Assembly: GCA_030704615.1 (NCBI GenBank)
Contig: CM060733.1
Coordinates: forward strand, 48,174,001-48,238,000
DNA: 64,000 bases
Reading direction: 5' to 3'
DNA from: Takakia lepidozioides
Taxonomy: Eukaryota > Plantae > Bryophyta
Made by a program: the position numbers and the translations under genes
Shown: one piece after another, positions 1 through 64,000 of the stretch
How the letters are laid out: every line of letters begins with the position of its first letter
How positions within the stretch are numbered: the stretch's first letter is position 1
Notes under the pieces: model-generated
The model's database searches: none
Told to the model about the DNA's origin: nothing
Seen by the model: only the letters and a program-made list of their open reading frames with translations

Positions 1-1
1 G

Positions 2-2230
2 TTCAGGGTTGACTCAGGTGCGGTGTTTCATGGACAGAACAGGGGTAGCACCTCCACCATCACTACTGCTTTTGAAAGAAGACCAAGAGAGCTAGTCAAT
101 AGGAACCCTTCGAGCGCCTGTGAGGATGTGAGGGCACTGTGTAAGGAAGGACGACTGAAAAAGGCGCTGCAAATTTTGAACCAACGAGGCGATTGGGCAC
201 ACTCTAGTTATGGTTTTGTCTTGCAGGAGTGCATCAACAAGAGAGACCTAGCAGAGGGTAGACAGGTTCATGCCCAGATTATTCAAAGTGGATTTCAGCC
301 AAACATCTTTCTACTCAACAATCTTGTTACCATGTATGCCAAATGTGGGAGCTTGAAGGATGCACGTCAAGTGTTTGACAAAATGCCTGATCGCAATGTG
401 GTCTCATGGAGTGCAATGATCGCAGGATATGCAAAGTATGGCAGTCCTAGGGAGGCTTTTGGCCTCTATGAGCAAATGAAACACCAAGGGCTCACCCCAA
501 ACAAGGTGACATTCATCTGCGTTCTTGGGGCGTGTGGGAGCCTCCAAGCTCTTGAAAAGGGCACAGAGGTACATGCTGACATCATCAAAGCTGGAATTGG
601 GTCAGATACCATTCTGGAGACAGCCCTTGCTGTCATGTATGCTAAATGTAGAAGCGTTAAGGAAGCGCGCAAAGTGTTTGACAATATGACTCAACAAGAT
701 GTGGTCTCTTGGAACGCCATGATCACGGGATATGCTCAGCATGGGTATGGTAGGGAGGCTCTGGAGATCTATGAGCAAATGATAGTGGAAGAGGTGATAC
801 CCAACAAGGTCACATTCATCTGTGTCCTGAATGCTTGTGCCACCCTAGGAGCCGTGGACAAGGGCAAAGAGGTCCATGCCGACATTGAGAAAACTGGAAT
901 TGCACCAGGGATGAAGTTGGAAAATTCTCTTGTCGACATGTATGCCAAATGCGGGAGCATGGAGGATGCACGTCAAGTGTTTGACAATATGACTAAAAAA
1001 GATGTGGTGGCATGGAACACCATGATTGCAGGATATGCTCAGCATGGTTGTGGCAGGGAGGCTCTTCAGATCTATGAGCAAATGATGGGGGAAAGGGTGA
1101 TGCCAGACAATGTCACGTTCAATTGTGTTCTCAATGCCTGTGCAAGCCTGGGTGCCCTGGAAACAGGTAAAGAGCTCCATGCTGCCATCAGCGAAACTGG
1201 AGTTGCAACAGATATCATTCTGGAGACTGCCCTTATTGACATGTATGCCAAATGTGGGAGCATGAAGAATGCGTCTCAAGTGTTTTGTAATATGGCTGAA
1301 CGGGATGTGATCTCATGGAGTGCAATGATCGCAGGCTGTGCCCAGCATGGCTATGCTAGGGAGGCTGTGCGACTATTTGAGGAGATGCAACAGGAAGGCT
1401 TGAAGCCGAACAGTATCACCTTTGTATCTCTTCTGATAGCATGTAGCCATGGGGGCCTTGTGGATGAAGGCCATCACTACTTTGATTCCATGAGTGAAGC
1501 TCATGGCCTCACGCCTACAGTCGAGCATTTTGGCTGCATGGTAGACCTTTTTGGCCGTGCAGGGCAATTGGATGAGGCAGAGGACCTCATCACTAAAATG
1601 CCAATCCAACCAGATGTTGGGGTGTGGAGGGCCTTGCTTGGTGCCTGCAGAGTTCATGGCTATGTGGAGGTAGCAGAACGTGCAGCAAAAAGCATTCTCA
1701 AGATAGATCCACAAAACTCTGCAGCTTATGTGCTTCTATCGAACATCTATGCTGCGGCTGGCAGGTTGGATGATAAAGCAAATGTGAGGAGAATGATGGA
1801 GGAGAGAGGTGTAAGAAAAGAGCCAGGGCGCAGCTGGATTGAGGTCAACAACCAAGTGCATACATTTGTTGTAGAAGACCAAATGCATCCACAAATTGAG
1901 GAAATCTATGCCAAGCTGCAGAGATTGTCTGGGCAGATGAAGGCATTGGGGTATGTACCCGACACTCGCTTTGTATTGCATGATGTGGAGGAGGAGCAGA
2001 AAGAAACTTCTCTTGGCCACCACAGTGAGAAGCTGGCCATTGCTTTTGGGCTCATCAGCACATCCCCTGGGACGCCTATTCGCATCAACAAGAACCTTCG
2101 GGTGTGCGGTGACTGCCATACGGCTGCCAAGTTCATCTCAAAGATTGTTGAGCGAGAAGTTATTGTTCGGGATGCTTACCGCTTTCACCATTTCCAAAAT
2201 GGGGTCTGTTCTTGTGGGGATTACTGGTAA
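2..2230 (+). CDS. PLS-class PPR protein with E1/E2 and DYW deaminase domain (organellar C-to-U editing factor); 5' end lies outside the window
   Basis: Repeating P-L-S motifs (VVSWxAMIxGY / TFxxVLxAC / LVDMYAKCG), PG box KEPGRSWIEV, HSEKLA, CGDCH and terminal CSCGDYW*. The frame is open from position 2 (FRVDSGAV...), so GTG at 23 is not the true start. Confidence 0.95.
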   Translation, partial: FRVDSGAVFHGQNRGSTSTITTAFERRPRELVNRNPSSACEDVRALCKEGRLKKALQILNQRGDWAHSSYGFVLQECINKRDLAEGRQVHAQIIQSGFQPNIFLLNNLVTMYAKCGSLKDARQVFDKMPDRNVVSWSAMIAGYAKYGSPREAFGLYEQMKHQGLTPNKVTFICVLGACGSLQALEKGTEVHADIIKAGIGSDTILETALAVMYAKCRSVKEARKVFDNMTQQDVVSWNAMITGYAQHGYGREALEIYEQMIVEEVIPNKVTFICVLNACATLGAVDKGKEVHADIEKTGIAPGMKLENSLVDMYAKCGSMEDARQVFDNMTKKDVVAWNTMIAGYAQHGCGREALQIYEQMMGERVMPDNVTFNCVLNACASLGALETGKELHAAISETGVATDIILETALIDMYAKCGSMKNASQVFCNMAERDVISWSAMIAGCAQHGYAREAVRLFEEMQQEGLKPNSITFVSLLIACSHGGLVDEGHHYFDSMSEAHGLTPTVEHFGCMVDLFGRAGQLDEAEDLITKMPIQPDVGVWRALLGACRVHGYVEVAERAAKSILKIDPQNSAAYVLLSNIYAAAGRLDDKANVRRMMEERGVRKEPGRSWIEVNNQVHTFVVEDQMHPQIEEIYAKLQRLSGQMKALGYVPDTRFVLHDVEEEQKETSLGHHSEKLAIAFGLISTSPGTPIRINKNLRVCGDCHTAAKFISKIVEREVIVRDAYRFHHFQNGVCSCGDYW

Positions 2231-4279
2231 AACCAGCAACATTAAGTGCAGTGTGGGCTGCTAATGTTGACAATTGCACTTCACAATTGAAGCAGTCATC
2301 AAACATCGGCAGTGAAGTTATGGAAAATGTTGTCGCAGATTTGTGAACAGGCTGCAAAGAACATCAGGCATAGTGTGGAGGTCTTGAAGTTCTGGGGGGC
2401 AACAGTTCTGCTCCAAAAAAAATGCTGGACAAAGTGATTCCTAAATGAGTGACAGGGAAAGGGACAGGACGGGATTTGCCGGAAGGTGGATGTATATTCC
2501 CTTCCTAATTTCCACAACTGGAACTGGAGAGGCTTTCAACCTGACCGGGTTTGATCTGAATCCACCGGAATTGTGAACATGAGAGTTCAGCTCACAGTTT
2601 TGTAGTCACTATTTAACTACAAGATTGTTCAACATGGCAAACAGATGAAACCATAAAAGAATGTTCCGGTTAGGATCTGCTGTAATCATGATATGGGTTC
2701 TGCTGAGCTCTTTCCCATGACAACAATTTGTAAAAAAGATGGTGAGACCGGGTGTTAAGGGAATGGGAACTTTATTAGACTAGCGACTGGACAAAACGCC
2801 TTGAAAAAGTGTTTGTCCACCACTTGGTCCCTTTCATGTCATCACTAGTCACCAGACAAAGTAACCAACGATTTCAGACTATGTAGCGGACAAGATGACA
2901 AAGAGTGGACAAAAACAGCCCCCATTGCCACTGCACTTGGAAGTTTCAAAATTCCCTCCCTGGTGCTCTCACCAGTTTGAGAGATTTAGAGATAACACCT
3001 TACATGTGTTTTTGAAAGAGGCTCTTCTTGCAACATTGGCCTCTTCAGATTTCTCTCATGTTTGTGTTGGAGTGAAGCTACTGGAACCTGCTGTCCCTCA
3101 CCATAATATGGTTGAGAGAGGCCTAAAAATTGACTGTTGTTAGAGAAAGTGCCTTGAGAAGATAGAGAAAGAAGCTCATCGTTTTGTGGTTCCTTCCCAA
3201 TTTGGTCTTCGGATTCCATAGTTGCACACAGTGAAGCAAAAGCTCTCCCGCCTTGTCTCGTAGGAAGAAAGAACATAGGGCCCCGCCAGTTCCAACAGTT
3301 TCATTCACAATATAGGTTTCGGCCGCTGGATCAAATTGGGGACCAGCCGGGCCCAAATCTTGCTTGCCTTGTCCGCTGAGTTGGAAGGTGTTGGCGATGA
3401 CTGGGAATTCTTGTCGAGTGGACAAAGCTGTGTGAAAACGTGTAGCAGCCAAGCTCTGGCTTTTGTCTCTGACTCTCTCGCTGGTCTGAAACTGGCCTTA
3501 AGTAGATTATTGCAAATGTCGATAACTATAAACTTTGAATCACTGAATGCTTTGCAGACGTGTGTACATCTCGAAAGATAAGGAGAAGGCTGGCACGTGG
3601 AACTTCGTAATCCAATCCTGTGCAGCACAGCAGGAATCTGTGGGCTGCAGATCCCTAGGATTATACTGGGGATCAACAATCTCGGAGATTGTTGAAGCCG
3701 TTCGTTTCGTCTCGTGATTCGGCGCTGGCAAAAGCCAAGAACTATAATCCGTCGCCCATGAACATCAATCAGACACAAAAAAAGAAGTTTTGGTGGGGTA
3801 CCCAGCTTTTTTAGCCGGAGCTCCAGTTTGTGTCTCAATCTCAGAGGCTCTGGTTGCTATTCTGAATACTCCGTAGACAAGAAAGTGACAATGCGTTGAC
3901 TGGAAAGAATTGTGCAGGCTGGTCACTGCATGGGCGGTGGGTGTTGGCGAATGGCGATGCTGTGGCAGACTGCTTAAAATAGGCGGAGACTCGAGGAGGA
4001 GGAGGAGATGTGGGGGCGTTGGGGGCGGGGATGGCAAAGAGATTGTGTTTGTTTTAAGTTTGGGATGGTGCTGGTGAGGGAGAAACGAAGTGTGTGAAGA
4101 TCGATTAGTTGTACGCAGAATTCTAGATATATACATGGAAGGTTTTGAACTTGGATGTTGTTGCTCCCGTGAGATCAGAGGGAGATGACATCCTAGTTTT
4201 GAAAGAGGAAATTGGCCAAGTTTAGGTGCTGGGTCACAGGGCGTGGAGATCGGGAGGAAGTCGGTTACAGAGGGCGACA

Positions 4280-7200
4280 ATGTTGGAGACGAAGCTAAGT
4301 TCTAGGACTGGTGTGAGTGATGGCAACGAAACCGAACAAGGTGCCGACAATAGGAAGTTCGCCATTGTGACGGAGAAGCTTTCAGTTGATGACATGCTGC
4401 AGAGATGGGTAGGCGAGTTCGGATGGGCTCAGTTGTGGCACTTTGTGCTCGTGAGTTTGGCATGGACAGTAGAGGCGCTGCACACTCTTGTTATGATTTT
4501 TGCCGATCGGGAGCCTTCCTGGCGGTGCCGGACTCCATCGTCCGTATCTTTATCTACTACCAGCCCAGGTAGATTCCCTCTCATTGCGCCAATTCAGCAG
4601 CTGGATCAGGTTGCAGCTGGGCTAGTTTTGTTTGTGCTTGAACTTGTGCAGTCTGCGACGCTTGTATGCAGATGTTCGAGCTAGTGAACTGCTTAAGAAA
4701 ATGATATCTAATCTAATAGTAAGCCAGAACTGATCGTGATCTTCGCAATGCACAACGAGATGGCCAACAAAATTCCGAGCTCTCGCGATTGATTACTCAA
4801 CGTCAGACCTACTGGCTTCCATGGGGTTTGCGAGTCTCCTATTGAAACAACCATGCAAAGAGTTCTCTCTTTCTTTGTAGGTGAAGGACCTCTGATCAAA
4901 ACGTGCATCAGTTCAAGTACTTAGAGGCAGGGCGTTCAAGTACTTAGGGAATTACAAGCAATGTTCAAAGATTGCTAGGTAAGTATATCCTCACAATTGT
5001 GCTGCACGTATTTGTACTCAAAACAACCTACCGCATCCCAAGGACGTCTGCACAGACAGTGTGGCGGGGTTGAGAGTGTGAGTTTCCAGTAATATCCAAC
5101 GTATTAGTGCCGAGTAGATTAGGTACTTCAAAACTACGTAGATCTCCTCAACATCGATCAAAGGCCCCTCAAAATTTGCTCGTGTCAGATGCACCGCCCG
5201 GCCTACTCCTGTCATGATTTTCAGGTCTAGTTGGCCAGCAGATTTTGCAGGCTTTCTGCAAATTTGGCCGTTTGAGATTGCTGTAATCTTCTCAGAAAGG
5301 TGACTAGCTTTAATCACTGCAATGACAGTGGGTTTTGGTGACTTGAACTAGGTGGCATGGGCCTCTCGTTGCATGAAGAATCTTTACAGTGTACACCAGC
5401 TTCCTCTCTCTGTGAAATGGATCCCAGCCTGTGGGAGTGGGTGGAAGGCGTGGGAGCATCGACTATATCGGAATGGGGCCTTATATGCGGAGATGAGTAC
5501 AAAGTTGGTCTAGCTCAAGCTATATTCTTTATTGGGGGACTTTGCGGTATTTCTTGCTCCATCTCTGTCCCCTCTCTGTGTGTCTCTCATATATATCAAG
5601 TGCTAGAGCTTCACTTTTTTGAACCTGCATGATACAAGCAGTTTTAGAGCAGTGTAGCTCTCTCTCCCTCTCACCCTCTGAGGTGCACGGTGGTTACTTA
5701 CTTCAAATTTATTTAATGCATCACAACCTTGGTCATCAGCTTACTCACCCCCATCGGCGATCCCTGCCTCTTCATGCGATATATCTGCCATGGTTGAGAT
5801 TTTAAGTGAGGATCATGACTGTGGTTCTCTTTCTGTCACTTTCGGTCAACTGCATTGCATCCATGCCCCAAATTTTCTTAGACTGGAGCATCATGGTTCA
5901 TATTTTCAATCTGTTCTTTAAGCTGTTTTCTTGTGACTCGTTGAGATTGGTTAAATTGCAGGGGCAGGTGTCTTTGGAAATCTTTCGGACTCTATCCTTG
6001 GAAGAAAGGGTGTTTTGCTTTTGGCTTGCACAATGACTGCGGTTGCTGGTTTATTGACATCACTTGCTCCAAACTACTGGATCTATGTGTTCATGCGGGG
6101 CCTCACCGGAGTAAGCTGTGGCGGGGTGGGTCTCTCATGTTTTGTATTAGCCACAGAGCCTGTTGGGCCTTCAAAGAGAGGCCAGGTGGGCATGTCAGCT
6201 TTCTACTTCTTCTCTTTCGGCATAATGACACTCCCAGCATTCGCATATTTCACCCCGTCTTGGAGAATCCTTTATGCAACAACGGCAATCCCTGCGATTT
6301 TGTACTGCCTTTTGGTATTACCGTTTGTTTGGGAATCGCCTCGCTGGTATCTGGTACAGGGGCGGCTCCAGGAAGCTATGGTTATTCTTCGAGCTTTTGC
6401 AAGAGGGAACGACAAATTTATACCTGAGAGTGTGTGGTTGGCTACTGAGGATGAAGAAGCTGAAGAGGCTGTAACAGGGTACTTATCTTCCTCATTAGAG
6501 AATCCCGAGCACCTAGAAAGGAATACAAATCCTGAATTTGGTGACATCAAGGAGGAAAAGGTTATGGACCTGGTACCTCCACATCCATCAGCAATGGCAG
6601 GTCAAAAGGCACCTGGTAACCTCTTTGATGTGTTTCGTTTCCCAGCGACGCGGTCGAGAATGCTTATCATGATTGTAGTGTGGTTCAATTGTGCTATAGT
6701 GTACTATGGAATCAACCTGAATGTGGTCAACCTGGGATTCAACCTCTATTTAAGTGTATTCTTCAACGGGTTGGTGGAGATGCCAGCATTTGCCATCACC
6801 GCACTGTTGCTGGGGAGATTGGGGAGGCGCTTCATGCTTGTCTCCGCCATGTTGCTTAGCGGGATAGCCTGCTTAATTGGAAGCTTCCTCTCTCTCACTC
6901 CATCTGAAAGCACTCCAGGCCTTTTGAATCTTTCCTCCCAGCAATATGGGTCTCTATCAGGCCTCTTGGATCTAAAATGGGGCAATGCATCTCAGACAGT
7001 ACCTGGTTTTCAGTCACTCCGATCATCGTTTTCTCTGCCTGGGATCCTCCCTCCACATACTGCATCTGCTGTTGGCATGGTTGGAACAAGTGCTGGACTA
7101 GTGAATGTGGTGGCTGCTCTCCGGGCCCTGTGCAGTGTGGTTGCAATCTTCGGGATGGCTGGAACATACAATCTCACTTACATCTACACATCGGAGCTCT

Positions 7201-7505
7201 TCCCAACTGTGGTGCGCAATGCAGCGCTGGGGCTTACCACTCAGAGTGCAGGAATCGGGTCCATCATCGCACCAGTGATTGTAGTACTGGGTCATCTCCA
7301 CCCTTCTCTCCCCTTTGCCGTCTTCGGGGTTGCTGCAGTGCTGGGGGGCCTCTTAGCAATCAAGCTGCCGGAAACCTTGAACCAACCTCTGTGGGAGACA
7401 CTGGAGGGCTTGGAAAGGGGTGAGAAGGCCCGAGAAGCTTCTCAGACAAATGCAAATGCTCTTTCAGATGTAGAATCCCAATCAACACAGGCAGAGGAAC
7501 CCTAA
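4280..7505 (+). CDS. Organic cation/carnitine transporter (MFS, plant OCT family); exons 4280-4568, 5352-5546, 5962-7505
   Basis: Motifs VDDMLQRWVGEFGWAQLWHF, STISEWGLICG, GNLSDSILGRK, ESPRWYL, ELFPTVVRNAALG, LPET. GT-AG introns join in frame (both phase 1). Confidence 0.92.
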
Positions 7506-7964
7506 TCCCAGTTAACATTTTTGGAATGGTATCATTCATTGTTGTCTAACAAGAGATTGGCATTTCCATGTGTCAAGGTATGTCTGTGGGTGTTTGACCC
7601 TACTGTACTTTAGGGCGAAGCCGCAGATTCTTTTGGCCATATCTTTTGTCAATTCTGCAGTCTGTAGAATTGAACCGTTGTGTTGTGTTGTGTTGTGTTT
7701 CGTACTGCATCTTACTACATCGTCTATCTGTACAAAAATTTCGGAGATTCGCCATGTTTCCAATTCTTGAATTGAGAACTCGATTCCTGGTCTTGACTCC
7801 AATTTGCTTGTCAGATCTCCATCGAGCAACATACGAAACAGAACAAGTAGTACTTGGCTACTAGCATTGCTTGATGTAAGAAAACAGTGACCTAGGAGAG
7901 AGTTCCAAATTCTAAGAAATTCAGTGGTCCAGTCTGCTAGCTGTGGAAACTTACACATGCCCAC

Positions 7965-8183
7965 TTGCAGCTGTAAGAAGGATGCCATGCAATCACCAAC
8001 AAAGGTCACCTTTCCTGGGTGCTTGCACCTGCTGTAAAATTCCCTTAATGTCCCCTGCAGCATCTGGAAGGTTTGCAGCTGCAAGAAGGATGCCATGCAA
8101 ATCACCAACAAAGGTCACCTTTCCTGGGTGCTTGCACCTGCAGTAAAAATCCCTTAATGTCCCCTGCAGCATCTGGAAGGTTT
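7965..8183. repeat. Direct tandem duplication, 2 copies of ~108 bp
   Basis: TTGCAGCTG(T/C)AAGAAGGATGCCATGCAA...CATCTGGAAGGT starts at both 7965 and 8073. Confidence 0.9.
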
Positions 8184-8492
8184 GGATCCCTGATCCCAGT
8201 AAACTCAGATGCCGATACATATATATGGCTTTACCAGTTGCACTAACTCCAACATTCAGACCAATAACAAACCAAAGTCTAGAAATAAGCTAAAGGTTTA
8301 GGCTTATCTGGGTACAGATACCAAAAGCACATGAAACCATTCAGTCCACAAATGGATCAACAGATTACTTTTCACAGCTACAAATTATTCGCACCACCAA
8401 GCATAAACCAGCCTACAAGCAATGTATGGAAGTCAGAAACCAGTGGTGTCTGAACAAGCTAATTGATTTCTAAATTACTCAAGGAGGCAGTT

Positions 8493-10808
8493 CTAAGGTC
8501 TATCGCTCCTTGGGGTTGCCCATTCCACACGGAGAATCAGATTGTCATAACCATATCCGTCCAGCTTATTGATAGCTCGAATTGCATCATCCCTGCGCGG
8601 CGATTCCACCACAAACCAAACAATTATGTCAGCAATGGGAGGTGGCCACAGGCCCACACAACCATAATAATAGGTCCTGACACTCACATTCCACCACCAC
8701 CACCAAAGCCCAAAGTTGTCTATGAGAGCCAGCTTCAAGAATTAAAGAACCTCACAACAACAATGTTTTCTATGAATTTGCAATCAGTCAATGTGTTCAA
8801 ATATGAGCGCTGTTCTAGGAGTCCTAGGAAGTTGGTGGCGGGACACCTGCTTTATAAAAGATACTTGCTAACTAAAGTCGTTGAAGTTACAGGAAATGTC
8901 CAACAAAACAGAAACAAAACAGTAACAAAATGACAAAGGGAAGTTGGAACACACCGGTTGACAAAATTTATGAAGGCAAAACCACGACTGAGTCCTGTCT
9001 CACGATCAAATGCAACATAGATGCGAGAAATGGAACCGAAAGGGCGGAACAGCTCTTGAAGATCCTGTTCACGGGTATCCTCAGACAGATTTGTGACCCG
9101 GATGGAGTTGTCATCCCTACCCCTCCTCATACTCTCACCCTCATTTCCTTTAGCCCCTAGTCGCATACTGGGTGGCACATAAGATCCCTTTCCACCCGCA
9201 CCTCCGGCAGCACCACCTGGACCTCCCAGGTCATCATCACTTGGGGGCTTTTCGCCGCCAACTGCAAAACCCCTGTTAGCAGCCAGCTCCTTGAAGGGAC
9301 ACTTAGATGTCCAGTGATCTCCCTTCTTCCCACATGTTCTGCAGACAATGAGTGATGCATTGCCAAGGCTTGCAAGGTCAGCGCCCTTCTCGGGCTCTTG
9401 CTTGGCACCAGCTGGTCTCGTCCTCTCCAGAAAGATCTCCTCCGTAGAAACCACTGTGAGGTTTTCAGATGCATTCTGGCCAAGTGCATCACCAAACTTC
9501 TTGAGCTGACATCTGCGAATTGCTGCAGGGTTTAGTTTCTTTACCTGCAAATGAAAAATGAAGGGGATTAATGACAAATTGCAGTAGATTATTGGGCCTT
9601 TAGGTTGAAAGTGTCCATCTCAGGTTCACCTGTTTCATTCCAGCATTGGATGCATTTATCCAGGAATTCAGATAATAAATCCATAAGCCCTGTAGATGCA
9701 TTTAGCAACATTTTGAGATTTTGGTATTTATTATAAGATTGGTGGAAGATTTTGGAATGGATTTCTTTATGTTCAAAGGGAACAGCACATCTCTTGAGTG
9801 TATCAGACTAATCTCATCAATCCAAATCTCTCAATCATTATCAACAGTATACCCTCCTGTGGCAGAAAGCTGCCAGATCTGCTTATGTTAACATAACATA
9901 AGCTTGACCACTGTGCATGGGAATTGCGGTCACTTTTTAAGTTGCTTGAAACTGGTCATGTTCAACCTGTGATATTCACCATACTCCCAACGGCTTAGTG
10001 TGGAGTACTCACAGGGTCTCTGGCATGGCCATGATATGGCTGTGGCCCCATATAGGAAACCCATTTTAACGCACATATATGCCTCTCTCTCTGACACGAT
10101 CTATGCTTGTGCATACACTAAGATTGCTGCAGGCTCCTGAATTGCTGTGGAGGTATACATATCCTCTCAAATAGTGCCTGTGGTCCTGCTTGTCATACCT
10201 CGGAAAATAATATGAAGCTACACACCTAGAAACAACTTTGAACTACTTCGCCAAGTCAGAGCACCTCAGGAGCACTTCTAGACACCTTTCAACACTGACA
10301 ACCCCGATATCCAAAGAAAGTAATTAAGGCCGTCGTTCAGAAACATCCGGATAGGTGTAGTCGACTACCTCTAGTGACTCACTCATCACCTCACCGAGTG
10401 ATCTCTTTCCTGATTCCAACAATACCATATCTTCCGAAAATATCCCCTTATGTTCACAAAGCTTAAGGTCCAGTAATGCCAGTTAAAACTTGCGGTCTCA
10501 AGGACGAGCTCGTTCAAACATGCGAGGATACCAGTAAGTTGGCGTTGACAGGAGAGGATTGTATACAAAAACTGCACAAAAGAGAGTAAGAACGAGAAGC
10601 TATGATGCACATTACCACCCACCTGCTTCTTGATCCTCACAGTCTTGGTAACCTTAATTCGCACACCGTCGTCATTCTTTCTCCATTCGATAATGATCTT
10701 CACCCCCTTTTCATCAGGCCCGATCACCTGCATAGGCGGCAAGACGCCCTCGATCCCTTCGTCCTCCTCTGCAGCATCTCCCCACCTAAACTCCCTCCTG
10801 CCTCCCAT
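8493..10808 (-). CDS. eIF3g: Eukaryotic translation initiation factor 3 subunit G; exons 10808-10623, 9544-8955, 8592-8493
   Basis: N-terminal RWGD...LPP..IGPDEKGVK, zinc knuckle CRTCGKKGDHWTSKCP, YVPPSMR, RRM (IRVTNLSEDTRE...SRGFAFINF), C-terminal GYGYDNLILRVEWA. Splice sites are canonical. Confidence 0.95.
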
Positions 10809-11058
10809 GTCGAGAACTACAAGCAAGTGCCCACAGGCCAGGAACTAAAACCCCAAACACACAACCACCACTATCAAAGAAAAGAGTGGGAACAAAACGA
10901 AGAGAGGAGACAACAGCACGAAGGAAGATCGTGGATGAGCTGAGCAACAGCAACGGCAGCAAGCAACCCTAAAAAGCCAAAGGAAGCTGCGGCTGTGCCG
11001 AATACGAATAACTTAACGGAACTGGATGGCAGGTCACCCGCTTTTTCTTGAGTGTTCA

Positions 11059-11073
11059 AAACCCTAAACCCTA
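11059..11073 (+). promoter_or_regulatory. Tandem telo-box (AAACCCTA x2) in the bidirectional eIF3g/IMP4 promoter
   Basis: AAACCCTAAACCCTA lies between two divergent start codons 350 bp apart. Telo-boxes are typical of plant translation and ribosome-biogenesis gene promoters. Confidence 0.65.
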
Positions 11074-11158
11074 TAGAAGGCTTTGGTCGCTTGACGAGAT
11101 CATCGAGTGTGTTTATGTTTGAAGGGAGAGATTCAGGTGAAGGAGCACAGTTGTCGAG

Positions 11159-11277
11159 ATGTTAAGGAGAAATACTCGGTTGAGGCGTGAGTATTTGTAT
11201 CGGAAGAGCCTCGAAGGCAAGGAGCGTGTTTTGTATGAGAAAAAACGGAAGATCAGGCAGGCTCTTGCAGGTATTCC

Positions 11278-11333
<56 letters not shown>

Positions 11334-13555
11334 TTTTTTTTGGGTGGGTTCGACAATTATATCTGTAGTGTAATGTCGATGCGAGCTTTGAACTCGACAT
11401 TGGAGCGAACCCTGTAAGTGGATTGGCAATGGCGTTGACGTGGTGAAGTGCGTACGCTGTTGGTTTAACATCCCACAACAGTTTTAGGACGGGCAGCATT
11501 CTGCTGGGACTGGGTTCGTGACGAGGGGTGTCATACGCTGTTGATGGACTAGTGGGGTGAAGGGTGTTTGACGTGTTGTCCATGCGGTGGTGTGTGTGCT
11601 GTGCATGAGCAGATGGGAAACCCATTCCAACAGAGCTGAGGAATGAAGAGGCGGGACTGCGACAGGAGATTGATCTAGAGGATGAGAAAACTGCAGGTAA
11701 TTTGGACTGACAAATTCACTTGAAGATAATTACAGTTCCAGAGGTTTTGGTTCCAAAGAGCGATCCTTCAGGATATTTATCTTCGAAATATGCTCAGCAT
11801 AGGATTTCCTACAGAATCCCCTCAGAAAGTGTCATATTTGTTTGGTATATCTGCAGCCGACATGGGTTCCATGTAGTTATCTACCTCAGTTTGGCGCCAT
11901 TGTTGAAGTACCTCTGCATTACACATTGAGAGAATTTAGTTTGAATTGAAGTTATCTGCAGTATTGCTGTTCTGTATGTACACCGTCTGTAAGATGCTCA
12001 CTTTATTTATATTTTTGTATGGTTATGTTAGAGAGAGAGAGAGAGAGAGAGATGTCCAGGAGATTCTGCCTGCTGCCAGGAGAAAAGAAGTGGCAGGTGA
12101 TAGACACAGGGAGGCCAGGAGGCTGGTGGGCACTTGAACCTTCAGAAAAGACTGGGGAAAGGAGGGGGCTTGAAGAGCAAGAGGTGGTAGTAACAACATA
12201 ATAAGGAACAAGAATTGTGGGTGAGACATGGCTCCAGTTAGAGAAGATCAATGCAGGCTTTCCAGCAACAGGTTTTTGTCCTTTCTATTGCAAAGCTAAT
12301 AGACAATCCTGCTGTGTTTTACATGGTGCAGAGTTGAAGAGCAGTATTGATGATGAGTATGCTCTTTCGGGCCAGCAAGATCCCAAGATTCTCTTGACCA
12401 CATCTCGTGACCCTAGCAGCCGGCTTTCTCAGTTTGTCAAGGTGAAAGGCAACTTGTGATTTTGACTGGATGTTGGCATTAGGGATGTATCTCAAAGGAA
12501 GAGACAGGGCATGTGAGGGATGGGGAGGTTAGTTATCAATGGCTCAGCTAGTTGCAGGACCTTGTTTGTTTATCTTTATCAGTATGTTCCCTGGTTGCTG
12601 TCTAGTGCTGCATCTGAATGGTGCTTTTTGAGCTGCACAAATCTGGGTCCGTGTCTAGTTTCCTTCCCACTCTTAATGAGGGAGATGTTGGTCGCAACTA
12701 TGGATCCTTGTTTAGGCAATGACCGTAGTGAAATTTATTCCAATGTGGGGGAATGCAGGAATTGAAATTAGTCTTTCCAAATGCACAGAGGATAAACCGA
12801 GGAGGCCAGGTATGAACTGTATATTCTGTTCACTTTGTATGCCAGTTCTGTTCTGTAAGAGAACGAATGAATTGGAAGATAACAGCATCCTGAGAATCTT
12901 ATTACCTATTGCATGGAGTCCAGAAATGGAAAGAGGGGAAGAGGGAAAGTCTGTGCTCCAATCATCGGTTTCTCTATGTTGGCTTTGGATGTATTCTTGA
13001 GGCCAGAGTTCTGTGGGATATGAACCCTCCCACAGCACATTGTGGAGTACCCTCCCAGGGTATAAAAGGTTAGCGTGAATTTGCAATAGGGCTCCTGCAC
13101 AGCCTATGACAATTGAGTTACAGGGAATTGAGATTTAATGTTTGCGCTGGTGTAAACATCATGGTGAAAAACAAATCTTGACATGCATCCAGCAGTTCCT
13201 GCTGTTCTAGCCACTGATCTGCTATAGATGCCACACTGCCTAAGTCACTGCTCTAGGGAGGGAGGGCTTGCAATCTATAATGGTTTAAAGCATTTGCAGT
13301 TAGATGCATCGAACCTGAAAAGGCCACTTTCATGTTTTGGTGTGATGTCTCAAAGCAATCTCATATAGTTGCTGCAAATGTTAATGGCGTGGATGTCGAC
13401 TTGTAGGTGATATCAGAAATAGTAGAATCGTGTCGTGGGAATGATTTTACCGACATAGTAATGGTGCATGAACATCGTGGGGAGCCTGATGGCCTCATTG
13501 TGTGCCACCTTCCTTTCGGCCCCACTGCCTACTTTGGCCTTCTGAATGTGGTAAC

Positions 13556-13594
<39 letters not shown>

Positions 13595-15843
13595 CTCTCA
13601 ATTGATTTACTTCAACTGGTGGTTGCTGGAAGCTTCTGCATGGACCCTGAAGGGTTTTTACTGGCGAATCATGATCAGGTGGTTTGACAGGAAGCCAATT
13701 TACAGTCCACCCTCTATAAATGCTCAAGAATAGAGAAATATATCATATGTGGAGGGATAACACAAAAATGGTCACAGAGTGGGATTGCAACAACTTAAAT
13801 GTGTAATACTTACAAAGGTACTGGAAATTGAGAAGTATTAGTGCTATTTTATAGACTGTCAAAACTCTTGTTATAGACTGTATTTTATATATCGAAGTTG
13901 CTAACAGAAGAATAAAAATAGGCTCTGTGTTCAATAGTTTTGGACAGATTAATCCAGCTATTTTTTTCTTTTAACAACGTTAGTTTTTGAGAACTTGGTC
14001 ATGATCCTCATCCTGTTGTTCTAAAGCTTTTGAGCATTAGACAAAGCCTCCTCAATGCTAAAATAGAGCATAGGAGGAAATGTGACCACCTTCAGTTTCT
14101 TCTTCTTCAATATCTGCATGGTCTGAAGAGCCGTATTCCACACTTCATTCTTTGTAGGGTCATAATACTTGCTGGGACTCCATAACATACAAAAGAATGT
14201 GAGCTTGCTTGAATGCAAGCTTCCATTCTTGATAAGAGTCTGGAAGAAGAATTGAACACATAGTCAACAAGTAGGTGGAAATTGCAAACTTAGCTGTATC
14301 TCCTCAGTTATGCCTTTTTGGTTTCAAGGGAAATAGCATTTATGAAGGGCGATCTGGTAAAGGAGAGCAGAGTTTCGCAACGGATATCTGATGTCGTTTC
14401 GCCTTTTGTACAATAGTAGGGAAGTATAAAAAACAAGGTGAACACTACAGAGGGAAAATTTAGAGTGTGGACTGTAGTACAGTTCTGAAGAATACTATCG
14501 AAAGATGGTGATGATTCTCAAGTGATCAGTGGTCGATTGTCCACTCGCTGACCTTTAGTTACTTTGAATAGGTGACACGGCATGACATCAAAGACAAGGG
14601 TGCACTTGGGACAATGTCTGAGGCATACCCTCATCTCATCCTCAACAATTTCAGCAGCAAGGTTTGTGTCTATGCCCCACTATAATTAGGGTGAATTATT
14701 CTGTCTTTGTGAGTTATCCTCTCTTTGTTTCTCTGAGCAATTTCCGACACACTCCAATGTGGACCTTCTAGGCCACTTGGACATTCTCCATCATGTATCT
14801 ATCAAGCTCGATGTTATCTGAGCTACTCTGGGCTGGGGTGTTGAAATGGGCAGCTGGGGCAGAGGACAGCCAACATATTGAAGCATTTGTTCCCTGTACC
14901 CAAGCCAGACGTAAAGCGCATCATCACTTTTGCTAATCAGTCTGACTACGTCTCCTTCAGGTGTGTTGCTCAAAGTGGCCTTGAAGTGCAGTGGAAAGTT
15001 TGTGGTTTTTTATTTGTTATTGGCTATGTTGTTCATCAATTCCCCTGCCTCACTTAAGGTGGATAATACTCGCTCATACCTTTGTCACTGGTTGTACTCG
15101 CAAATGCGTTATATCTTTCTGAACCTCAGGCCTCGTAACTGTTAGGTTGATGCGATATTTGTCACCGATTTCTTTGTTGGTGTACTGACTAGAGTTTTGT
15201 GATTGGCAATCAACCTTGTGGTCTTGTTTTATGTCTGGTTTGATGTTTGGTGTGCATCATGTTGGAAGTAGAAGTAGAGTTTTGGTGTTGAACTACTTGA
15301 AGATCGGGTGGTCATTTTGCTAGGCATCACGTGTATGAGAAACCAGCGGGTGTGAAGTCCATAGACTTGAAAGAAGTCGGTCCCCGCTTTGAACTTCGAC
15401 TTTACCAGGTACTAATGTGTTTGTGAAGGTGTTCTGTCTGTTGTGTTACTGTAGACTGCTTGCATTATTTTCAGTCTTTCTTTTTGGTCAAGTGGAATGT
15501 GCCTGCTCTTTATTTGCTCTAAGGTCAACTGTTCAAATGTATCAATGGGGCTGACAAACCAAGTTAGTGCATGGACTGCTTAGAAGAAAGCAAACATCGT
15601 GGCTTGACAACCCAGGCATGACCTCTGGTCAAATTAGAAGACGCTTTGACAATGCTCTCATGTCCTAATGGCCTCACTTGAGTGTGTGCACTTGTGCATG
15701 TGTGTTTGTCACATGTACACATTTTGACCAACTGTGCAATTGCTTTGCAGATAAAGCTGGGTACTATGGACCAACCAGAGGCCCAGAACGAGTGGGTGAT
15801 CAGGCCTTACATGAACTCCTCTCGCAAGCGAACAGCCCTTTGA
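11159..15843 (+). CDS. IMP4: U3 snoRNP protein IMP4 (Brix domain); exons 11159-11270, 11613-11696, 12332-12441, 12759-12809, 13407-13550, 14572-14661, 14854-14960, 15324-15408, 15751-15843
   Basis: MLRRNTRLRREYLYRKSLE, GKPIPTELRNEE, IDDEYA...DPKILLTTSRDPSSRLSQF, ELKLVFPNAQRINRG, HEHRGEPDGLIVCHLPFGPTAYF, EVGPRFELRLYQIKLGT, RPYMNSSRKR. All nine exons join in frame with GT-AG introns. Confidence 0.95.
11281..11331. repeat. (TC)n microsatellite in IMP4 intron 1; other GA/TC tracts at ~12029-12051, 13557-13591, 16100-16134, 20612-20631, 48206-48232
   Basis: Dinucleotide runs are directly visible. Confidence 0.95.
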
Positions 15844-16009
15844 GTCTCAGCCTTGCATGCTGTACAATAGTGAAGTAAGTTGCAAATTGGGATGGATTCT
15901 ACACCTTCTCAAATTATGAGGTGCTGGCCAGTCAAACTTTTTGACGTTTCTGCAGAGTTAATGGTTGCTGATGAGTGACTGATTATGGAGAAAGACAATG
16001 TACTTATGC

Positions 16010-16096
16010 TGTTGGAGAGAGAGAACGTACTCATAGGACGTTGTTTGCTGTAGCCTTGTGGCCATTGACCCCGCCCTCAGTTTGAGCGGAACACAT

Positions 16097-16137
<41 letters not shown>

Positions 16138-16860
16138 TGTACTCATGAGACATTGTTTGCCGAAGTGTTGTGGCCGTAGACCCTGTGCCCAGTTTGGGCT
16201 GAACAAGAGGGAATTGACACTACCTTTGTGAGGGCCTCACCCCAGTAGTGGGACTTACCTTGATATAATCAATTGGTTCGGGCTTCCAGATTTCCTCTAG
16301 AAAGTCCTTCACACAAGCATCAATCAGCCGTGTGTGAGCTGCCCAGCAATTACACGTTAACAGGCGCAGTGACCATAACACATATAGGTTGTGAACCATC
16401 CTCCACATCTTTACGTTGACCCCTGAAGACCACAGAAGCCACAACCCCTCATGCCATGCTATAAGCCTTTTTCCCTTCCAGGAAGAAGACAAAGGTGGGT
16501 TTTCTTTCTTTTTCCCTCCCTGAATAATCTGGCTTAGGTTAAAGATATGGTTGAAGCAGCCCCTATTCCTCTGGAAGCCCTCCGGAAGCCCGCCTGTCCT
16601 TTGTGGAAAACTCCACAAATCAACCTCGAGATGGGTGCTTATTATCCTACAAAACAGCATGCCAATTGTACTAGGAAGTGTAATGCCACTGTACTTCCCA
16701 GGCACTTCTCTGTCGCCTTTTCTGCACATATTGACAATGACACCTCTGTACAGTGAAAGGCTATCATCTCCACCATGGGATGCCAGAACACCTGCCGGCC
16801 TTAGATGTTCTGTTGCCTCAGCAATGGCAGAAGAACTAATTGATGAGGTTCTTTGTGAGT
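16010..16860 (-). mobile_element. Non-LTR retrotransposon remnant (RTE-X-like): RT fragment plus 3' end, with a second short 3'-end copy
   Basis: Minus-strand ORF 16220-16729 reads KGDREVPGKYSGITLPS..GMLFCRI..GFQRNRGCFNHIFNLSQII..WHEGLW..GVNVKMWRMVHNLY, i.e. non-LTR RT domains 1-3. It is joined through a deletion to the shared 3' tail, which ends in (TC)n. Confidence 0.75.
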
Positions 16861-17454
16861 GAGGTTTTCTTTCGAATGGAAGAGAGAACAGTTTCTCTGA
16901 TCCAAGACAGCCCTAGTGTGGAAGCTCGATCATGGCCAAGAAAGCTGTAGTGTGTTTCACAATGGGTGTGCCATGCTGACAGTTGATTATTAATCTAACC
17001 CTAAACTTCTTTCCGCAAATGAATCATGCCACATTCACTGTTACACTTATAGTCTTCTTATTGATGCTACATAATTCGTATTGATTACAATAATCACAAT
17101 AATGTCACCAGATTATGACGATTCTGGCACGCGGTTGTTATGGCAAAAACAAAAGCAACACTTGCAGCTCCAACCATAACCCCAGATCGAGTGGCGTAAT
17201 ATATAGAGAGTATATATAAGCCATGTGTTGGTGGGTGGCCCCCCAATCTATTACCCATGCTTCCTCAGCATCAACACAGCTGCCGCACATTTACTCTCTG
17301 AGATGAGCTTGAGAGATTACTTTGCTTTGTAGTGTCTTCCCTGTAGTGTCTTCCGCTATTCGTTTCCGGCAATATCATTCCACCATAACTTCCTCTCGTG
17401 CAAGAGAGTGAATGCATTGGATGAGACTTTGATTTCCATTTGCATCTTATGCAG

Positions 17455-17800
17455 AAAGAGAAAGAAAGAATGTACTCATAAGACGGTGATTGCTGTAGCC
17501 TTGTGGCCATTGACCCATCGCCCAGTTTGAGCGGAACACAAAGGGGTGATGCACCTTTGTCAGAGGTTGACGCGCCGGTAGTATGACTTACCTTGGAATA
17601 AAAAATTGGTTTTCCAAATATCCTCTAAAATCACACAAGCGTCAATCTGTTGTGTGTGGTTTGCCCAATAACTAGGCCCCAAAAGGGCCTGGGCTTTTGG
17701 CTCAGCTTGGAGACTTGCAAAGTTGGTACATAAAGAGAGGTTCAGGCTTCCCTTGATGGATTTGAAGAGGGCCTCTCTCTCCTAACAGTAGCCAGGAGGG
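17455..17800 (-). mobile_element. 5'-truncated copy of the same RTE-X-like LINE
   Basis: High similarity to 42330-42680 (reverse) and 47580-47890, with the same tail GGTCAATGGCCACAAGGCTACAGCAA...TATGAGTACATTCT. Confidence 0.8.
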
Positions 17801-18449
17801 GGTTGGTATGACGTGAGCACAACGTGAGCACAACCCACGGTCACGGGAGTTTTATGATTTTAACCTTGGTCATAGGAGTTATATGTTTTCAGTATGGAAT
17901 AAAACCATAAGCGGATATTGAGGACTGATGCATTTATACAGTACATCTGCACCAATCCAGTGAGGTGAAACCTTCAGTAGTGTAGCCAGAAACCCTAAAC
18001 ATATAGCGGCGGCGGCGAGTTTCGCAACCTTAAAAGAAAAAATATCGCAACAATTTCATGCAATGAAAACAGAATAGTTGCATTTGATACAAAATACAAT
18101 TCTAATGCTATTGAAATGTGATGCTAAATAGAACTCGAAAAATGAATTTGTTCCCTCGTCTGAAAATAACACCAAACATACAATAAGTAAAAAATATAGC
18201 GATATTGATTAAAATGATTTACAGGACAATATAGACAGAATAACAAATGAGAGGATACTTTCGCTTACTGAAATTTCCTTTATGATGAACGGAGTTAACA
18301 TGTACGTCTGTCATTTATATCATCAATAAAACTAGGATATTTTTTCTTGTGCCGTGAATTTTAGCACAGAATGTGAGAAGGTCTGAGATTGTTTCGCTTT
18401 GATAACATCAATGTTGACAAATTTTAGTAATGAATTCAAAGATTGAAGA

Positions 18450-19960
18450 ATGTTTCTCAACACGAAACTCTTGACTGTTGGTGAATTTGTTCAAAGCAAT
18501 ACATGCTTTGAACAAATATTGAGGGATATAAACTAAAGGATTTGAAATACTTCGTCGTAACAAAAGAGTTTATCAACACGGAACTCTTATCCGACTGTGG
18601 TTGTGTACACAAACCTGCATACTTTTGAAACAATATGGAGGAATATGAATTAAGGGATTTGAACTCTTTTGCCATAAAAAAAGAGTTTCTCAACACGAAA
18701 CTTTTGTCTAACAGTGTTATGGTTTAAGAATCTGCATGCTTTGGACCCAATATGGAGGGATATGAACTGCTAGTTCGGCGTAACAAAAAAGTTTCTCAAT
18801 ACAAAACTCTTCTCCTTGTTTTTATTCAAAAACCTGCATGCATTTGGAACAATAAGGAGGGTGACTAATTGAGGGATTTGAAGTTTTTTGCCTTGACAAA
18901 AGAGTTTCTGTACACAAAACTCTCGTCTAACATTGTTTTGGTTCAAAAGCATACACAAAAGACTGCATGCTTGTGAACCAATATGGAGGGATAGGAACTG
19001 AGGGATGTGAACTTATTCGCCTGCACAAGAGTTTCTCAACACGAAACTCTTCTCTGACATTGTTTTTGTTCAAAAACCTGAATGCTTTTGAACAAATATG
19101 GAGGGACATGGATTGAGGGATTTGAATTGCTTCGCCATAACAAAAGTGTTTCTCAACACACAACTCTTCTGTGACAGTATTTTTGTTCAAAAACCTGCAT
19201 GGTTTTGACCCAATATGGAGGGACATGGACTGGGGGATTTGAATTGCTTCGCCATAACAAAAGAGTTTCTGAACACGAAACTCTTCTGTGACAGTGTTTT
19301 TGTTCAAAAACCTGCATGGTTTTGACCCAATATGGAGGGACATGGACTGAGGGATTTGAATTGCTTCGCCATAACAAAGAGTTTCTCAACACGAAACTCT
19401 AGTCTGACAGTGATTGTGTTAAAAAAAAACTGCATCATTTTGAACAAATATGGAGGGATATAAACTGAGGGATTTGAATTATTTGCCATGACAAAAAAAA
19501 TTCTCAACACGAAACTTTGGGGTGACAGTGATTTTATTCAAAAACCTCCATGTTTTTGAAACAATATGGAGAGATATGAACTAATGGATTTGAACTCCTT
19601 TGTCGTAGCACAAGAGTTTCTCAACATGAAACTCTTGTCCGACAGGAGTTTTGTTCAAAAATCTGCATCATTTCCTCAACACGAAACTCTTGTCTGACAA
19701 TGTATTTATTCAAAAACCAGCATGTTTTTGAGACAATATGGAGGGATATGAATTGAGGGAATTTAACTGCTTTCCTATAACAAAAGAGTTTATCAACAAG
19801 AAACTCACGTTAGACATTGTTCTTGTTCAAAAACATGCATGCTGTTGAACCAATATGGAGAGATATCAACTGAGGGCTTTGAGTTGCTTCGCCGTAACAA
19901 AAGAATTTTTCAACACGAAACTCTTATCTGACAGTGTATTTGTTCAAAAACATGTGCGAT
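18450..19960. repeat. AT-rich tandem array, ~13 diverged units of ~117 bp
   Basis: The unit TTTCTCAACACGAAACTCTT...TTGTTCAAAAACCTGCATG...CAATATGGAGGGA...GAGGGATTTGAA...TTCGCCATAACAAAAGAG recurs at ~18454, 18570, 18687, 18793, 18905, 19033, 19150, 19266, 19383, 19501, 19618, 19673 (short preceding unit), 19789 and 19908. Confidence 0.92.
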
Positions 19961-21163
19961 TTTCTCTGGGCATCTCAAGAATATTTCATATTTTTTCATG
20001 TTTGTGAGCATCCTAACTGCACGCTACCCAACCTCTCTTTAGGGATCCGAGTTCCGCACTGCAAATGCATATCTCAATATATAATTATACTAGTTGTTAG
20101 GGGAGAGAGTTTCGCTGTGCAAAATATACATGGGTAGGGCCTTAATATGACCTATTTATCATTTCAGCTAGAGCGTGATTTCTTCTCAGGCTAGTTGGTA
20201 CAGAGATTCGCCGTGCAAATTTATCCATGGGTGATGATCGTAAATTTAAGGTTAGGCCTCACCGCCCACTCACGTGCATGTTATGAACAGGGCCTGGTAT
20301 CGTTGTGAGAAAAAACCACGCTTATAGGGTAACATGTTCATGAGGTATAGGGGCTACTTGTTCTTTATGTGTTAGTTTCACAAAATTGTACATTTCGCCA
20401 ATTCGGTTTCACTATGAAAATTTCACGGAAATTCAGGGAATATGCCCTTGTGCTCATGCTCACACGCTACTTCTAGCCAGGACAATGAATTAGAAAATGA
20501 ATATTGTCTTCAGGTTGCCCGCACAGCGGGCAATTGCAATCCCTCTTTCCCCTCTGCATCTGTTTTGCTGTTCAATGGTAGGCTTGCCTCCCTGACTTTA
20601 AATTTCAGTCTAGAGAGAGAGAGAGAGAGAGATTGACGTGTAGCATTCACCGACACGAACATATCAAATACGAACTTAAGAATATTTCAATCCTCTACAT
20701 ATTTTTGGCAATTATGAATTTCAGACAAGGAGTCAGTCTTTGATAAACTTTACAGAGTTTTCATGTTTCAGCTCTGCCCAAGTACATACACGTACTCTCC
20801 AGTCTTGACTCTTGACGTCTCCCCTCTGCAGCTAATGATCGAAGGTAGTTGGTGATGAGGGTGATGAGCAGGTAGATGGGCCCAGCATAAAAAGCAAAAC
20901 CCAAAAGTATGTCTCCCACGACACGACACGACACGACACAACACAACAAGAGACTGCTTTGGCTGCGCACCCGCTTCTCCGAACTGTTGCTGTGTTGCTT
21001 GCACTGCCAACGCGGGCCGAGTGTGTGATGCTTGCAGTCTGCAGGCCACGCTTGCTGCTACCATTCCTTGTGCTCGCCTGCACCACCTCCCTACTCGCTT
21101 GCTTTTACTGTGCTGCTGCAGTGCCAAGGCGAGGGTGTAATAAGCCTGCCTGTGTGCACAAGC

Positions 21164-24077
21164 ATGGCTGTGATGACTCATGCGAGCTTACACGAAGTTT
21201 TGGGCACAGCGCTAGTACTAGGCGTGATGGCAGGTGTGTTGTGTGGGGCAACACCACCATCACCTAAGTCTCCAGTCTTGCAGGAGCACGTAAAGTCAAA
21301 AATGGCGGATGATCACGACGTAGGCAAGAGCGGCCGGTTTGTGGACGTGGAGGTGTTGTTGGCATTCAAGAATGACATACTTGAGGATCCGAAAGGAGTT
21401 CTAACGGACTGGAGCGAAGTGACCAGAGGAGACATTTGTCACTCATGGTACGGCGTCACCTGTGATGAAGCCCACGCACACGTGGTAGAGCTGAATCTTG
21501 GAGGTATGGAGCTCCAAGGCAGCATCAGTCCATTGCTGGGCAATCTCTCCTTCTTGCAAATTCTCAACTTATCCTCCAATGCTTTTCACAGGTGCTGTCC
21601 TACAAACCTTGGAATTTGCAGTACAGATTTGTTATTCTAGATCTTATATAGTAATTCCCTCTCAGGTTGTTCACATTAGTATTCTTTGGCTCGGTGCAAC
21701 AGTTTACCACAGAGTTGGCAACACATGAATATTGGGAAGGCTTAGTGACAACAGTTGTTTCTTACTCTGTTTCAGTGGAGCTCAGAACCTGGCAGATCCT
21801 GACAATCTTGTACCTCCCATGATACAACCACCTCACAGGGCTCATTCCTGCTAGTTTGGGAGATTGCTCAGCTTTGATGGAGGTGGACTTGGATTCCAAT
21901 CACCTGAGTGGGAACATAATAATGGAGCTGGGGAGGTTGCAAAACCTAACGAGACTTTACCTTTCGAACAACAACCTTACTGGCACCATTCCTGCTAGTT
22001 TGGGAAATTGCTCATCTTTGGTGCAGCTGGACTTGGACTCCAATCAACTCACTGGAAACATACCAATGGAGCTAGGGAGGTTGCAAAAGTTAACACTTCT
22101 TGGCCTTTCGAACAACAACCTTACATGGAAATGCTAATGGAACTTTACCTTTCATACAATAGCCTCACAGGCACCATACCTGCTAGTTTGGGAAATTGCT
22201 CATCTTTGGTGGACCTAGAGTTGAACAAGAATCAGCTGACTGGGAATGTACCGTTTGAGCTAGGAAGGTTGCAAAACCTAATGTACCTTTTCCTTTGGAA
22301 CAACAACCTCACAGGCACCATACCTGCTAATTTGGGAAATTGCTCATCTCTGGTGGAGCTGGTGTTGAACAACAATCAGCTGAGTGGGAACGTGCCGGTG
22401 GAGCTAGGGAGGTTGAAAGCCCTACCAGTCGTTTATCTATACAAGAACAACCTCACAGGCACCATTCCAACTAGTGTGGGAGATTGCTCATCCTTGGTGG
22501 AGCTAAAGGTGAATGACAATCAGCTAAGTGGGAACGTACCGATGGAGTTAGGGAGCTTGAAAAACCTAACGATCCTTTACGTGCACAGGAATAGATTCAC
22601 AGGCACCATTCCAACTAGTGTGGGAGATTGTTCATCTTTGGTGGATTTGTCGCTGTCCTACAATCGGCTGAGTGGGACCATACCCATGGAGCTTGGGAGG
22701 TTGCAAAACCTAATGAAACTTTACCTTTCGAGCAACAACCTCATAGGCCCCATTCCTGCTACTTTGGGAAACTGCTCATCTTTGGTGGAACTGGGCTTGT
22801 ACTCCAATCAGCTGAGTGGGAATGTACCAATGGAGCTAGGGAGGTTGCAAAACTTATGGAAACTTTACCTTTGGAACAACTGCCTCACATTTGCCATTCC
22901 TGCTAGTTTGGGAGATTGCTCATCTTTGGTGGAGCTGGACTTGAGCAACAATCAGTTGAGTGGGAACCTACCGAGCGAACTTGGGAACTGTTCGGGCTTG
23001 CAGATAATAATGCTTGATAACAACTTAATCACAGGACAGTTCTCATTAGATTTGGCAAAACTTAACAACTCACTTCAGACTTTGTCGGTGAACAACAATC
23101 AATTTACAGGGCAGGTTCCAATCTCCTTGGGTACATGCACCCATCTTGTGCTGGTTGATTTCAGTGGAAACAAGTTCAGCGGGAGTATCCCAGCCTTTGA
23201 GATTGGTGATTTTCAGGAACTGCAGGTGGTAAGTCTCGCACACAACATACTTAGTGGCCCAATTCCAGATTGGGTCTGGAATCTTACTCGATTGCAGGTG
23301 TTGGATCTCTCACACAACTCCTTCATAGGTGGGCTCCCGAAAAAGCTTAGTCAATTGCAGGGCTCCAGTGTGAAGGCGAATGCATCGACTGGATACCAAG
23401 GATTAAATGGTCAAGATGTTGGTCCTTTCACTCTCTATGCGGAAGACCTCGAAATCACACTCAAGGGCAACACATTGACACCCACATATGTCTTATTGAC
23501 CACAACTTCTTTTGACGTCTCGGCAAATGTGCCTAGTGGTGAGATTCCAGCAGAGATTGGACAGCTAGGGGAGCTCCTCTACCTGAATTTGTCCCACAAT
23601 TCCTTTAGAGGCCCCATCCCAGGGAGCATGTCCAACATCAGCGCACTGGAGTCGTTAGACCTCTCCTATAATCTACTGAACGGTACAATTCCAAACAGCC
23701 TGGCAGGCTTGAGTGCCTTGGGCTTTCTTAATCTCTCCGATAACAACATCTCTGGGCAGATTCCAACAGAAGATCTCTTCAACTCAAAATTCCTAAACTC
23801 GTCATTTCTGGACAATCCCGCTTTATGTGGGTTTCCTCTCTCCAGAGAGTGCCCCTCACAAGAAATTAGTACCTCAACCCCACCAGGCCCAGCTATTGAC
23901 ACTGATGAAATCAGATTCACAGATTGGGTTGGAGAATTCCTATCAGTTCCTGACTTTCTCTTGGGCATGGCGATTGGGCTTGTCTCTGTAGTAACAACGG
24001 CCATTGCCTGGGCTCCGGCACACCATTTCATGCTGCAACCCACCATGGGGAACTATCATCTCAAGGATGGAGCATAA
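21164..24077 (+). pseudogene. LRR receptor-like protein 1 (signal peptide, LRRNT, LRRs, island, C3 LRRs, TM, short tail; no kinase), frame-disrupted at ~21590-21850 and ~22125
   Basis: LLAFKNDI..DP.GVL.DW...C.SWYGVTC cap, 24-aa plant LRRs (LTGTIPASLGNCSSLVELDLxxNQLSGNIPMELGRL), SFLDNPALCGFPL, GxxxG TM segment. Frameshifts relative to copy 2 could be real or assembly errors. Confidence 0.8.
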
Positions 24078-25482
24078 TCCTCTAGTCTGCAAAGCAATCG
24101 ATTTTGATGTGTTTTGTGGGCATATGTTTTGGTAGCCAGATGCAAGAGGATTTGTGTACTCCGACTTTTATGTCTGTAGCTAGCTAGGTTCTCAGCTTGA
24201 AACAGAAAGATCTTGCAGATTTTGCTTGTATAATCTGAGACTGTGCAACAAGCTTCTCCCAGGTTGACATTACATTGTGTTAGAATAAAAAATCAGACCT
24301 CGCAGATCTGTTTTTCATCTCTGCTCACTCTCTAGTTTGGATAGAAACCAATAAAACTGCGTCAAGACTCCAGACCTGGCCTCTGCAAAGACTAACTTCC
24401 ACTCCTACAGTGCACCTTCTTCAACACATTAAGGTTTGCTTTCGTCTCTTACCAGGTTCGTCCCCGATTTTTCAAGCCAGAGTTTTGTGAGTTAGCTCCT
24501 GCTGGGTCGATCTATGGTGGTTCCCAGTATTTTTCAATAAACGTCACTGGCGATGGAATAACAGAAAAGTATCCGGAAGTGACGAGGAAAAGGTTTACAG
24601 TATGGGATATGTTCTAAACACTACTAAAGGTGCGACAACGGAGGTATCAACATGACTGTCTGTTATCTTGCAGAAGAAGCAGACAAAAAGATGCATCGAA
24701 AATCTTTCGCAGATTATCTTCCCCATTCTCACCAACACATTTTGTCATGGAATATGATGACTGCAGGAGATCGCTCAGCAGGGGTGAGGTATGGAGGCTT
24801 TTCAGCGGATGAGCGGGCATGGTGTGGTGCCCAACACGTCGCATTCATTTCCACTCTCAATGCGCGACTCAACCCAGAAACCCGGGAAAAAGCAAAGAGG
24901 TCTATAGTCTATAGTACGCTGCCATCCTCAACTGGAATTCCTTGTATATATCATCCTTCTGCCCCTCTCAATTCCCTTACAATGGAACCACCTTGCCGAT
25001 AGCTTAGTTTTGGCTGAAATTTGGAGTGCTCGTGGATTACCAACCATAGAATAGAAATACTAATGTTTGACACCAAAATAAAAGTCTCACAAAGCTTGCT
25101 CCATTGCATGGTCAAAATGGAAACGTGTGATTTTAGTTCCATGTGAAAATGAATTCGTCCCCCCAAAATCATTATAAATTTGTAGAAGAAGAAGAAGACT
25201 CTACGAATTTGTCTGAACCAGGTGTTAAGTTGCATGGGCCCACATGGCTACTGGATGCCGTCCATATGTAGTCCATGCCCAAGCGTAAGAGAATGTTCTA
25301 GAAAAGACTAGAGGGAACGGTAAAACGGAAGAGGGTAGACCCACTATCATTTCCTGTGGATATGCCACCGGAAATGCACTCAACAGTAGGTCAATATTCC
25401 CAGGAAATGGTGGATGATCTGAGTTGCTACACAGATCAATGAATGAAGCAAGACACTTGCATCTTTCCAAGAAAACATCCTT

Positions 25483-28400
25483 TCACCAGTAATCCCCACA
25501 AGAACAAATCCCATCTTCAAAGTGGTGAAAGCGGTTAGCATCACGTACAACAATTGCTCGGCCAACAATCTTTGAGATGAATTTGGTGGAGGTGTGGCAG
25601 TCACCACACACTCGAAGATTCTTGATGAGACGGAGAGGCGTCCTAGGGGTCGTGCTGATCAGCCCAAAACCAATGGCCAGCTTCTCACTGTGATGGCAAA
25701 GAGAAAATTCCTTGTCCTCCTCCCCCACATCATGCAATACAAAGCGCGTGTCAGGCACATACCCCGCCTCCTTCATCTGCCCAGACAATCTTCTCAGCTC
25801 AGCATGGATTTCCTTAATTTTGGGATGCAATTTGTCATCTACAACGAAGGTGTGCACCCTGTTGCCAACCTCAATGCAGCAGCGACCTGGCTCCTTTCTA
25901 ACCCCTCTGACCTTCATCATTCTTCTCACCTTTGCAGTATCATCCCACCTGCCAGCTGCAGCATAGATGTTTGATAGCAACACATACGTCGCGGAATCCA
26001 GTTCATCCCACTTGAGAATAGACGTTGCCGCCCGTTCAGCCATCTCCACATTGCCATGGATTCTGCAGGCACCAAGCAAGGCCTTCCATACCACAACATC
26101 TGGATTGATTGGCATTTTATTAATCAGGTCCATTGCCTCATCCAATTGCCCCGCACGTCCAAGAAGGTCCACCATGCAGCCAAAGTGCTCTACTGTCAGA
26201 GTGACACCATGATCATGAATCAGGGAATCAAAGTAGCGTCTTCCTTCATCCAGTAGGCCAGTGTGGCTGCATGCAGAGAGAACACATATAAAGGTGACAC
26301 TGTCCGGCTTCAAGCCTTTCTTTTGCATTCCTTCCAATAGTTGCAGGGCCTCCCTATGACAACCATGCTGGGCATATCCTGCTATCATCGCATTCCACGA
26401 CACCACATCTCGATCAGCCATATTGTCAAACACTTGCTTTGCAGCCTCGATGCACCCGCATTTGGCATACATGTCCACCAGGGCAGTGTTCAGAATGACA
26501 TCTGGTACAAGTCCAGCTTTGACAAGATCACCATGGACCTCTTTGCCCTTTTCCAGGGCTGCCAGGCTTGCACACGCATTGCAAACGCAAACAAACGTAA
26601 TGTGGTTGGGCTTCACCCCTTCCTGTATCATTTGCTCATAGGTCTCCAAAGCCTCCATCCCACGCCCTTGTTGTGCATATCCTGCGATCATCGCACTCCA
26701 TGACACCACATCTCGTTCAGACATATTGTCAAACACTCCCTTAGCATCCTCAATGCACCCACATTTGGCATACATGTCCACGAGAGTATTGTTTAGAATG
26801 ACATTTGGTACAATTCCAGCTTTGACAAAGTCACCATGGACCTCTTTGGCCTTTTCCAGAGCTGCCAGGCTTGCACACGCATTGCAAACGCCAACAAACG
26901 TGATGTGGTCGGGTTTCACCCCTTCGCCCATCATTTGCTCATAGGTATCCAAAGCCTCCATCCCGTGACCCTGCTGGGCATATCCTGAGATCATTGCGTT
27001 CCATGACACCACATCTCGTTCAGCCATCTTATCAAACACTGCCTTTGCATCCTCGATGGACCCACATTTGGCATACATGTCCACCAGGGTATTGTTCAGA
27101 ATCACATCTGGTACAATTCCAGCTTTGGCAATGTCACCATGCACCTCTTTGCCCTTTTCCAGGGCTGCCAGGCTTGCACAGGCATTGCAAACGCACACAA
27201 ACGTGATGTGGTTGCACTTCACCCCTTCCCCCATCATTTGCTCATAGGTCTCCAAGGCCTCCATCCCGCGCCCCTGCTGAGCATATCCGGCAAGCATCGC
27301 GGTCCATGACACCACATCTCGTTCAGCCATATTGTTGAACACTCCCTCCGCATCCTCAATGCTCCCACATTTTGCATACATGTCCACCAGGGCAGAGTTC
27401 AGAATGACATTGGGTACAATTCCAGCTTTCACAATGTCACCATGGACCTCTTTGCCCTTTTCCAGAGCTGCCAGGCTTGCACAGGCACTGCAAACGCACA
27501 CAAACGTGGTGTGGTTGCACTTCACCCCTTCCCCCATCATTTGCTCATAGGTCTCCAAAGCCTCCATCCCGCACCCCTGCTGTGCATACCCTGCAAGCAT
27601 CGCGTTCCACGACACCACATCTCGTTCAGCCATAGTGTTGAACACTACTTTCGCATCCTCAATGCTCCCACATTTGGCATACATGTCCACCAGGGCAGAG
27701 TTCAGAATGACATTGGGTACAATTCCAGCTTTGACAATGTCACCATGGACCTCTTTGCCCTTTTCCAGAGCTGCCAGGCTTGCACATGCATTGCAAATGC
27801 ACACGAACGTGATCTGGTTGGGCTTCACCCCTTCCCCCATCATTTGATCATAGATCTCCAAAGCCTCCACCCCACGTCGCTGCTGTGCATACCCTGCAAG
27901 CATCGCGTTCCACGACACCACATCTCGTTCAGCCATAGTGTTGAAAACTCCCTTCGCATCCTTAATGCACCCACATTTGGCATACATGTCCACCAGGGCA
28001 GTGTTCAGAATGACATTGGGTACAATTCCAGCTTTGATGATGTCACCATGGACCTCTTTCCCCTTTTCCAGGGCTCCCAGGCTTGCACACGCATTGCAAA
28101 CACCAACAAAGGTGATGTGGTTGGGCTTCACTCCTTCGCGCAGCATTTGCTCATAGGTCTCCAAAGCATTCCTACCACACCCATGCTTGGTAAATCCTGC
28201 CAACATTATATTCCACGTAATCAAAGATCGTTGAGACATTCCGTTGAACACTTGGTGAGCATTCATGATGCTCCCGCACTTAACATACATTTTGACAAGT
28301 GTGTTTAGGAGAAAAACACTTGGCGTGAATCCACTTTGGATAATGTGAGTGTGCACCTGCTTTCCAGCTTCCAGACCTTTCATCTTGATGCACGTAAGCA

Positions 28401-28710
28401 AGAGACAGACATACGTATCTGAATCTGCTGAAATGCCTACTTGGTTTAAAGTCTGTAGAGCCTCTTTCAGTCTGCCTGCCTCACAAAGCATCTTCACATG
28501 CCCAGAAGTGCCAGCAGAGGCATTGTGGACTCCCTCTCTTGATCCTCTTTCAGAAGCTGTGGTCATGGTTGAGGTGCCTGATTTTATCAACTGTGCCACT
28601 GCAGCAGCTGCCTTTAGTTGACCATCTACCCATGCAGGTTTCTTGTAGCTATTGATCCACAGGGAATCATAGGTAATCTTGTGCTTGAAATCTGGCCCTC
28701 TTGGATGAAT
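25483..28710 (-). CDS. Main exon of PLS-class PPR-E1-E2-DYW editing factor 2; it begins with the second half of a PDF motif
   Basis: Seven P-L-S triplets of 101 aa, E1/E2, KEPGRCCIEV, HSEKLA, CGDCH, CSCGDYW*. An acceptor AG at 28712-28711 precedes IHPRGPDFKHK. Confidence 0.95.
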   Translation of the reverse strand: MHPRGPDFKHKITYDSLWINSYKKPAWVDGQLKAAAAVAQLIKSGTSTMTTASERGSREGVHNASAGTSGHVKMLCEAGRLKEALQTLNQVGISADSDTYVCLLLTCIKMKGLEAGKQVHTHIIQSGFTPSVFLLNTLVKMYVKCGSIMNAHQVFNGMSQRSLITWNIMLAGFTKHGCGRNALETYEQMLREGVKPNHITFVGVCNACASLGALEKGKEVHGDIIKAGIVPNVILNTALVDMYAKCGCIKDAKGVFNTMAERDVVSWNAMLAGYAQQRRGVEALEIYDQMMGEGVKPNQITFVCICNACASLAALEKGKEVHGDIVKAGIVPNVILNSALVDMYAKCGSIEDAKVVFNTMAERDVVSWNAMLAGYAQQGCGMEALETYEQMMGEGVKCNHTTFVCVCSACASLAALEKGKEVHGDIVKAGIVPNVILNSALVDMYAKCGSIEDAEGVFNNMAERDVVSWTAMLAGYAQQGRGMEALETYEQMMGEGVKCNHITFVCVCNACASLAALEKGKEVHGDIAKAGIVPDVILNNTLVDMYAKCGSIEDAKAVFDKMAERDVVSWNAMISGYAQQGHGMEALDTYEQMMGEGVKPDHITFVGVCNACASLAALEKAKEVHGDFVKAGIVPNVILNNTLVDMYAKCGCIEDAKGVFDNMSERDVVSWSAMIAGYAQQGRGMEALETYEQMIQEGVKPNHITFVCVCNACASLAALEKGKEVHGDLVKAGLVPDVILNTALVDMYAKCGCIEAAKQVFDNMADRDVVSWNAMIAGYAQHGCHREALQLLEGMQKKGLKPDSVTFICVLSACSHTGLLDEGRRYFDSLIHDHGVTLTVEHFGCMVDLLGRAGQLDEAMDLINKMPINPDVVVWKALLGACRIHGNVEMAERAATSILKWDELDSATYVLLSNIYAAAGRWDDTAKVRRMMKVRGVRKEPGRCCIEVGNRVHTFVVDDKLHPKIKEIHAELRRLSGQMKEAGYVPDTRFVLHDVGEEDKEFSLCHHSEKLAIGFGLISTTPRTPLRLIKNLRVCGDCHTSTKFISKIVGRAIVVRDANRFHHFEDGICSCGDYW

Positions 28711-30660
28711 CTGGACCCACACTCTATCCCTGCTCCTTCAGCTATCACTGCCTCTGCACAAATCATGCATACATCCTTGCCTTGCTGCTAGCAGCTGACA
28801 ATGACAGCCTAGATTTGTTCTAGGAAACACCCAACTCAACTTATCACACTAGTTCGTATGCTCAATTGCATCTGCTACTCTCTGTAATCCAACAGACATT
28901 CACCTTTTTGCCTCGATTGTCCCACCATTGACTGGGGTCAGAAAAGTATTCATTCCACAGCTTCTCCTCGTCTGTGTTACCTGTTTCTGGATACTTTCCT
29001 GTTGTCACATTGGCAGTATCATGTCAAAGTTACTCCAAACTATCAAAGATTCAAACAACCAGCTAACTTGCAGAATTCAACATGGAATTTTAGGGCCGAT
29101 TCTGATAAGAGGGAAAAACAGGGTGAAATGTGTTGAAGAAGGTGCCTTCATTAGCAATGCCTGATTTTATCAATTGTGCCGCTGCTGCTGCGGCTTCCAG
29201 TTGACCATCTACCCATGCAGGTTTCTTGTAGCTATCTGTCCACAGGGAATCATAGGTAATCTTGAGCTTGAAATCCGGCCTTCTTGGATGAATCTGGACC
29301 CAAACTCTATCCCTGCTCCTTCAGCTATCCATGCTCTGCACAAGTCATTTATACATCCTTGCCTTGCTGCTAGCAGCTGACAATGATAGCCTAGATTTGT
29401 TCTAGCAAACACCCCAACCCTATTTATCACACTAGTTCCTATGCTGACTTGTGTTTCCAACAGGCATTCACCTTTTTGCCTCGATTGTTCCACCCTTGAC
29501 TGCGGTCGGAAACATATTCATTCCAGAGCTTCTCCTTGTCTCTGTTATCTGTTTTTCGATAACACATTGGCAGTAACATGTCAAAATCACTCCAAAACCA
29601 CCATAGGCAGAATTCAACCTGAAATTTTAGGGACGACTCTGATAAGAGGGAAAAACAGGCTGAAATGTGTTGAAGAAAGTGCCTTCATTGGCAGTGCCTG
29701 GTTCTATCAATTGTGCTGCTGCCGCTGCTGTTTCCAGTTGACCATCTACCCACGCAGGTTTCTTGTAGCTATTGATCCACAGGGAATCAGAAGTAATCTT
29801 GTGGTTGAAATCTGGCCCTCTTGGATGAATCTGGACCTCTATCCCTGGTCCTTCAGCTATCCCTGCCTGTGTAAAAATCATGAATACATCCTCAGCCTTG
29901 CTGCTAGCAGCTGACACTGACGATGTGAAGTTCTTCCAGCAAACACCCCAACCCTAGTTCCAATTCTGAATTGCATCTGCTTCTCTCTGTAATCCAACAG
30001 GCATTCACCTTTTTGTCTCCATTGTCCCACCATTGACTGGGGTCGGAAAAGTGTTCATACCAAAGCTTCTCCTCATCTCTGTTATCTGTTTTTGGGTACT
30101 TTCCTGCTGCCACATCGGCAGTAACTTGTCAAAGTCACTCCAAACCACCACAGATCCACCCAACGAGCTAACTTACAGAATTTAATATGCAAATTCAGGG
30201 CCGAGTCTGATGAGAGGGCAAAACAGGCTGAAATAGGTCAAAGAAGAAGGTGCCCTCACCACATTGTCCTTGACCTTGTGTCATGACCCATGGAGGATTT
30301 GACCGACCATCAACCCAAAAGGACCGTGTGCTGCTTGTGTCTGTAGTCAGGTAATGTCGAATTGGTCTGTGAGAACCACCACGGTGCAGCTGAGCAGGCA
30401 TAGATTGAAACACGGCCTGCTAAGACCAAGCTGACTCTCCCAAGAACCTTGTAAACATCAGGAAGAATACAAAATCATGGTACTAACAGGAAGAGCCAAG
30501 AGCCCACATCTGCAGGATGGACAAACTTCTTCACATCGTACATTAAGAAAAAGCCTCACCTTGCGACTGCGGTTGTCCCACCATCGTGAAGGATCTTTAA
30601 AAAACTCATGCCAGCTCTGCTCCGTGCTCCAAGGTAGAGGTTTGTGCTCGAAAATCCGAC
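28711..30660 (-). CDS. Upstream exons of PPR-DYW gene 2, encoding (with the start of the main exon) four tandem OSB-type PDF motifs; exons ~30660-30560, 30366-~30256, 30103-30009, 29830-29683, ~29548-29472, 29293-29146, 28998-28904
   Basis: Spliced reads: WHEFFKDPSRWWDNRSRK|TNSTLPDYRHK(fs)..SFWVDGRSNPPWV; LWYEHFSDPSQWWDNGDKK|IHPRGPDFNHKITSDSLWINSYKKPAWV; LWNEYVSDRSQGWNNRGKK|IHPRRPDFKLK...; LWNEYFSDPSQWWDNRGKK|IHPRGPDFKHKITYDSLWINSYKKPAWV. Each motif is split by a phase-0 GT-AG intron at the same position. The three downstream units are ~540-580-bp genomic tandem duplicates. Confidence 0.8.
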
Positions 30661-31004
30661 AGCATCAACATTTTGACAAGGTCCTTTACTGAGGGGTGCT
30701 AGTGAGCTTTCAACAACATTCATGCAAGTCGTTTTGGGCTCCATTGGGCTCTGCACGATGAGGAATATACGAACATGTCCAAACTTACACAGATGCTAAC
30801 CCAGCGTTTGCAGTCTGGAGATTGTAGAGTGGTCTCTAAAAACGATCAGGAGGGAGGCGCTGAGCAGCCAGAGTCTTTCACCCTGGGTCTTGGAATGAAT
30901 TTGACAATTTCATCATAAACCTAATTTAAGGCTGTGACATGGCAATTGGTGCCATGATTTAAGGGGGAATGAATGGAAAGGTGTCAAGGAACCCCTCCCT
31001 CCCG

Positions 31005-32990
31005 TTTTTTTAAGGGCGATCAACGCTTGGCTGTGGTTGCTTGAAAGGGATCATTGGGGAGTGCGCATGGAACCTGACCGCTCTATGAAGCGGCTAGTCG
31101 AAAAGAAAGGGGACAGAGGCCCTTTTAGTCAAAGAGAGAGTCACAAACAGGTGGAAAAAATAACCACCAGGGGCGTGTAGGCTTAGAGTGGGGGCACATC
31201 CCCGAAACCCAAGCAAACTAGCCTTGAAGGTAGGAGTAAGCAAGCAATGAGCAAGAGAGTGAGTATAAATACCTTGTATCATTCTGTGGCACCAAATCGA
31301 AGAAGGGTGTATCTGTGGGGGAAGTAGAGTCAAGAATTGTAGGACTGGTATGAGCAGAGCGATCCTAAGGCGAAGTAAAATAAGACGTCAGTACTTCAGA
31401 GTGACCAGGCGGGCAGGTGGAGTACCCCGAATGACTTTAGGCCATAGGCGGATGTGTCTGCAAGGAAGGTAAAGTCGGGATGTGGAAGGGAGTCAGGATA
31501 GAAGGAAGTGTAATCAAAGCGATCGCAAAGGCAAAAACTGGGCATCAGAACTTCAGCTGGGTCCTGAACCTGGGATCTCGAGCTCTTTTGGGCTGCCAAT
31601 TAAAATCACCTTCATCGCCTTCACCAGGGGACCTCCCACGGGGATGGAGTCTTGCCATCTAAAACGTAGGTTGGGAGACTGGTGCCGAGCAAATTGCTTT
31701 TACCCCAGGAGTCATCGAAATTTTTGAGCAGCTTCCTCCCACGTTGCTCTGTAGTTTAGGAATAGCTGCACACGTAACACACCAGGCCTTACTCCCCTCA
31801 GTGAATAGGTCATTCAGACATATGTTGAACAACACTGACCTGCCTCTGGGGGATTTTCCCTCAAAAATCCATCGTGCATCTGGCCTTCCACAAGTTCCAC
31901 AAAGTAAGTGCTCTAGGACATGCCCAGACTGGGCAGGAGCAATGAGGTGATCCAGGAAGCAAGTTGAGGAGTAGTAAAGATGGAGGGGGAGGAGAAAGGA
32001 AGGAGCCCCAGTAAGAATAGAAAAGAAGTATCATATTCCAAACCCTTCCCGATAGATGGCATTGAGCAAGGCAAGGTAGCTCAATAGTTTCTGGTTCTCT
32101 TTGACAGATCAGGCAAGCGGGAAGGTTCGGCTAGGTTGCAGCAAAAACAGGCAGGGCTCTGTGTGCAAGCTTCCATAAGAAGGCAGAGACCTTTGTTGCA
32201 CGGTCTTTCCTCCATATATCTTTTCAAATCTTGTCCCAGTCTGCCAGCTCGGTGAACTGATGATGCCTCCACTTTTTTAGTCCATTTCCTTATGAAGGAT
32301 CGTGAAGGGTCAAGAGCAGGGAGTATCCCAATTTTACCAAGTAGGCCAAAAAAGGGGAGCGACGTGTGTCCATCCAGCTCTACTCCCCCGAATCAAACTG
32401 CAGACCAGCCAATGGGTGAGATGGGAACCAGCAAAAAGTTGAGTGCAAAGCCCACTGCATGTTCTGCCCACTCGGTGGCAGTGGGTTAACAATCCCATTG
32501 TTGCCAATGACTCTGATGTGGAACAAAGAATTTTTATTCATACTGGTCCTCCCTATCACCTTCAGATTGCCTTCTGTGTCAGCAGAGAAGCGTAGGGCCT
32601 GTGGCCAGCACACCGTTGAGGTAGATGACCAGCAAAACTGTGACTGGAGAGGCTTGAGTGGAGGCCATCCAAGCAAGTGTTGGCCAGCTGTCATTTCCAT
32701 TTTCAAGAATGGGGATGACGTAGGGAGGAATTTGAGAAAGCAGAGTGTCCCAAGCTCTAGCCCTTCTATGTCCCGCCTGGGCAGAAACATCAGCAGTAGG
32801 GATGAACTGGCCATGGCACTCCCAAATGCTGCCCAAGTGACTGAAGGCGCATTTCTCCCAATGTGCCCACTTATTGGGACGCTGCAAAAGCACAAAAGCA
32901 GGGATTCTGAATCCATTGAAATTTCCAAACAGGGGCTGACAATGCATTCCACAAAATTGGCTCCTCCTTCTACCTAGTGGAATCTACTTT
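31005..32990 (-). mobile_element. 5'-truncated, degenerate L1-clade LINE (ORF2 C-terminus, 3' UTR, short A tail)
   Basis: Minus strand gives KVSAFLWKLAHRALPV (~32195-32150), CLICQREPETIE..C (zf-RVT) and LWNLWKARC (~31900-31875). It ends in GCCCTTAAAAAAA near 31005. Confidence 0.7.
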
Positions 32991-33320
32991 CATCCATAAT
33001 AAACTTGAATATATATATATATATATTTGGTTGGGTCAAGGGGGGGAATGTAGCCCTATTAACTTTATTATAACGGATTTGAGAGGCTGAAAGCTTTTAC
33101 AAGTTATTTGGGATTATTGTGGGGAAAAAAATTGAAACCCCTAAAACGCCATGAGGCACACACTGTAGTGAGTGTTCTGCAAACCATCCGTCTCCTCTTA
33201 TATTTGTGGTGTCATTTATATTCTCTTATTATAATTGGTTTATGGTATTTTTGGTGGGGGCTTGCTGCTGTGATTTATTTCAGATTCTTTATAATAATAC
33301 AAATTCATGGTGGTGTGCAG

Positions 33321-33910
33321 TGACAGCTTCCCAACTTGTGGCAGAGCTGAACCTTAGATTCTCCCAACACTTCATGCTTGATGTCATGGGCATTATAGTA
33401 TACCCTCAATACTGGTTACAAGCAGGTTGTGATGACTTTTCCAAAGCATCTTGATGTCTTGAAGAACTGGTGTGGTGAGGAACGCACAATTGGAATGGGA
33501 GTAGAGAAGAAGACAGTTCTGCCCTTATTGAATTGCTGGGATCTTGAATCCCAACAAGGTATGTTTAAGTTGTGTATGAAAAGCAATGTCGGGGCTGCCA
33601 TGGAGCCCCCTTTGACATGAACCATCTCACAAAGATTTGGAGAACCATAGATGCATCAAGAGTACTAACTCATTCATTCCCCGAGTATGTCAAGCTTGCA
33701 GAGATTGCTATGATGCATGTGTTGGGCAGCGTTGAGGACGAGCGGTGCTTCTCATCTTTGTCATTTCTGAAGAGCAAGTTGCGGTCATCTATCGATCCAC
33801 ATTTGCCACTAGTTGTGGGAATGTATTCTTAGAAGTTCTTTGATCTTGAGGATTTCCCTTTGACAAGTGGAGCAATGTTGCGCCACGTGGACGTTATGGA
33901 GTTACGCATA
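33321..33910 (+). mobile_element. hAT transposase C-terminal (dimerisation domain) remnant with frameshifts
   Basis: LVAELNLRF...IVYPQYW...LTKIWR...FPEYVKLAEIAMMHVLGSVEDERCFSSLSFLKSKLR...HLPLVVGMYS. Confidence 0.8.
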
Positions 33911-34312
33911 GAATTGGACTATTCTATGTTGTAGTGTAAGGCATATCAACAATGCTCTCCCTTTGTTTCCATCATTTCTGCAAGTATAGTGATTTTCTTA
34001 CATTTTAGATGATGACTTTGGACTTGTGAAGCTCTTGAGATGATGGTGTTTGCTGCCCCAAAAGCCAACCCACCGCACGCCACAATACAACACAACAACA
34101 AAAGCGGACTGCTTTGGCTGCGCACCCGCTTCGTCTGTCAACGTTGCTCGCACTGCCAACGCGGGCCGAGTGTGTCATGCTTCCACTCTGCGGGCCACGC
34201 TCGCTGCTACCATTCCTTGTGCTCGCCTGGACCCCCTCCCTACTCGCTTGCTTTTACTGTGCTGCTGCAGTGCCAAGGCGAGGGTGTAATAAGCCTGCCT
34301 GTGTGCACAAGC

Positions 34313-37300
34313 ATGGCTGTGATGACTCATGCGAGCTTACACGAGGTTTTGGGCACAGCGCTAGTACTAGGCGTACTGATGGCAGGTGTGTTGTGTGGGG
34401 CAACACCACCATCACCTAAGTCTCCAGTCTTGCAGGGGCACGTAAAGTCGAAAATGGCTGATGATCACGACGTAGGCGAGAGCGGTCGGGTTGTGGACGT
34501 GGAGGTGTTGTTGGCATTTAAGAATGGCATACTTAAAGATCCGAAAGGAGTTCTAACGAATTGGAGCGCAGCGGCAGAAAGAGACATTTGTCACTCATGG
34601 AACGGGCGTCACCTGTGATGAGCACATGCACACGTGGTAGAGCTGAATCTTGGAGGCATGGAGCTCCAAGGCACCATCAGTCCTTTGCTTGGCAATCTCT
34701 CCTTCTTGCAAGTTCTCAACTTGTCCCACAATGCTTTCACAGGTGCTGTCCCTACAAACTTGAGTTGTTTCTTACTCGATGATCTTTTCTGATCCAGTAT
34801 GAGGATAAAAGATGCAAGTTAGCTGCATATTTGCACCAGGAACTCGTTGACTTTTAGGCATACCCTTGAGCAATAGATGTTTGTGAGTTGCTTGTGGAGG
34901 CTCTCTCTTTCTTGTTTCATGATTTCTCTTGTCTCATAGTTTTGCAAGCGTTGCAAGCTTTCCGCTGACGCTATAAACTATCATTTCATCTCTATTCCCC
35001 TAGAGCTAAGAACTTTACAGAGCCTGAGATTTTCTTACCTCCCAATATACAACAACCTCACAGGCGTCATTCCTGCTAGTTTGGGAGATTGCTCATATTT
35101 GACGGAGCTCGACTTGGGCACCAATCAACTGAGTGGCAACATACCTGTGGAGCTAGGGATGTTGCAAACTCTAACACTCCTTTACCTTTGGAACAACATA
35201 GGCACCGTTCCTGCTAGTTTGGGAAACTGCTCATCTTTGGTGGAGGTGGTGTTGTCCGACAATCAGTTGAGTGGGAACATACCCATGGAGCTAGGGAGGT
35301 TGCAAAACCTAATGGTCCTTGCCCTATGGGAAAACAACCTCACAGGCACCATTCCAGCTAGTCTGGGAAACTGCTCATCTCTGGTTTCACTGGACTTGGA
35401 CACCAATCAACTCAGTGGGAACATACCGATGGAACTAGGGAGGTTGCAAAACCTAACGTTCCAGCTAGTCTGGGAAACTGCTCATCGTTGATGGAGCTAG
35501 TCTTGGACTCCAATCACCTGAGTGGGAGCATACCGATGGAACTAGGGAGGTTGCAAAACCTGACAATGCTTTACTTACGGAAGAACAACCTCACAGGCAC
35601 CGTTCCTACTAGTTTGGGAGACTGCTCACTTTTGAGGAAGTTGGCACTGTCCTCCAGTCAGCTCACTGGAAACATACCGATGGAGCTAGGGAGATTGCAA
35701 AAACTAACAATTCTTCACCTGTGGAACAACAGCCTCAATGGCACAATTCCAGCTAGTTTGGGAAATTGCTCATCTTTGGTGCAGCTGGACTTGAGCAACA
35801 ATCAGTTGAGTGGGAACATACTGATGGAGCTAGGGAGGTTACAAAAGCTAATACTCCTTAACCTTTACAAAAACAGACTCACAGGCACCATTCCAGCTAG
35901 TTTGGGAGATTGCTCATCTTTGGTGGTGCTACCATTGAACAACAACCAGCTGAGTGGGAACATACCAGTGGAGCTAGGGCGGCTGCAAAACCTAACGGTA
36001 CTGTACCTATTGAACAATAGGCTTACAGGCATCATTCCTGCTAGTTTGGGAAATTGCTCATCTTTGGTGGAGTTGGACTTGAATAACAACAAGCTAACTG
36101 GGAATATACCGATGGAGTTGGGGCAGTAGCAAAACCTAACAAAACTTTACCTTCAAAGCAACAGGATCACAGGCACCATTCCTGCTAGTTTAGGAAATTG
36201 TTCCTCTCTTGTAGAACTAATGTTGGAATCCAATCAGCTCGGCGGGAACATACCCAGCGAACTTGAGAACTGTTCGGGTTTGCAGAAACTAAAACTTGGT
36301 AACAACTTAATTACAGGACAGTTCTCATTAGATTTGGCAAAGTTCAGCAACTCTCTTCAGACTTTGTCAGTTAACGCCAATCGATTTACAGGACAGGTTC
36401 CCATTTCCTTGGCTAACTGTACCCATCTTGTGATGATTGATGTCAGTGGAAACCAATTCAATGGGAGTATCCCAGTTTTTCAGGGTAGTGATTTTCAGGA
36501 ACTACGGGTGCTCAGTTTGGGACACAACACACTTAGTGGCCCAATTCCAGATTGGGTTTGGAATCTGACTCAATTGTAGGTGTTGGATCTCTCCCACAAC
36601 TACTTCACAGGTGAGCTCCCACAAAGATTAAGTCAGTTGCTGGGCTTCAATGTTAAGGCGAATGCATCAACGGGACTCAGTCGATTCAATGGAAGTCTTG
36701 GTCCTTCCACTCTTTTTGCTGAGGATCTCCAAATCACAGTCAAGGGCAACACATTGATACTCGAGTATATCTTACTGACCACAACTTCTGTTGATGTCTC
36801 GGTAAATGCGCTCAGTGGCGAGATTCCAATAGAGATTGGACAACTAGAGCAGCTCCTCTACCTGAATTTGTCCCACAATTCCTTCACAGGCCCCATTCCA
36901 GGGAGCATGTCCAATAATAGCGCATTGGAGTCACTGGAGCTCTCGTACAATGCACTAAGCGGTACAATTCCAGACAACCTAGTAGGCTTGAGCGCCTTGG
37001 GGTTCCTTAATCTCTCCCACAACAACCTCTCTGGACAGATTCCAACAAATGGTGGCTTCAGCACAAAATTCCTAAACTCGACGTTCCTCGACAATCCAGC
37101 TCTATGTGGGTTTCCTCTCTCCAAGCAATGCCTCTCACTAGGAACTATCAGCTCGACCCCAACTGGCCCAGCTAGCGATACTGTTGAAACCAGATCCAGA
37201 GACTGGATTGGAGAGATTCTGTTGATTCCCAGCTTTGTCTTGGGCACGACAATAGGGTTTGTCTCTGTAGTAACAACGGTCATTGTCTGGGCTCCAGCGC

Positions 37301-37371
37301 GCCATTTGATATTGCCACCCACCATGGTGAAGTACAATCACGAGTATGGAGCATTTTCCTCTCGATCGTGA
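34313..37371 (+). pseudogene. LRR receptor-like protein 2, pseudogene paralogue of RLP1
   Basis: The 5' region is near-identical to 20930-21620. Lesions: frameshift ~34604, non-LRR segment ~34765-34990, deletion ~35460, and in-frame stops TAG 36127-36129 (from TTG) and TAG 36577-36579 (from CAG). Confidence 0.88.
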
Positions 37372-38748
37372 AGCCATGGTGATGTGCTTTGTGGCATGTG
37401 TTTTAGTAGCCAAATGCAAAAGAGGGGGGCGGGCAACAATTCGAAAATCATTGAAAGACATTGGGAAGACACACAGATGGGAACAGGAGAACGCAATAAC
37501 GACGCCAAGGCTAATACCACCAAAGAATTCCTTAACAAGAATTGGCTTTGCTCTCGAGGCTGCCGCGACGGCATATGCAGGCAAGTTCCTCGGATGGGCC
37601 ATCTCCGGGGCGATCCCTCCGTTCCTTGTAACTTCTCACTCACTGATCTCACAGCTTGCGCTTACACTCTGTGTCTGTCGCGATCTCTACGCCATGGCCC
37701 TACGTCTGCCCAGTGTTGGTTCAATGTAGAAAGGGAGATTATGGTAATGTGAATGTATGGTGTTATTTGACAGACATATGGTGTAATGTCCGACATAAAA
37801 CATGGGGTGTCCTTTGAAATGAGGAGAAGCAGATGCTTGGAGTTCCATATCACACAGTAAAACTTGCTTTCATGAGCAATGAAGGAACATTGGTGACGTT
37901 TGCTTCTGCAGCAGCAATGCCACTCATAGATGATGATCCTACAGTGTTCCACATCTATGGTGAGAGAGAGGGCAACATTATTTAGAGCTGGTGCCATCTG
38001 AATCCAGCATTCCCAGCTCCTTCAGCTTTTTGTTGGCAGCAGCCATCTCTTCCTTAACATGGGTTCACGCTTCTTAGAGCACGCAGCTATAGAGAACTCT
38101 GGGAGTCATGCCAGAAATCAGCACCTGCTTCCTGGGACCCCAGCAGTATCACAAATTGTTGCATGAAACTATTGACAAAATTTGCTTACTACTCTACAAC
38201 TTTCACACATGCTCCGAAATCTGGTATCAGACTGTAGGCAATTGTATTCTGAAGTGGGTGGAGTAGGTGGACACCGTCCCACAACCTTGAACTCCAACAT
38301 GCACAAACCAATGCTATAGTGTGAGGGGAGTCATGCAAATCCAATTCATGCCGCATCAATCAATAACAGAGTACCCAAATACCATTACAATCACTATGCG
38401 AACTGCCATGGGAGTGGATCTTGGTGGGTTAAGGCTAGCTTTCGGCAACATTCATGCAAGGGATCTATCTGAAGCAGCACATGAGAAAGATACAAACATG
38501 TCCAAATTTAAGATGCTGAACAAACTTGTGAAGAAGGCTGCCGCTCTACTCAAGCTCATTATGAACCGTCTTCTCTATCATTTTCAAGCTTGAAGAAGAT
38601 CCACCAGAATCATGACAGCACTCTGATTTCCTTCTTCTATCACCAGAGATAGTTGAAGTCCCCTTCATTCCTCACCTGCTCCAGTCAAGTGCAGTTATGG
38701 GCTGACTTCCCACCTATGCTGGGTAGTCGGCTATTGGAAGGTTGCAAA

Positions 38749-38871
38749 GGAAATGCCCTCGAGAGTACATCCTAGTCAATATTCTCGGGAAATTGTGGAT
38801 GAACTGAGTAGCTACACAGATCAATGTATGAAGCAAGACAGAAAAACATTGTTTCACCAGTAATCCCCACA
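38749..38871 (-). pseudogene. Stub of a deleted PPR-DYW gene: last codons CGDYW* and the 3' UTR
   Basis: Minus strand reads TGT GGG GAT TAC TGG TGA at 38871-38854. The downstream sequence matches the PPR gene 2 3' UTR (25369-25500), e.g. GCTACACAGATCAATG.ATGAAGCAAGACA. Confidence 0.85.
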
Positions 38872-39301
38872 GAAACATGCGTTGGTTTGAAGTTTGAACT
38901 CCGGGCCACAGAGACCCAACTAGTGTGCTGAGTAGACAGGCATTGTCGCGATGTGGATGCATGTCGATTGTTGAGAGGTGTTCTGAATGCCGTAGGTAAG
39001 GCGTCGGAGGATTATATTGTCTCGCTCTCCTGCTGAGCATTGCATTGAGGTTTGTGGGTCTTTCTTCGACACAGTAGGAAACGATCTGCAAGTCGGGTAT
39101 AATAGTTCGAGCAGTTTGCGAGAAGGCTAGTGATAAAGATGCAGTGATGACGCCCGTTCTCTCCATGCACTCTCCCTTGGCTATGTCAGCCACCCAGCCG
39201 TGCTTCCTCCATCCCTCGTGTGCTTCTAACCGAGGGAGTCCAGCTCGTGTCAACTCGAAGGTCCAGCATTTTTCAGTTTTCCTCGCAAACGTCCAGCAGG
39301 C

Positions 39302-42300
39302 ATGGCGGTCTCCATCGCTGCATCAGCTGAAAGCTGGGTCGGTCTCCCTTCAGGTACTGTGGTGCTGGCGGAATTGGGATTGCGGTACCCTTTCCTGAGG
39401 ACAAGAAGAAGTACCCTCTTTCAAGGGAGAGGAAAATTCGAGTATGTCAGCAAGGAGAAACTGCTATGTTGTGTGACTGTGCGTAATGGCGGTAGGCATG
39501 ATGTATGTTACAGATGGGTTAGACATGGGAGATTGTCATAGAAAAACTTTGAATTCCGATGGAGTTCTTAGTGCTCAAGTATTTCCTTGTGCAGTGGTAA
39601 TGGGAAGTTGTCTAGTTTCCATTGTGGGTGCTCTTGCAGAATCTAGTGTTTTGTTGAGAAAAGGACAGGGAAAAGGAGGAAGGTAGCGACTAATTGTACA
39701 TGCATACTGTGCCTCCTCAGTGAGACAGTGAGCGCAAAATCTCGACTGCTCATTGGCACGTTTGCAGGACTTAATTCACTTAGGAGTAATAGGAAACAAG
39801 AAAGAAATTGATTGTAGGAGGATTCTACACCACCTAGATCATCAGCATTGAGGTATGAGTGCAAGGGAGCTGTGACAACTTCTGGTTGGATCTGAAGTTC
39901 TTAATTGCAGCCACCTAATTTTGATGGCACTGTATGTGCTGATTACCTTCCATTAAAGTGTATCTATTGCTTTTCAAGAGTCGGTTAATATGTTGCAATT
40001 GGCATCAATTTGTATTCCGAGTATCCTAGCGTTGTCGGTTTTTCTTCCTGGAGACGGGGAAATGACTTTTCGGTCTGTGCAACTCAAACGCATGGAGATT
40101 GGAAGGCACCGGCACACATAACAGTGACAATAGTGACAGGCTTGTTGATTGCTTTGTCTAGATGCAAGAGAGGCAAGGCAGTGGCAAAATGTGTGGAAGC
40201 AAGGAACTCTGCATTGTTGCAACCTCAACTCTTTCAACAGCAGCACCTGGCCAGCCTCCTTCAGCACCATCCAAGCAGGTGGACTTAGGAAGCATGGTCT
40301 CACATTTTATTTTGGATTCTCAAGAGGGTAGTACAGAGCATGACAGGATTTCTTGAAGTTATTATTGTATATATTCTAAAAAGAAGTCAAGCTCCAGAGT
40401 ACTGCGCACTTAGCAAGGGAGACAAGGGAGAGGAGGAGGGGCATGGAAGGCGAGCTCATACTTTGAAGAGTTTGTTATTAGTGAAATTTATGAGGTGGCA
40501 ATTGTTGTGGCAGGAGAGCGATGTACGTGTTGTGAAGATCACCAGTGACACCCTCAGTCTAAGGGGGCGCAGCCAGGAGCGTTTGAAATTTGAGGTCTGT
40601 ATATAGAATGGTTGAGTGTTTGTACCATGGATGTCCATCAGGGAATGTCAGGGTTTCCTAGCAATTGGTGTTGTATTATCTTTACCAGTATCCTGACCGA
40701 GAAATAATTTTGTGCCAAGTTCTTACTATGGAGGGATGTAGTAACGAGCTCATTTTATCGTTCATAGCTGATGTACTCTTTGTATGAAATCACATGTAAC
40801 TTGATCTATAATGACTTAGCCGGGAAGATTATTCATGAAGTAATTTTACACCTGGTCCCGCTGTAATTGTCTGCAGGTTGAATATGGCCTTAAGCGAGGG
40901 ACCACTGACAACTCTTACCTCATTAAGGGGGCAACAGCTACGGCATTGATTGATGTCCCTGACCAGGCATTTTCCAGAGCCTATGTGGAGGCTCTTAGGC
41001 ACACCATTGATCTCAAGAGCATAAAATACTTAATTCTGGGCCACATCAGCCCTAAACGCACAGATAGCCTCATTGGCCTGGCTGAGGGATTGCCAAAAGG
41101 AGGTATTTGTTGCCCGAAGCTCTTCTCAAAATGGTGACATCTTTGTACCTTCTTGCAATGCATATCTCCCACTTGATTCTTTTACCTCTCCCCTCTTGTG
41201 GTTCTCATCTGGTCCTGTGGCTTTTTTGTGTTTTAGATATCTCATACTTAATGTGGTTGCATATATGTCCCTAATCAGGTGCTTACATTTTTTCTGAATT
41301 GTCTGGAAGAGTAACTGGACACCACAAAGTTTGAAGTTTAGGATTGATTCTTGTTAGAAGTTGACTGGGGAAAATTTCGAGATAAAAACCTTATGGGCAC
41401 TGGAGAGATTGAGAGAGAGGGATCTTCCCCCTTTCCTAGAAAAAGAAAAAGAGAAAAAGGAAAAAGAGACTTATCTTGACAGCAAATAAGTCGAGAATGC
41501 CGGGAAGCTGATTGTTCGAACACGTGATGGTGTATATTGTTTAATAACTCTTATTTGGTTGTGCAATGGGCTTGCTCAGCTGCCCCATTTCAGGTCTATT
41601 GCTCAAATCCCGCAGCTCAACAATTAAAAGCGTCGGTTCCAGGCACATTATTGGAGAAGGCTTTTTTTGTGAACATTGTTAAGGCAGATCAGAGTCTAGA
41701 CCTTGGAGGAGGTCAGTCTGTTTCTCACTCAACCCGTCTCAAAGTTTGGACACGGTCAATGTACCCCACTTGACTCCCGGGCCATTAATACTTTTTACTC
41801 AATTTGAGTTACTTGCAAGGTTACTTGACTGAAGTTGCAAATAGAAGTGAAGATTCAGTATTCCCCACACCTTAATGATGTCATAGTAGTCCTGTTTTCT
41901 CAGCCATGATTGTAAAGCTGTTCGCTGTTCTATCTTGATGAGTAATCATGCTTAAATCTCAGGTACTGAAGTAAGATGGATGTTTACATGGATATTGTGA
42001 AGCCAGGACATAACCTTCAGTTCATTTTGACACCTACACCAAGGTGGCCTGATAGCATGTCCATTTACGACCCTGCAAACCAGCTTCTCTTCACCAACAA
42101 ACTTTTCAGGTACTCACCCCATTTCTCGCTTTCTTTCGTTTTCCCCTTTTGTGTGAGAGGTATGTCCAGCAGGAAAGGGGAAAACACAGCAAGACAAACA
42201 TTATGCAACAGGAATCTGGATTCTCTCTCTCTCTCTGTCTCTCTCTCGCTTCTCTCTGTAGAGGAAAGGGGGATTGGAAATGCCCGTTGTGTGGGCAACC

Positions 42301-45300
42301 TAAAGACATATTCAGTTTCTGATTCATTGTCCTGGGTACTCTCACCAGAGAGATGCCCTCTTCAAATCCATCAAGGGGTTTGTTCCTGTACCTCTGTTTA
42401 CCAACCTTTAAAAGCTCGAGGCTGAGCCAAAAGCCCAGGCCCTTTTGGGGCCTAGTTATTGGGCAAATCACACACAGCAGATTGATGTGTGTGTGAAGGG
42501 AGTCTAGATGATTCTGGAAAACTTGGATCAATTGTCTGTTCCAAGGTTAAGTCATACTACCGGCGTGAGCCCCTGACAAAGGTAGTTTCTGTCCCTTTGT
42601 GTTCCGCTCAAACTGGGCCCGGGGTCAATGGCCACAAGGCTACGGCAACAACGTCTTATGAGTACATTCTCTTCTCTCTCTCTAAAGTATCATTTTATCT
42701 TAGTTCATTTCTCTCTCTAAACTAAAATTTGTTCATATCAAGGTAAGTCCCACTACGAGAGTCAGGCCCTCACAAAGGTAGTGTCTGTTCCCTTCAGTTC
42801 CGCTCAAACTGGGCGCGGGGTCTATGGCCACAAGGCTACAACAAACAACATCTTATGAGTCCATTCTCTAAACTAAAATTAGTAACCATGCAACCGGGCT
42901 GTCGAGTTTACAAGTGCCTCTGTGAGCGCCTTAATGGCAGTTATTAGATATACCTGCAGCTGAGCTGCGGGGATAAGAAAACCCCTGGTAGGTGTGAACC
43001 CCACAAAAGGCTTAGTTTTCCACAGGGGTAATGGCTGTAAGACTATGGCAAGCCAACATTCGGAGGGAATGGTATTGAGTACATTCTCTCTCTCTCTGTC
43101 TCTTTGCATGAGCTATGGCCACAAGGCTACAGCAAATGTCTTGAGTGGCTCTTTGGTTGCTGCTCTTTTATTGTATCCAATGGGCCCTCTAGGCAGTGAA
43201 TGTAGAAATGTTTCTCTTCTCCCTCTGCCTCTCACTGTGCTAGCACTGTCAAGCAGGCTTTGTGTACTGCAAGGGTTGCGTAAGTTATCTATTAATTGGT
43301 GCCTGGAGATGATTAAGAAGTGCCACACAAGCATTGGGGTCTGTGGCCACTTAGGCTAACGAAACCAAAAGCCTATGAACATATCTCTCTGCTTAGGTTC
43401 TCATTTTCCAACTCTCATTTCTGTTTTGTGCGAATGGAGAAAAACCTGACCCTCTCTCCCGTATGGATATAATTTTTCCGTGTTTTCTTCTTCTACTGCT
43501 TGCTCGACGATAGAAGTCTTCCAGTCTTCTTTCAATGTGATCTTCCTTCTAGGAGTTCTTTTCACCATTTTCAGAAAAACTTCAGTGAAATTTCCCAGCA
43601 TGACTGGCCACTATATAACTTTTTTTTCGACATTTCACAGTCACAGGTAAGGTGGAAAGCTTAGCTTAAGATGAGAAACTGTGTCCTATTGTTTGTACAG
43701 TGCACATGCCTGTGGCGAAATCGACTTTGATATAGGAGGGTGGGAGGAATACGGAGAGGACTGGCGCTTCTTCTATGAGTGCATGCTTTCACCTGTTCCA
43801 AAGCAGGTCTGGTGGTATTCTTTTTACTGTAGGTTGCATAATGAATATGGGAGCTGGAAACCTAAAGTGTGAAGGAATGATTGGGAGGCTGTCTCATACA
43901 TAGAGCTGTTTTTCCAGTCTATGTTAACTGTTTACTCCCATAGACTTGCTCATTGTCCTGGGAGTCTCAAGAAGGAAGTACTTGCTAGGGTAGTCCCATA
44001 TACGAATCGGTGATACTTGGTTGCACTTACCTTGCTGTCTCTTCTTGTAGAAATAAATGTAGTGAGGCTAACAAATTTGTGCGTTCTGGAGTGGAAATGG
44101 ATCTAGTGGGTTCCTCCAGGCTTGGAAGACCCAATATTGAGATTCAACGCCCGTTGTTGGGCCTGTAGTTGGGTTCCTAAGATTGAGTTAATGTGTACAC
44201 TTCGCTCAGGCAGAAGCTGCTTTGGTGAAGCTGCCGGTGGTGGCACAGTTCTCTACTCCATCGTACAACGACAAGAAAGGCATTGACATTGTAAAGGTAG
44301 GAATACTACCTGCCAGCACTCTTCATTGACACTTCTATCACATATGGGGCTTTCCTGCCATAGATGTATTTGGTGAGTGAGAGAGTTTGTTCACAAACTC
44401 CAAGGGCTAAGTGGTTCTTGAACGACTGAGCTGACACTAAACTTTTCCTCTTGACTCTGGTTTTGTTGCACTACTTACACAGGCTGACATAAAGTACATT
44501 CTATCGAGCATACTGGGTGCATTGAATCTACCAATAAGCAAAGCAGCAATTTTCTCAGAGAGGAGTGGACCAGAAGGGTTGTTGGTGACTTCAGCAATTT
44601 GCCCCCTTCATGGACCGATTGTGCGCTCCTCTCTCACAGAGCTTGTGCGGGAATATCAGGCAGTAAGTATAAATTTCTGTGACCTACACTTTATTGAATG
44701 GAGTCACTGAGAAGCTGCCACTGGCTGCTGAAGGGAACAGCCGGAGTGAATTTCCCATCCATGATGGCTTATGCGGAGACCAACCCGAAGGAGGGTCACA
44801 TCATTCAGCACTGTCTTGGGCTGCTGGAGAGAAGTACTAGATGTAGAAATCATAGAATCTAAGAGTTGATGTATTCAGTACCTTTCTAGAGCTGAGAGGG
44901 TATATTTGTGGTGTACATTCTATGTAGTGGACCCAAGTAAAGCTGAAGCAAGTTGAAGAGGCCACCATTGCAGTCATTTATGCATCAGCATATGGAAACA
45001 CAGCTGCTCTTGCCCAAGCTATAAGGTTGGTATGGCCTCTTCCTTTTCAGTTTCTGTATGTGATACTTATGTCATTCTGATATTTGAACGTATTTTGTTC
45101 TTCCTTTTCTTTTTAACCAGATAGTTCCAAATGTGCTCATGAAGATTTTGTAATTCGTATTGTCTGTGTCTCTTAGTCATTGGCTCTTGGGAAGGCTTTG
45201 GTGTAGTGGGACTGATTCAGTGCTACAGGCCCCAGCACTGGCAACGAATTTTAGATTGGAAAATGTCTCCAACTAGTCTATTCCTTTTCTCAACTGGCCA

Positions 45301-48200
45301 ACAAGGTCTAATGCCTGTGGGCTATCACCAGCAGGGTGTTCTGAATAAGCCATCTGTCTCCCAAAGGGTCCCCCAAAAAATGAGATGGAGCTAGCCCTGG
45401 CATGCCCATCAATCCAACCTTAATGCATTTAGCTCACAAGTAGTTTGAGGGCTTTGGCTGATTCCAACAACAGTATTTATCAAAGTACATAACGTGCTTG
45501 TAATAACACTCGGGCTGCATGTGGGGTTCATGGGATGCTGCATGGAAGTCGAGGAATTTCAAAGGCTGGAGTGGGAATCGAGAGCGTGAATGCTGAGTTC
45601 TGCAGCAGTGATGAGATTATGGCTGTAGTGCAACGTTGTAGTGGGTTTGTAATTGGCAGCCCAACACTTGCAGGCCACATGCCCACTCCTATCCAGGTGT
45701 GCACTTCGGGAATGGTGGATGGAGTAAAGAACCAAAATAAAAGAGAAAGTAATCCTTGTGATTGCAACAGGAAAGGTGGGAGAGGGAGCGGATGTGGGAG
45801 AGAGATGAATGAAGAAAGAGGTCCAACCTGAGATAGATTGAGGTTCTTGGTTATGGAGTTTGTTAGTGGGGGTTTTGCTTCTTTCCTTGTGGAAGAGAGA
45901 AATGTTTTTGGGATGCACCAAGTGGTTTTGGTTTTGTACAGCAGCCTTAGACAATTCTCTTAACACTCTTAGCACTTCATGCCCTCCTTTTTTTTGTCAG
46001 AATGCTTTGGGAGTTATATTAAAGGACAATGATGCGAGGACCAAGCCATGCGGTGTGTTCGGGTCATTCGGGTGGAGTGGAGAAGCAGTGGATGAGATTG
46101 AACAGCGCCTGAAAGATGGCGGATTCTCCTTTGCGTTTCCTTCCCTTCGGTGCAAGTTCAAGGCAAGTATGTGTTTCCTCATTGCCTGAAGGCAAACTGT
46201 GATCTTGTGATCTTTGTGTCGCTTTTTCAGCAGTAGATACTGCGTTTTCCTAAACTCTGATGGCTCCATGGGGTGATTCTGGTGCCAGCCAACAGAAGCA
46301 ACACTCCAGACGTGTGAGGAGAGTGGTACTGATCTAGCACAGGCAGTCAGAAAAGCCAAGCTAAAGCAACAGCGCTCTTCAGGTGGTGCTCAGTACACCG
46401 CAGGAACAAATATTGAGCAGGTATGAATTTTTCCTGGCTTAAGATCTGATAACATCCAATAGAGTGAGGGGAGAGAGATGGTGAGTGCAGAGTTAAGCTG
46501 CATCTGGTTGAAGAATGGATGCTAACAATATGCTTGATAGCATTTAAGTGAAGTGTTGCATTGTTATTTATTAAGGGGATGGTTGGTAAGCATTGTAGAT
46601 TTTGAGATGGTCGTTTTAAATATATCTTGTGGGTATTTGGACTTGCAGGCAGTGGGTAGAGTGGTGGGATCTCTGTGTGTGCTATCTGCAAGAAGCGGGG
46701 ATGCAGAGAGTGCCATGCTTGCATCATGGGTGAGCCAGGCCAGCTTTGTTCCTCCTGGCCTTACAGTAGCGGTGAGTCAAAGGCCTCTTTGTACACTGAA
46801 ATTGCTTAACATTCTCATGCTGTGGATCTCAAGTTGTCTTCTCTTTTTGTGCATCCATTCCACTTTCATTATCTGAAGCACCATGTCAGAGTTGTCAAAA
46901 AGCGGGTGGGGGGGGGGGGTTGTAAAATGTGCTCTTTAATGTTGCACTGATTTGACTAGTTCACCTAAAAATCCGGGGAAACATAAACTAGGAGTACAGT
47001 GATGTGTTGGTCTCTGACTTTCAGGCTTTGGGTGGCAGGTTGCAAAGGACCGGGCCATTGAGGGCTTAGTGTTGAATGGAGGCAAGTTTGTACTCAATGT
47101 ATTGGGGCAGGGAAAGAGTGCGGCTGTAAGCAAGCAGCTATTGAAACCCTTCAAACCAGGGGAACCCCGTTTTGAGGGGCTGGAAACGAAGCTAATTGAC
47201 AGCGGCAACACTGTGCTTGTAGATGCGGTAAACATTAGTATCTGCAACAGAGGTGTCCTTGATTTGCTCATGCAGAGAAATGTACTCATAAGATGTTGTT
47301 TGTTGTAGGCTTGTGGCCATAGACCCCGCGGGCGGAACAGTGATGAAGAGAGAGAGAAAATGTACTCATGCCATTCCCTGCGAACGGTGGCTTGCCATAG
47401 CCTTATGGCCATTGACCTCGTGGGAAACTAACCCTCCTGGAGCCTTTGCCTTTGTGGGGTTCGTGCCCACCAGGGTTGAGGAGAGAATGTACTCATAAGA
47501 TGTTTGCCGTAGCCTTGCGGCCATTGACCCCGCGCCCAGTTTGAGCAGGGTTGAGGAGAGAGAGAGAGAGAGAGAGAATGTACTCATAAGGCTTTGTTTG
47601 CCGTAGCCTTGTGGCCATTGACCCCTCGCCCAGTTTGAGCAGAACACAAAGGGACAGAAGCTACCTTTGTCAGGGGCTGACACCGGTAGTATGACTTACC
47701 TTGAAACAATCAATTGATTCGAGTTCTCCAGATATCCTCTAGAAATCCCTTCACACAAACATCAATCTGCTGTGGGTGATTTGCCCAATAACTAGGCTCC
47801 AAAAGGGCCTGGCTTTTGGCTCAGCCTCGAGATTTTCAAAGTTGGTAAACAGAGGTACAGGAACAAATCCCTTGATGGATTTGAAGAGGGTGTTCTGTTG
47901 CCTAATTATGTCAAATTTTCCATGGGCAGCACTTCCTGGACTGGTGTACCTGGCGCATCTCTCATGGATAAGTTCCCTTTGCACATCCACCGCAGTTGGT
48001 TGATGGGATTGAAGATAAATATAAATTGACTCCCCTCTCTGGTGGTGCAGCATTACTTGTGCAGTGGCCTAAGTGATAATGGAATCATGATGATGAACAG
48101 AAGCTTTGATGACACCTCGACAGTGTACTATCACCTGGAAAGAAGGCTATTACCTATCCCTCAAGATTTAGCTTAAAAGATTGCGTCGACATGACGGAAC

Positions 48201-48233
<33 letters not shown>

Positions 48234-48493
48234 GACACAAGGGTTTACCCACATCGGCACTAGACTGAAAATTAAGCTCAGGGCGGGAAACCTACCTCTG
48301 AACAGCAAACAGATGCAGAGAGGAAAGGGATAAATTGGAGTGTATGTTGTTTCTTTATTGTGCGGCATAGAGTGATCATAGATGTGGGCATGTTGCTTGA
48401 CAGATAGCTTGGATGGAGTGTACAGTAAGAACCCGCTTGGAGACCGGAGACCATTGGGTATTGTACGCGACTGTGGATTCCGGAAAACTCCAG
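39302..48493 (+). CDS. FLVA: Chloroplast flavodiiron protein A (Flv1-type; metallo-beta-lactamase-like + flavodoxin + flavin reductase); exons include 40162-40278, 40514-40594, 40877-41102, 41580-41711, 42007-42109, 43701-43806, 44210-44296, 44483-44662, 44928-45025, 45549-45696, 46001-46162, 46289-46420, 46649-46771, 47039-47227, 48404-48493; start uncertain, final exon not found
   Basis: RLKFEVEYGLKRGTTDNSYLI, LILGHISPKR, TPTPRWPD, LFTNKLFSAH, CPLHGP, IYASAYGNT, IGSPTLAGHMPTPIQ, GVFGSFGWSGEAVD, AMLASWVSQASF.PPGLTVAVAKDRAIE, GDHW. The non-canonical Fe ligands indicate the FLVA/Flv1 class. There is a GC donor at 46163. Confidence 0.92.
42258..43140 (+). mobile_element. Stack of 5'-truncated RTE-X-like LINE copies in an FLVA intron
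   Basis: Begins right after a (TC)n tract with the ORF2 zinc finger KCPLCGQ...FLIHCPGYSHQRDALF, followed by several 3'-tail units. A 16-bp TSD TCTCTAAACTAAAATT lies at 42714-42729 and 42865-42880. Confidence 0.8.
47270..47930 (-). mobile_element. Stack of four RTE-X-like LINE 3' fragments in an FLVA intron
   Basis: Tail units (AATGTACTCATAAG...GTAGCCTTGTGGCCATTGACCCC on +) are separated by (GA)n. A 16-bp TSD CAGGGTTGAGGAGAGA lies at 47471-47486 and 47546-47561. Confidence 0.8.
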
Positions 48494-48949
48494 GTCCTTA
48501 ATTGGCATGCTTGTTGCTTGCATGTTTGACAACTTTGCCATGTACTATCTTTGTATCCTTTTTCGGAGAGTCCATCTTTCCCTTTACTCGTATATTTGAA
48601 GATGGGCTGGTTTGTTATCCTCTGGGGCTGGCGCTCTCCCTCTCTCTCAGAATAATTGTCTCAGATGTTGTCAGTTAAGACGCTTGGCTCCACACTGATC
48701 CCCTCCAAACCATGGTTATTAGCTTTGCGAGCCTAAAGACCATTTTGGGCTAGCAGCTCCGCCAAAGGGGCACGACTAAGCCTCTGTCGTAGCCTCATCT
48801 CCATGGAAGTGTCAACTCAGTAGGTTTGTTGCCTGTCCCGAAGGCACGGCTAGACCAACTCGTGGATCAATCTGGAAACAAAAGATCTCAAGGAAAAGTG
48901 ATAAGGACACTCCATTAGGCAAGACAAGTAGCTTGAGGTGGGAGCAAAG

Positions 48950-50620
48950 GTGGTTTAAGGGCAGAGAAGGTTGCTAACAAGGGTGTGGATTTTTCAAAAA
49001 TGAGTGCAGGATGATCAAACTTTAACAGCTGTCCATCAACGCAAAACCGGGGCTCGTTATTAAGGCCAGCGGAGCTCACCACATTGAGCTCAATACAACA
49101 CAGCGGAGGATTTGGAGAGGAGAAATTACGACGAGTGAAGTGGTCGATGAAGATTTTCTTAACCTTCAAGTGTACATATTTATTACTACTAAAAATGCGC
49201 ATCAACAAAAGCTTCTGTACCTCCAAACCACGGGTTCACATGTGTGTCTTCTGTGCATACCAAAAATTGATACAGAAACAGAGAGCCTCAAGAAAAAATG
49301 TAGGTTGCGCATCAAAACACTCAGTTGGTTGCATTGCTTCACTTTTGCTCATTAAATATGAAGGTATGCAAGCCTGAGATGGTATATATCGAATTTTTTG
49401 TGAGAGAGCCATATACACTACAGAGGAGAAAACACAAGATCAATATGTGATGTCGATGTCTGGCCATAAAAAAAATGCAGCATAGATTGCTAATCAACAT
49501 ATGAAGCAAGATAGTTTTTTTTTTTCGTATTTTTTTGTAGTGTCAAGTTATTTTACCATTGGTGTGAAGTTAGCTAGGAAATAGCTAGTTTTTATATATT
49601 GACATTTGGGATTGATCCAAGTGTCAATCCAGGGATCAATATATGTTTGGGCACCTGGCGTTGTTATCTTCACGGCAGATTGCGGTGGGCTCATCTTTCT
49701 CGAGTTGAGCCTCATCACGTCTAGCTATGGCGCCGTAGTGTGGATTCCCCATGGCGTGAGATGCACTTGGCTCGACTTAATATATGAGTGATGTTTTCAT
49801 GTACAAGTGTGTGAGTTTGAGAGAGCTTGTATGTTTGTATCATTCCTTTCTTTATCACTCGAGAAAGATCAGCTCGAGTCTGTGAGTGCCAGGTTCGAGT
49901 TAGTTGTAGCACTTGTGTTTTCAGATCATGAGAAGCGGTTCAGCCTAGAGTGCAGGGAACCGTGCATGAGCCTATCCAAAGCGGATAGAGTGCAAAGGCG
50001 AACAGGTTGCAAGTTTGCCATGGATAGAGAGACGGGTAGCCTATGTTGAAGAGCGGCGTTGCATAGCTCAACGCTATGGCAACCAAGTTTGGGCTTTTAG
50101 TATGAAGCGGAGGAGATGCTGGTCATGAGTGGGCGAACTGGTGGTCGTCTTCTTCAGCTGCAGGCCGAGTTAAGGAGCTGCTGAAATGTGGGCTGCGCAT
50201 AGGAAGTTAGCATGTTGTAGGTTGGAGATAATATGATCAGCTCCAGGTATCTGCCTGAAACGAGTTGTTGCGGGTAGATGAGGAACAGCCGAATGGCGGA
50301 GCTGCGAGGGGATGCATCGCAGCCTATTAGGAGTTGCAGCTCCAAGCTCATGAAGAGGTATGAATGAAGAGAGGGGGCTGGATCAGTGCACTTGTGAAAC
50401 ATGTGCTGAGTTGGAGTTTCAATCTGAAACTCAGCAGTGTAAGGGCTCTGGGAGTGGCAAGAGCGGGGCTGGAAGGGCAGCAACGAGGCGCCCTAGAGCC
50501 AAGGGAGATGCATGAAAAGTGCAAGTGCACCAAGTTTGTAAAGGTGTGTATTTTCAGATTTGTTTTTGTGAGCTTCATGAAGAAAATGGAGTTTGTTGGG
50601 CACCATATAGCTTGCTTGTT
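48950..50620 (-). mobile_element. Possible highly decayed CACTA (En/Spm) transposase remnant
   Basis: Only scattered, frame-broken fragments (WCPTNSIFF resembling HACPNDCILF; FLEALCFC resembling E.L.FC of the DUF4218 region). No clear termini. Confidence 0.3.
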
Positions 50621-52129
50621 GAATTGGAGGCACTTCTAGTGGGCCGTGAGAGCTCAGGAGTGCAGGGCGACGGGGTTGATGGCTCCGTAGAAGCCATAGC
50701 TCGTCGGCAGCAGGTGCAGGAGCAAACCCCAGCTCGGGAACGCGTGGGAACGCCGAGAACGCCGGGAACGCATGGAACTCGTTGGGAGTTCCAGGGATCG
50801 CAGGGAATAGTGGTCGTGATGGGCTGTTGGGGCGGTATCACGAGATACCACGAGCCCAGGTCGTGATGGTTGACCGTGACCATTGACCGTGACTGTTGGA
50901 AGTCGTGGTGCGGATACAACGGGTGGGCACGGTAACCAGATCGTGGGGATGGCGGGCCGTGAAGGCTCGTGGGAGTGGTACCACGGGATATCATTAGGCA
51001 GCCCGTGGCCAACAAGTGCTTAGGGCGGGCCGTGAGGAGTCGTGGCGGTTGGAGCCACGGAAGGCCGCGAACAGTTAAAGTGAAAAAAATAAAATAAAAA
51101 ATAAAAAATCTTTTTTCACTTGTTTCGTGGGATCTTGATGGGGAGGCTGGGCTCTGAAGAACAACGGTTTTGAGCTAGCTGATCCGGCAGAAAAGTCGGA
51201 ATTGCCTCCCTGTTGCGTTTTAACAAAGGGGATTACTTCCCTGCAGGTAATCTTTTTGGGTTTTCAGCCCAATTCTTAACTATGGGGAAGACCAGCCTGC
51301 AGGTAATTCTTTTGGATAGAATGTTATTGGGGCCTATATGTACCTCTATTTGCTCCATTTTTTAACCTTCAGCGAATGGTGTGGTTTCCTGAGGTGGTTC
51401 CATTCGGAGGAATGGCTGGTGGACGTAAGGAGGCACTGGCGTACCCTGCAAGTGAAAGAAGAGAGGAAAAAAAAAGGTGTTGGGATGAGAGCGTGCTTGG
51501 GATAGGCATTGCTCTAGTTTCCCTTCCTCGTAGCTTTCCACCTTCTCTGTAGGCCGAGACCTTTCTGTAGGTAGAGGCAAGAGTCAGTCCGGATTTGGGC
51601 TGGGTTGCAGGAGCGACACTGTAGAGAGATTTTGGGTGTGGGGGAGTTGTTGTTTTCATTCTTGTGTTTGGATCCCCTCCACACCTGCATGCTTGATTGT
51701 GCGCCATGCTAGTTTTGTGTGGGCGTTTGATTTTATAGATGGTGGACTCGGGCTTTATCGCCGATCCCACCCTAGAGCATGTTGTCGATGGTGAGGCTGG
51801 GTTGATGACCAGTCAGACCATCTTTGTTTCTCCTGTGGTGAGGTTGGAGGTGATGACCAGCCAACCATAGGAGTGCCTGCGGTGGATGCAGATGCAGGTG
51901 CAGGTGCAGGCTATGTTAGGAACCTAGTATTCCAAACCATAAGCCGCATCAGGTTCTCTACCCGGTTATCTTGTGGAGAGGGGGTTAGAGACATGTTCAT
52001 GACCGGTTGAGTGTCAGTTTGTCAACACGGAGGTGCCACTAGTTGCTGGGGAAAGTGCCGATATGAGCACTAGCGATACTAGCGGGTATACGAGACGAAG
52101 TGTGCGGTTTAGGCCACCTTCACCTCATG

Positions 52130-52854
52130 TGTCGCGGCCCTTTGCCTTTAGGGCAGGGGGTCGGGACACATGAGGGGCTGCCCCTGTGGTGGGGGCAGCG
52201 GCAGCGATAGGTATGGGGGGCTGAAGCACCCTTGAGTGCCCAAGGCACTCAGGGAAGCGGAGGCGCTCACTAGGTGGAGCCCCGCACACCGGGTTGCGGT
52301 GGGGGTGGCTCCACAAGGGGTGGTGGTAGCTTAGCGGGACTTAGTGGGGGTGACATAGGACTCACCATGGGGGCGGAGACCTCGTGGTGGGAGTCGTGGG
52401 GAGTCTTGGGACTCATCACGGTCCATAGGGGCCGTGGTGAGTGGGCCAAGACTCACCGCGACTCATCACCGGGAGTCGAGGGTTTTCGTGGTGGTTCGCC
52501 ATAAAATGGCATGGCTGGTTGTGAAACCCCCACGGACAGCTACAGAAGTATATATAGGGAGTAGTAACCCCGAGAACAGTGCAAGCCCGTTGGTGACCAA
52601 AAACTAGTGAGTAAGCGAGCGAGCCGGAAAGCAACCAAAGAGTGGGGAGCTGTTCCGGACTGCCAACTACCAAAGGGAATTCCCGCGGTTCCAAATCGGT
52701 GGAGGGTTCTTTGGGAGAACAAAGGGGGACCGTTATGCCCCGGTGAGCAGCCGAAGCTCCAAGTTGGCCCGGCGGCCGGTTGGGAGTCAGGCGCGCGCAT
52801 CAAAGCGAGTAACTATGACTTGAGGGGGAGCTTACCGAAGTGAGGTGCGCGACA
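52130..52854 (+). repeat. 5' LTR
   Basis: Direct repeat of 58347-59062 with TG...CA termini. Confidence 0.95.
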
Positions 52855-52856
52855 CT

Positions 52857-52868
52857 TGGTATCAGAGC
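52857..52868 (+). other. Primer-binding site complementary to initiator tRNA-Met
   Basis: TGGTATCAGAGC lies 2 nt after the 5' LTR. Confidence 0.92.
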
Positions 52869-55800
52869 TTAGAGTTCAGTACGCGATCGTCCTTGGGATT
52901 GGCCTCATCATGGGGTCGGGCAAGCCGAAGCGAAAGCGGAACGGCCCAAAAGATGATGATCCTGGTGAGCCCGATGGGGGCGACGTGTTACCGAGGCGGC
53001 CGTTTGAGGAAGCGATGCATGTTTCCGAAAACGAGGCCGCTCAAGAGCGGGAGGATCCGAGGAGTCGGAGCCCGAGGAATCCTTGAGAGCTCCGACAAAC
53101 CAAGAGATGCCTCCTATGCCGGCAGCCTTTTGGGAAGGGTTGTTGGCAGCAGTTTGGCGGGACATTGAAAGACGTGTTGAAGGCGGCTAATGCCACTTCC
53201 ACTAAGGCAAAGTTTAAGGTGAAGCCTAAGGAACCCGGCACCTTCGAGGGCGTCCGAAATCGGAAGGCACTCAACACCTGGCTCCTGGAGCTAGAGCAGT
53301 ACTTCCGGGCGGCCAAGTTGAGTGACGAGGATCGGGTGGAAGTGGCTCCCACCTATTTGAGGGGCTATGCTCAACAATGGTGGCAGAAACGCCTTCACGA
53401 CCGAGGTCCAAGCCCGGAAACCTTGAACTGGAGTGGGTTCAAGGAATTGATGAAGAGACAGTTTGTGCCCCTCAACGCGTCCTGGCTTGCCCGGGACAAG
53501 ATGAGGAATTTGAAGCAAACAGATGACATTCGGGGGTATGTCCAGGCTTTCAATGTGCTGTTGCTCGAAGTCGCGGACATGGCAGAACCAGAAATGGTCT
53601 TTAACTTTGTGGCGGGACTCCCCCATGGGCCAGGCGGAAGTTGGAGGAGAAGCCACCCAAGACTTTGAACGAGCAATTGAGAGGGCTGAATGTTTCTCGG
53701 ATGTCCCTAGGGGTGAGAGACAAGGCCGTATGGAGCTGAACCACAAGAAGACCCGGCGGGAAGGTGACTCCTTCCGACCGGAAAAGAAGTGGGATAGGCC
53801 ACGCGGCGACAATGGCACGTGGAAATCGAAGGGAGGGCCTTCACACGTCAAGGCGGCACCCAGTGCTTCGAAAAGAAAAGCGGGTGGAGCGGCTTATGGC
53901 GGACAGAAGGCGACCTTTGATGGAGTGTGTTTCAATTGCGGGGAGCCCGGGCACATGGCCAAGAAGTGCACGAAACCTCGACAATTGAACATGACTCGGG
54001 CAACCACGGAGCTGTCGGAAGATACCATCAGTCACTTGGTGGAAGCGGTGGTCGCCAGAACTTGCAAGGTAGGCAACTATTTTTGTGAGTTGTATCAGGA
54101 AACTGGCGCCCTGCGTAAAGGGAGTCAGTTATTGTTCGTGGATGGGATAATATCCGGAACTAACGTGTCGTTGTTGGTGGACATAGGAGCGTCGCACTCC
54201 TTCATGACGCCGGCGGCGGCGAAAGTTGGGACTCCCGACAAGTGACGTGGGGACCTCTATTGAGGTGCGTTCTGCCAAAGGAGAACCACAGTTGGCGACA
54301 GGTTGGCGTTTGATGTTCCTCTTCAACTGGGGAGTTGGGAGGGACGTGAGAACTTCACCATCTGCGAGATCGATGGAGTGGATCTCATTTTGGGGATGAC
54401 CTTTTTGAGCAAATCCGGAGCGGTCATAGATGGCCGCAAGAGAGTAGTCACGCTGCCATGTGGGAATGGTGGCGAGGTCTTACGAGTGTCGGAAACGCCC
54501 AAATCCGTGGGAGGGCGAATAAACCTTCTGTCAGCAAGGGAGTGGGCCGTGGAGGAGGCACACGAGCCCCAGTTTTTGCTTTACATTAGAGAAGTGAAGG
54601 AGAAAGCGATGGGGAGCCGAGCCCAGATTGGATCAAGGGGATTTTGAAGAATACCAGGATGTGATGCCGGAGGATTTACCAAGCGGCTTGCCACCGCGAA
54701 GAGGAGTTGACCACAAGATTGAGGTGATACCGGGATCGGAACCGCCTGCCAAGGCACCCTACTGGTTGAGCCACAGGGAGTTGGTCGAGCTGAAGACTCA
54801 GCTCAAGGATCTAATGTCAAAGGGGTACATCCGGCCGAGTAAGTCACCTTACGGAGCCCCGGTGCTATTCGCAGACAGGACGCTGCGGATGTGTGTCGAT
54901 TACAGGGCTTTGAATAAGGTGACTATTAAAACCGGTACCCTTTGCCAAGGATCGACGACCTTTCGACCGGTTGGCAGGAGCGAAGTATTTCAGCCGGATC
55001 GACTTACGCTCCGGCTATCATCAAATTCGGGTGGCGGAAGGAGATGAGGAGAAGACCGCGTGCAGGACAAGGTATGGTTCATATGAGTTCTTGGTGATGC
55101 CTTTTGGGCTCACCAATGCACCTGCGACCTTTAGCACGCTGATGAACAGCCTTTTTCAGGAGTGGTTGGATGATTTTGTGATCGTGTACATCGACGACAT
55201 CTTGGTGTACTCGAAAAAAAGAGGAGCACCTGGAGCACCTCAAAAGGGTGTTCCAAAATTGCGGAAAGGAAGCTGTATGCCAAAGCTTCAAAGTGCGAAT
55301 TCGGGGTCACGAAAGTGGAGTTCTTGGGGCATGTGATTACACAGGATGGGATCAAAATAGATGACAGAAAGGTGAGGGCAATTTTGGACTGGGAGCCTCC
55401 GACTTCGGTCCCGGGAGTGCGATCCTTCCTAGGACTCGCCTCCTATTACCGGAAGTATGTGAGAAATTTCGCCAAAATCGCGGTCCGTTGTCAGACCTTC
55501 TGTGTAAATCTAAAAAAGTCTGGGCATGGAACACCTTTGTGGCCAAGCTTTTGCTGAATTGAAGCAGCGGATGGCGGAAGCTCCAGTCTTGAAAATCCCG
55601 GAGTTCGATCGTCCGTTCGAGATTCATACAGATGCGTCGGACTTCGCGATTGGGGGTGTACTGATGCAAGATGGACGTCCAGTGGCTTACGAAAGTAAGA
55701 AACTGAATGAAGTGGAGCGACGGTGGCCGACGCACGAGAAAGAGATGAAGGCGGTGGTGCACTGTCTTGAGCTTGGCGCCACTATGTTGTTCCAATCCAG

Positions 55801-58346
55801 TGAAGGTGTTCACGGACAATGTCACGGTGAAGTATTTTTGCCACGCAGCCCAAGTTGTCCCCAAAACAACTTAGGTGGCAAGATACTTTGGCGGTGTTCG
55901 ACGTGGATATCCAGTACAAACCGGGACGAGACAACGTGGTGGCCGATGCTTTAAGTAGAAAGCAGCAGCTCTGTTGGTGTACAAGGGCGAGACGGCGCTC
56001 CAAAGGAAGATCCGGAAGGCTTGCCGGAAGGATGAGCTGGCAAAGTCCGTGATGCAGGACTTGAGGATGGGGGTTAAATCGCAGTTCCACTTGTAAATGG
56101 ACTGCTCCGGTATAAGCAAAAACGTCTCTACGTGCCGAAGGGAGGGATCAGAGATAGTCTCTTGAGAGAATGCCATGATAGCCCGCTGCGGGCCACGGCG
56201 GAGCCAGCGCACGCGGCACTCTTGAGAAAGAGTATTTCTGGCCGCAAAACTCAGGGAGGTGTCAGAGGAGTATTTCCAGACATGCACGACATGCCAACAA
56301 ACTGGAGCGAGAACAAAAAGCAGCGGGGCTGTTACAGCCCTTGGCCGATTCCAGAGGGGACTTGGGAAAGCGTCTCGATGGATTTCATGACTGCTATGCC
56401 GCTGTCAAAAGGATTCGATGCAATCATGGGTGGTGGATAGGTTCAGTAAAGGGTCATTTCATCCCCACCAAGAGACGGCAACGGCGTAGGAAACAGGGCA
56501 ACTTTACTTTCGCCCACGTCTTAAAGCAGCATGGAGTTCCGAAGGATATTGTCTCAACCGCGATCCAAAGTTTACGAGTAAATTTTGGAGGGCCTGTTGG
56601 AAGAAGATTGGGACGAGGCTGAAGATTAGCACCTGCCTTCCGACCTACGACCGAGGCCAACAGAAAGAGTGAATTCCGTAGTGAAGCAGATCTTGTGGAA
56701 TTAACGTGTCGGCAGACCAAACAGACTGGGTGGAACACGTTAACGCGGCAAGTTCTGTTTAATAACACAGAAACTTCGCCACGTGAGTTCCCCTTTCATC
56801 ATATTGGTCTAATGGAAAAGCACCTCTGGTGCCGACAAGTTGGGCCGCCCAGGATGTTGATGAACTCAGTAACGGCGGTACTGGAAGAACGCGAGCGTTT
56901 TTTGAAGCTCGCAAAGTACAACATGCCAAAGCTAGGAAACGGTATGAAAAGGCAGGCCTAATCGGAAGCGGAGGAAGTGAAGTTTGAGGCAGTAAAGGCA
57001 GGCTTTCTGGTTAACATCAGAATGTCCCGACTACCTCCTGGGAAGGGAGAAGTGAGTCTCGAAGTTCGTATCTCCGTATGCGGGACCTTTTCGCATTCGG
57101 CAATGAGTTATGAAGAGGATGTGTATGAATTGGAGCTGCCGGCAAACAGCAGTGCACCCAGTATTCCATGTCTCCCTTTTGAAGCCTTACTTTCAAAGAT
57201 GAAGCGCGTCCGAATCGGCATCAAGTGTTGCTTTTAGCGGCTCCGCCACCTGCTGTTGGTCATGAAAATGAACCTGAGTACGATGGAGGCAATACTTAGT
57301 CGAGGAGGTTTCAAGAACCGAGAAACGGAGTATCTCGTCAAATGGAACTGCTATCATCATGTGGAGGCATCTTGGGTGCTGCCTCAGAAAGGGAAACGCA
57401 TCTGAGGCAGTTGGAGCTTTCGAAGGGCGACCTCAAAAGCGAAAGAAGCGTTGATTTGGACATCAACCTTAGAGCGTGGGGGAGGACCTCATGCTTAGCC
57501 CGGCTTAGCAGCTTAGGACTCCGATTGCAAAACTTGTATTGTACAAACTTGCTATAAATGAAATGGCTTCCAAATTTGTGCGTCCTATTTTGTTTGGATG
57601 GTGATGCATGGTATGGTTGGCTAGTGTGTAGAATGCATGCTAGCTTATAAAGTGGGAGAGTAAATTGGGTTAATCGTGTGTTGCGTAGTGCTGAAACGGG
57701 CGACCCCCATCCAAGGGGCAAGGAAACTTGCGCCTTCTTTGAAGTTCACGTGCTAGTGCGCACCTGGCGCGTGCGCATACTATACTGCGCTACCAAGGGG
57801 GCTTGTCTTGTAGTGCGTTCTAACTTGGACCTACGTGCTTCCGTTCACGTACTAATAATCGTGTAGCCTCAGGACAAGTCATAGTGCAGCTTCGCGTGTT
57901 CCCCCGTACCTCAGGCCAGCATTCCAAGGCGGACCCATTGTAGTGATTGTGCGGCACAGTTGGTTCAAGGTTATCTTCCTAGTCAAAAAGGGTTCCAGGT
58001 GAACCTTGCTCAAGGTGATGCCAAACGCGGCATCATGAGCGGTCGCAAACAATGTTGTTGTAGTAAGGCGATTCGATCCTCGAGGAGGACCGTTCCTTGG
58101 CCTTGAAGTAGGCCAAGAAGAGTGCACTGGAGGAGCTTGAGAGGCTCCACCCTTGGCCGGACTGGAGGAATCGGCCGAACTAGCTAGTGGAGAGTAGAGT
58201 CAAGTGTGGGTTTGGTTCTGTTCTTTGCCATGGGACGCCATGGTACGGAAACAAACTCCTTGATGGGACACCACAACTTGGATGTTCGTTTCACAAAATG
58301 GACAAGTCGATGAGGACATCGACTCCCCTGTGTTGGTAGGGGTGTG

Positions 58347-59062
58347 TGTCGCGTCGGCCTTTGCCTTGAGGGCAGGGGGTCGGGACACTGCGGGCTGCCC
58401 CTGTGGTGGGGGCAGCGGCAGCGATAGGTATGGGGGGCTGAAGCACCCTTGAGTGCCCAAGGCACTCAGGGAAGCGGAGGCGCTCACTAGGTGGAGCCCC
58501 GCACACCGGTTGCGTGGGGGTGGCTCCACAAGGGGTGGTGGTAGCTTAGCGGGACTTAGTGGGGGTGGCATCAGGACTCACCACATGGGGGGGGAGACCT
58601 CGTGGTGGGAGTCGTGGGAGTCTTGGGACTCATCACGGTCCATAGGGGCCGTGGTGAGTGGGCCCAGACTCACCGCGACTCATCACCGGGAGTCGAGGGT
58701 TTCGTGGTGGTTCGCCATAAATGGCATGGCTTGTTGTGACCCCCCACGGACAGCTACAGAAGTATATATAGGAGTAGTAACCCCGAGAACAGTGCAAGCC
58801 CGTTGGTGACCAAAAACTAGTGAGTAAGCGAGCGAGCCGGAAGCGACCAAAGAGTGGGAGCTGTTCCTGACTGCCAACTACCAAAGGGAATTCCCGCTGG
58901 TTCCCAAATCGGTGGAGGGTTTCTTTGGAAGAACAAAGGGGACTTATGCCCTGGTGAGCAGCCGAATGCTCCAGTTGCCCGGTGGCCGGTTGGGAGTCAT
59001 GCGCGCGCATCAAAGCGAGTACTATGACTTGAGGGGAGCTTACCGAAGTGAGGTGCGCGACA
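58347..59062 (+). repeat. 3' LTR
   Basis: Direct repeat of 52130-52854, followed by the TSD TCATG. Confidence 0.95.
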
Positions 59063-60509
59063 TCATGTGTCTTCTACGGAAGTTCTGATTCGGATTGTGA
59101 ATCAGGAAGACTCAACGCCAGCGGTGCAAGTTGTTTCCTTGCCATTATTGTGGGACACGATGGAGGAGATGTAGGAGCCACTAAAGGGGCCACAAGGTAC
59201 TCTGGGGCGGTGGGCACCATTGAATTGGATGATTTTATCCAAGAGTTTTGATAGTTGGTGTGACTTGCAGCAAATCGCATCCACAACTGTTTACGCCTTT
59301 CATGGCATGAAGGGGCTGTTTTAGAGGCACCCTGAGGGCCGCCCATGGATTATTACCATGAGTTGAGGCGGGGGCACATGTTGAGATCGAGGAGTAGAGG
59401 ATGTACTGGTCAACCGACTCTGTCTCTATCACTTTAAGAGGCACTAGAGGCACAGGGCAGCAGCCATACCAGCAACTGCAACCAGCAGCACAGCTACAAC
59501 ACCTCTCCCACGAGCAGTAATGAGACTAGTGGTACAGCAACTACGAGTCCACCTAAGCTATTGCTGCACCAGCACTAGTGGCGGTGCCTGCCTTCAACCC
59601 TGTTGTGGAGTTTCTTCGAAGAGTGAGAAAAACTACCAAGGGGTAGGACAGAGAAGTTGAGGAGCTTGCAAGAGTTCCAACGAAGCCTACTGAGAGCTTG
59701 AGGGAGGTTTTCACTCGCATGAGGCGCTTGATTAATGTAACCCAAGGGGTCCGGAGGCTTAGGCAGTCCAGTTCTGGTACGGGATATTGGACAAGGAGCT
59801 GAGGAGAAGGGTGCGGGATGCAACTCTCCTACAAGCGGCCCACCTACTTAGCAAATTGTTTTTTTATGGCAGACGGATAGAGCTCAACATGATGGAGGAA
59901 CGAGTGGTCATGGTGGGATTTGCTAAGGAGGCACCACGGGTAGTGGTGGCTCTTAGCCAGCACTACCTCAACGTGCTCAAGGCAGCAAGGGGGCTCAGGT
60001 GAGCCCCCAGGGAAGGGCAGAGAGGACCTCAGATGCAGGGGTCTCTCCCTTCATTTGCTGACCAACAACAGCGGATGTGTATGCTGGACATGTGGAGGAC
60101 CCCATGTCAAGAAAGATCTCCCAGAGGGAGGCAATGTTTGGCACCGGCACAGCCTGCTAGGTGCAATGTGGGCATTGTGGCAGGTACGGGCATGGAAGGC
60201 CTAGTGCTATTTTGGCACCCTGAGTTGCGCCTCAGGCCAGTTCCAAGTGAACAATGGTGGCCGGGGGCGAGGTGGAGCAGCCCAAGAGGACGAGGTGGCC
60301 AGGCACGAGGTGCAGGCCCACGGCAAGCTCAACATGGCCAAGGACGCGGAGGTCAGGGTGGTGACCAAGGCATGGCCAACCGGCTTACAGCTGAGCAGAG
60401 GCTCGCTCCATGGCCACAGCTCATGTGGTACCGGCTCCAAGGCCGGATGGTCCACCTCCTGCTCCTGAGGGAGGAGACATGGGAGTCATGGGATTCATGT
60501 GCGGGGTAG

Positions 60510-60660
60510 CACTGCCACTACCCTACCACTATGGGTGGGCCACCACTACCACTAGTAAGGGGTGCCACTACCACTACCACTGTGGGTGGGGCACCACTAA
60601 CCACTAGTGTCGGGCAACCTACCACTACCACTATGTGCGGGGCAACCTACCACTAGTGCA
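60510..60660. repeat. Degenerate CCACTA-rich short tandem repeats inside the outer gypsy element
   Basis: Repeated CCACTACCACTA/CCACTAGTG units. Confidence 0.6.
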
Positions 60661-63600
60661 AGTGGAGTCAGTTGCGGCAGTACTCGATGAGCAGCCAAGT
60701 TCCTGAACCACGGGGTACGGAGGTGGAGTTGGATCCACAGCATGGGAGGCAAGCTGTCAGGCCAGCTTCCTCAGTCATTCACATTTGCGGAGACAGTGTC
60801 GACGCCGTCCATGGCACCTAGTTCTCGCCCGACTGTTACCGAGGCGGAGGTTACTATGGCCATTGGGGAGAGCTACACGGGCAGCACCACTACCTAGTGT
60901 TGGCAAGGCTACGGCATCTAGTCGTGCTGCTGGGGGCGGCCACAGCTGTGTGTCATGCTCCATTGTTCTCTGGCTACCATGATTGCGACGCCGAGGTAAG
61001 ACCAGCTAAGGTGTTCAGGCTGCAGCGACACTGAGGTGAGAGTGGGGAGGTTACTTCATCTTCTGCAGAGATATTGGGAGGTGTAGTGCCGGAGGGATCC
61101 TCGGATGTGAAGGTCAAGACTACCACGGCGGCGCCCGACAAGCTGCACTACCAGTTGATGGAGCTGTCAGCTAGGCCCAGCCATTGAGCGTGCCATGGTG
61201 ACACCTGGAGTTGTCATGTTAGACAACCAGGAGACATTTTTCTGTTTGAGTGGACGGCAGGCAAGAGGTACCGACCACTGCGGGTCTTGTTGGACTCGGG
61301 AGCTCAGCCATTGATGCTGGGCAGAGCTGCTATTGCATGCTTGAGCCTCATGGAGGCGGATATGGAGCCATGCCCTTTCCAGATACAGACATCTCTGGAG
61401 GATCAAGCAAGCTCGAGGCATGACACGGCGTGAGTTGGCTATCAGACTACAGCCGGATCATCCTACAGATGGCTCAATGATGAGAGCCAATGTCATTGTG
61501 ACGACTCGGTCTCGTACGATGTCTTTGTTGGTGGGGCAGTGTTGTACCACATGGGCTTCATCCCTGGATTTTTGGGAGGAGTCAGCTTCCTATAGGCCTG
61601 GATGGGCAGAGCAGGGAGGGCCGGCGTATGCAGCTCCCTCTGACGTTCATAAGGAGATTTCGGTTGCCCAGCGAGGCAAGATGCCAACACTGGCAGCATT
61701 CATAGAGGATGACATGTATGGTATGGCAGAGTTGCTTGCCATGGTTGCTCACACTCCATTGTGGGGCTCGAGCAAGGATTTGCAGCGGTTGCTGATTGTC
61801 GTGTGCAACAAGCCTGGATAGAGGCTTTTGTACTGTCAGGAGAGGAGGACAGTGCGGGGTTACACCAGTCCACCTCATTGTCACCATTGACACCAGCACA
61901 CCGATCATGGGGCAGTGTCCCGGATAAAGCATTTGCCTTCTGGACTTGTTTGAACGGGATCAACATTGGTTGGGCTGCTGTTCTACATGGAGGTGTACGG
62001 GTACGACGTACCTATATGTGGAGAGGATGAGACTGCACAATGCTCTCCCTACGCCATGTGCTCAGTTGGTGCAGCAGTACCCTGATTTGTTGCTGGTGTC
62101 TGCAGTTCGTGGATATCAGCATGCCTTGCCAGGAGACATTTCGTTGTTGGGGAGGATTTGAGCGGGTTTGGTTCCATTGATTGGTAGTGGCAGTTGGCCC
62201 TGCCAAGGGCATTCCCTCAGTCGGCATGGCAATGGATTGCAGACTCGAGGTCGGTCTATTTTGGGAGATGGTCGGGTTTGCGCCACTTACAGTTTCATCA
62301 AGCTGTATCTCTCCAGCATACATCTTGGAGAATGTGCCACTGATGGGCAATTCTCGGGCCAGGGATGCTAGTGTGGCACCAGTTTGGTCGTGGCTTGGGT
62401 CAAGCAATGTTGCTGGATGCAGCTATAGTGGGTCTAGGCTCATCGTCCACGGCTATGGTGGACTAACTTGATGCCACCCGCACTGCTCAGGCGTGCATTT
62501 GATTGTGTCGCGGCCAGCACACCTCACATTGGATAGCATTTTGGACACAGGGAGGCAGTCTCAGCATGTGAGACACGATGACCGTTCGCCTTGCAGTGGG
62601 CAACAATGGGTCAACCACACGCACTACCTACACTGCTCAGCTTCCCAAGATCGCATGCTTTCCGGGAATGTGGAGCTTGGCCTCTGTGGGATGCTCAGTT
62701 GCAGCAGTTAGTGGAGCCTAATGCCGACGAGCGAGACTGCTATGGGTTTTTCGCATTAGGACCACGCGGTGTCTTCTCTTTCTGAGGCATTACGTCGTCA
62801 GGTTTTGGGGGCAAGCAATGGATATAAATTGCTTGACCTGGATTTATCAGCTTGGCTATGCTGAGCAACGTAGAGTGCGGAGTGCACTTCCCTTGACGGT
62901 CTCTCTGCCTACCGAGATGGTACAATCAAGTGAGTGGGGGCGATCCAGTGAAGACCACGGGTGTAACATCCATGGCACACGTGGGAGGTGCTCGAGTTCA
63001 GAGGGAGTTTGCAGCCAAGCGTTGTGATGGATGAGGTTGGGATTCTTCTCGGGTTGAGAGGTCCTCAAGGATGAGATGATGGGGCAGGATGAGGCCTTGT
63101 CATTGACTAAGCAGGCAGGGAGTACTGCTCATGAGGTGGCGGCATAGCACCACGGGACGCGTCCTCTACCTCTAAGTCTATACTGGACTTAAGGTGCAGT
63201 TACGGAGGACAATTGGAGACCTGACTTGGACCCATTGTCACTGGAGGAGAAGAGACAACGTATCGCGGTTCATGAGGGCTACAGGAATTGCTTTGCCTTC
63301 ACTTTGAAGGTTTGGTGGGAGCATTGAAGGTCAGGAGATTCATATGAGTTGGCCACAAACACGCCAATCTTTCGGAGACCCTATAGATACAGTGACATGG
63401 AGAGGGCTTTGATTTAGATGAGGACTCAAGATCTCTGGGAGGCTGGTTTGGTGGAGCTCTTTGGTGGAGAGTAATGCTTCAGCCACGGTGATGCCAGCCA
63501 AGAAGGATGTCTATGGCAATTGGACGGAGAGACGTATGTGCGGTGATTATCGGCCTGTAATCGTCAGACCAAGTCCGATACGTATGCCATGCCCACACCG

Positions 63601-64000
63601 AAGGAGATCTTTGATGCCATTGGGCATGCCAAGGTCTTTAGCACTTTGGACTTGCGGTCCGGATATCACCAGTTGCCGATCAAGAAGGCGGACAAGCAGA
63701 AGACGACATTCTGGGGGATCAATGAGCACGGGAATGATTGCTTATATCAATGGCGATTCTTACCATTCGGGCTTAAGAACGCTCCTGCAGAGTTCCAGAG
63801 AGTCATGGACAGGATTCTAGCAGGGGTAGACTTTGCTCGTGCACATAGATGACATCATCATCTTTAGTGCTACGGTGGAGGAGCACGAGAGACACCTTCA
63901 GGTGGTGTTTGAGCGCTTGAGAGCGCACGGATTGAAATTACATCCGGGAAGTGCAAGTTCTTCCACAACCAGATTGAGTATCTGGGCCACATGATATATC

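Follow-up and report, generated by a model that had tools for sequence, protein, structure and literature searches.

A 64,000-nucleotide stretch of the Takakia lepidozioides genome was analysed and is referred to below as the window. On its minus strand lie four units of about 540 bp, each composed of a half-exon encoding a WWDNR motif (exon a) and a half-exon encoding a PDFKHK motif (exon b), with a GT-AG, phase-0 intron between them. In the order of units 1-4, the exons a end at 30560, 30009, 29472 and 28904, the exons b start at 30366, 29830, 29293 and 28710, and the introns measure 193, 178, 178 and 193 bp (GT-AG and phase 0 in 4/4). Exon b of unit 4 is continuous with an intact 1075-codon open reading frame (28710-25486) encoding PLS-class PPR, E1, E2 and DYW domains. 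An earlier sequence-only reading had described four intron-split modules of these intron lengths and this phase, the last of them running in frame into the PPR exon. Both points are borne out, and all eight half-modules are found where it had placed them. The exons were searched separately and unspliced. The features are listed below, with a slash marking each exon border.

25483-28710, minus strand: terminal exon, PDF second half followed by PPR/E1/E2/DYW; stop codon at 25483-25485
26366-28167, minus strand: tandem array of six near-identical P-L-S triplets within the PPR exon (TRF: period 303 bp, 89% match)
28710-28609, minus strand: PDF second half within the terminal exon (PDF profile positions 23-56, 37.9 bits)
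28711-28903, minus strand: unit 4 intron, 193 bp, inside the PDF domain (AAG/gtgaat ... gggtccag/ATT, phase 0)
28904-28998, minus strand: unit 4 exon a, PDF first half (..EEKLWNEYFSDPSQWWDNRGKK; 38.5 bits, profile positions 2-22)
29090-29293, minus strand: unit 3 exon b (PDFKLK..SLWTDSYKKPAWV), dead end (29.4 bits; stop after ..SYQNRP)
29294-29471, minus strand: unit 3 intron, 178 bp, GT-AG, phase 0
29472-29579, minus strand: unit 3 exon a, degenerate (WNEYVSDRSQGWNNRGKK; 21.5 bits; ORF 29439-29579)
29627-29830, minus strand: unit 2 exon b (PDFNHK..SLWINSYKKPAWV), dead end (35.0 bits)
29831-30008, minus strand: unit 2 intron, 178 bp, GT-AG, phase 0
30009-30103, minus strand: unit 2 exon a (WYEHFSDPSQWWDNGDKK; 30.8 bits; NAGNAG phase-1 acceptor gcagcag/GA AAG)
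30260-30401, minus strand: candidate first coding exon (..SFWVDGRSNPPWVMTQGQGQC), from an ORF and donor scan
30367-30559, minus strand: unit 1 intron as defined in the sequence-only reading, 193 bp, GT-AG; contains ATG 30401
30560-30640, minus strand: unit 1 exon a (SWHEFFKDPSRWWDNRSRK), motif intact (33.9 bits)

The terminal exon encodes, in order, the second half of a PDF domain, a linker of about 40 amino acids, a PLS-class PPR array, E1, E2 and a PG-type DYW deaminase domain that ends in CGDYW. The array opens with an S-L-S-like stretch, followed by six P-L-S triplets and P2-L2-S2; the motif table of the exon contains seven P-L-S triplets. Pfam models match as PPR_2 (1.5e-123, 17 stretches), E_motif (2.9e-19), Eplus (7e-06) and DYW_deaminase (1.1e-42), and KEPG, HHSEKLA, CGDCH and CGDYW can all be read in the DYW region. 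The PLS array, E1/E2 and the PG-type DYW domain are those of a PLS-class PPR-DYW editing factor. The residues of the RNA code (5/last) are NN, NN, NN, TN, ND and SN in the P motifs and TD, SD, SD, ND, ND and TD in the S motifs, varying among otherwise near-identical triplets.

The modules ahead of the PPR array were compared with PDF profiles. Among 2984 six-frame fragments of the 64-kb window, only these half-modules are matched by a PDF profile (domain E-values of 3e-11 to 8e-4). The next real candidate in the window has E > 3, and the half-module matches are therefore far beyond chance. Profile positions 1-22 correspond to exon a and positions 23-56 to exon b, and the two exons together make up exactly one domain. 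Unit 4, which reads LWNEYFSDPSQWWDNRGKK before the intron and IHPRGPDFKHKITYDSLWINSYKKPAWV after it, keeps 11/11 invariant alignment columns. A profile built from 18 PPR-attached modules matches 1204 representative proteins (533 at E <= 1e-10), and in 65 of the best 150 matches PDF repeats stand on the C-terminal side of an OB/SSB-like domain. This PPR-derived profile matches the Asparagus "protein OSB2, chloroplastic-like" at 2e-40, as well as proteins with SSB Pfam domains. In the opposite direction, an HMM for which the 30 PDF modules were taken solely from proteins with an OB domain scores 32.1 bits with exon a and 42.7 bits with exon b of unit 4, and 41.2 bits with exon b of unit 2. As judged from these profile comparisons, which agree in both directions, the modules of the window and the OSB PDF motif are homologous; the identification made in the sequence-only reading is upheld.

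No Pfam model matches the PDF modules, and none of the exons of the locus contains an SSB domain recognised by Pfam; PPR, E and DYW domains come after the PDF instead. Since no OB/SSB-like domain precedes the PDF, the gene is not an OSB gene. The predicted model of the PDF (pLDDT 84) is a small helix-hairpin-helix unit. No solved relative of the model was found by Foldseek against the PDB (best E 1.5) or by VIA-align over 48,161 chains (best Z 2.7), and the PDF profile has 0 matches among PDB sequences. Aromatic and basic side chains (W, F, R, K, H) prevail among the near-invariant positions of the domain. According to two later papers, the PDF of OSB1 was reported to be necessary and sufficient for ssDNA binding (Zaegel 2006, cited in PMC6963530 and PMC4166229), and OSB1 and OSB2 are reported to favour ssDNA over RNA (PMC4166229). 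Given this preference, an RNA-binding role for the PDF domain cannot be taken for granted. In the literature, ssDNA binding by this domain is known for AtOSB1 and AtOSB2 only (PMC6963530, PMC4166229).

Proteins of the same composition are found in other land plants. A full-length protein search recovers dozens of PDF-PPR proteins, and 50 PPR proteins of the collection searched carry 1-3 N-terminal PDFs, with P0054 and P0135 as examples with three. Three unspliced versions of the protein encoded in the window have no exact match in this collection. Annotated fusions with 1-3 copies occur in Sphagnum, Calypogeia, Diphasiastrum and Adiantum, and in the ESM Atlas the PDF model finds structural matches in three PPR/DYW clusters, at TM 0.82-0.90. 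Colinearity between the terminal exon and Diphasiastrum P0045 extends from the PDF half to the first PPRs (E 6e-25). The gene structure of the window is also that of the Sphagnum (L001), Calypogeia (L003) and Diphasiastrum (L004) loci: the second PDF half and the PPR array share one exon, the first half occupies a small exon with a phase-1 intron before it, and a phase-0 intron follows ..WWDNRxxK at the same place. The position of this intron is the same in 3/3 PDFs of the Asparagus OSB2-like gene (L002), and conservation extends to the phase-1 Gly/K junction that precedes exon a. The shared intron position shows that the PDF passed as a pair of exons between the two families, OSB and PPR. The fusion of a PDF to a PG-type PLS-DYW editing factor is supported, whereas its description as unusual is not, the architecture being common in non-seed plants with 1-3 copies. 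A full-text literature search returned no description of a PDF-PPR fusion, and a 2026 paper on OSB evolution does not mention PPR proteins; the PDF-PPR genes are an old and apparently undescribed subfamily. A hornwort extension named "CURE", to which the sequence-only reading had pointed, was not found as a domain in a full-text search of the open-access literature.

The four units of the window differ in their state of preservation. Exon b of unit 1 is spread over two frames by a 2-nt deletion, with PDYRHKQH in one and SFWVDGRSNPPWV in the other. The frame used in the sequence-only reading meets a stop after ..HTVLLG, exon a cannot be read productively into exon b, and the second part of exon b matches profile positions 36-53 (17.6 bits). 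In exon b of units 2 and 3, the GT of the unit 1 phase-1 donor has no counterpart, and a stop follows about 22 codons on. Unit 3 carries the substitutions F>V, P>R, W>G, D>N and H>L, with three invariant residues lost, and an 11-nt deletion in its exon a takes out the usual acceptor and puts ATG 29579 in frame. This degenerate exon is the only exon a with an in-frame ATG, those of units 1, 2 and 4 having none. In unit 4, exon a is the only intact first half and has a phase-1 acceptor (acag/GA AAG); both splice sites are kept, and the frame is open from the acceptor at 28710.

Lineage-specific codon changes follow the same division. Synonymous and non-synonymous changes number 4 and 1 in unit 4 but 4 and 16 in units 2 and 3 together, a comparison that rests on 25 codon changes, that gene conversion could blur and that gives a one-sided Fisher p of about 0.02. 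In exon a, the synonymous and non-synonymous counts are 1/0 for unit 4, 1/3 for unit 2 and 0/5 for unit 3. The substitution pattern points to purifying selection on unit 4 only, that of units 2 and 3 being neutral. Of the four copies, only the one adjacent to the PPR exon looks functional.

A candidate first coding exon upstream of unit 4 begins with ATG 30401 and a short, basic, Ser/Thr-rich leader, continues with the second part of unit 1 exon b and closes at a phase-1 donor (GTG/GTGAGG; last exon base 30260). The exon 30401-30260 is no more than a best guess for the start of translation. In Diphasiastrum P0006 and others, a half PDF is likewise followed by a full PDF, as in the candidate layout, and the inter-module intron of Diphasiastrum lies in phase 1 in the Gly codon before K, matching the phase of the candidate donor. 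The ATGs at 30671 and 30665 were also considered and rejected, being out of frame with unit 1 exon a, whose start the sequence-only reading had set at 30660. The lack of an in-frame ATG ahead of unit 4 exon a is a point against the proposed start.

The locus is probably a nuclear gene whose product, a PPR-DYW factor of the PLS class and PG type with an N-terminal OSB-type PDF, acts in organellar C-to-U RNA editing; the proximal unit is most likely the sole productive one. The PDF unit consists of two half-exons across an ancient phase-0 intron, its second half is fused to the PPR exon, and the unit was duplicated in tandem. The mRNA would use the proximal unit alone, with 28998-28904 spliced to 28710. 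An upstream phase-1 donor would feed unit 4, most plausibly that at 30260, which would close an ATG-initiated half-PDF leader. Units 2 and 3 are dead-end, neutrally decaying copies, which would lie within an enlarged intron, and unit 1 is an older module with a frameshifted second half. The likely protein has one full PDF, perhaps with a half-PDF leader ahead of it. The intact acceptors of exon b in units 2 and 3 must be skipped in such a transcript, which is a point against the proposed splicing.

Other readings of the locus have to be weighed. The sequence-only reading had all four modules spliced in frame into a four-PDF array on the PPR-DYW protein. All four a/b introns are indeed canonical and in phase 0, each unit has a possible phase-1 GT (GAT G/GTCAAC) after ..WVD, from which splicing to the following phase-1 acceptor is conceivable, and PPR proteins with three PDFs exist (P0054, P0135). 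However, position +3 of the GTCAAC donor is a pyrimidine, and this donor is a different one from that of the conserved junction; units 2 and 3 have lost the conserved donor by deletion. A frameshift leads exon b of unit 1 into a stop, the acceptor and three invariant residues are missing from unit 3, the changes in units 2 and 3 follow a neutral pattern (16 non-synonymous to 4 synonymous), and an in-frame start is absent. With three of the four units frameshifted, degenerate or dead-ended, a translated four-copy array is very improbable. It is also unlikely, to a lesser degree, that the PDF exons lie outside the mRNA altogether, the protein starting at the internal Met 28566 (MTTASERG..) or 28491 and all units being relics of a former N-terminus. 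The missing in-frame ATG upstream of unit 4 exon a, the internal Met codons before the first PPR and the visible decay of three of the four units would fit such a history. Against it stand the 11/11 invariant residues of unit 4, its two splice sites and mostly synonymous changes, the frame open from the acceptor at 28710, the loss of any presequence with a start at 28566, and a structure like that of expressed-looking annotated genes in four other plant lineages.

The messy 5' region and the recent amplification of the PPR triplets could also mark the whole locus as an unexpressed or recently dead paralogue of the large PDF-PPR family. This is quite improbable in view of the 3.2-kb stop-free reading frame with complete E1/E2/DYW catalytic signatures and of RNA-code residues that differ between near-identical triplets. 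Rather unlikely, finally, is a protein with the preferred gene model in which the PDF does not bind nucleic acid, serving instead protein-protein contact (oligomerisation, nucleoid or editosome docking) or import and sorting. Some seed-plant editosome helper proteins are not known from non-seed plants, which counts for such a role, as does a predicted fold without a solved nucleic-acid-binding relative. The description of AtOSB2 as a tetramer (PMC6963530) favours it as well. However, ssDNA binding is the only function reported for the PDF from experiments (PMC6963530, PMC4166229), and near-invariant aromatic and basic residues are those expected for base stacking and phosphate contacts.

If the preferred reading, a single productive PDF on a PPR-DYW editing factor, is followed further, the DYW domain would deaminate the target C, and the PPR array would recognise the RNA that lies upstream of this C. 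On the 5' side of the stretch covered by the PPRs, the PDF would hold single-stranded nucleic acid regardless of its sequence. Binding would then be tighter or the site would stay unfolded, and the PDF might also retain the factor on nascent transcripts associated with nucleoids. The sequence-only reading had suggested that the added modules might unwind RNA, tether editing to nucleoids or R-loops, or act on ssDNA. A more far-reaching version is speculative and, on balance, unlikely. It makes the PDF a working single-strand clamp on the editing factors of bryophytes, lycophytes and ferns, one that couples editing to the nucleoid (nascent RNA, transcription bubble, R-loop ssDNA) or replaces the helper proteins of seed plants. 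The window would then display copy-number evolution through two-exon tandem duplication, with the upstream copies possibly acting as alternative first-half exons.

PPR-DYW editing factors are usually pictured as a PPR tract with a deaminase. The PDF would be a third conserved, putatively nucleic-acid-binding domain on them, borrowed from organellar DNA-maintenance proteins. PDF-PPR proteins occur across mosses, liverworts, lycophytes and ferns and are apparently unreported. A PDF on these enzymes would alter models of their target capture and bears on the engineering of PPR-based base editors. The window catches the exon pair in tandem duplication, with an intact copy only beside the PPR exon.

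Three known groups of proteins allow the gene to be placed. OSB proteins have the same PDF of about 55 amino acids (W..FF.DP..WWDNR..K....PDFKHK....LW.....P.WV), with homology at the profile level and a coding sequence split by an intron at the same position, and in both the OSB and PDF-PPR families tandem PDF copies multiply by duplication of a two-exon unit. In OSB proteins, however, the PDFs are C-terminal to an OB/SSB-like fold and the role lies in organellar DNA recombination, whereas the gene in the window has no OB fold and its PDF is N-terminal to a PPR array and DYW deaminase. PLS-class PPR-DYW:PG factors, such as PPR56 and PPR65 of Physcomitrium, share the PLS triplets, P2-L2-S2, E1, E2, the PG box, the HxE and CxDCH zinc ligands and the terminal DYW. 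They differ in being described as presequence, PPR, E and DYW, a PDF ahead of the PPRs being unmentioned in the searched literature. The domain order of the window gene is that of the annotated PDF-PPR proteins of Diphasiastrum complanatum (O6H91_01G051500, O6H91_23G029000), Sphagnum spp., Calypogeia fissa and Adiantum capillus-veneris. These share the phase-0 a/b intron, the phase-1 intron before exon a and a linker into the first PPR reading ..C(E/Q)EGRLKEAL.., and many Diphasiastrum members have a half PDF followed by a full one. The best identity to the window gene is nevertheless only 55-58%, the Diphasiastrum locus L004 has an extra intron after the last PDF that is absent from the window gene, and the window gene has two additional dead-end tandem copies of the module.

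The open reading frame of the editing factor contains an exon with a PLS-class PPR array (PPR_2, 1.5e-123), an E motif (2.9e-19), an E+ motif and a DYW deaminase (1.1e-42), all matched in Pfam, and this exon keeps the PG box, HSE, CGDCH and the terminal CGDYW. On its 5' side, on the same strand, stand four units, each composed of two half-exons: exon a, with the pattern W..(F/Y)F.DP..WWDNR..K, and exon b, with the pattern ..P..PDF.HK....(L/F)W.....P.WV. Unit 4 adjoins the PPR exon and unit 1 lies farthest upstream. The intron-split modules have exactly the positions and the intron lengths given by the sequence-only reading, and all four introns are GT-AG and phase 0.

25483-28722, minus strand: PPR-DYW open reading frame, containing a 1075-codon exon that begins at 28710
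Unit 1, minus strand: exon a ends at 30560, exon b starts at 30366, intron of 193 bp
Unit 2, minus strand: exon a ends at 30009, exon b starts at 29830, intron of 178 bp
Unit 3, minus strand: exon a ends at 29472, exon b starts at 29293, intron of 178 bp
Unit 4, minus strand: exon a ends at 28904, exon b starts at 28710, intron of 193 bp
6015-7505, plus strand: neighbouring open reading frame
8852-9577, minus strand: neighbouring open reading frame
22008-24077, plus strand: neighbouring open reading frame
36580-37371, plus strand: neighbouring open reading frame
53523-54245, plus strand: neighbouring open reading frame

The window is a gene-dense plant nuclear region. The neighbouring frames match a sugar/MFS transporter, an eIF3g with RRM, two LRR proteins and a zf-CCHC (gag-like) protein. 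A second PLS-PPR/E/E+/DYW gene (23-2230, plus strand; DYW_deaminase 2.7e-44) is cut by the window start, and its N-terminus and any PDF module lie beyond the window. Within the PPR exon, a 303-bp tandem array of 89% identity (26366-28167, minus strand) corresponds to six P-L-S triplets, the specificity residues of which (position 5/last) still differ among the copies. This array suggests a recent internal amplification, after which the code positions changed. A 288-aa ATG frame antisense to it (27442-28308, plus strand) most likely reflects the codon periodicity of the array rather than a gene.

Pfam holds no model for the modules. A search with the full-length protein returned 120 PPR proteins, approximately 35 of which carry a PDF motif ahead of the PPRs; word-indexed searches with the N-terminus alone returned nothing. 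A profile of 18 aligned PPR-attached PDF modules, searched against 1.84 billion representative proteins, gave 1204 matches at E<=1e-3 (533 at E<=1e-10). The best 150 of these comprise 65 proteins of OSB architecture, in which 1-13 PDF repeats lie C-terminal to an OB/SSB-like domain, together with 11 PPR proteins and 74 other proteins or fragments. The OB-fold group is identified as OSBs because of its Pfam SSB matches and the source name "protein OSB2, chloroplastic-like" [Asparagus officinalis]. Conversely, an HMM built from the PDFs of OB-containing proteins only scored the two halves of unit 4 at 32.1 and 42.7 bits, so that similarity to OSB PDF motifs was found in both directions. Profile positions 1-22 fall in exon a and 23-56 in exon b; therefore, the two exons make exactly one PDF domain. 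Judged by these profiles, the modules are the OSB PDF motif, as had been proposed. When all six-frame fragments of the 64-kb window were searched, the PDF profile matched the eight half-modules (E 3e-11 to 8e-4) and no further pieces. Some PDF proteins carry long arrays: P0121 from Kingdonia uniflora (KAF6142360.1, 1160 aa) has 13 PDF repeats and a weak SSB match, and P0121 and P0122-P0125 have 9-13 repeats, far above the 1-5 copies of the OSB literature.

An AlphaFold model based on a 99-sequence alignment predicts a small, confident helix/beta-hairpin/helix fold (pLDDT 84), for which no solved relative was found with Foldseek against the PDB, VIA-align or a profile search of PDB sequences. 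Aromatic and basic residues make up the nearly invariant positions, a composition that fits nucleic-acid stacking and phosphate contacts. The sole recorded experimental function of PDF is ssDNA binding by OSB1/OSB2, with ssDNA preferred over RNA (PMC6963530, PMC4166229). The best-supported reading is that the module would act as an accessory grip on single strands, independent of sequence and located at the 5' end of the PPR footprint, and it may also tether the editing factor to nucleoids. In the ESM Atlas, in addition to clusters of plant PPR and SSB proteins, the PDF model (m08b32dd3312c) matches two clusters of tailed-phage (Uroviricota) hypothetical proteins of 187 and 199 aa at TM 0.66-0.75 over 58-59 residues, and a phage Rad52/Rad22 cluster at TM 0.47; the modelled fold could be linked to phage ssDNA-handling proteins.

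The fusion itself is supported: exon b of unit 4 and the PPR-DYW region form one exon, which aligns colinearly with Diphasiastrum P0045 across the PDF half and the linker and into the first PPRs (E 6e-25). Window exons were searched one by one. When annotated proteins of other plants were mapped back onto their own loci, four genes shared the position of a phase-0 intron after ..WWD(N/H)RxxK: Sphagnum jensenii P0079 (L001), Calypogeia fissa P0093 (L003), Diphasiastrum complanatum P0284 (L004) and an Asparagus OSB2-like gene (L002). Of the three PDFs in the Asparagus gene, two are split directly behind WWDxRxxK and the third, which has an insertion, five residues farther on. The Sphagnum and Calypogeia genes consist of a presequence exon, PDF exon a, and PDF exon b with the PPR-DYW, with a phase-1 intron ahead of exon a. 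The Diphasiastrum inter-module intron splits a Gly codon just 5' of Lys (..TSG/KVV..EQLW), with the phase and context of the window acceptors (cag/GA AAG). Read-through 5' of the unit 2 acceptor (30104-30110) gives VAAGK, as at the beginning of Sphagnum exon 2 (VAAGKKEKRW; L001 3115-3140), and this acceptor seems to have shifted a few codons 3' in the Takakia lineage.

The proposed array of four modules in one protein fared less well, and the sequence-only reading is thus partly confirmed. Such a protein is unlikely because of the frameshift in unit 1, the decay of unit 3, lost donors with ensuing stops, the pattern of codon changes and the lack of a usable ATG. Because of a 2-nt deletion in exon b of unit 1, PDYRHKQH and SFWVDGRSNPPWV no longer share a reading frame, and in the spliced frame a stop follows ..HTVLLG. 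In unit 3, invariant residues have been replaced (F>V, W>G, D>N; also P>R, H>L), the profile score is 21.5 bits where unit 4 reaches 38.5, and the acceptor was lost through an 11-nt deletion. Exon b of unit 1 terminates in a good phase-1 donor (GTG/GTGAGG, last exon base 30260); at the aligned position units 2 and 3 read AATGAAGG, without GT, and reach a stop approximately 22 codons beyond. Lineage-specific codon changes (synonymous/non-synonymous) number 4/1 in unit 4, 1/9 in unit 3 and 3/7 in unit 2 (unit 4 versus units 2 and 3, one-sided Fisher p ~0.02, our calculation), and the exons of units 2-4 (83-90% identity) are as similar as their introns (84-90%). An in-frame ATG in exon a is present only in degenerate unit 3 (29579) and absent from units 1, 2 and 4; the ATGs beside 30660, the start given previously, were rejected as out of frame.

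The architecture had also been considered unusual, but annotated PDF-PPR proteins with 1-3 N-terminal PDFs number dozens in Diphasiastrum and occur in six Sphagnum species, Calypogeia fissa and Adiantum capillus-veneris. In the ESM Atlas, the PDF model is matched at TM 0.82-0.90 by three PPR/DYW clusters, which have 57-127 members. Among the 120 closest matches, the PPRs of Cryptomeria, Ginkgo and angiosperms contain no PDF. In the domain tree, one weakly supported cluster takes in 29 of the 32 PPR-attached PDFs, and the tree requires 2 changes versus 27 in shuffles, a pattern compatible with one old fusion. A full-text search of open-access literature returned neither a description of the PDF-PPR fusion nor a "CURE" domain, and a 2026 OSB evolution paper makes no mention of PPR. 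Among the PPR editing factors of non-seed plants, PDF-PPR proteins are a variant that is common and yet, it seems, has not been described.

For the gene itself, a frame runs from an ATG at 30401, within what had been read as the unit 1 intron, to the phase-1 donor at 30260, and encodes a basic Ser/Thr-rich leader followed by ..SFWVDGRSNPPWVMTQGQGQC. Spliced to a phase-1 exon a acceptor, it would yield a leader with half a PDF, one full PDF and the PPR-DYW, while units 2 and 3 would be dead-end copies within an enlarged intron. This is the most likely model on sequence grounds, with a putative start codon and choice of exon a. Diphasiastrum P0068 (O6H91_16G079700, 1362 aa) has PDFs at 141-198 and 679-736, each followed by PPRs; this gene model has probably merged two PDF-PPR genes that lie in tandem. 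A half PDF followed by a full PDF is exactly the layout of many Diphasiastrum members (P0006, P0008, P0041, P0071).
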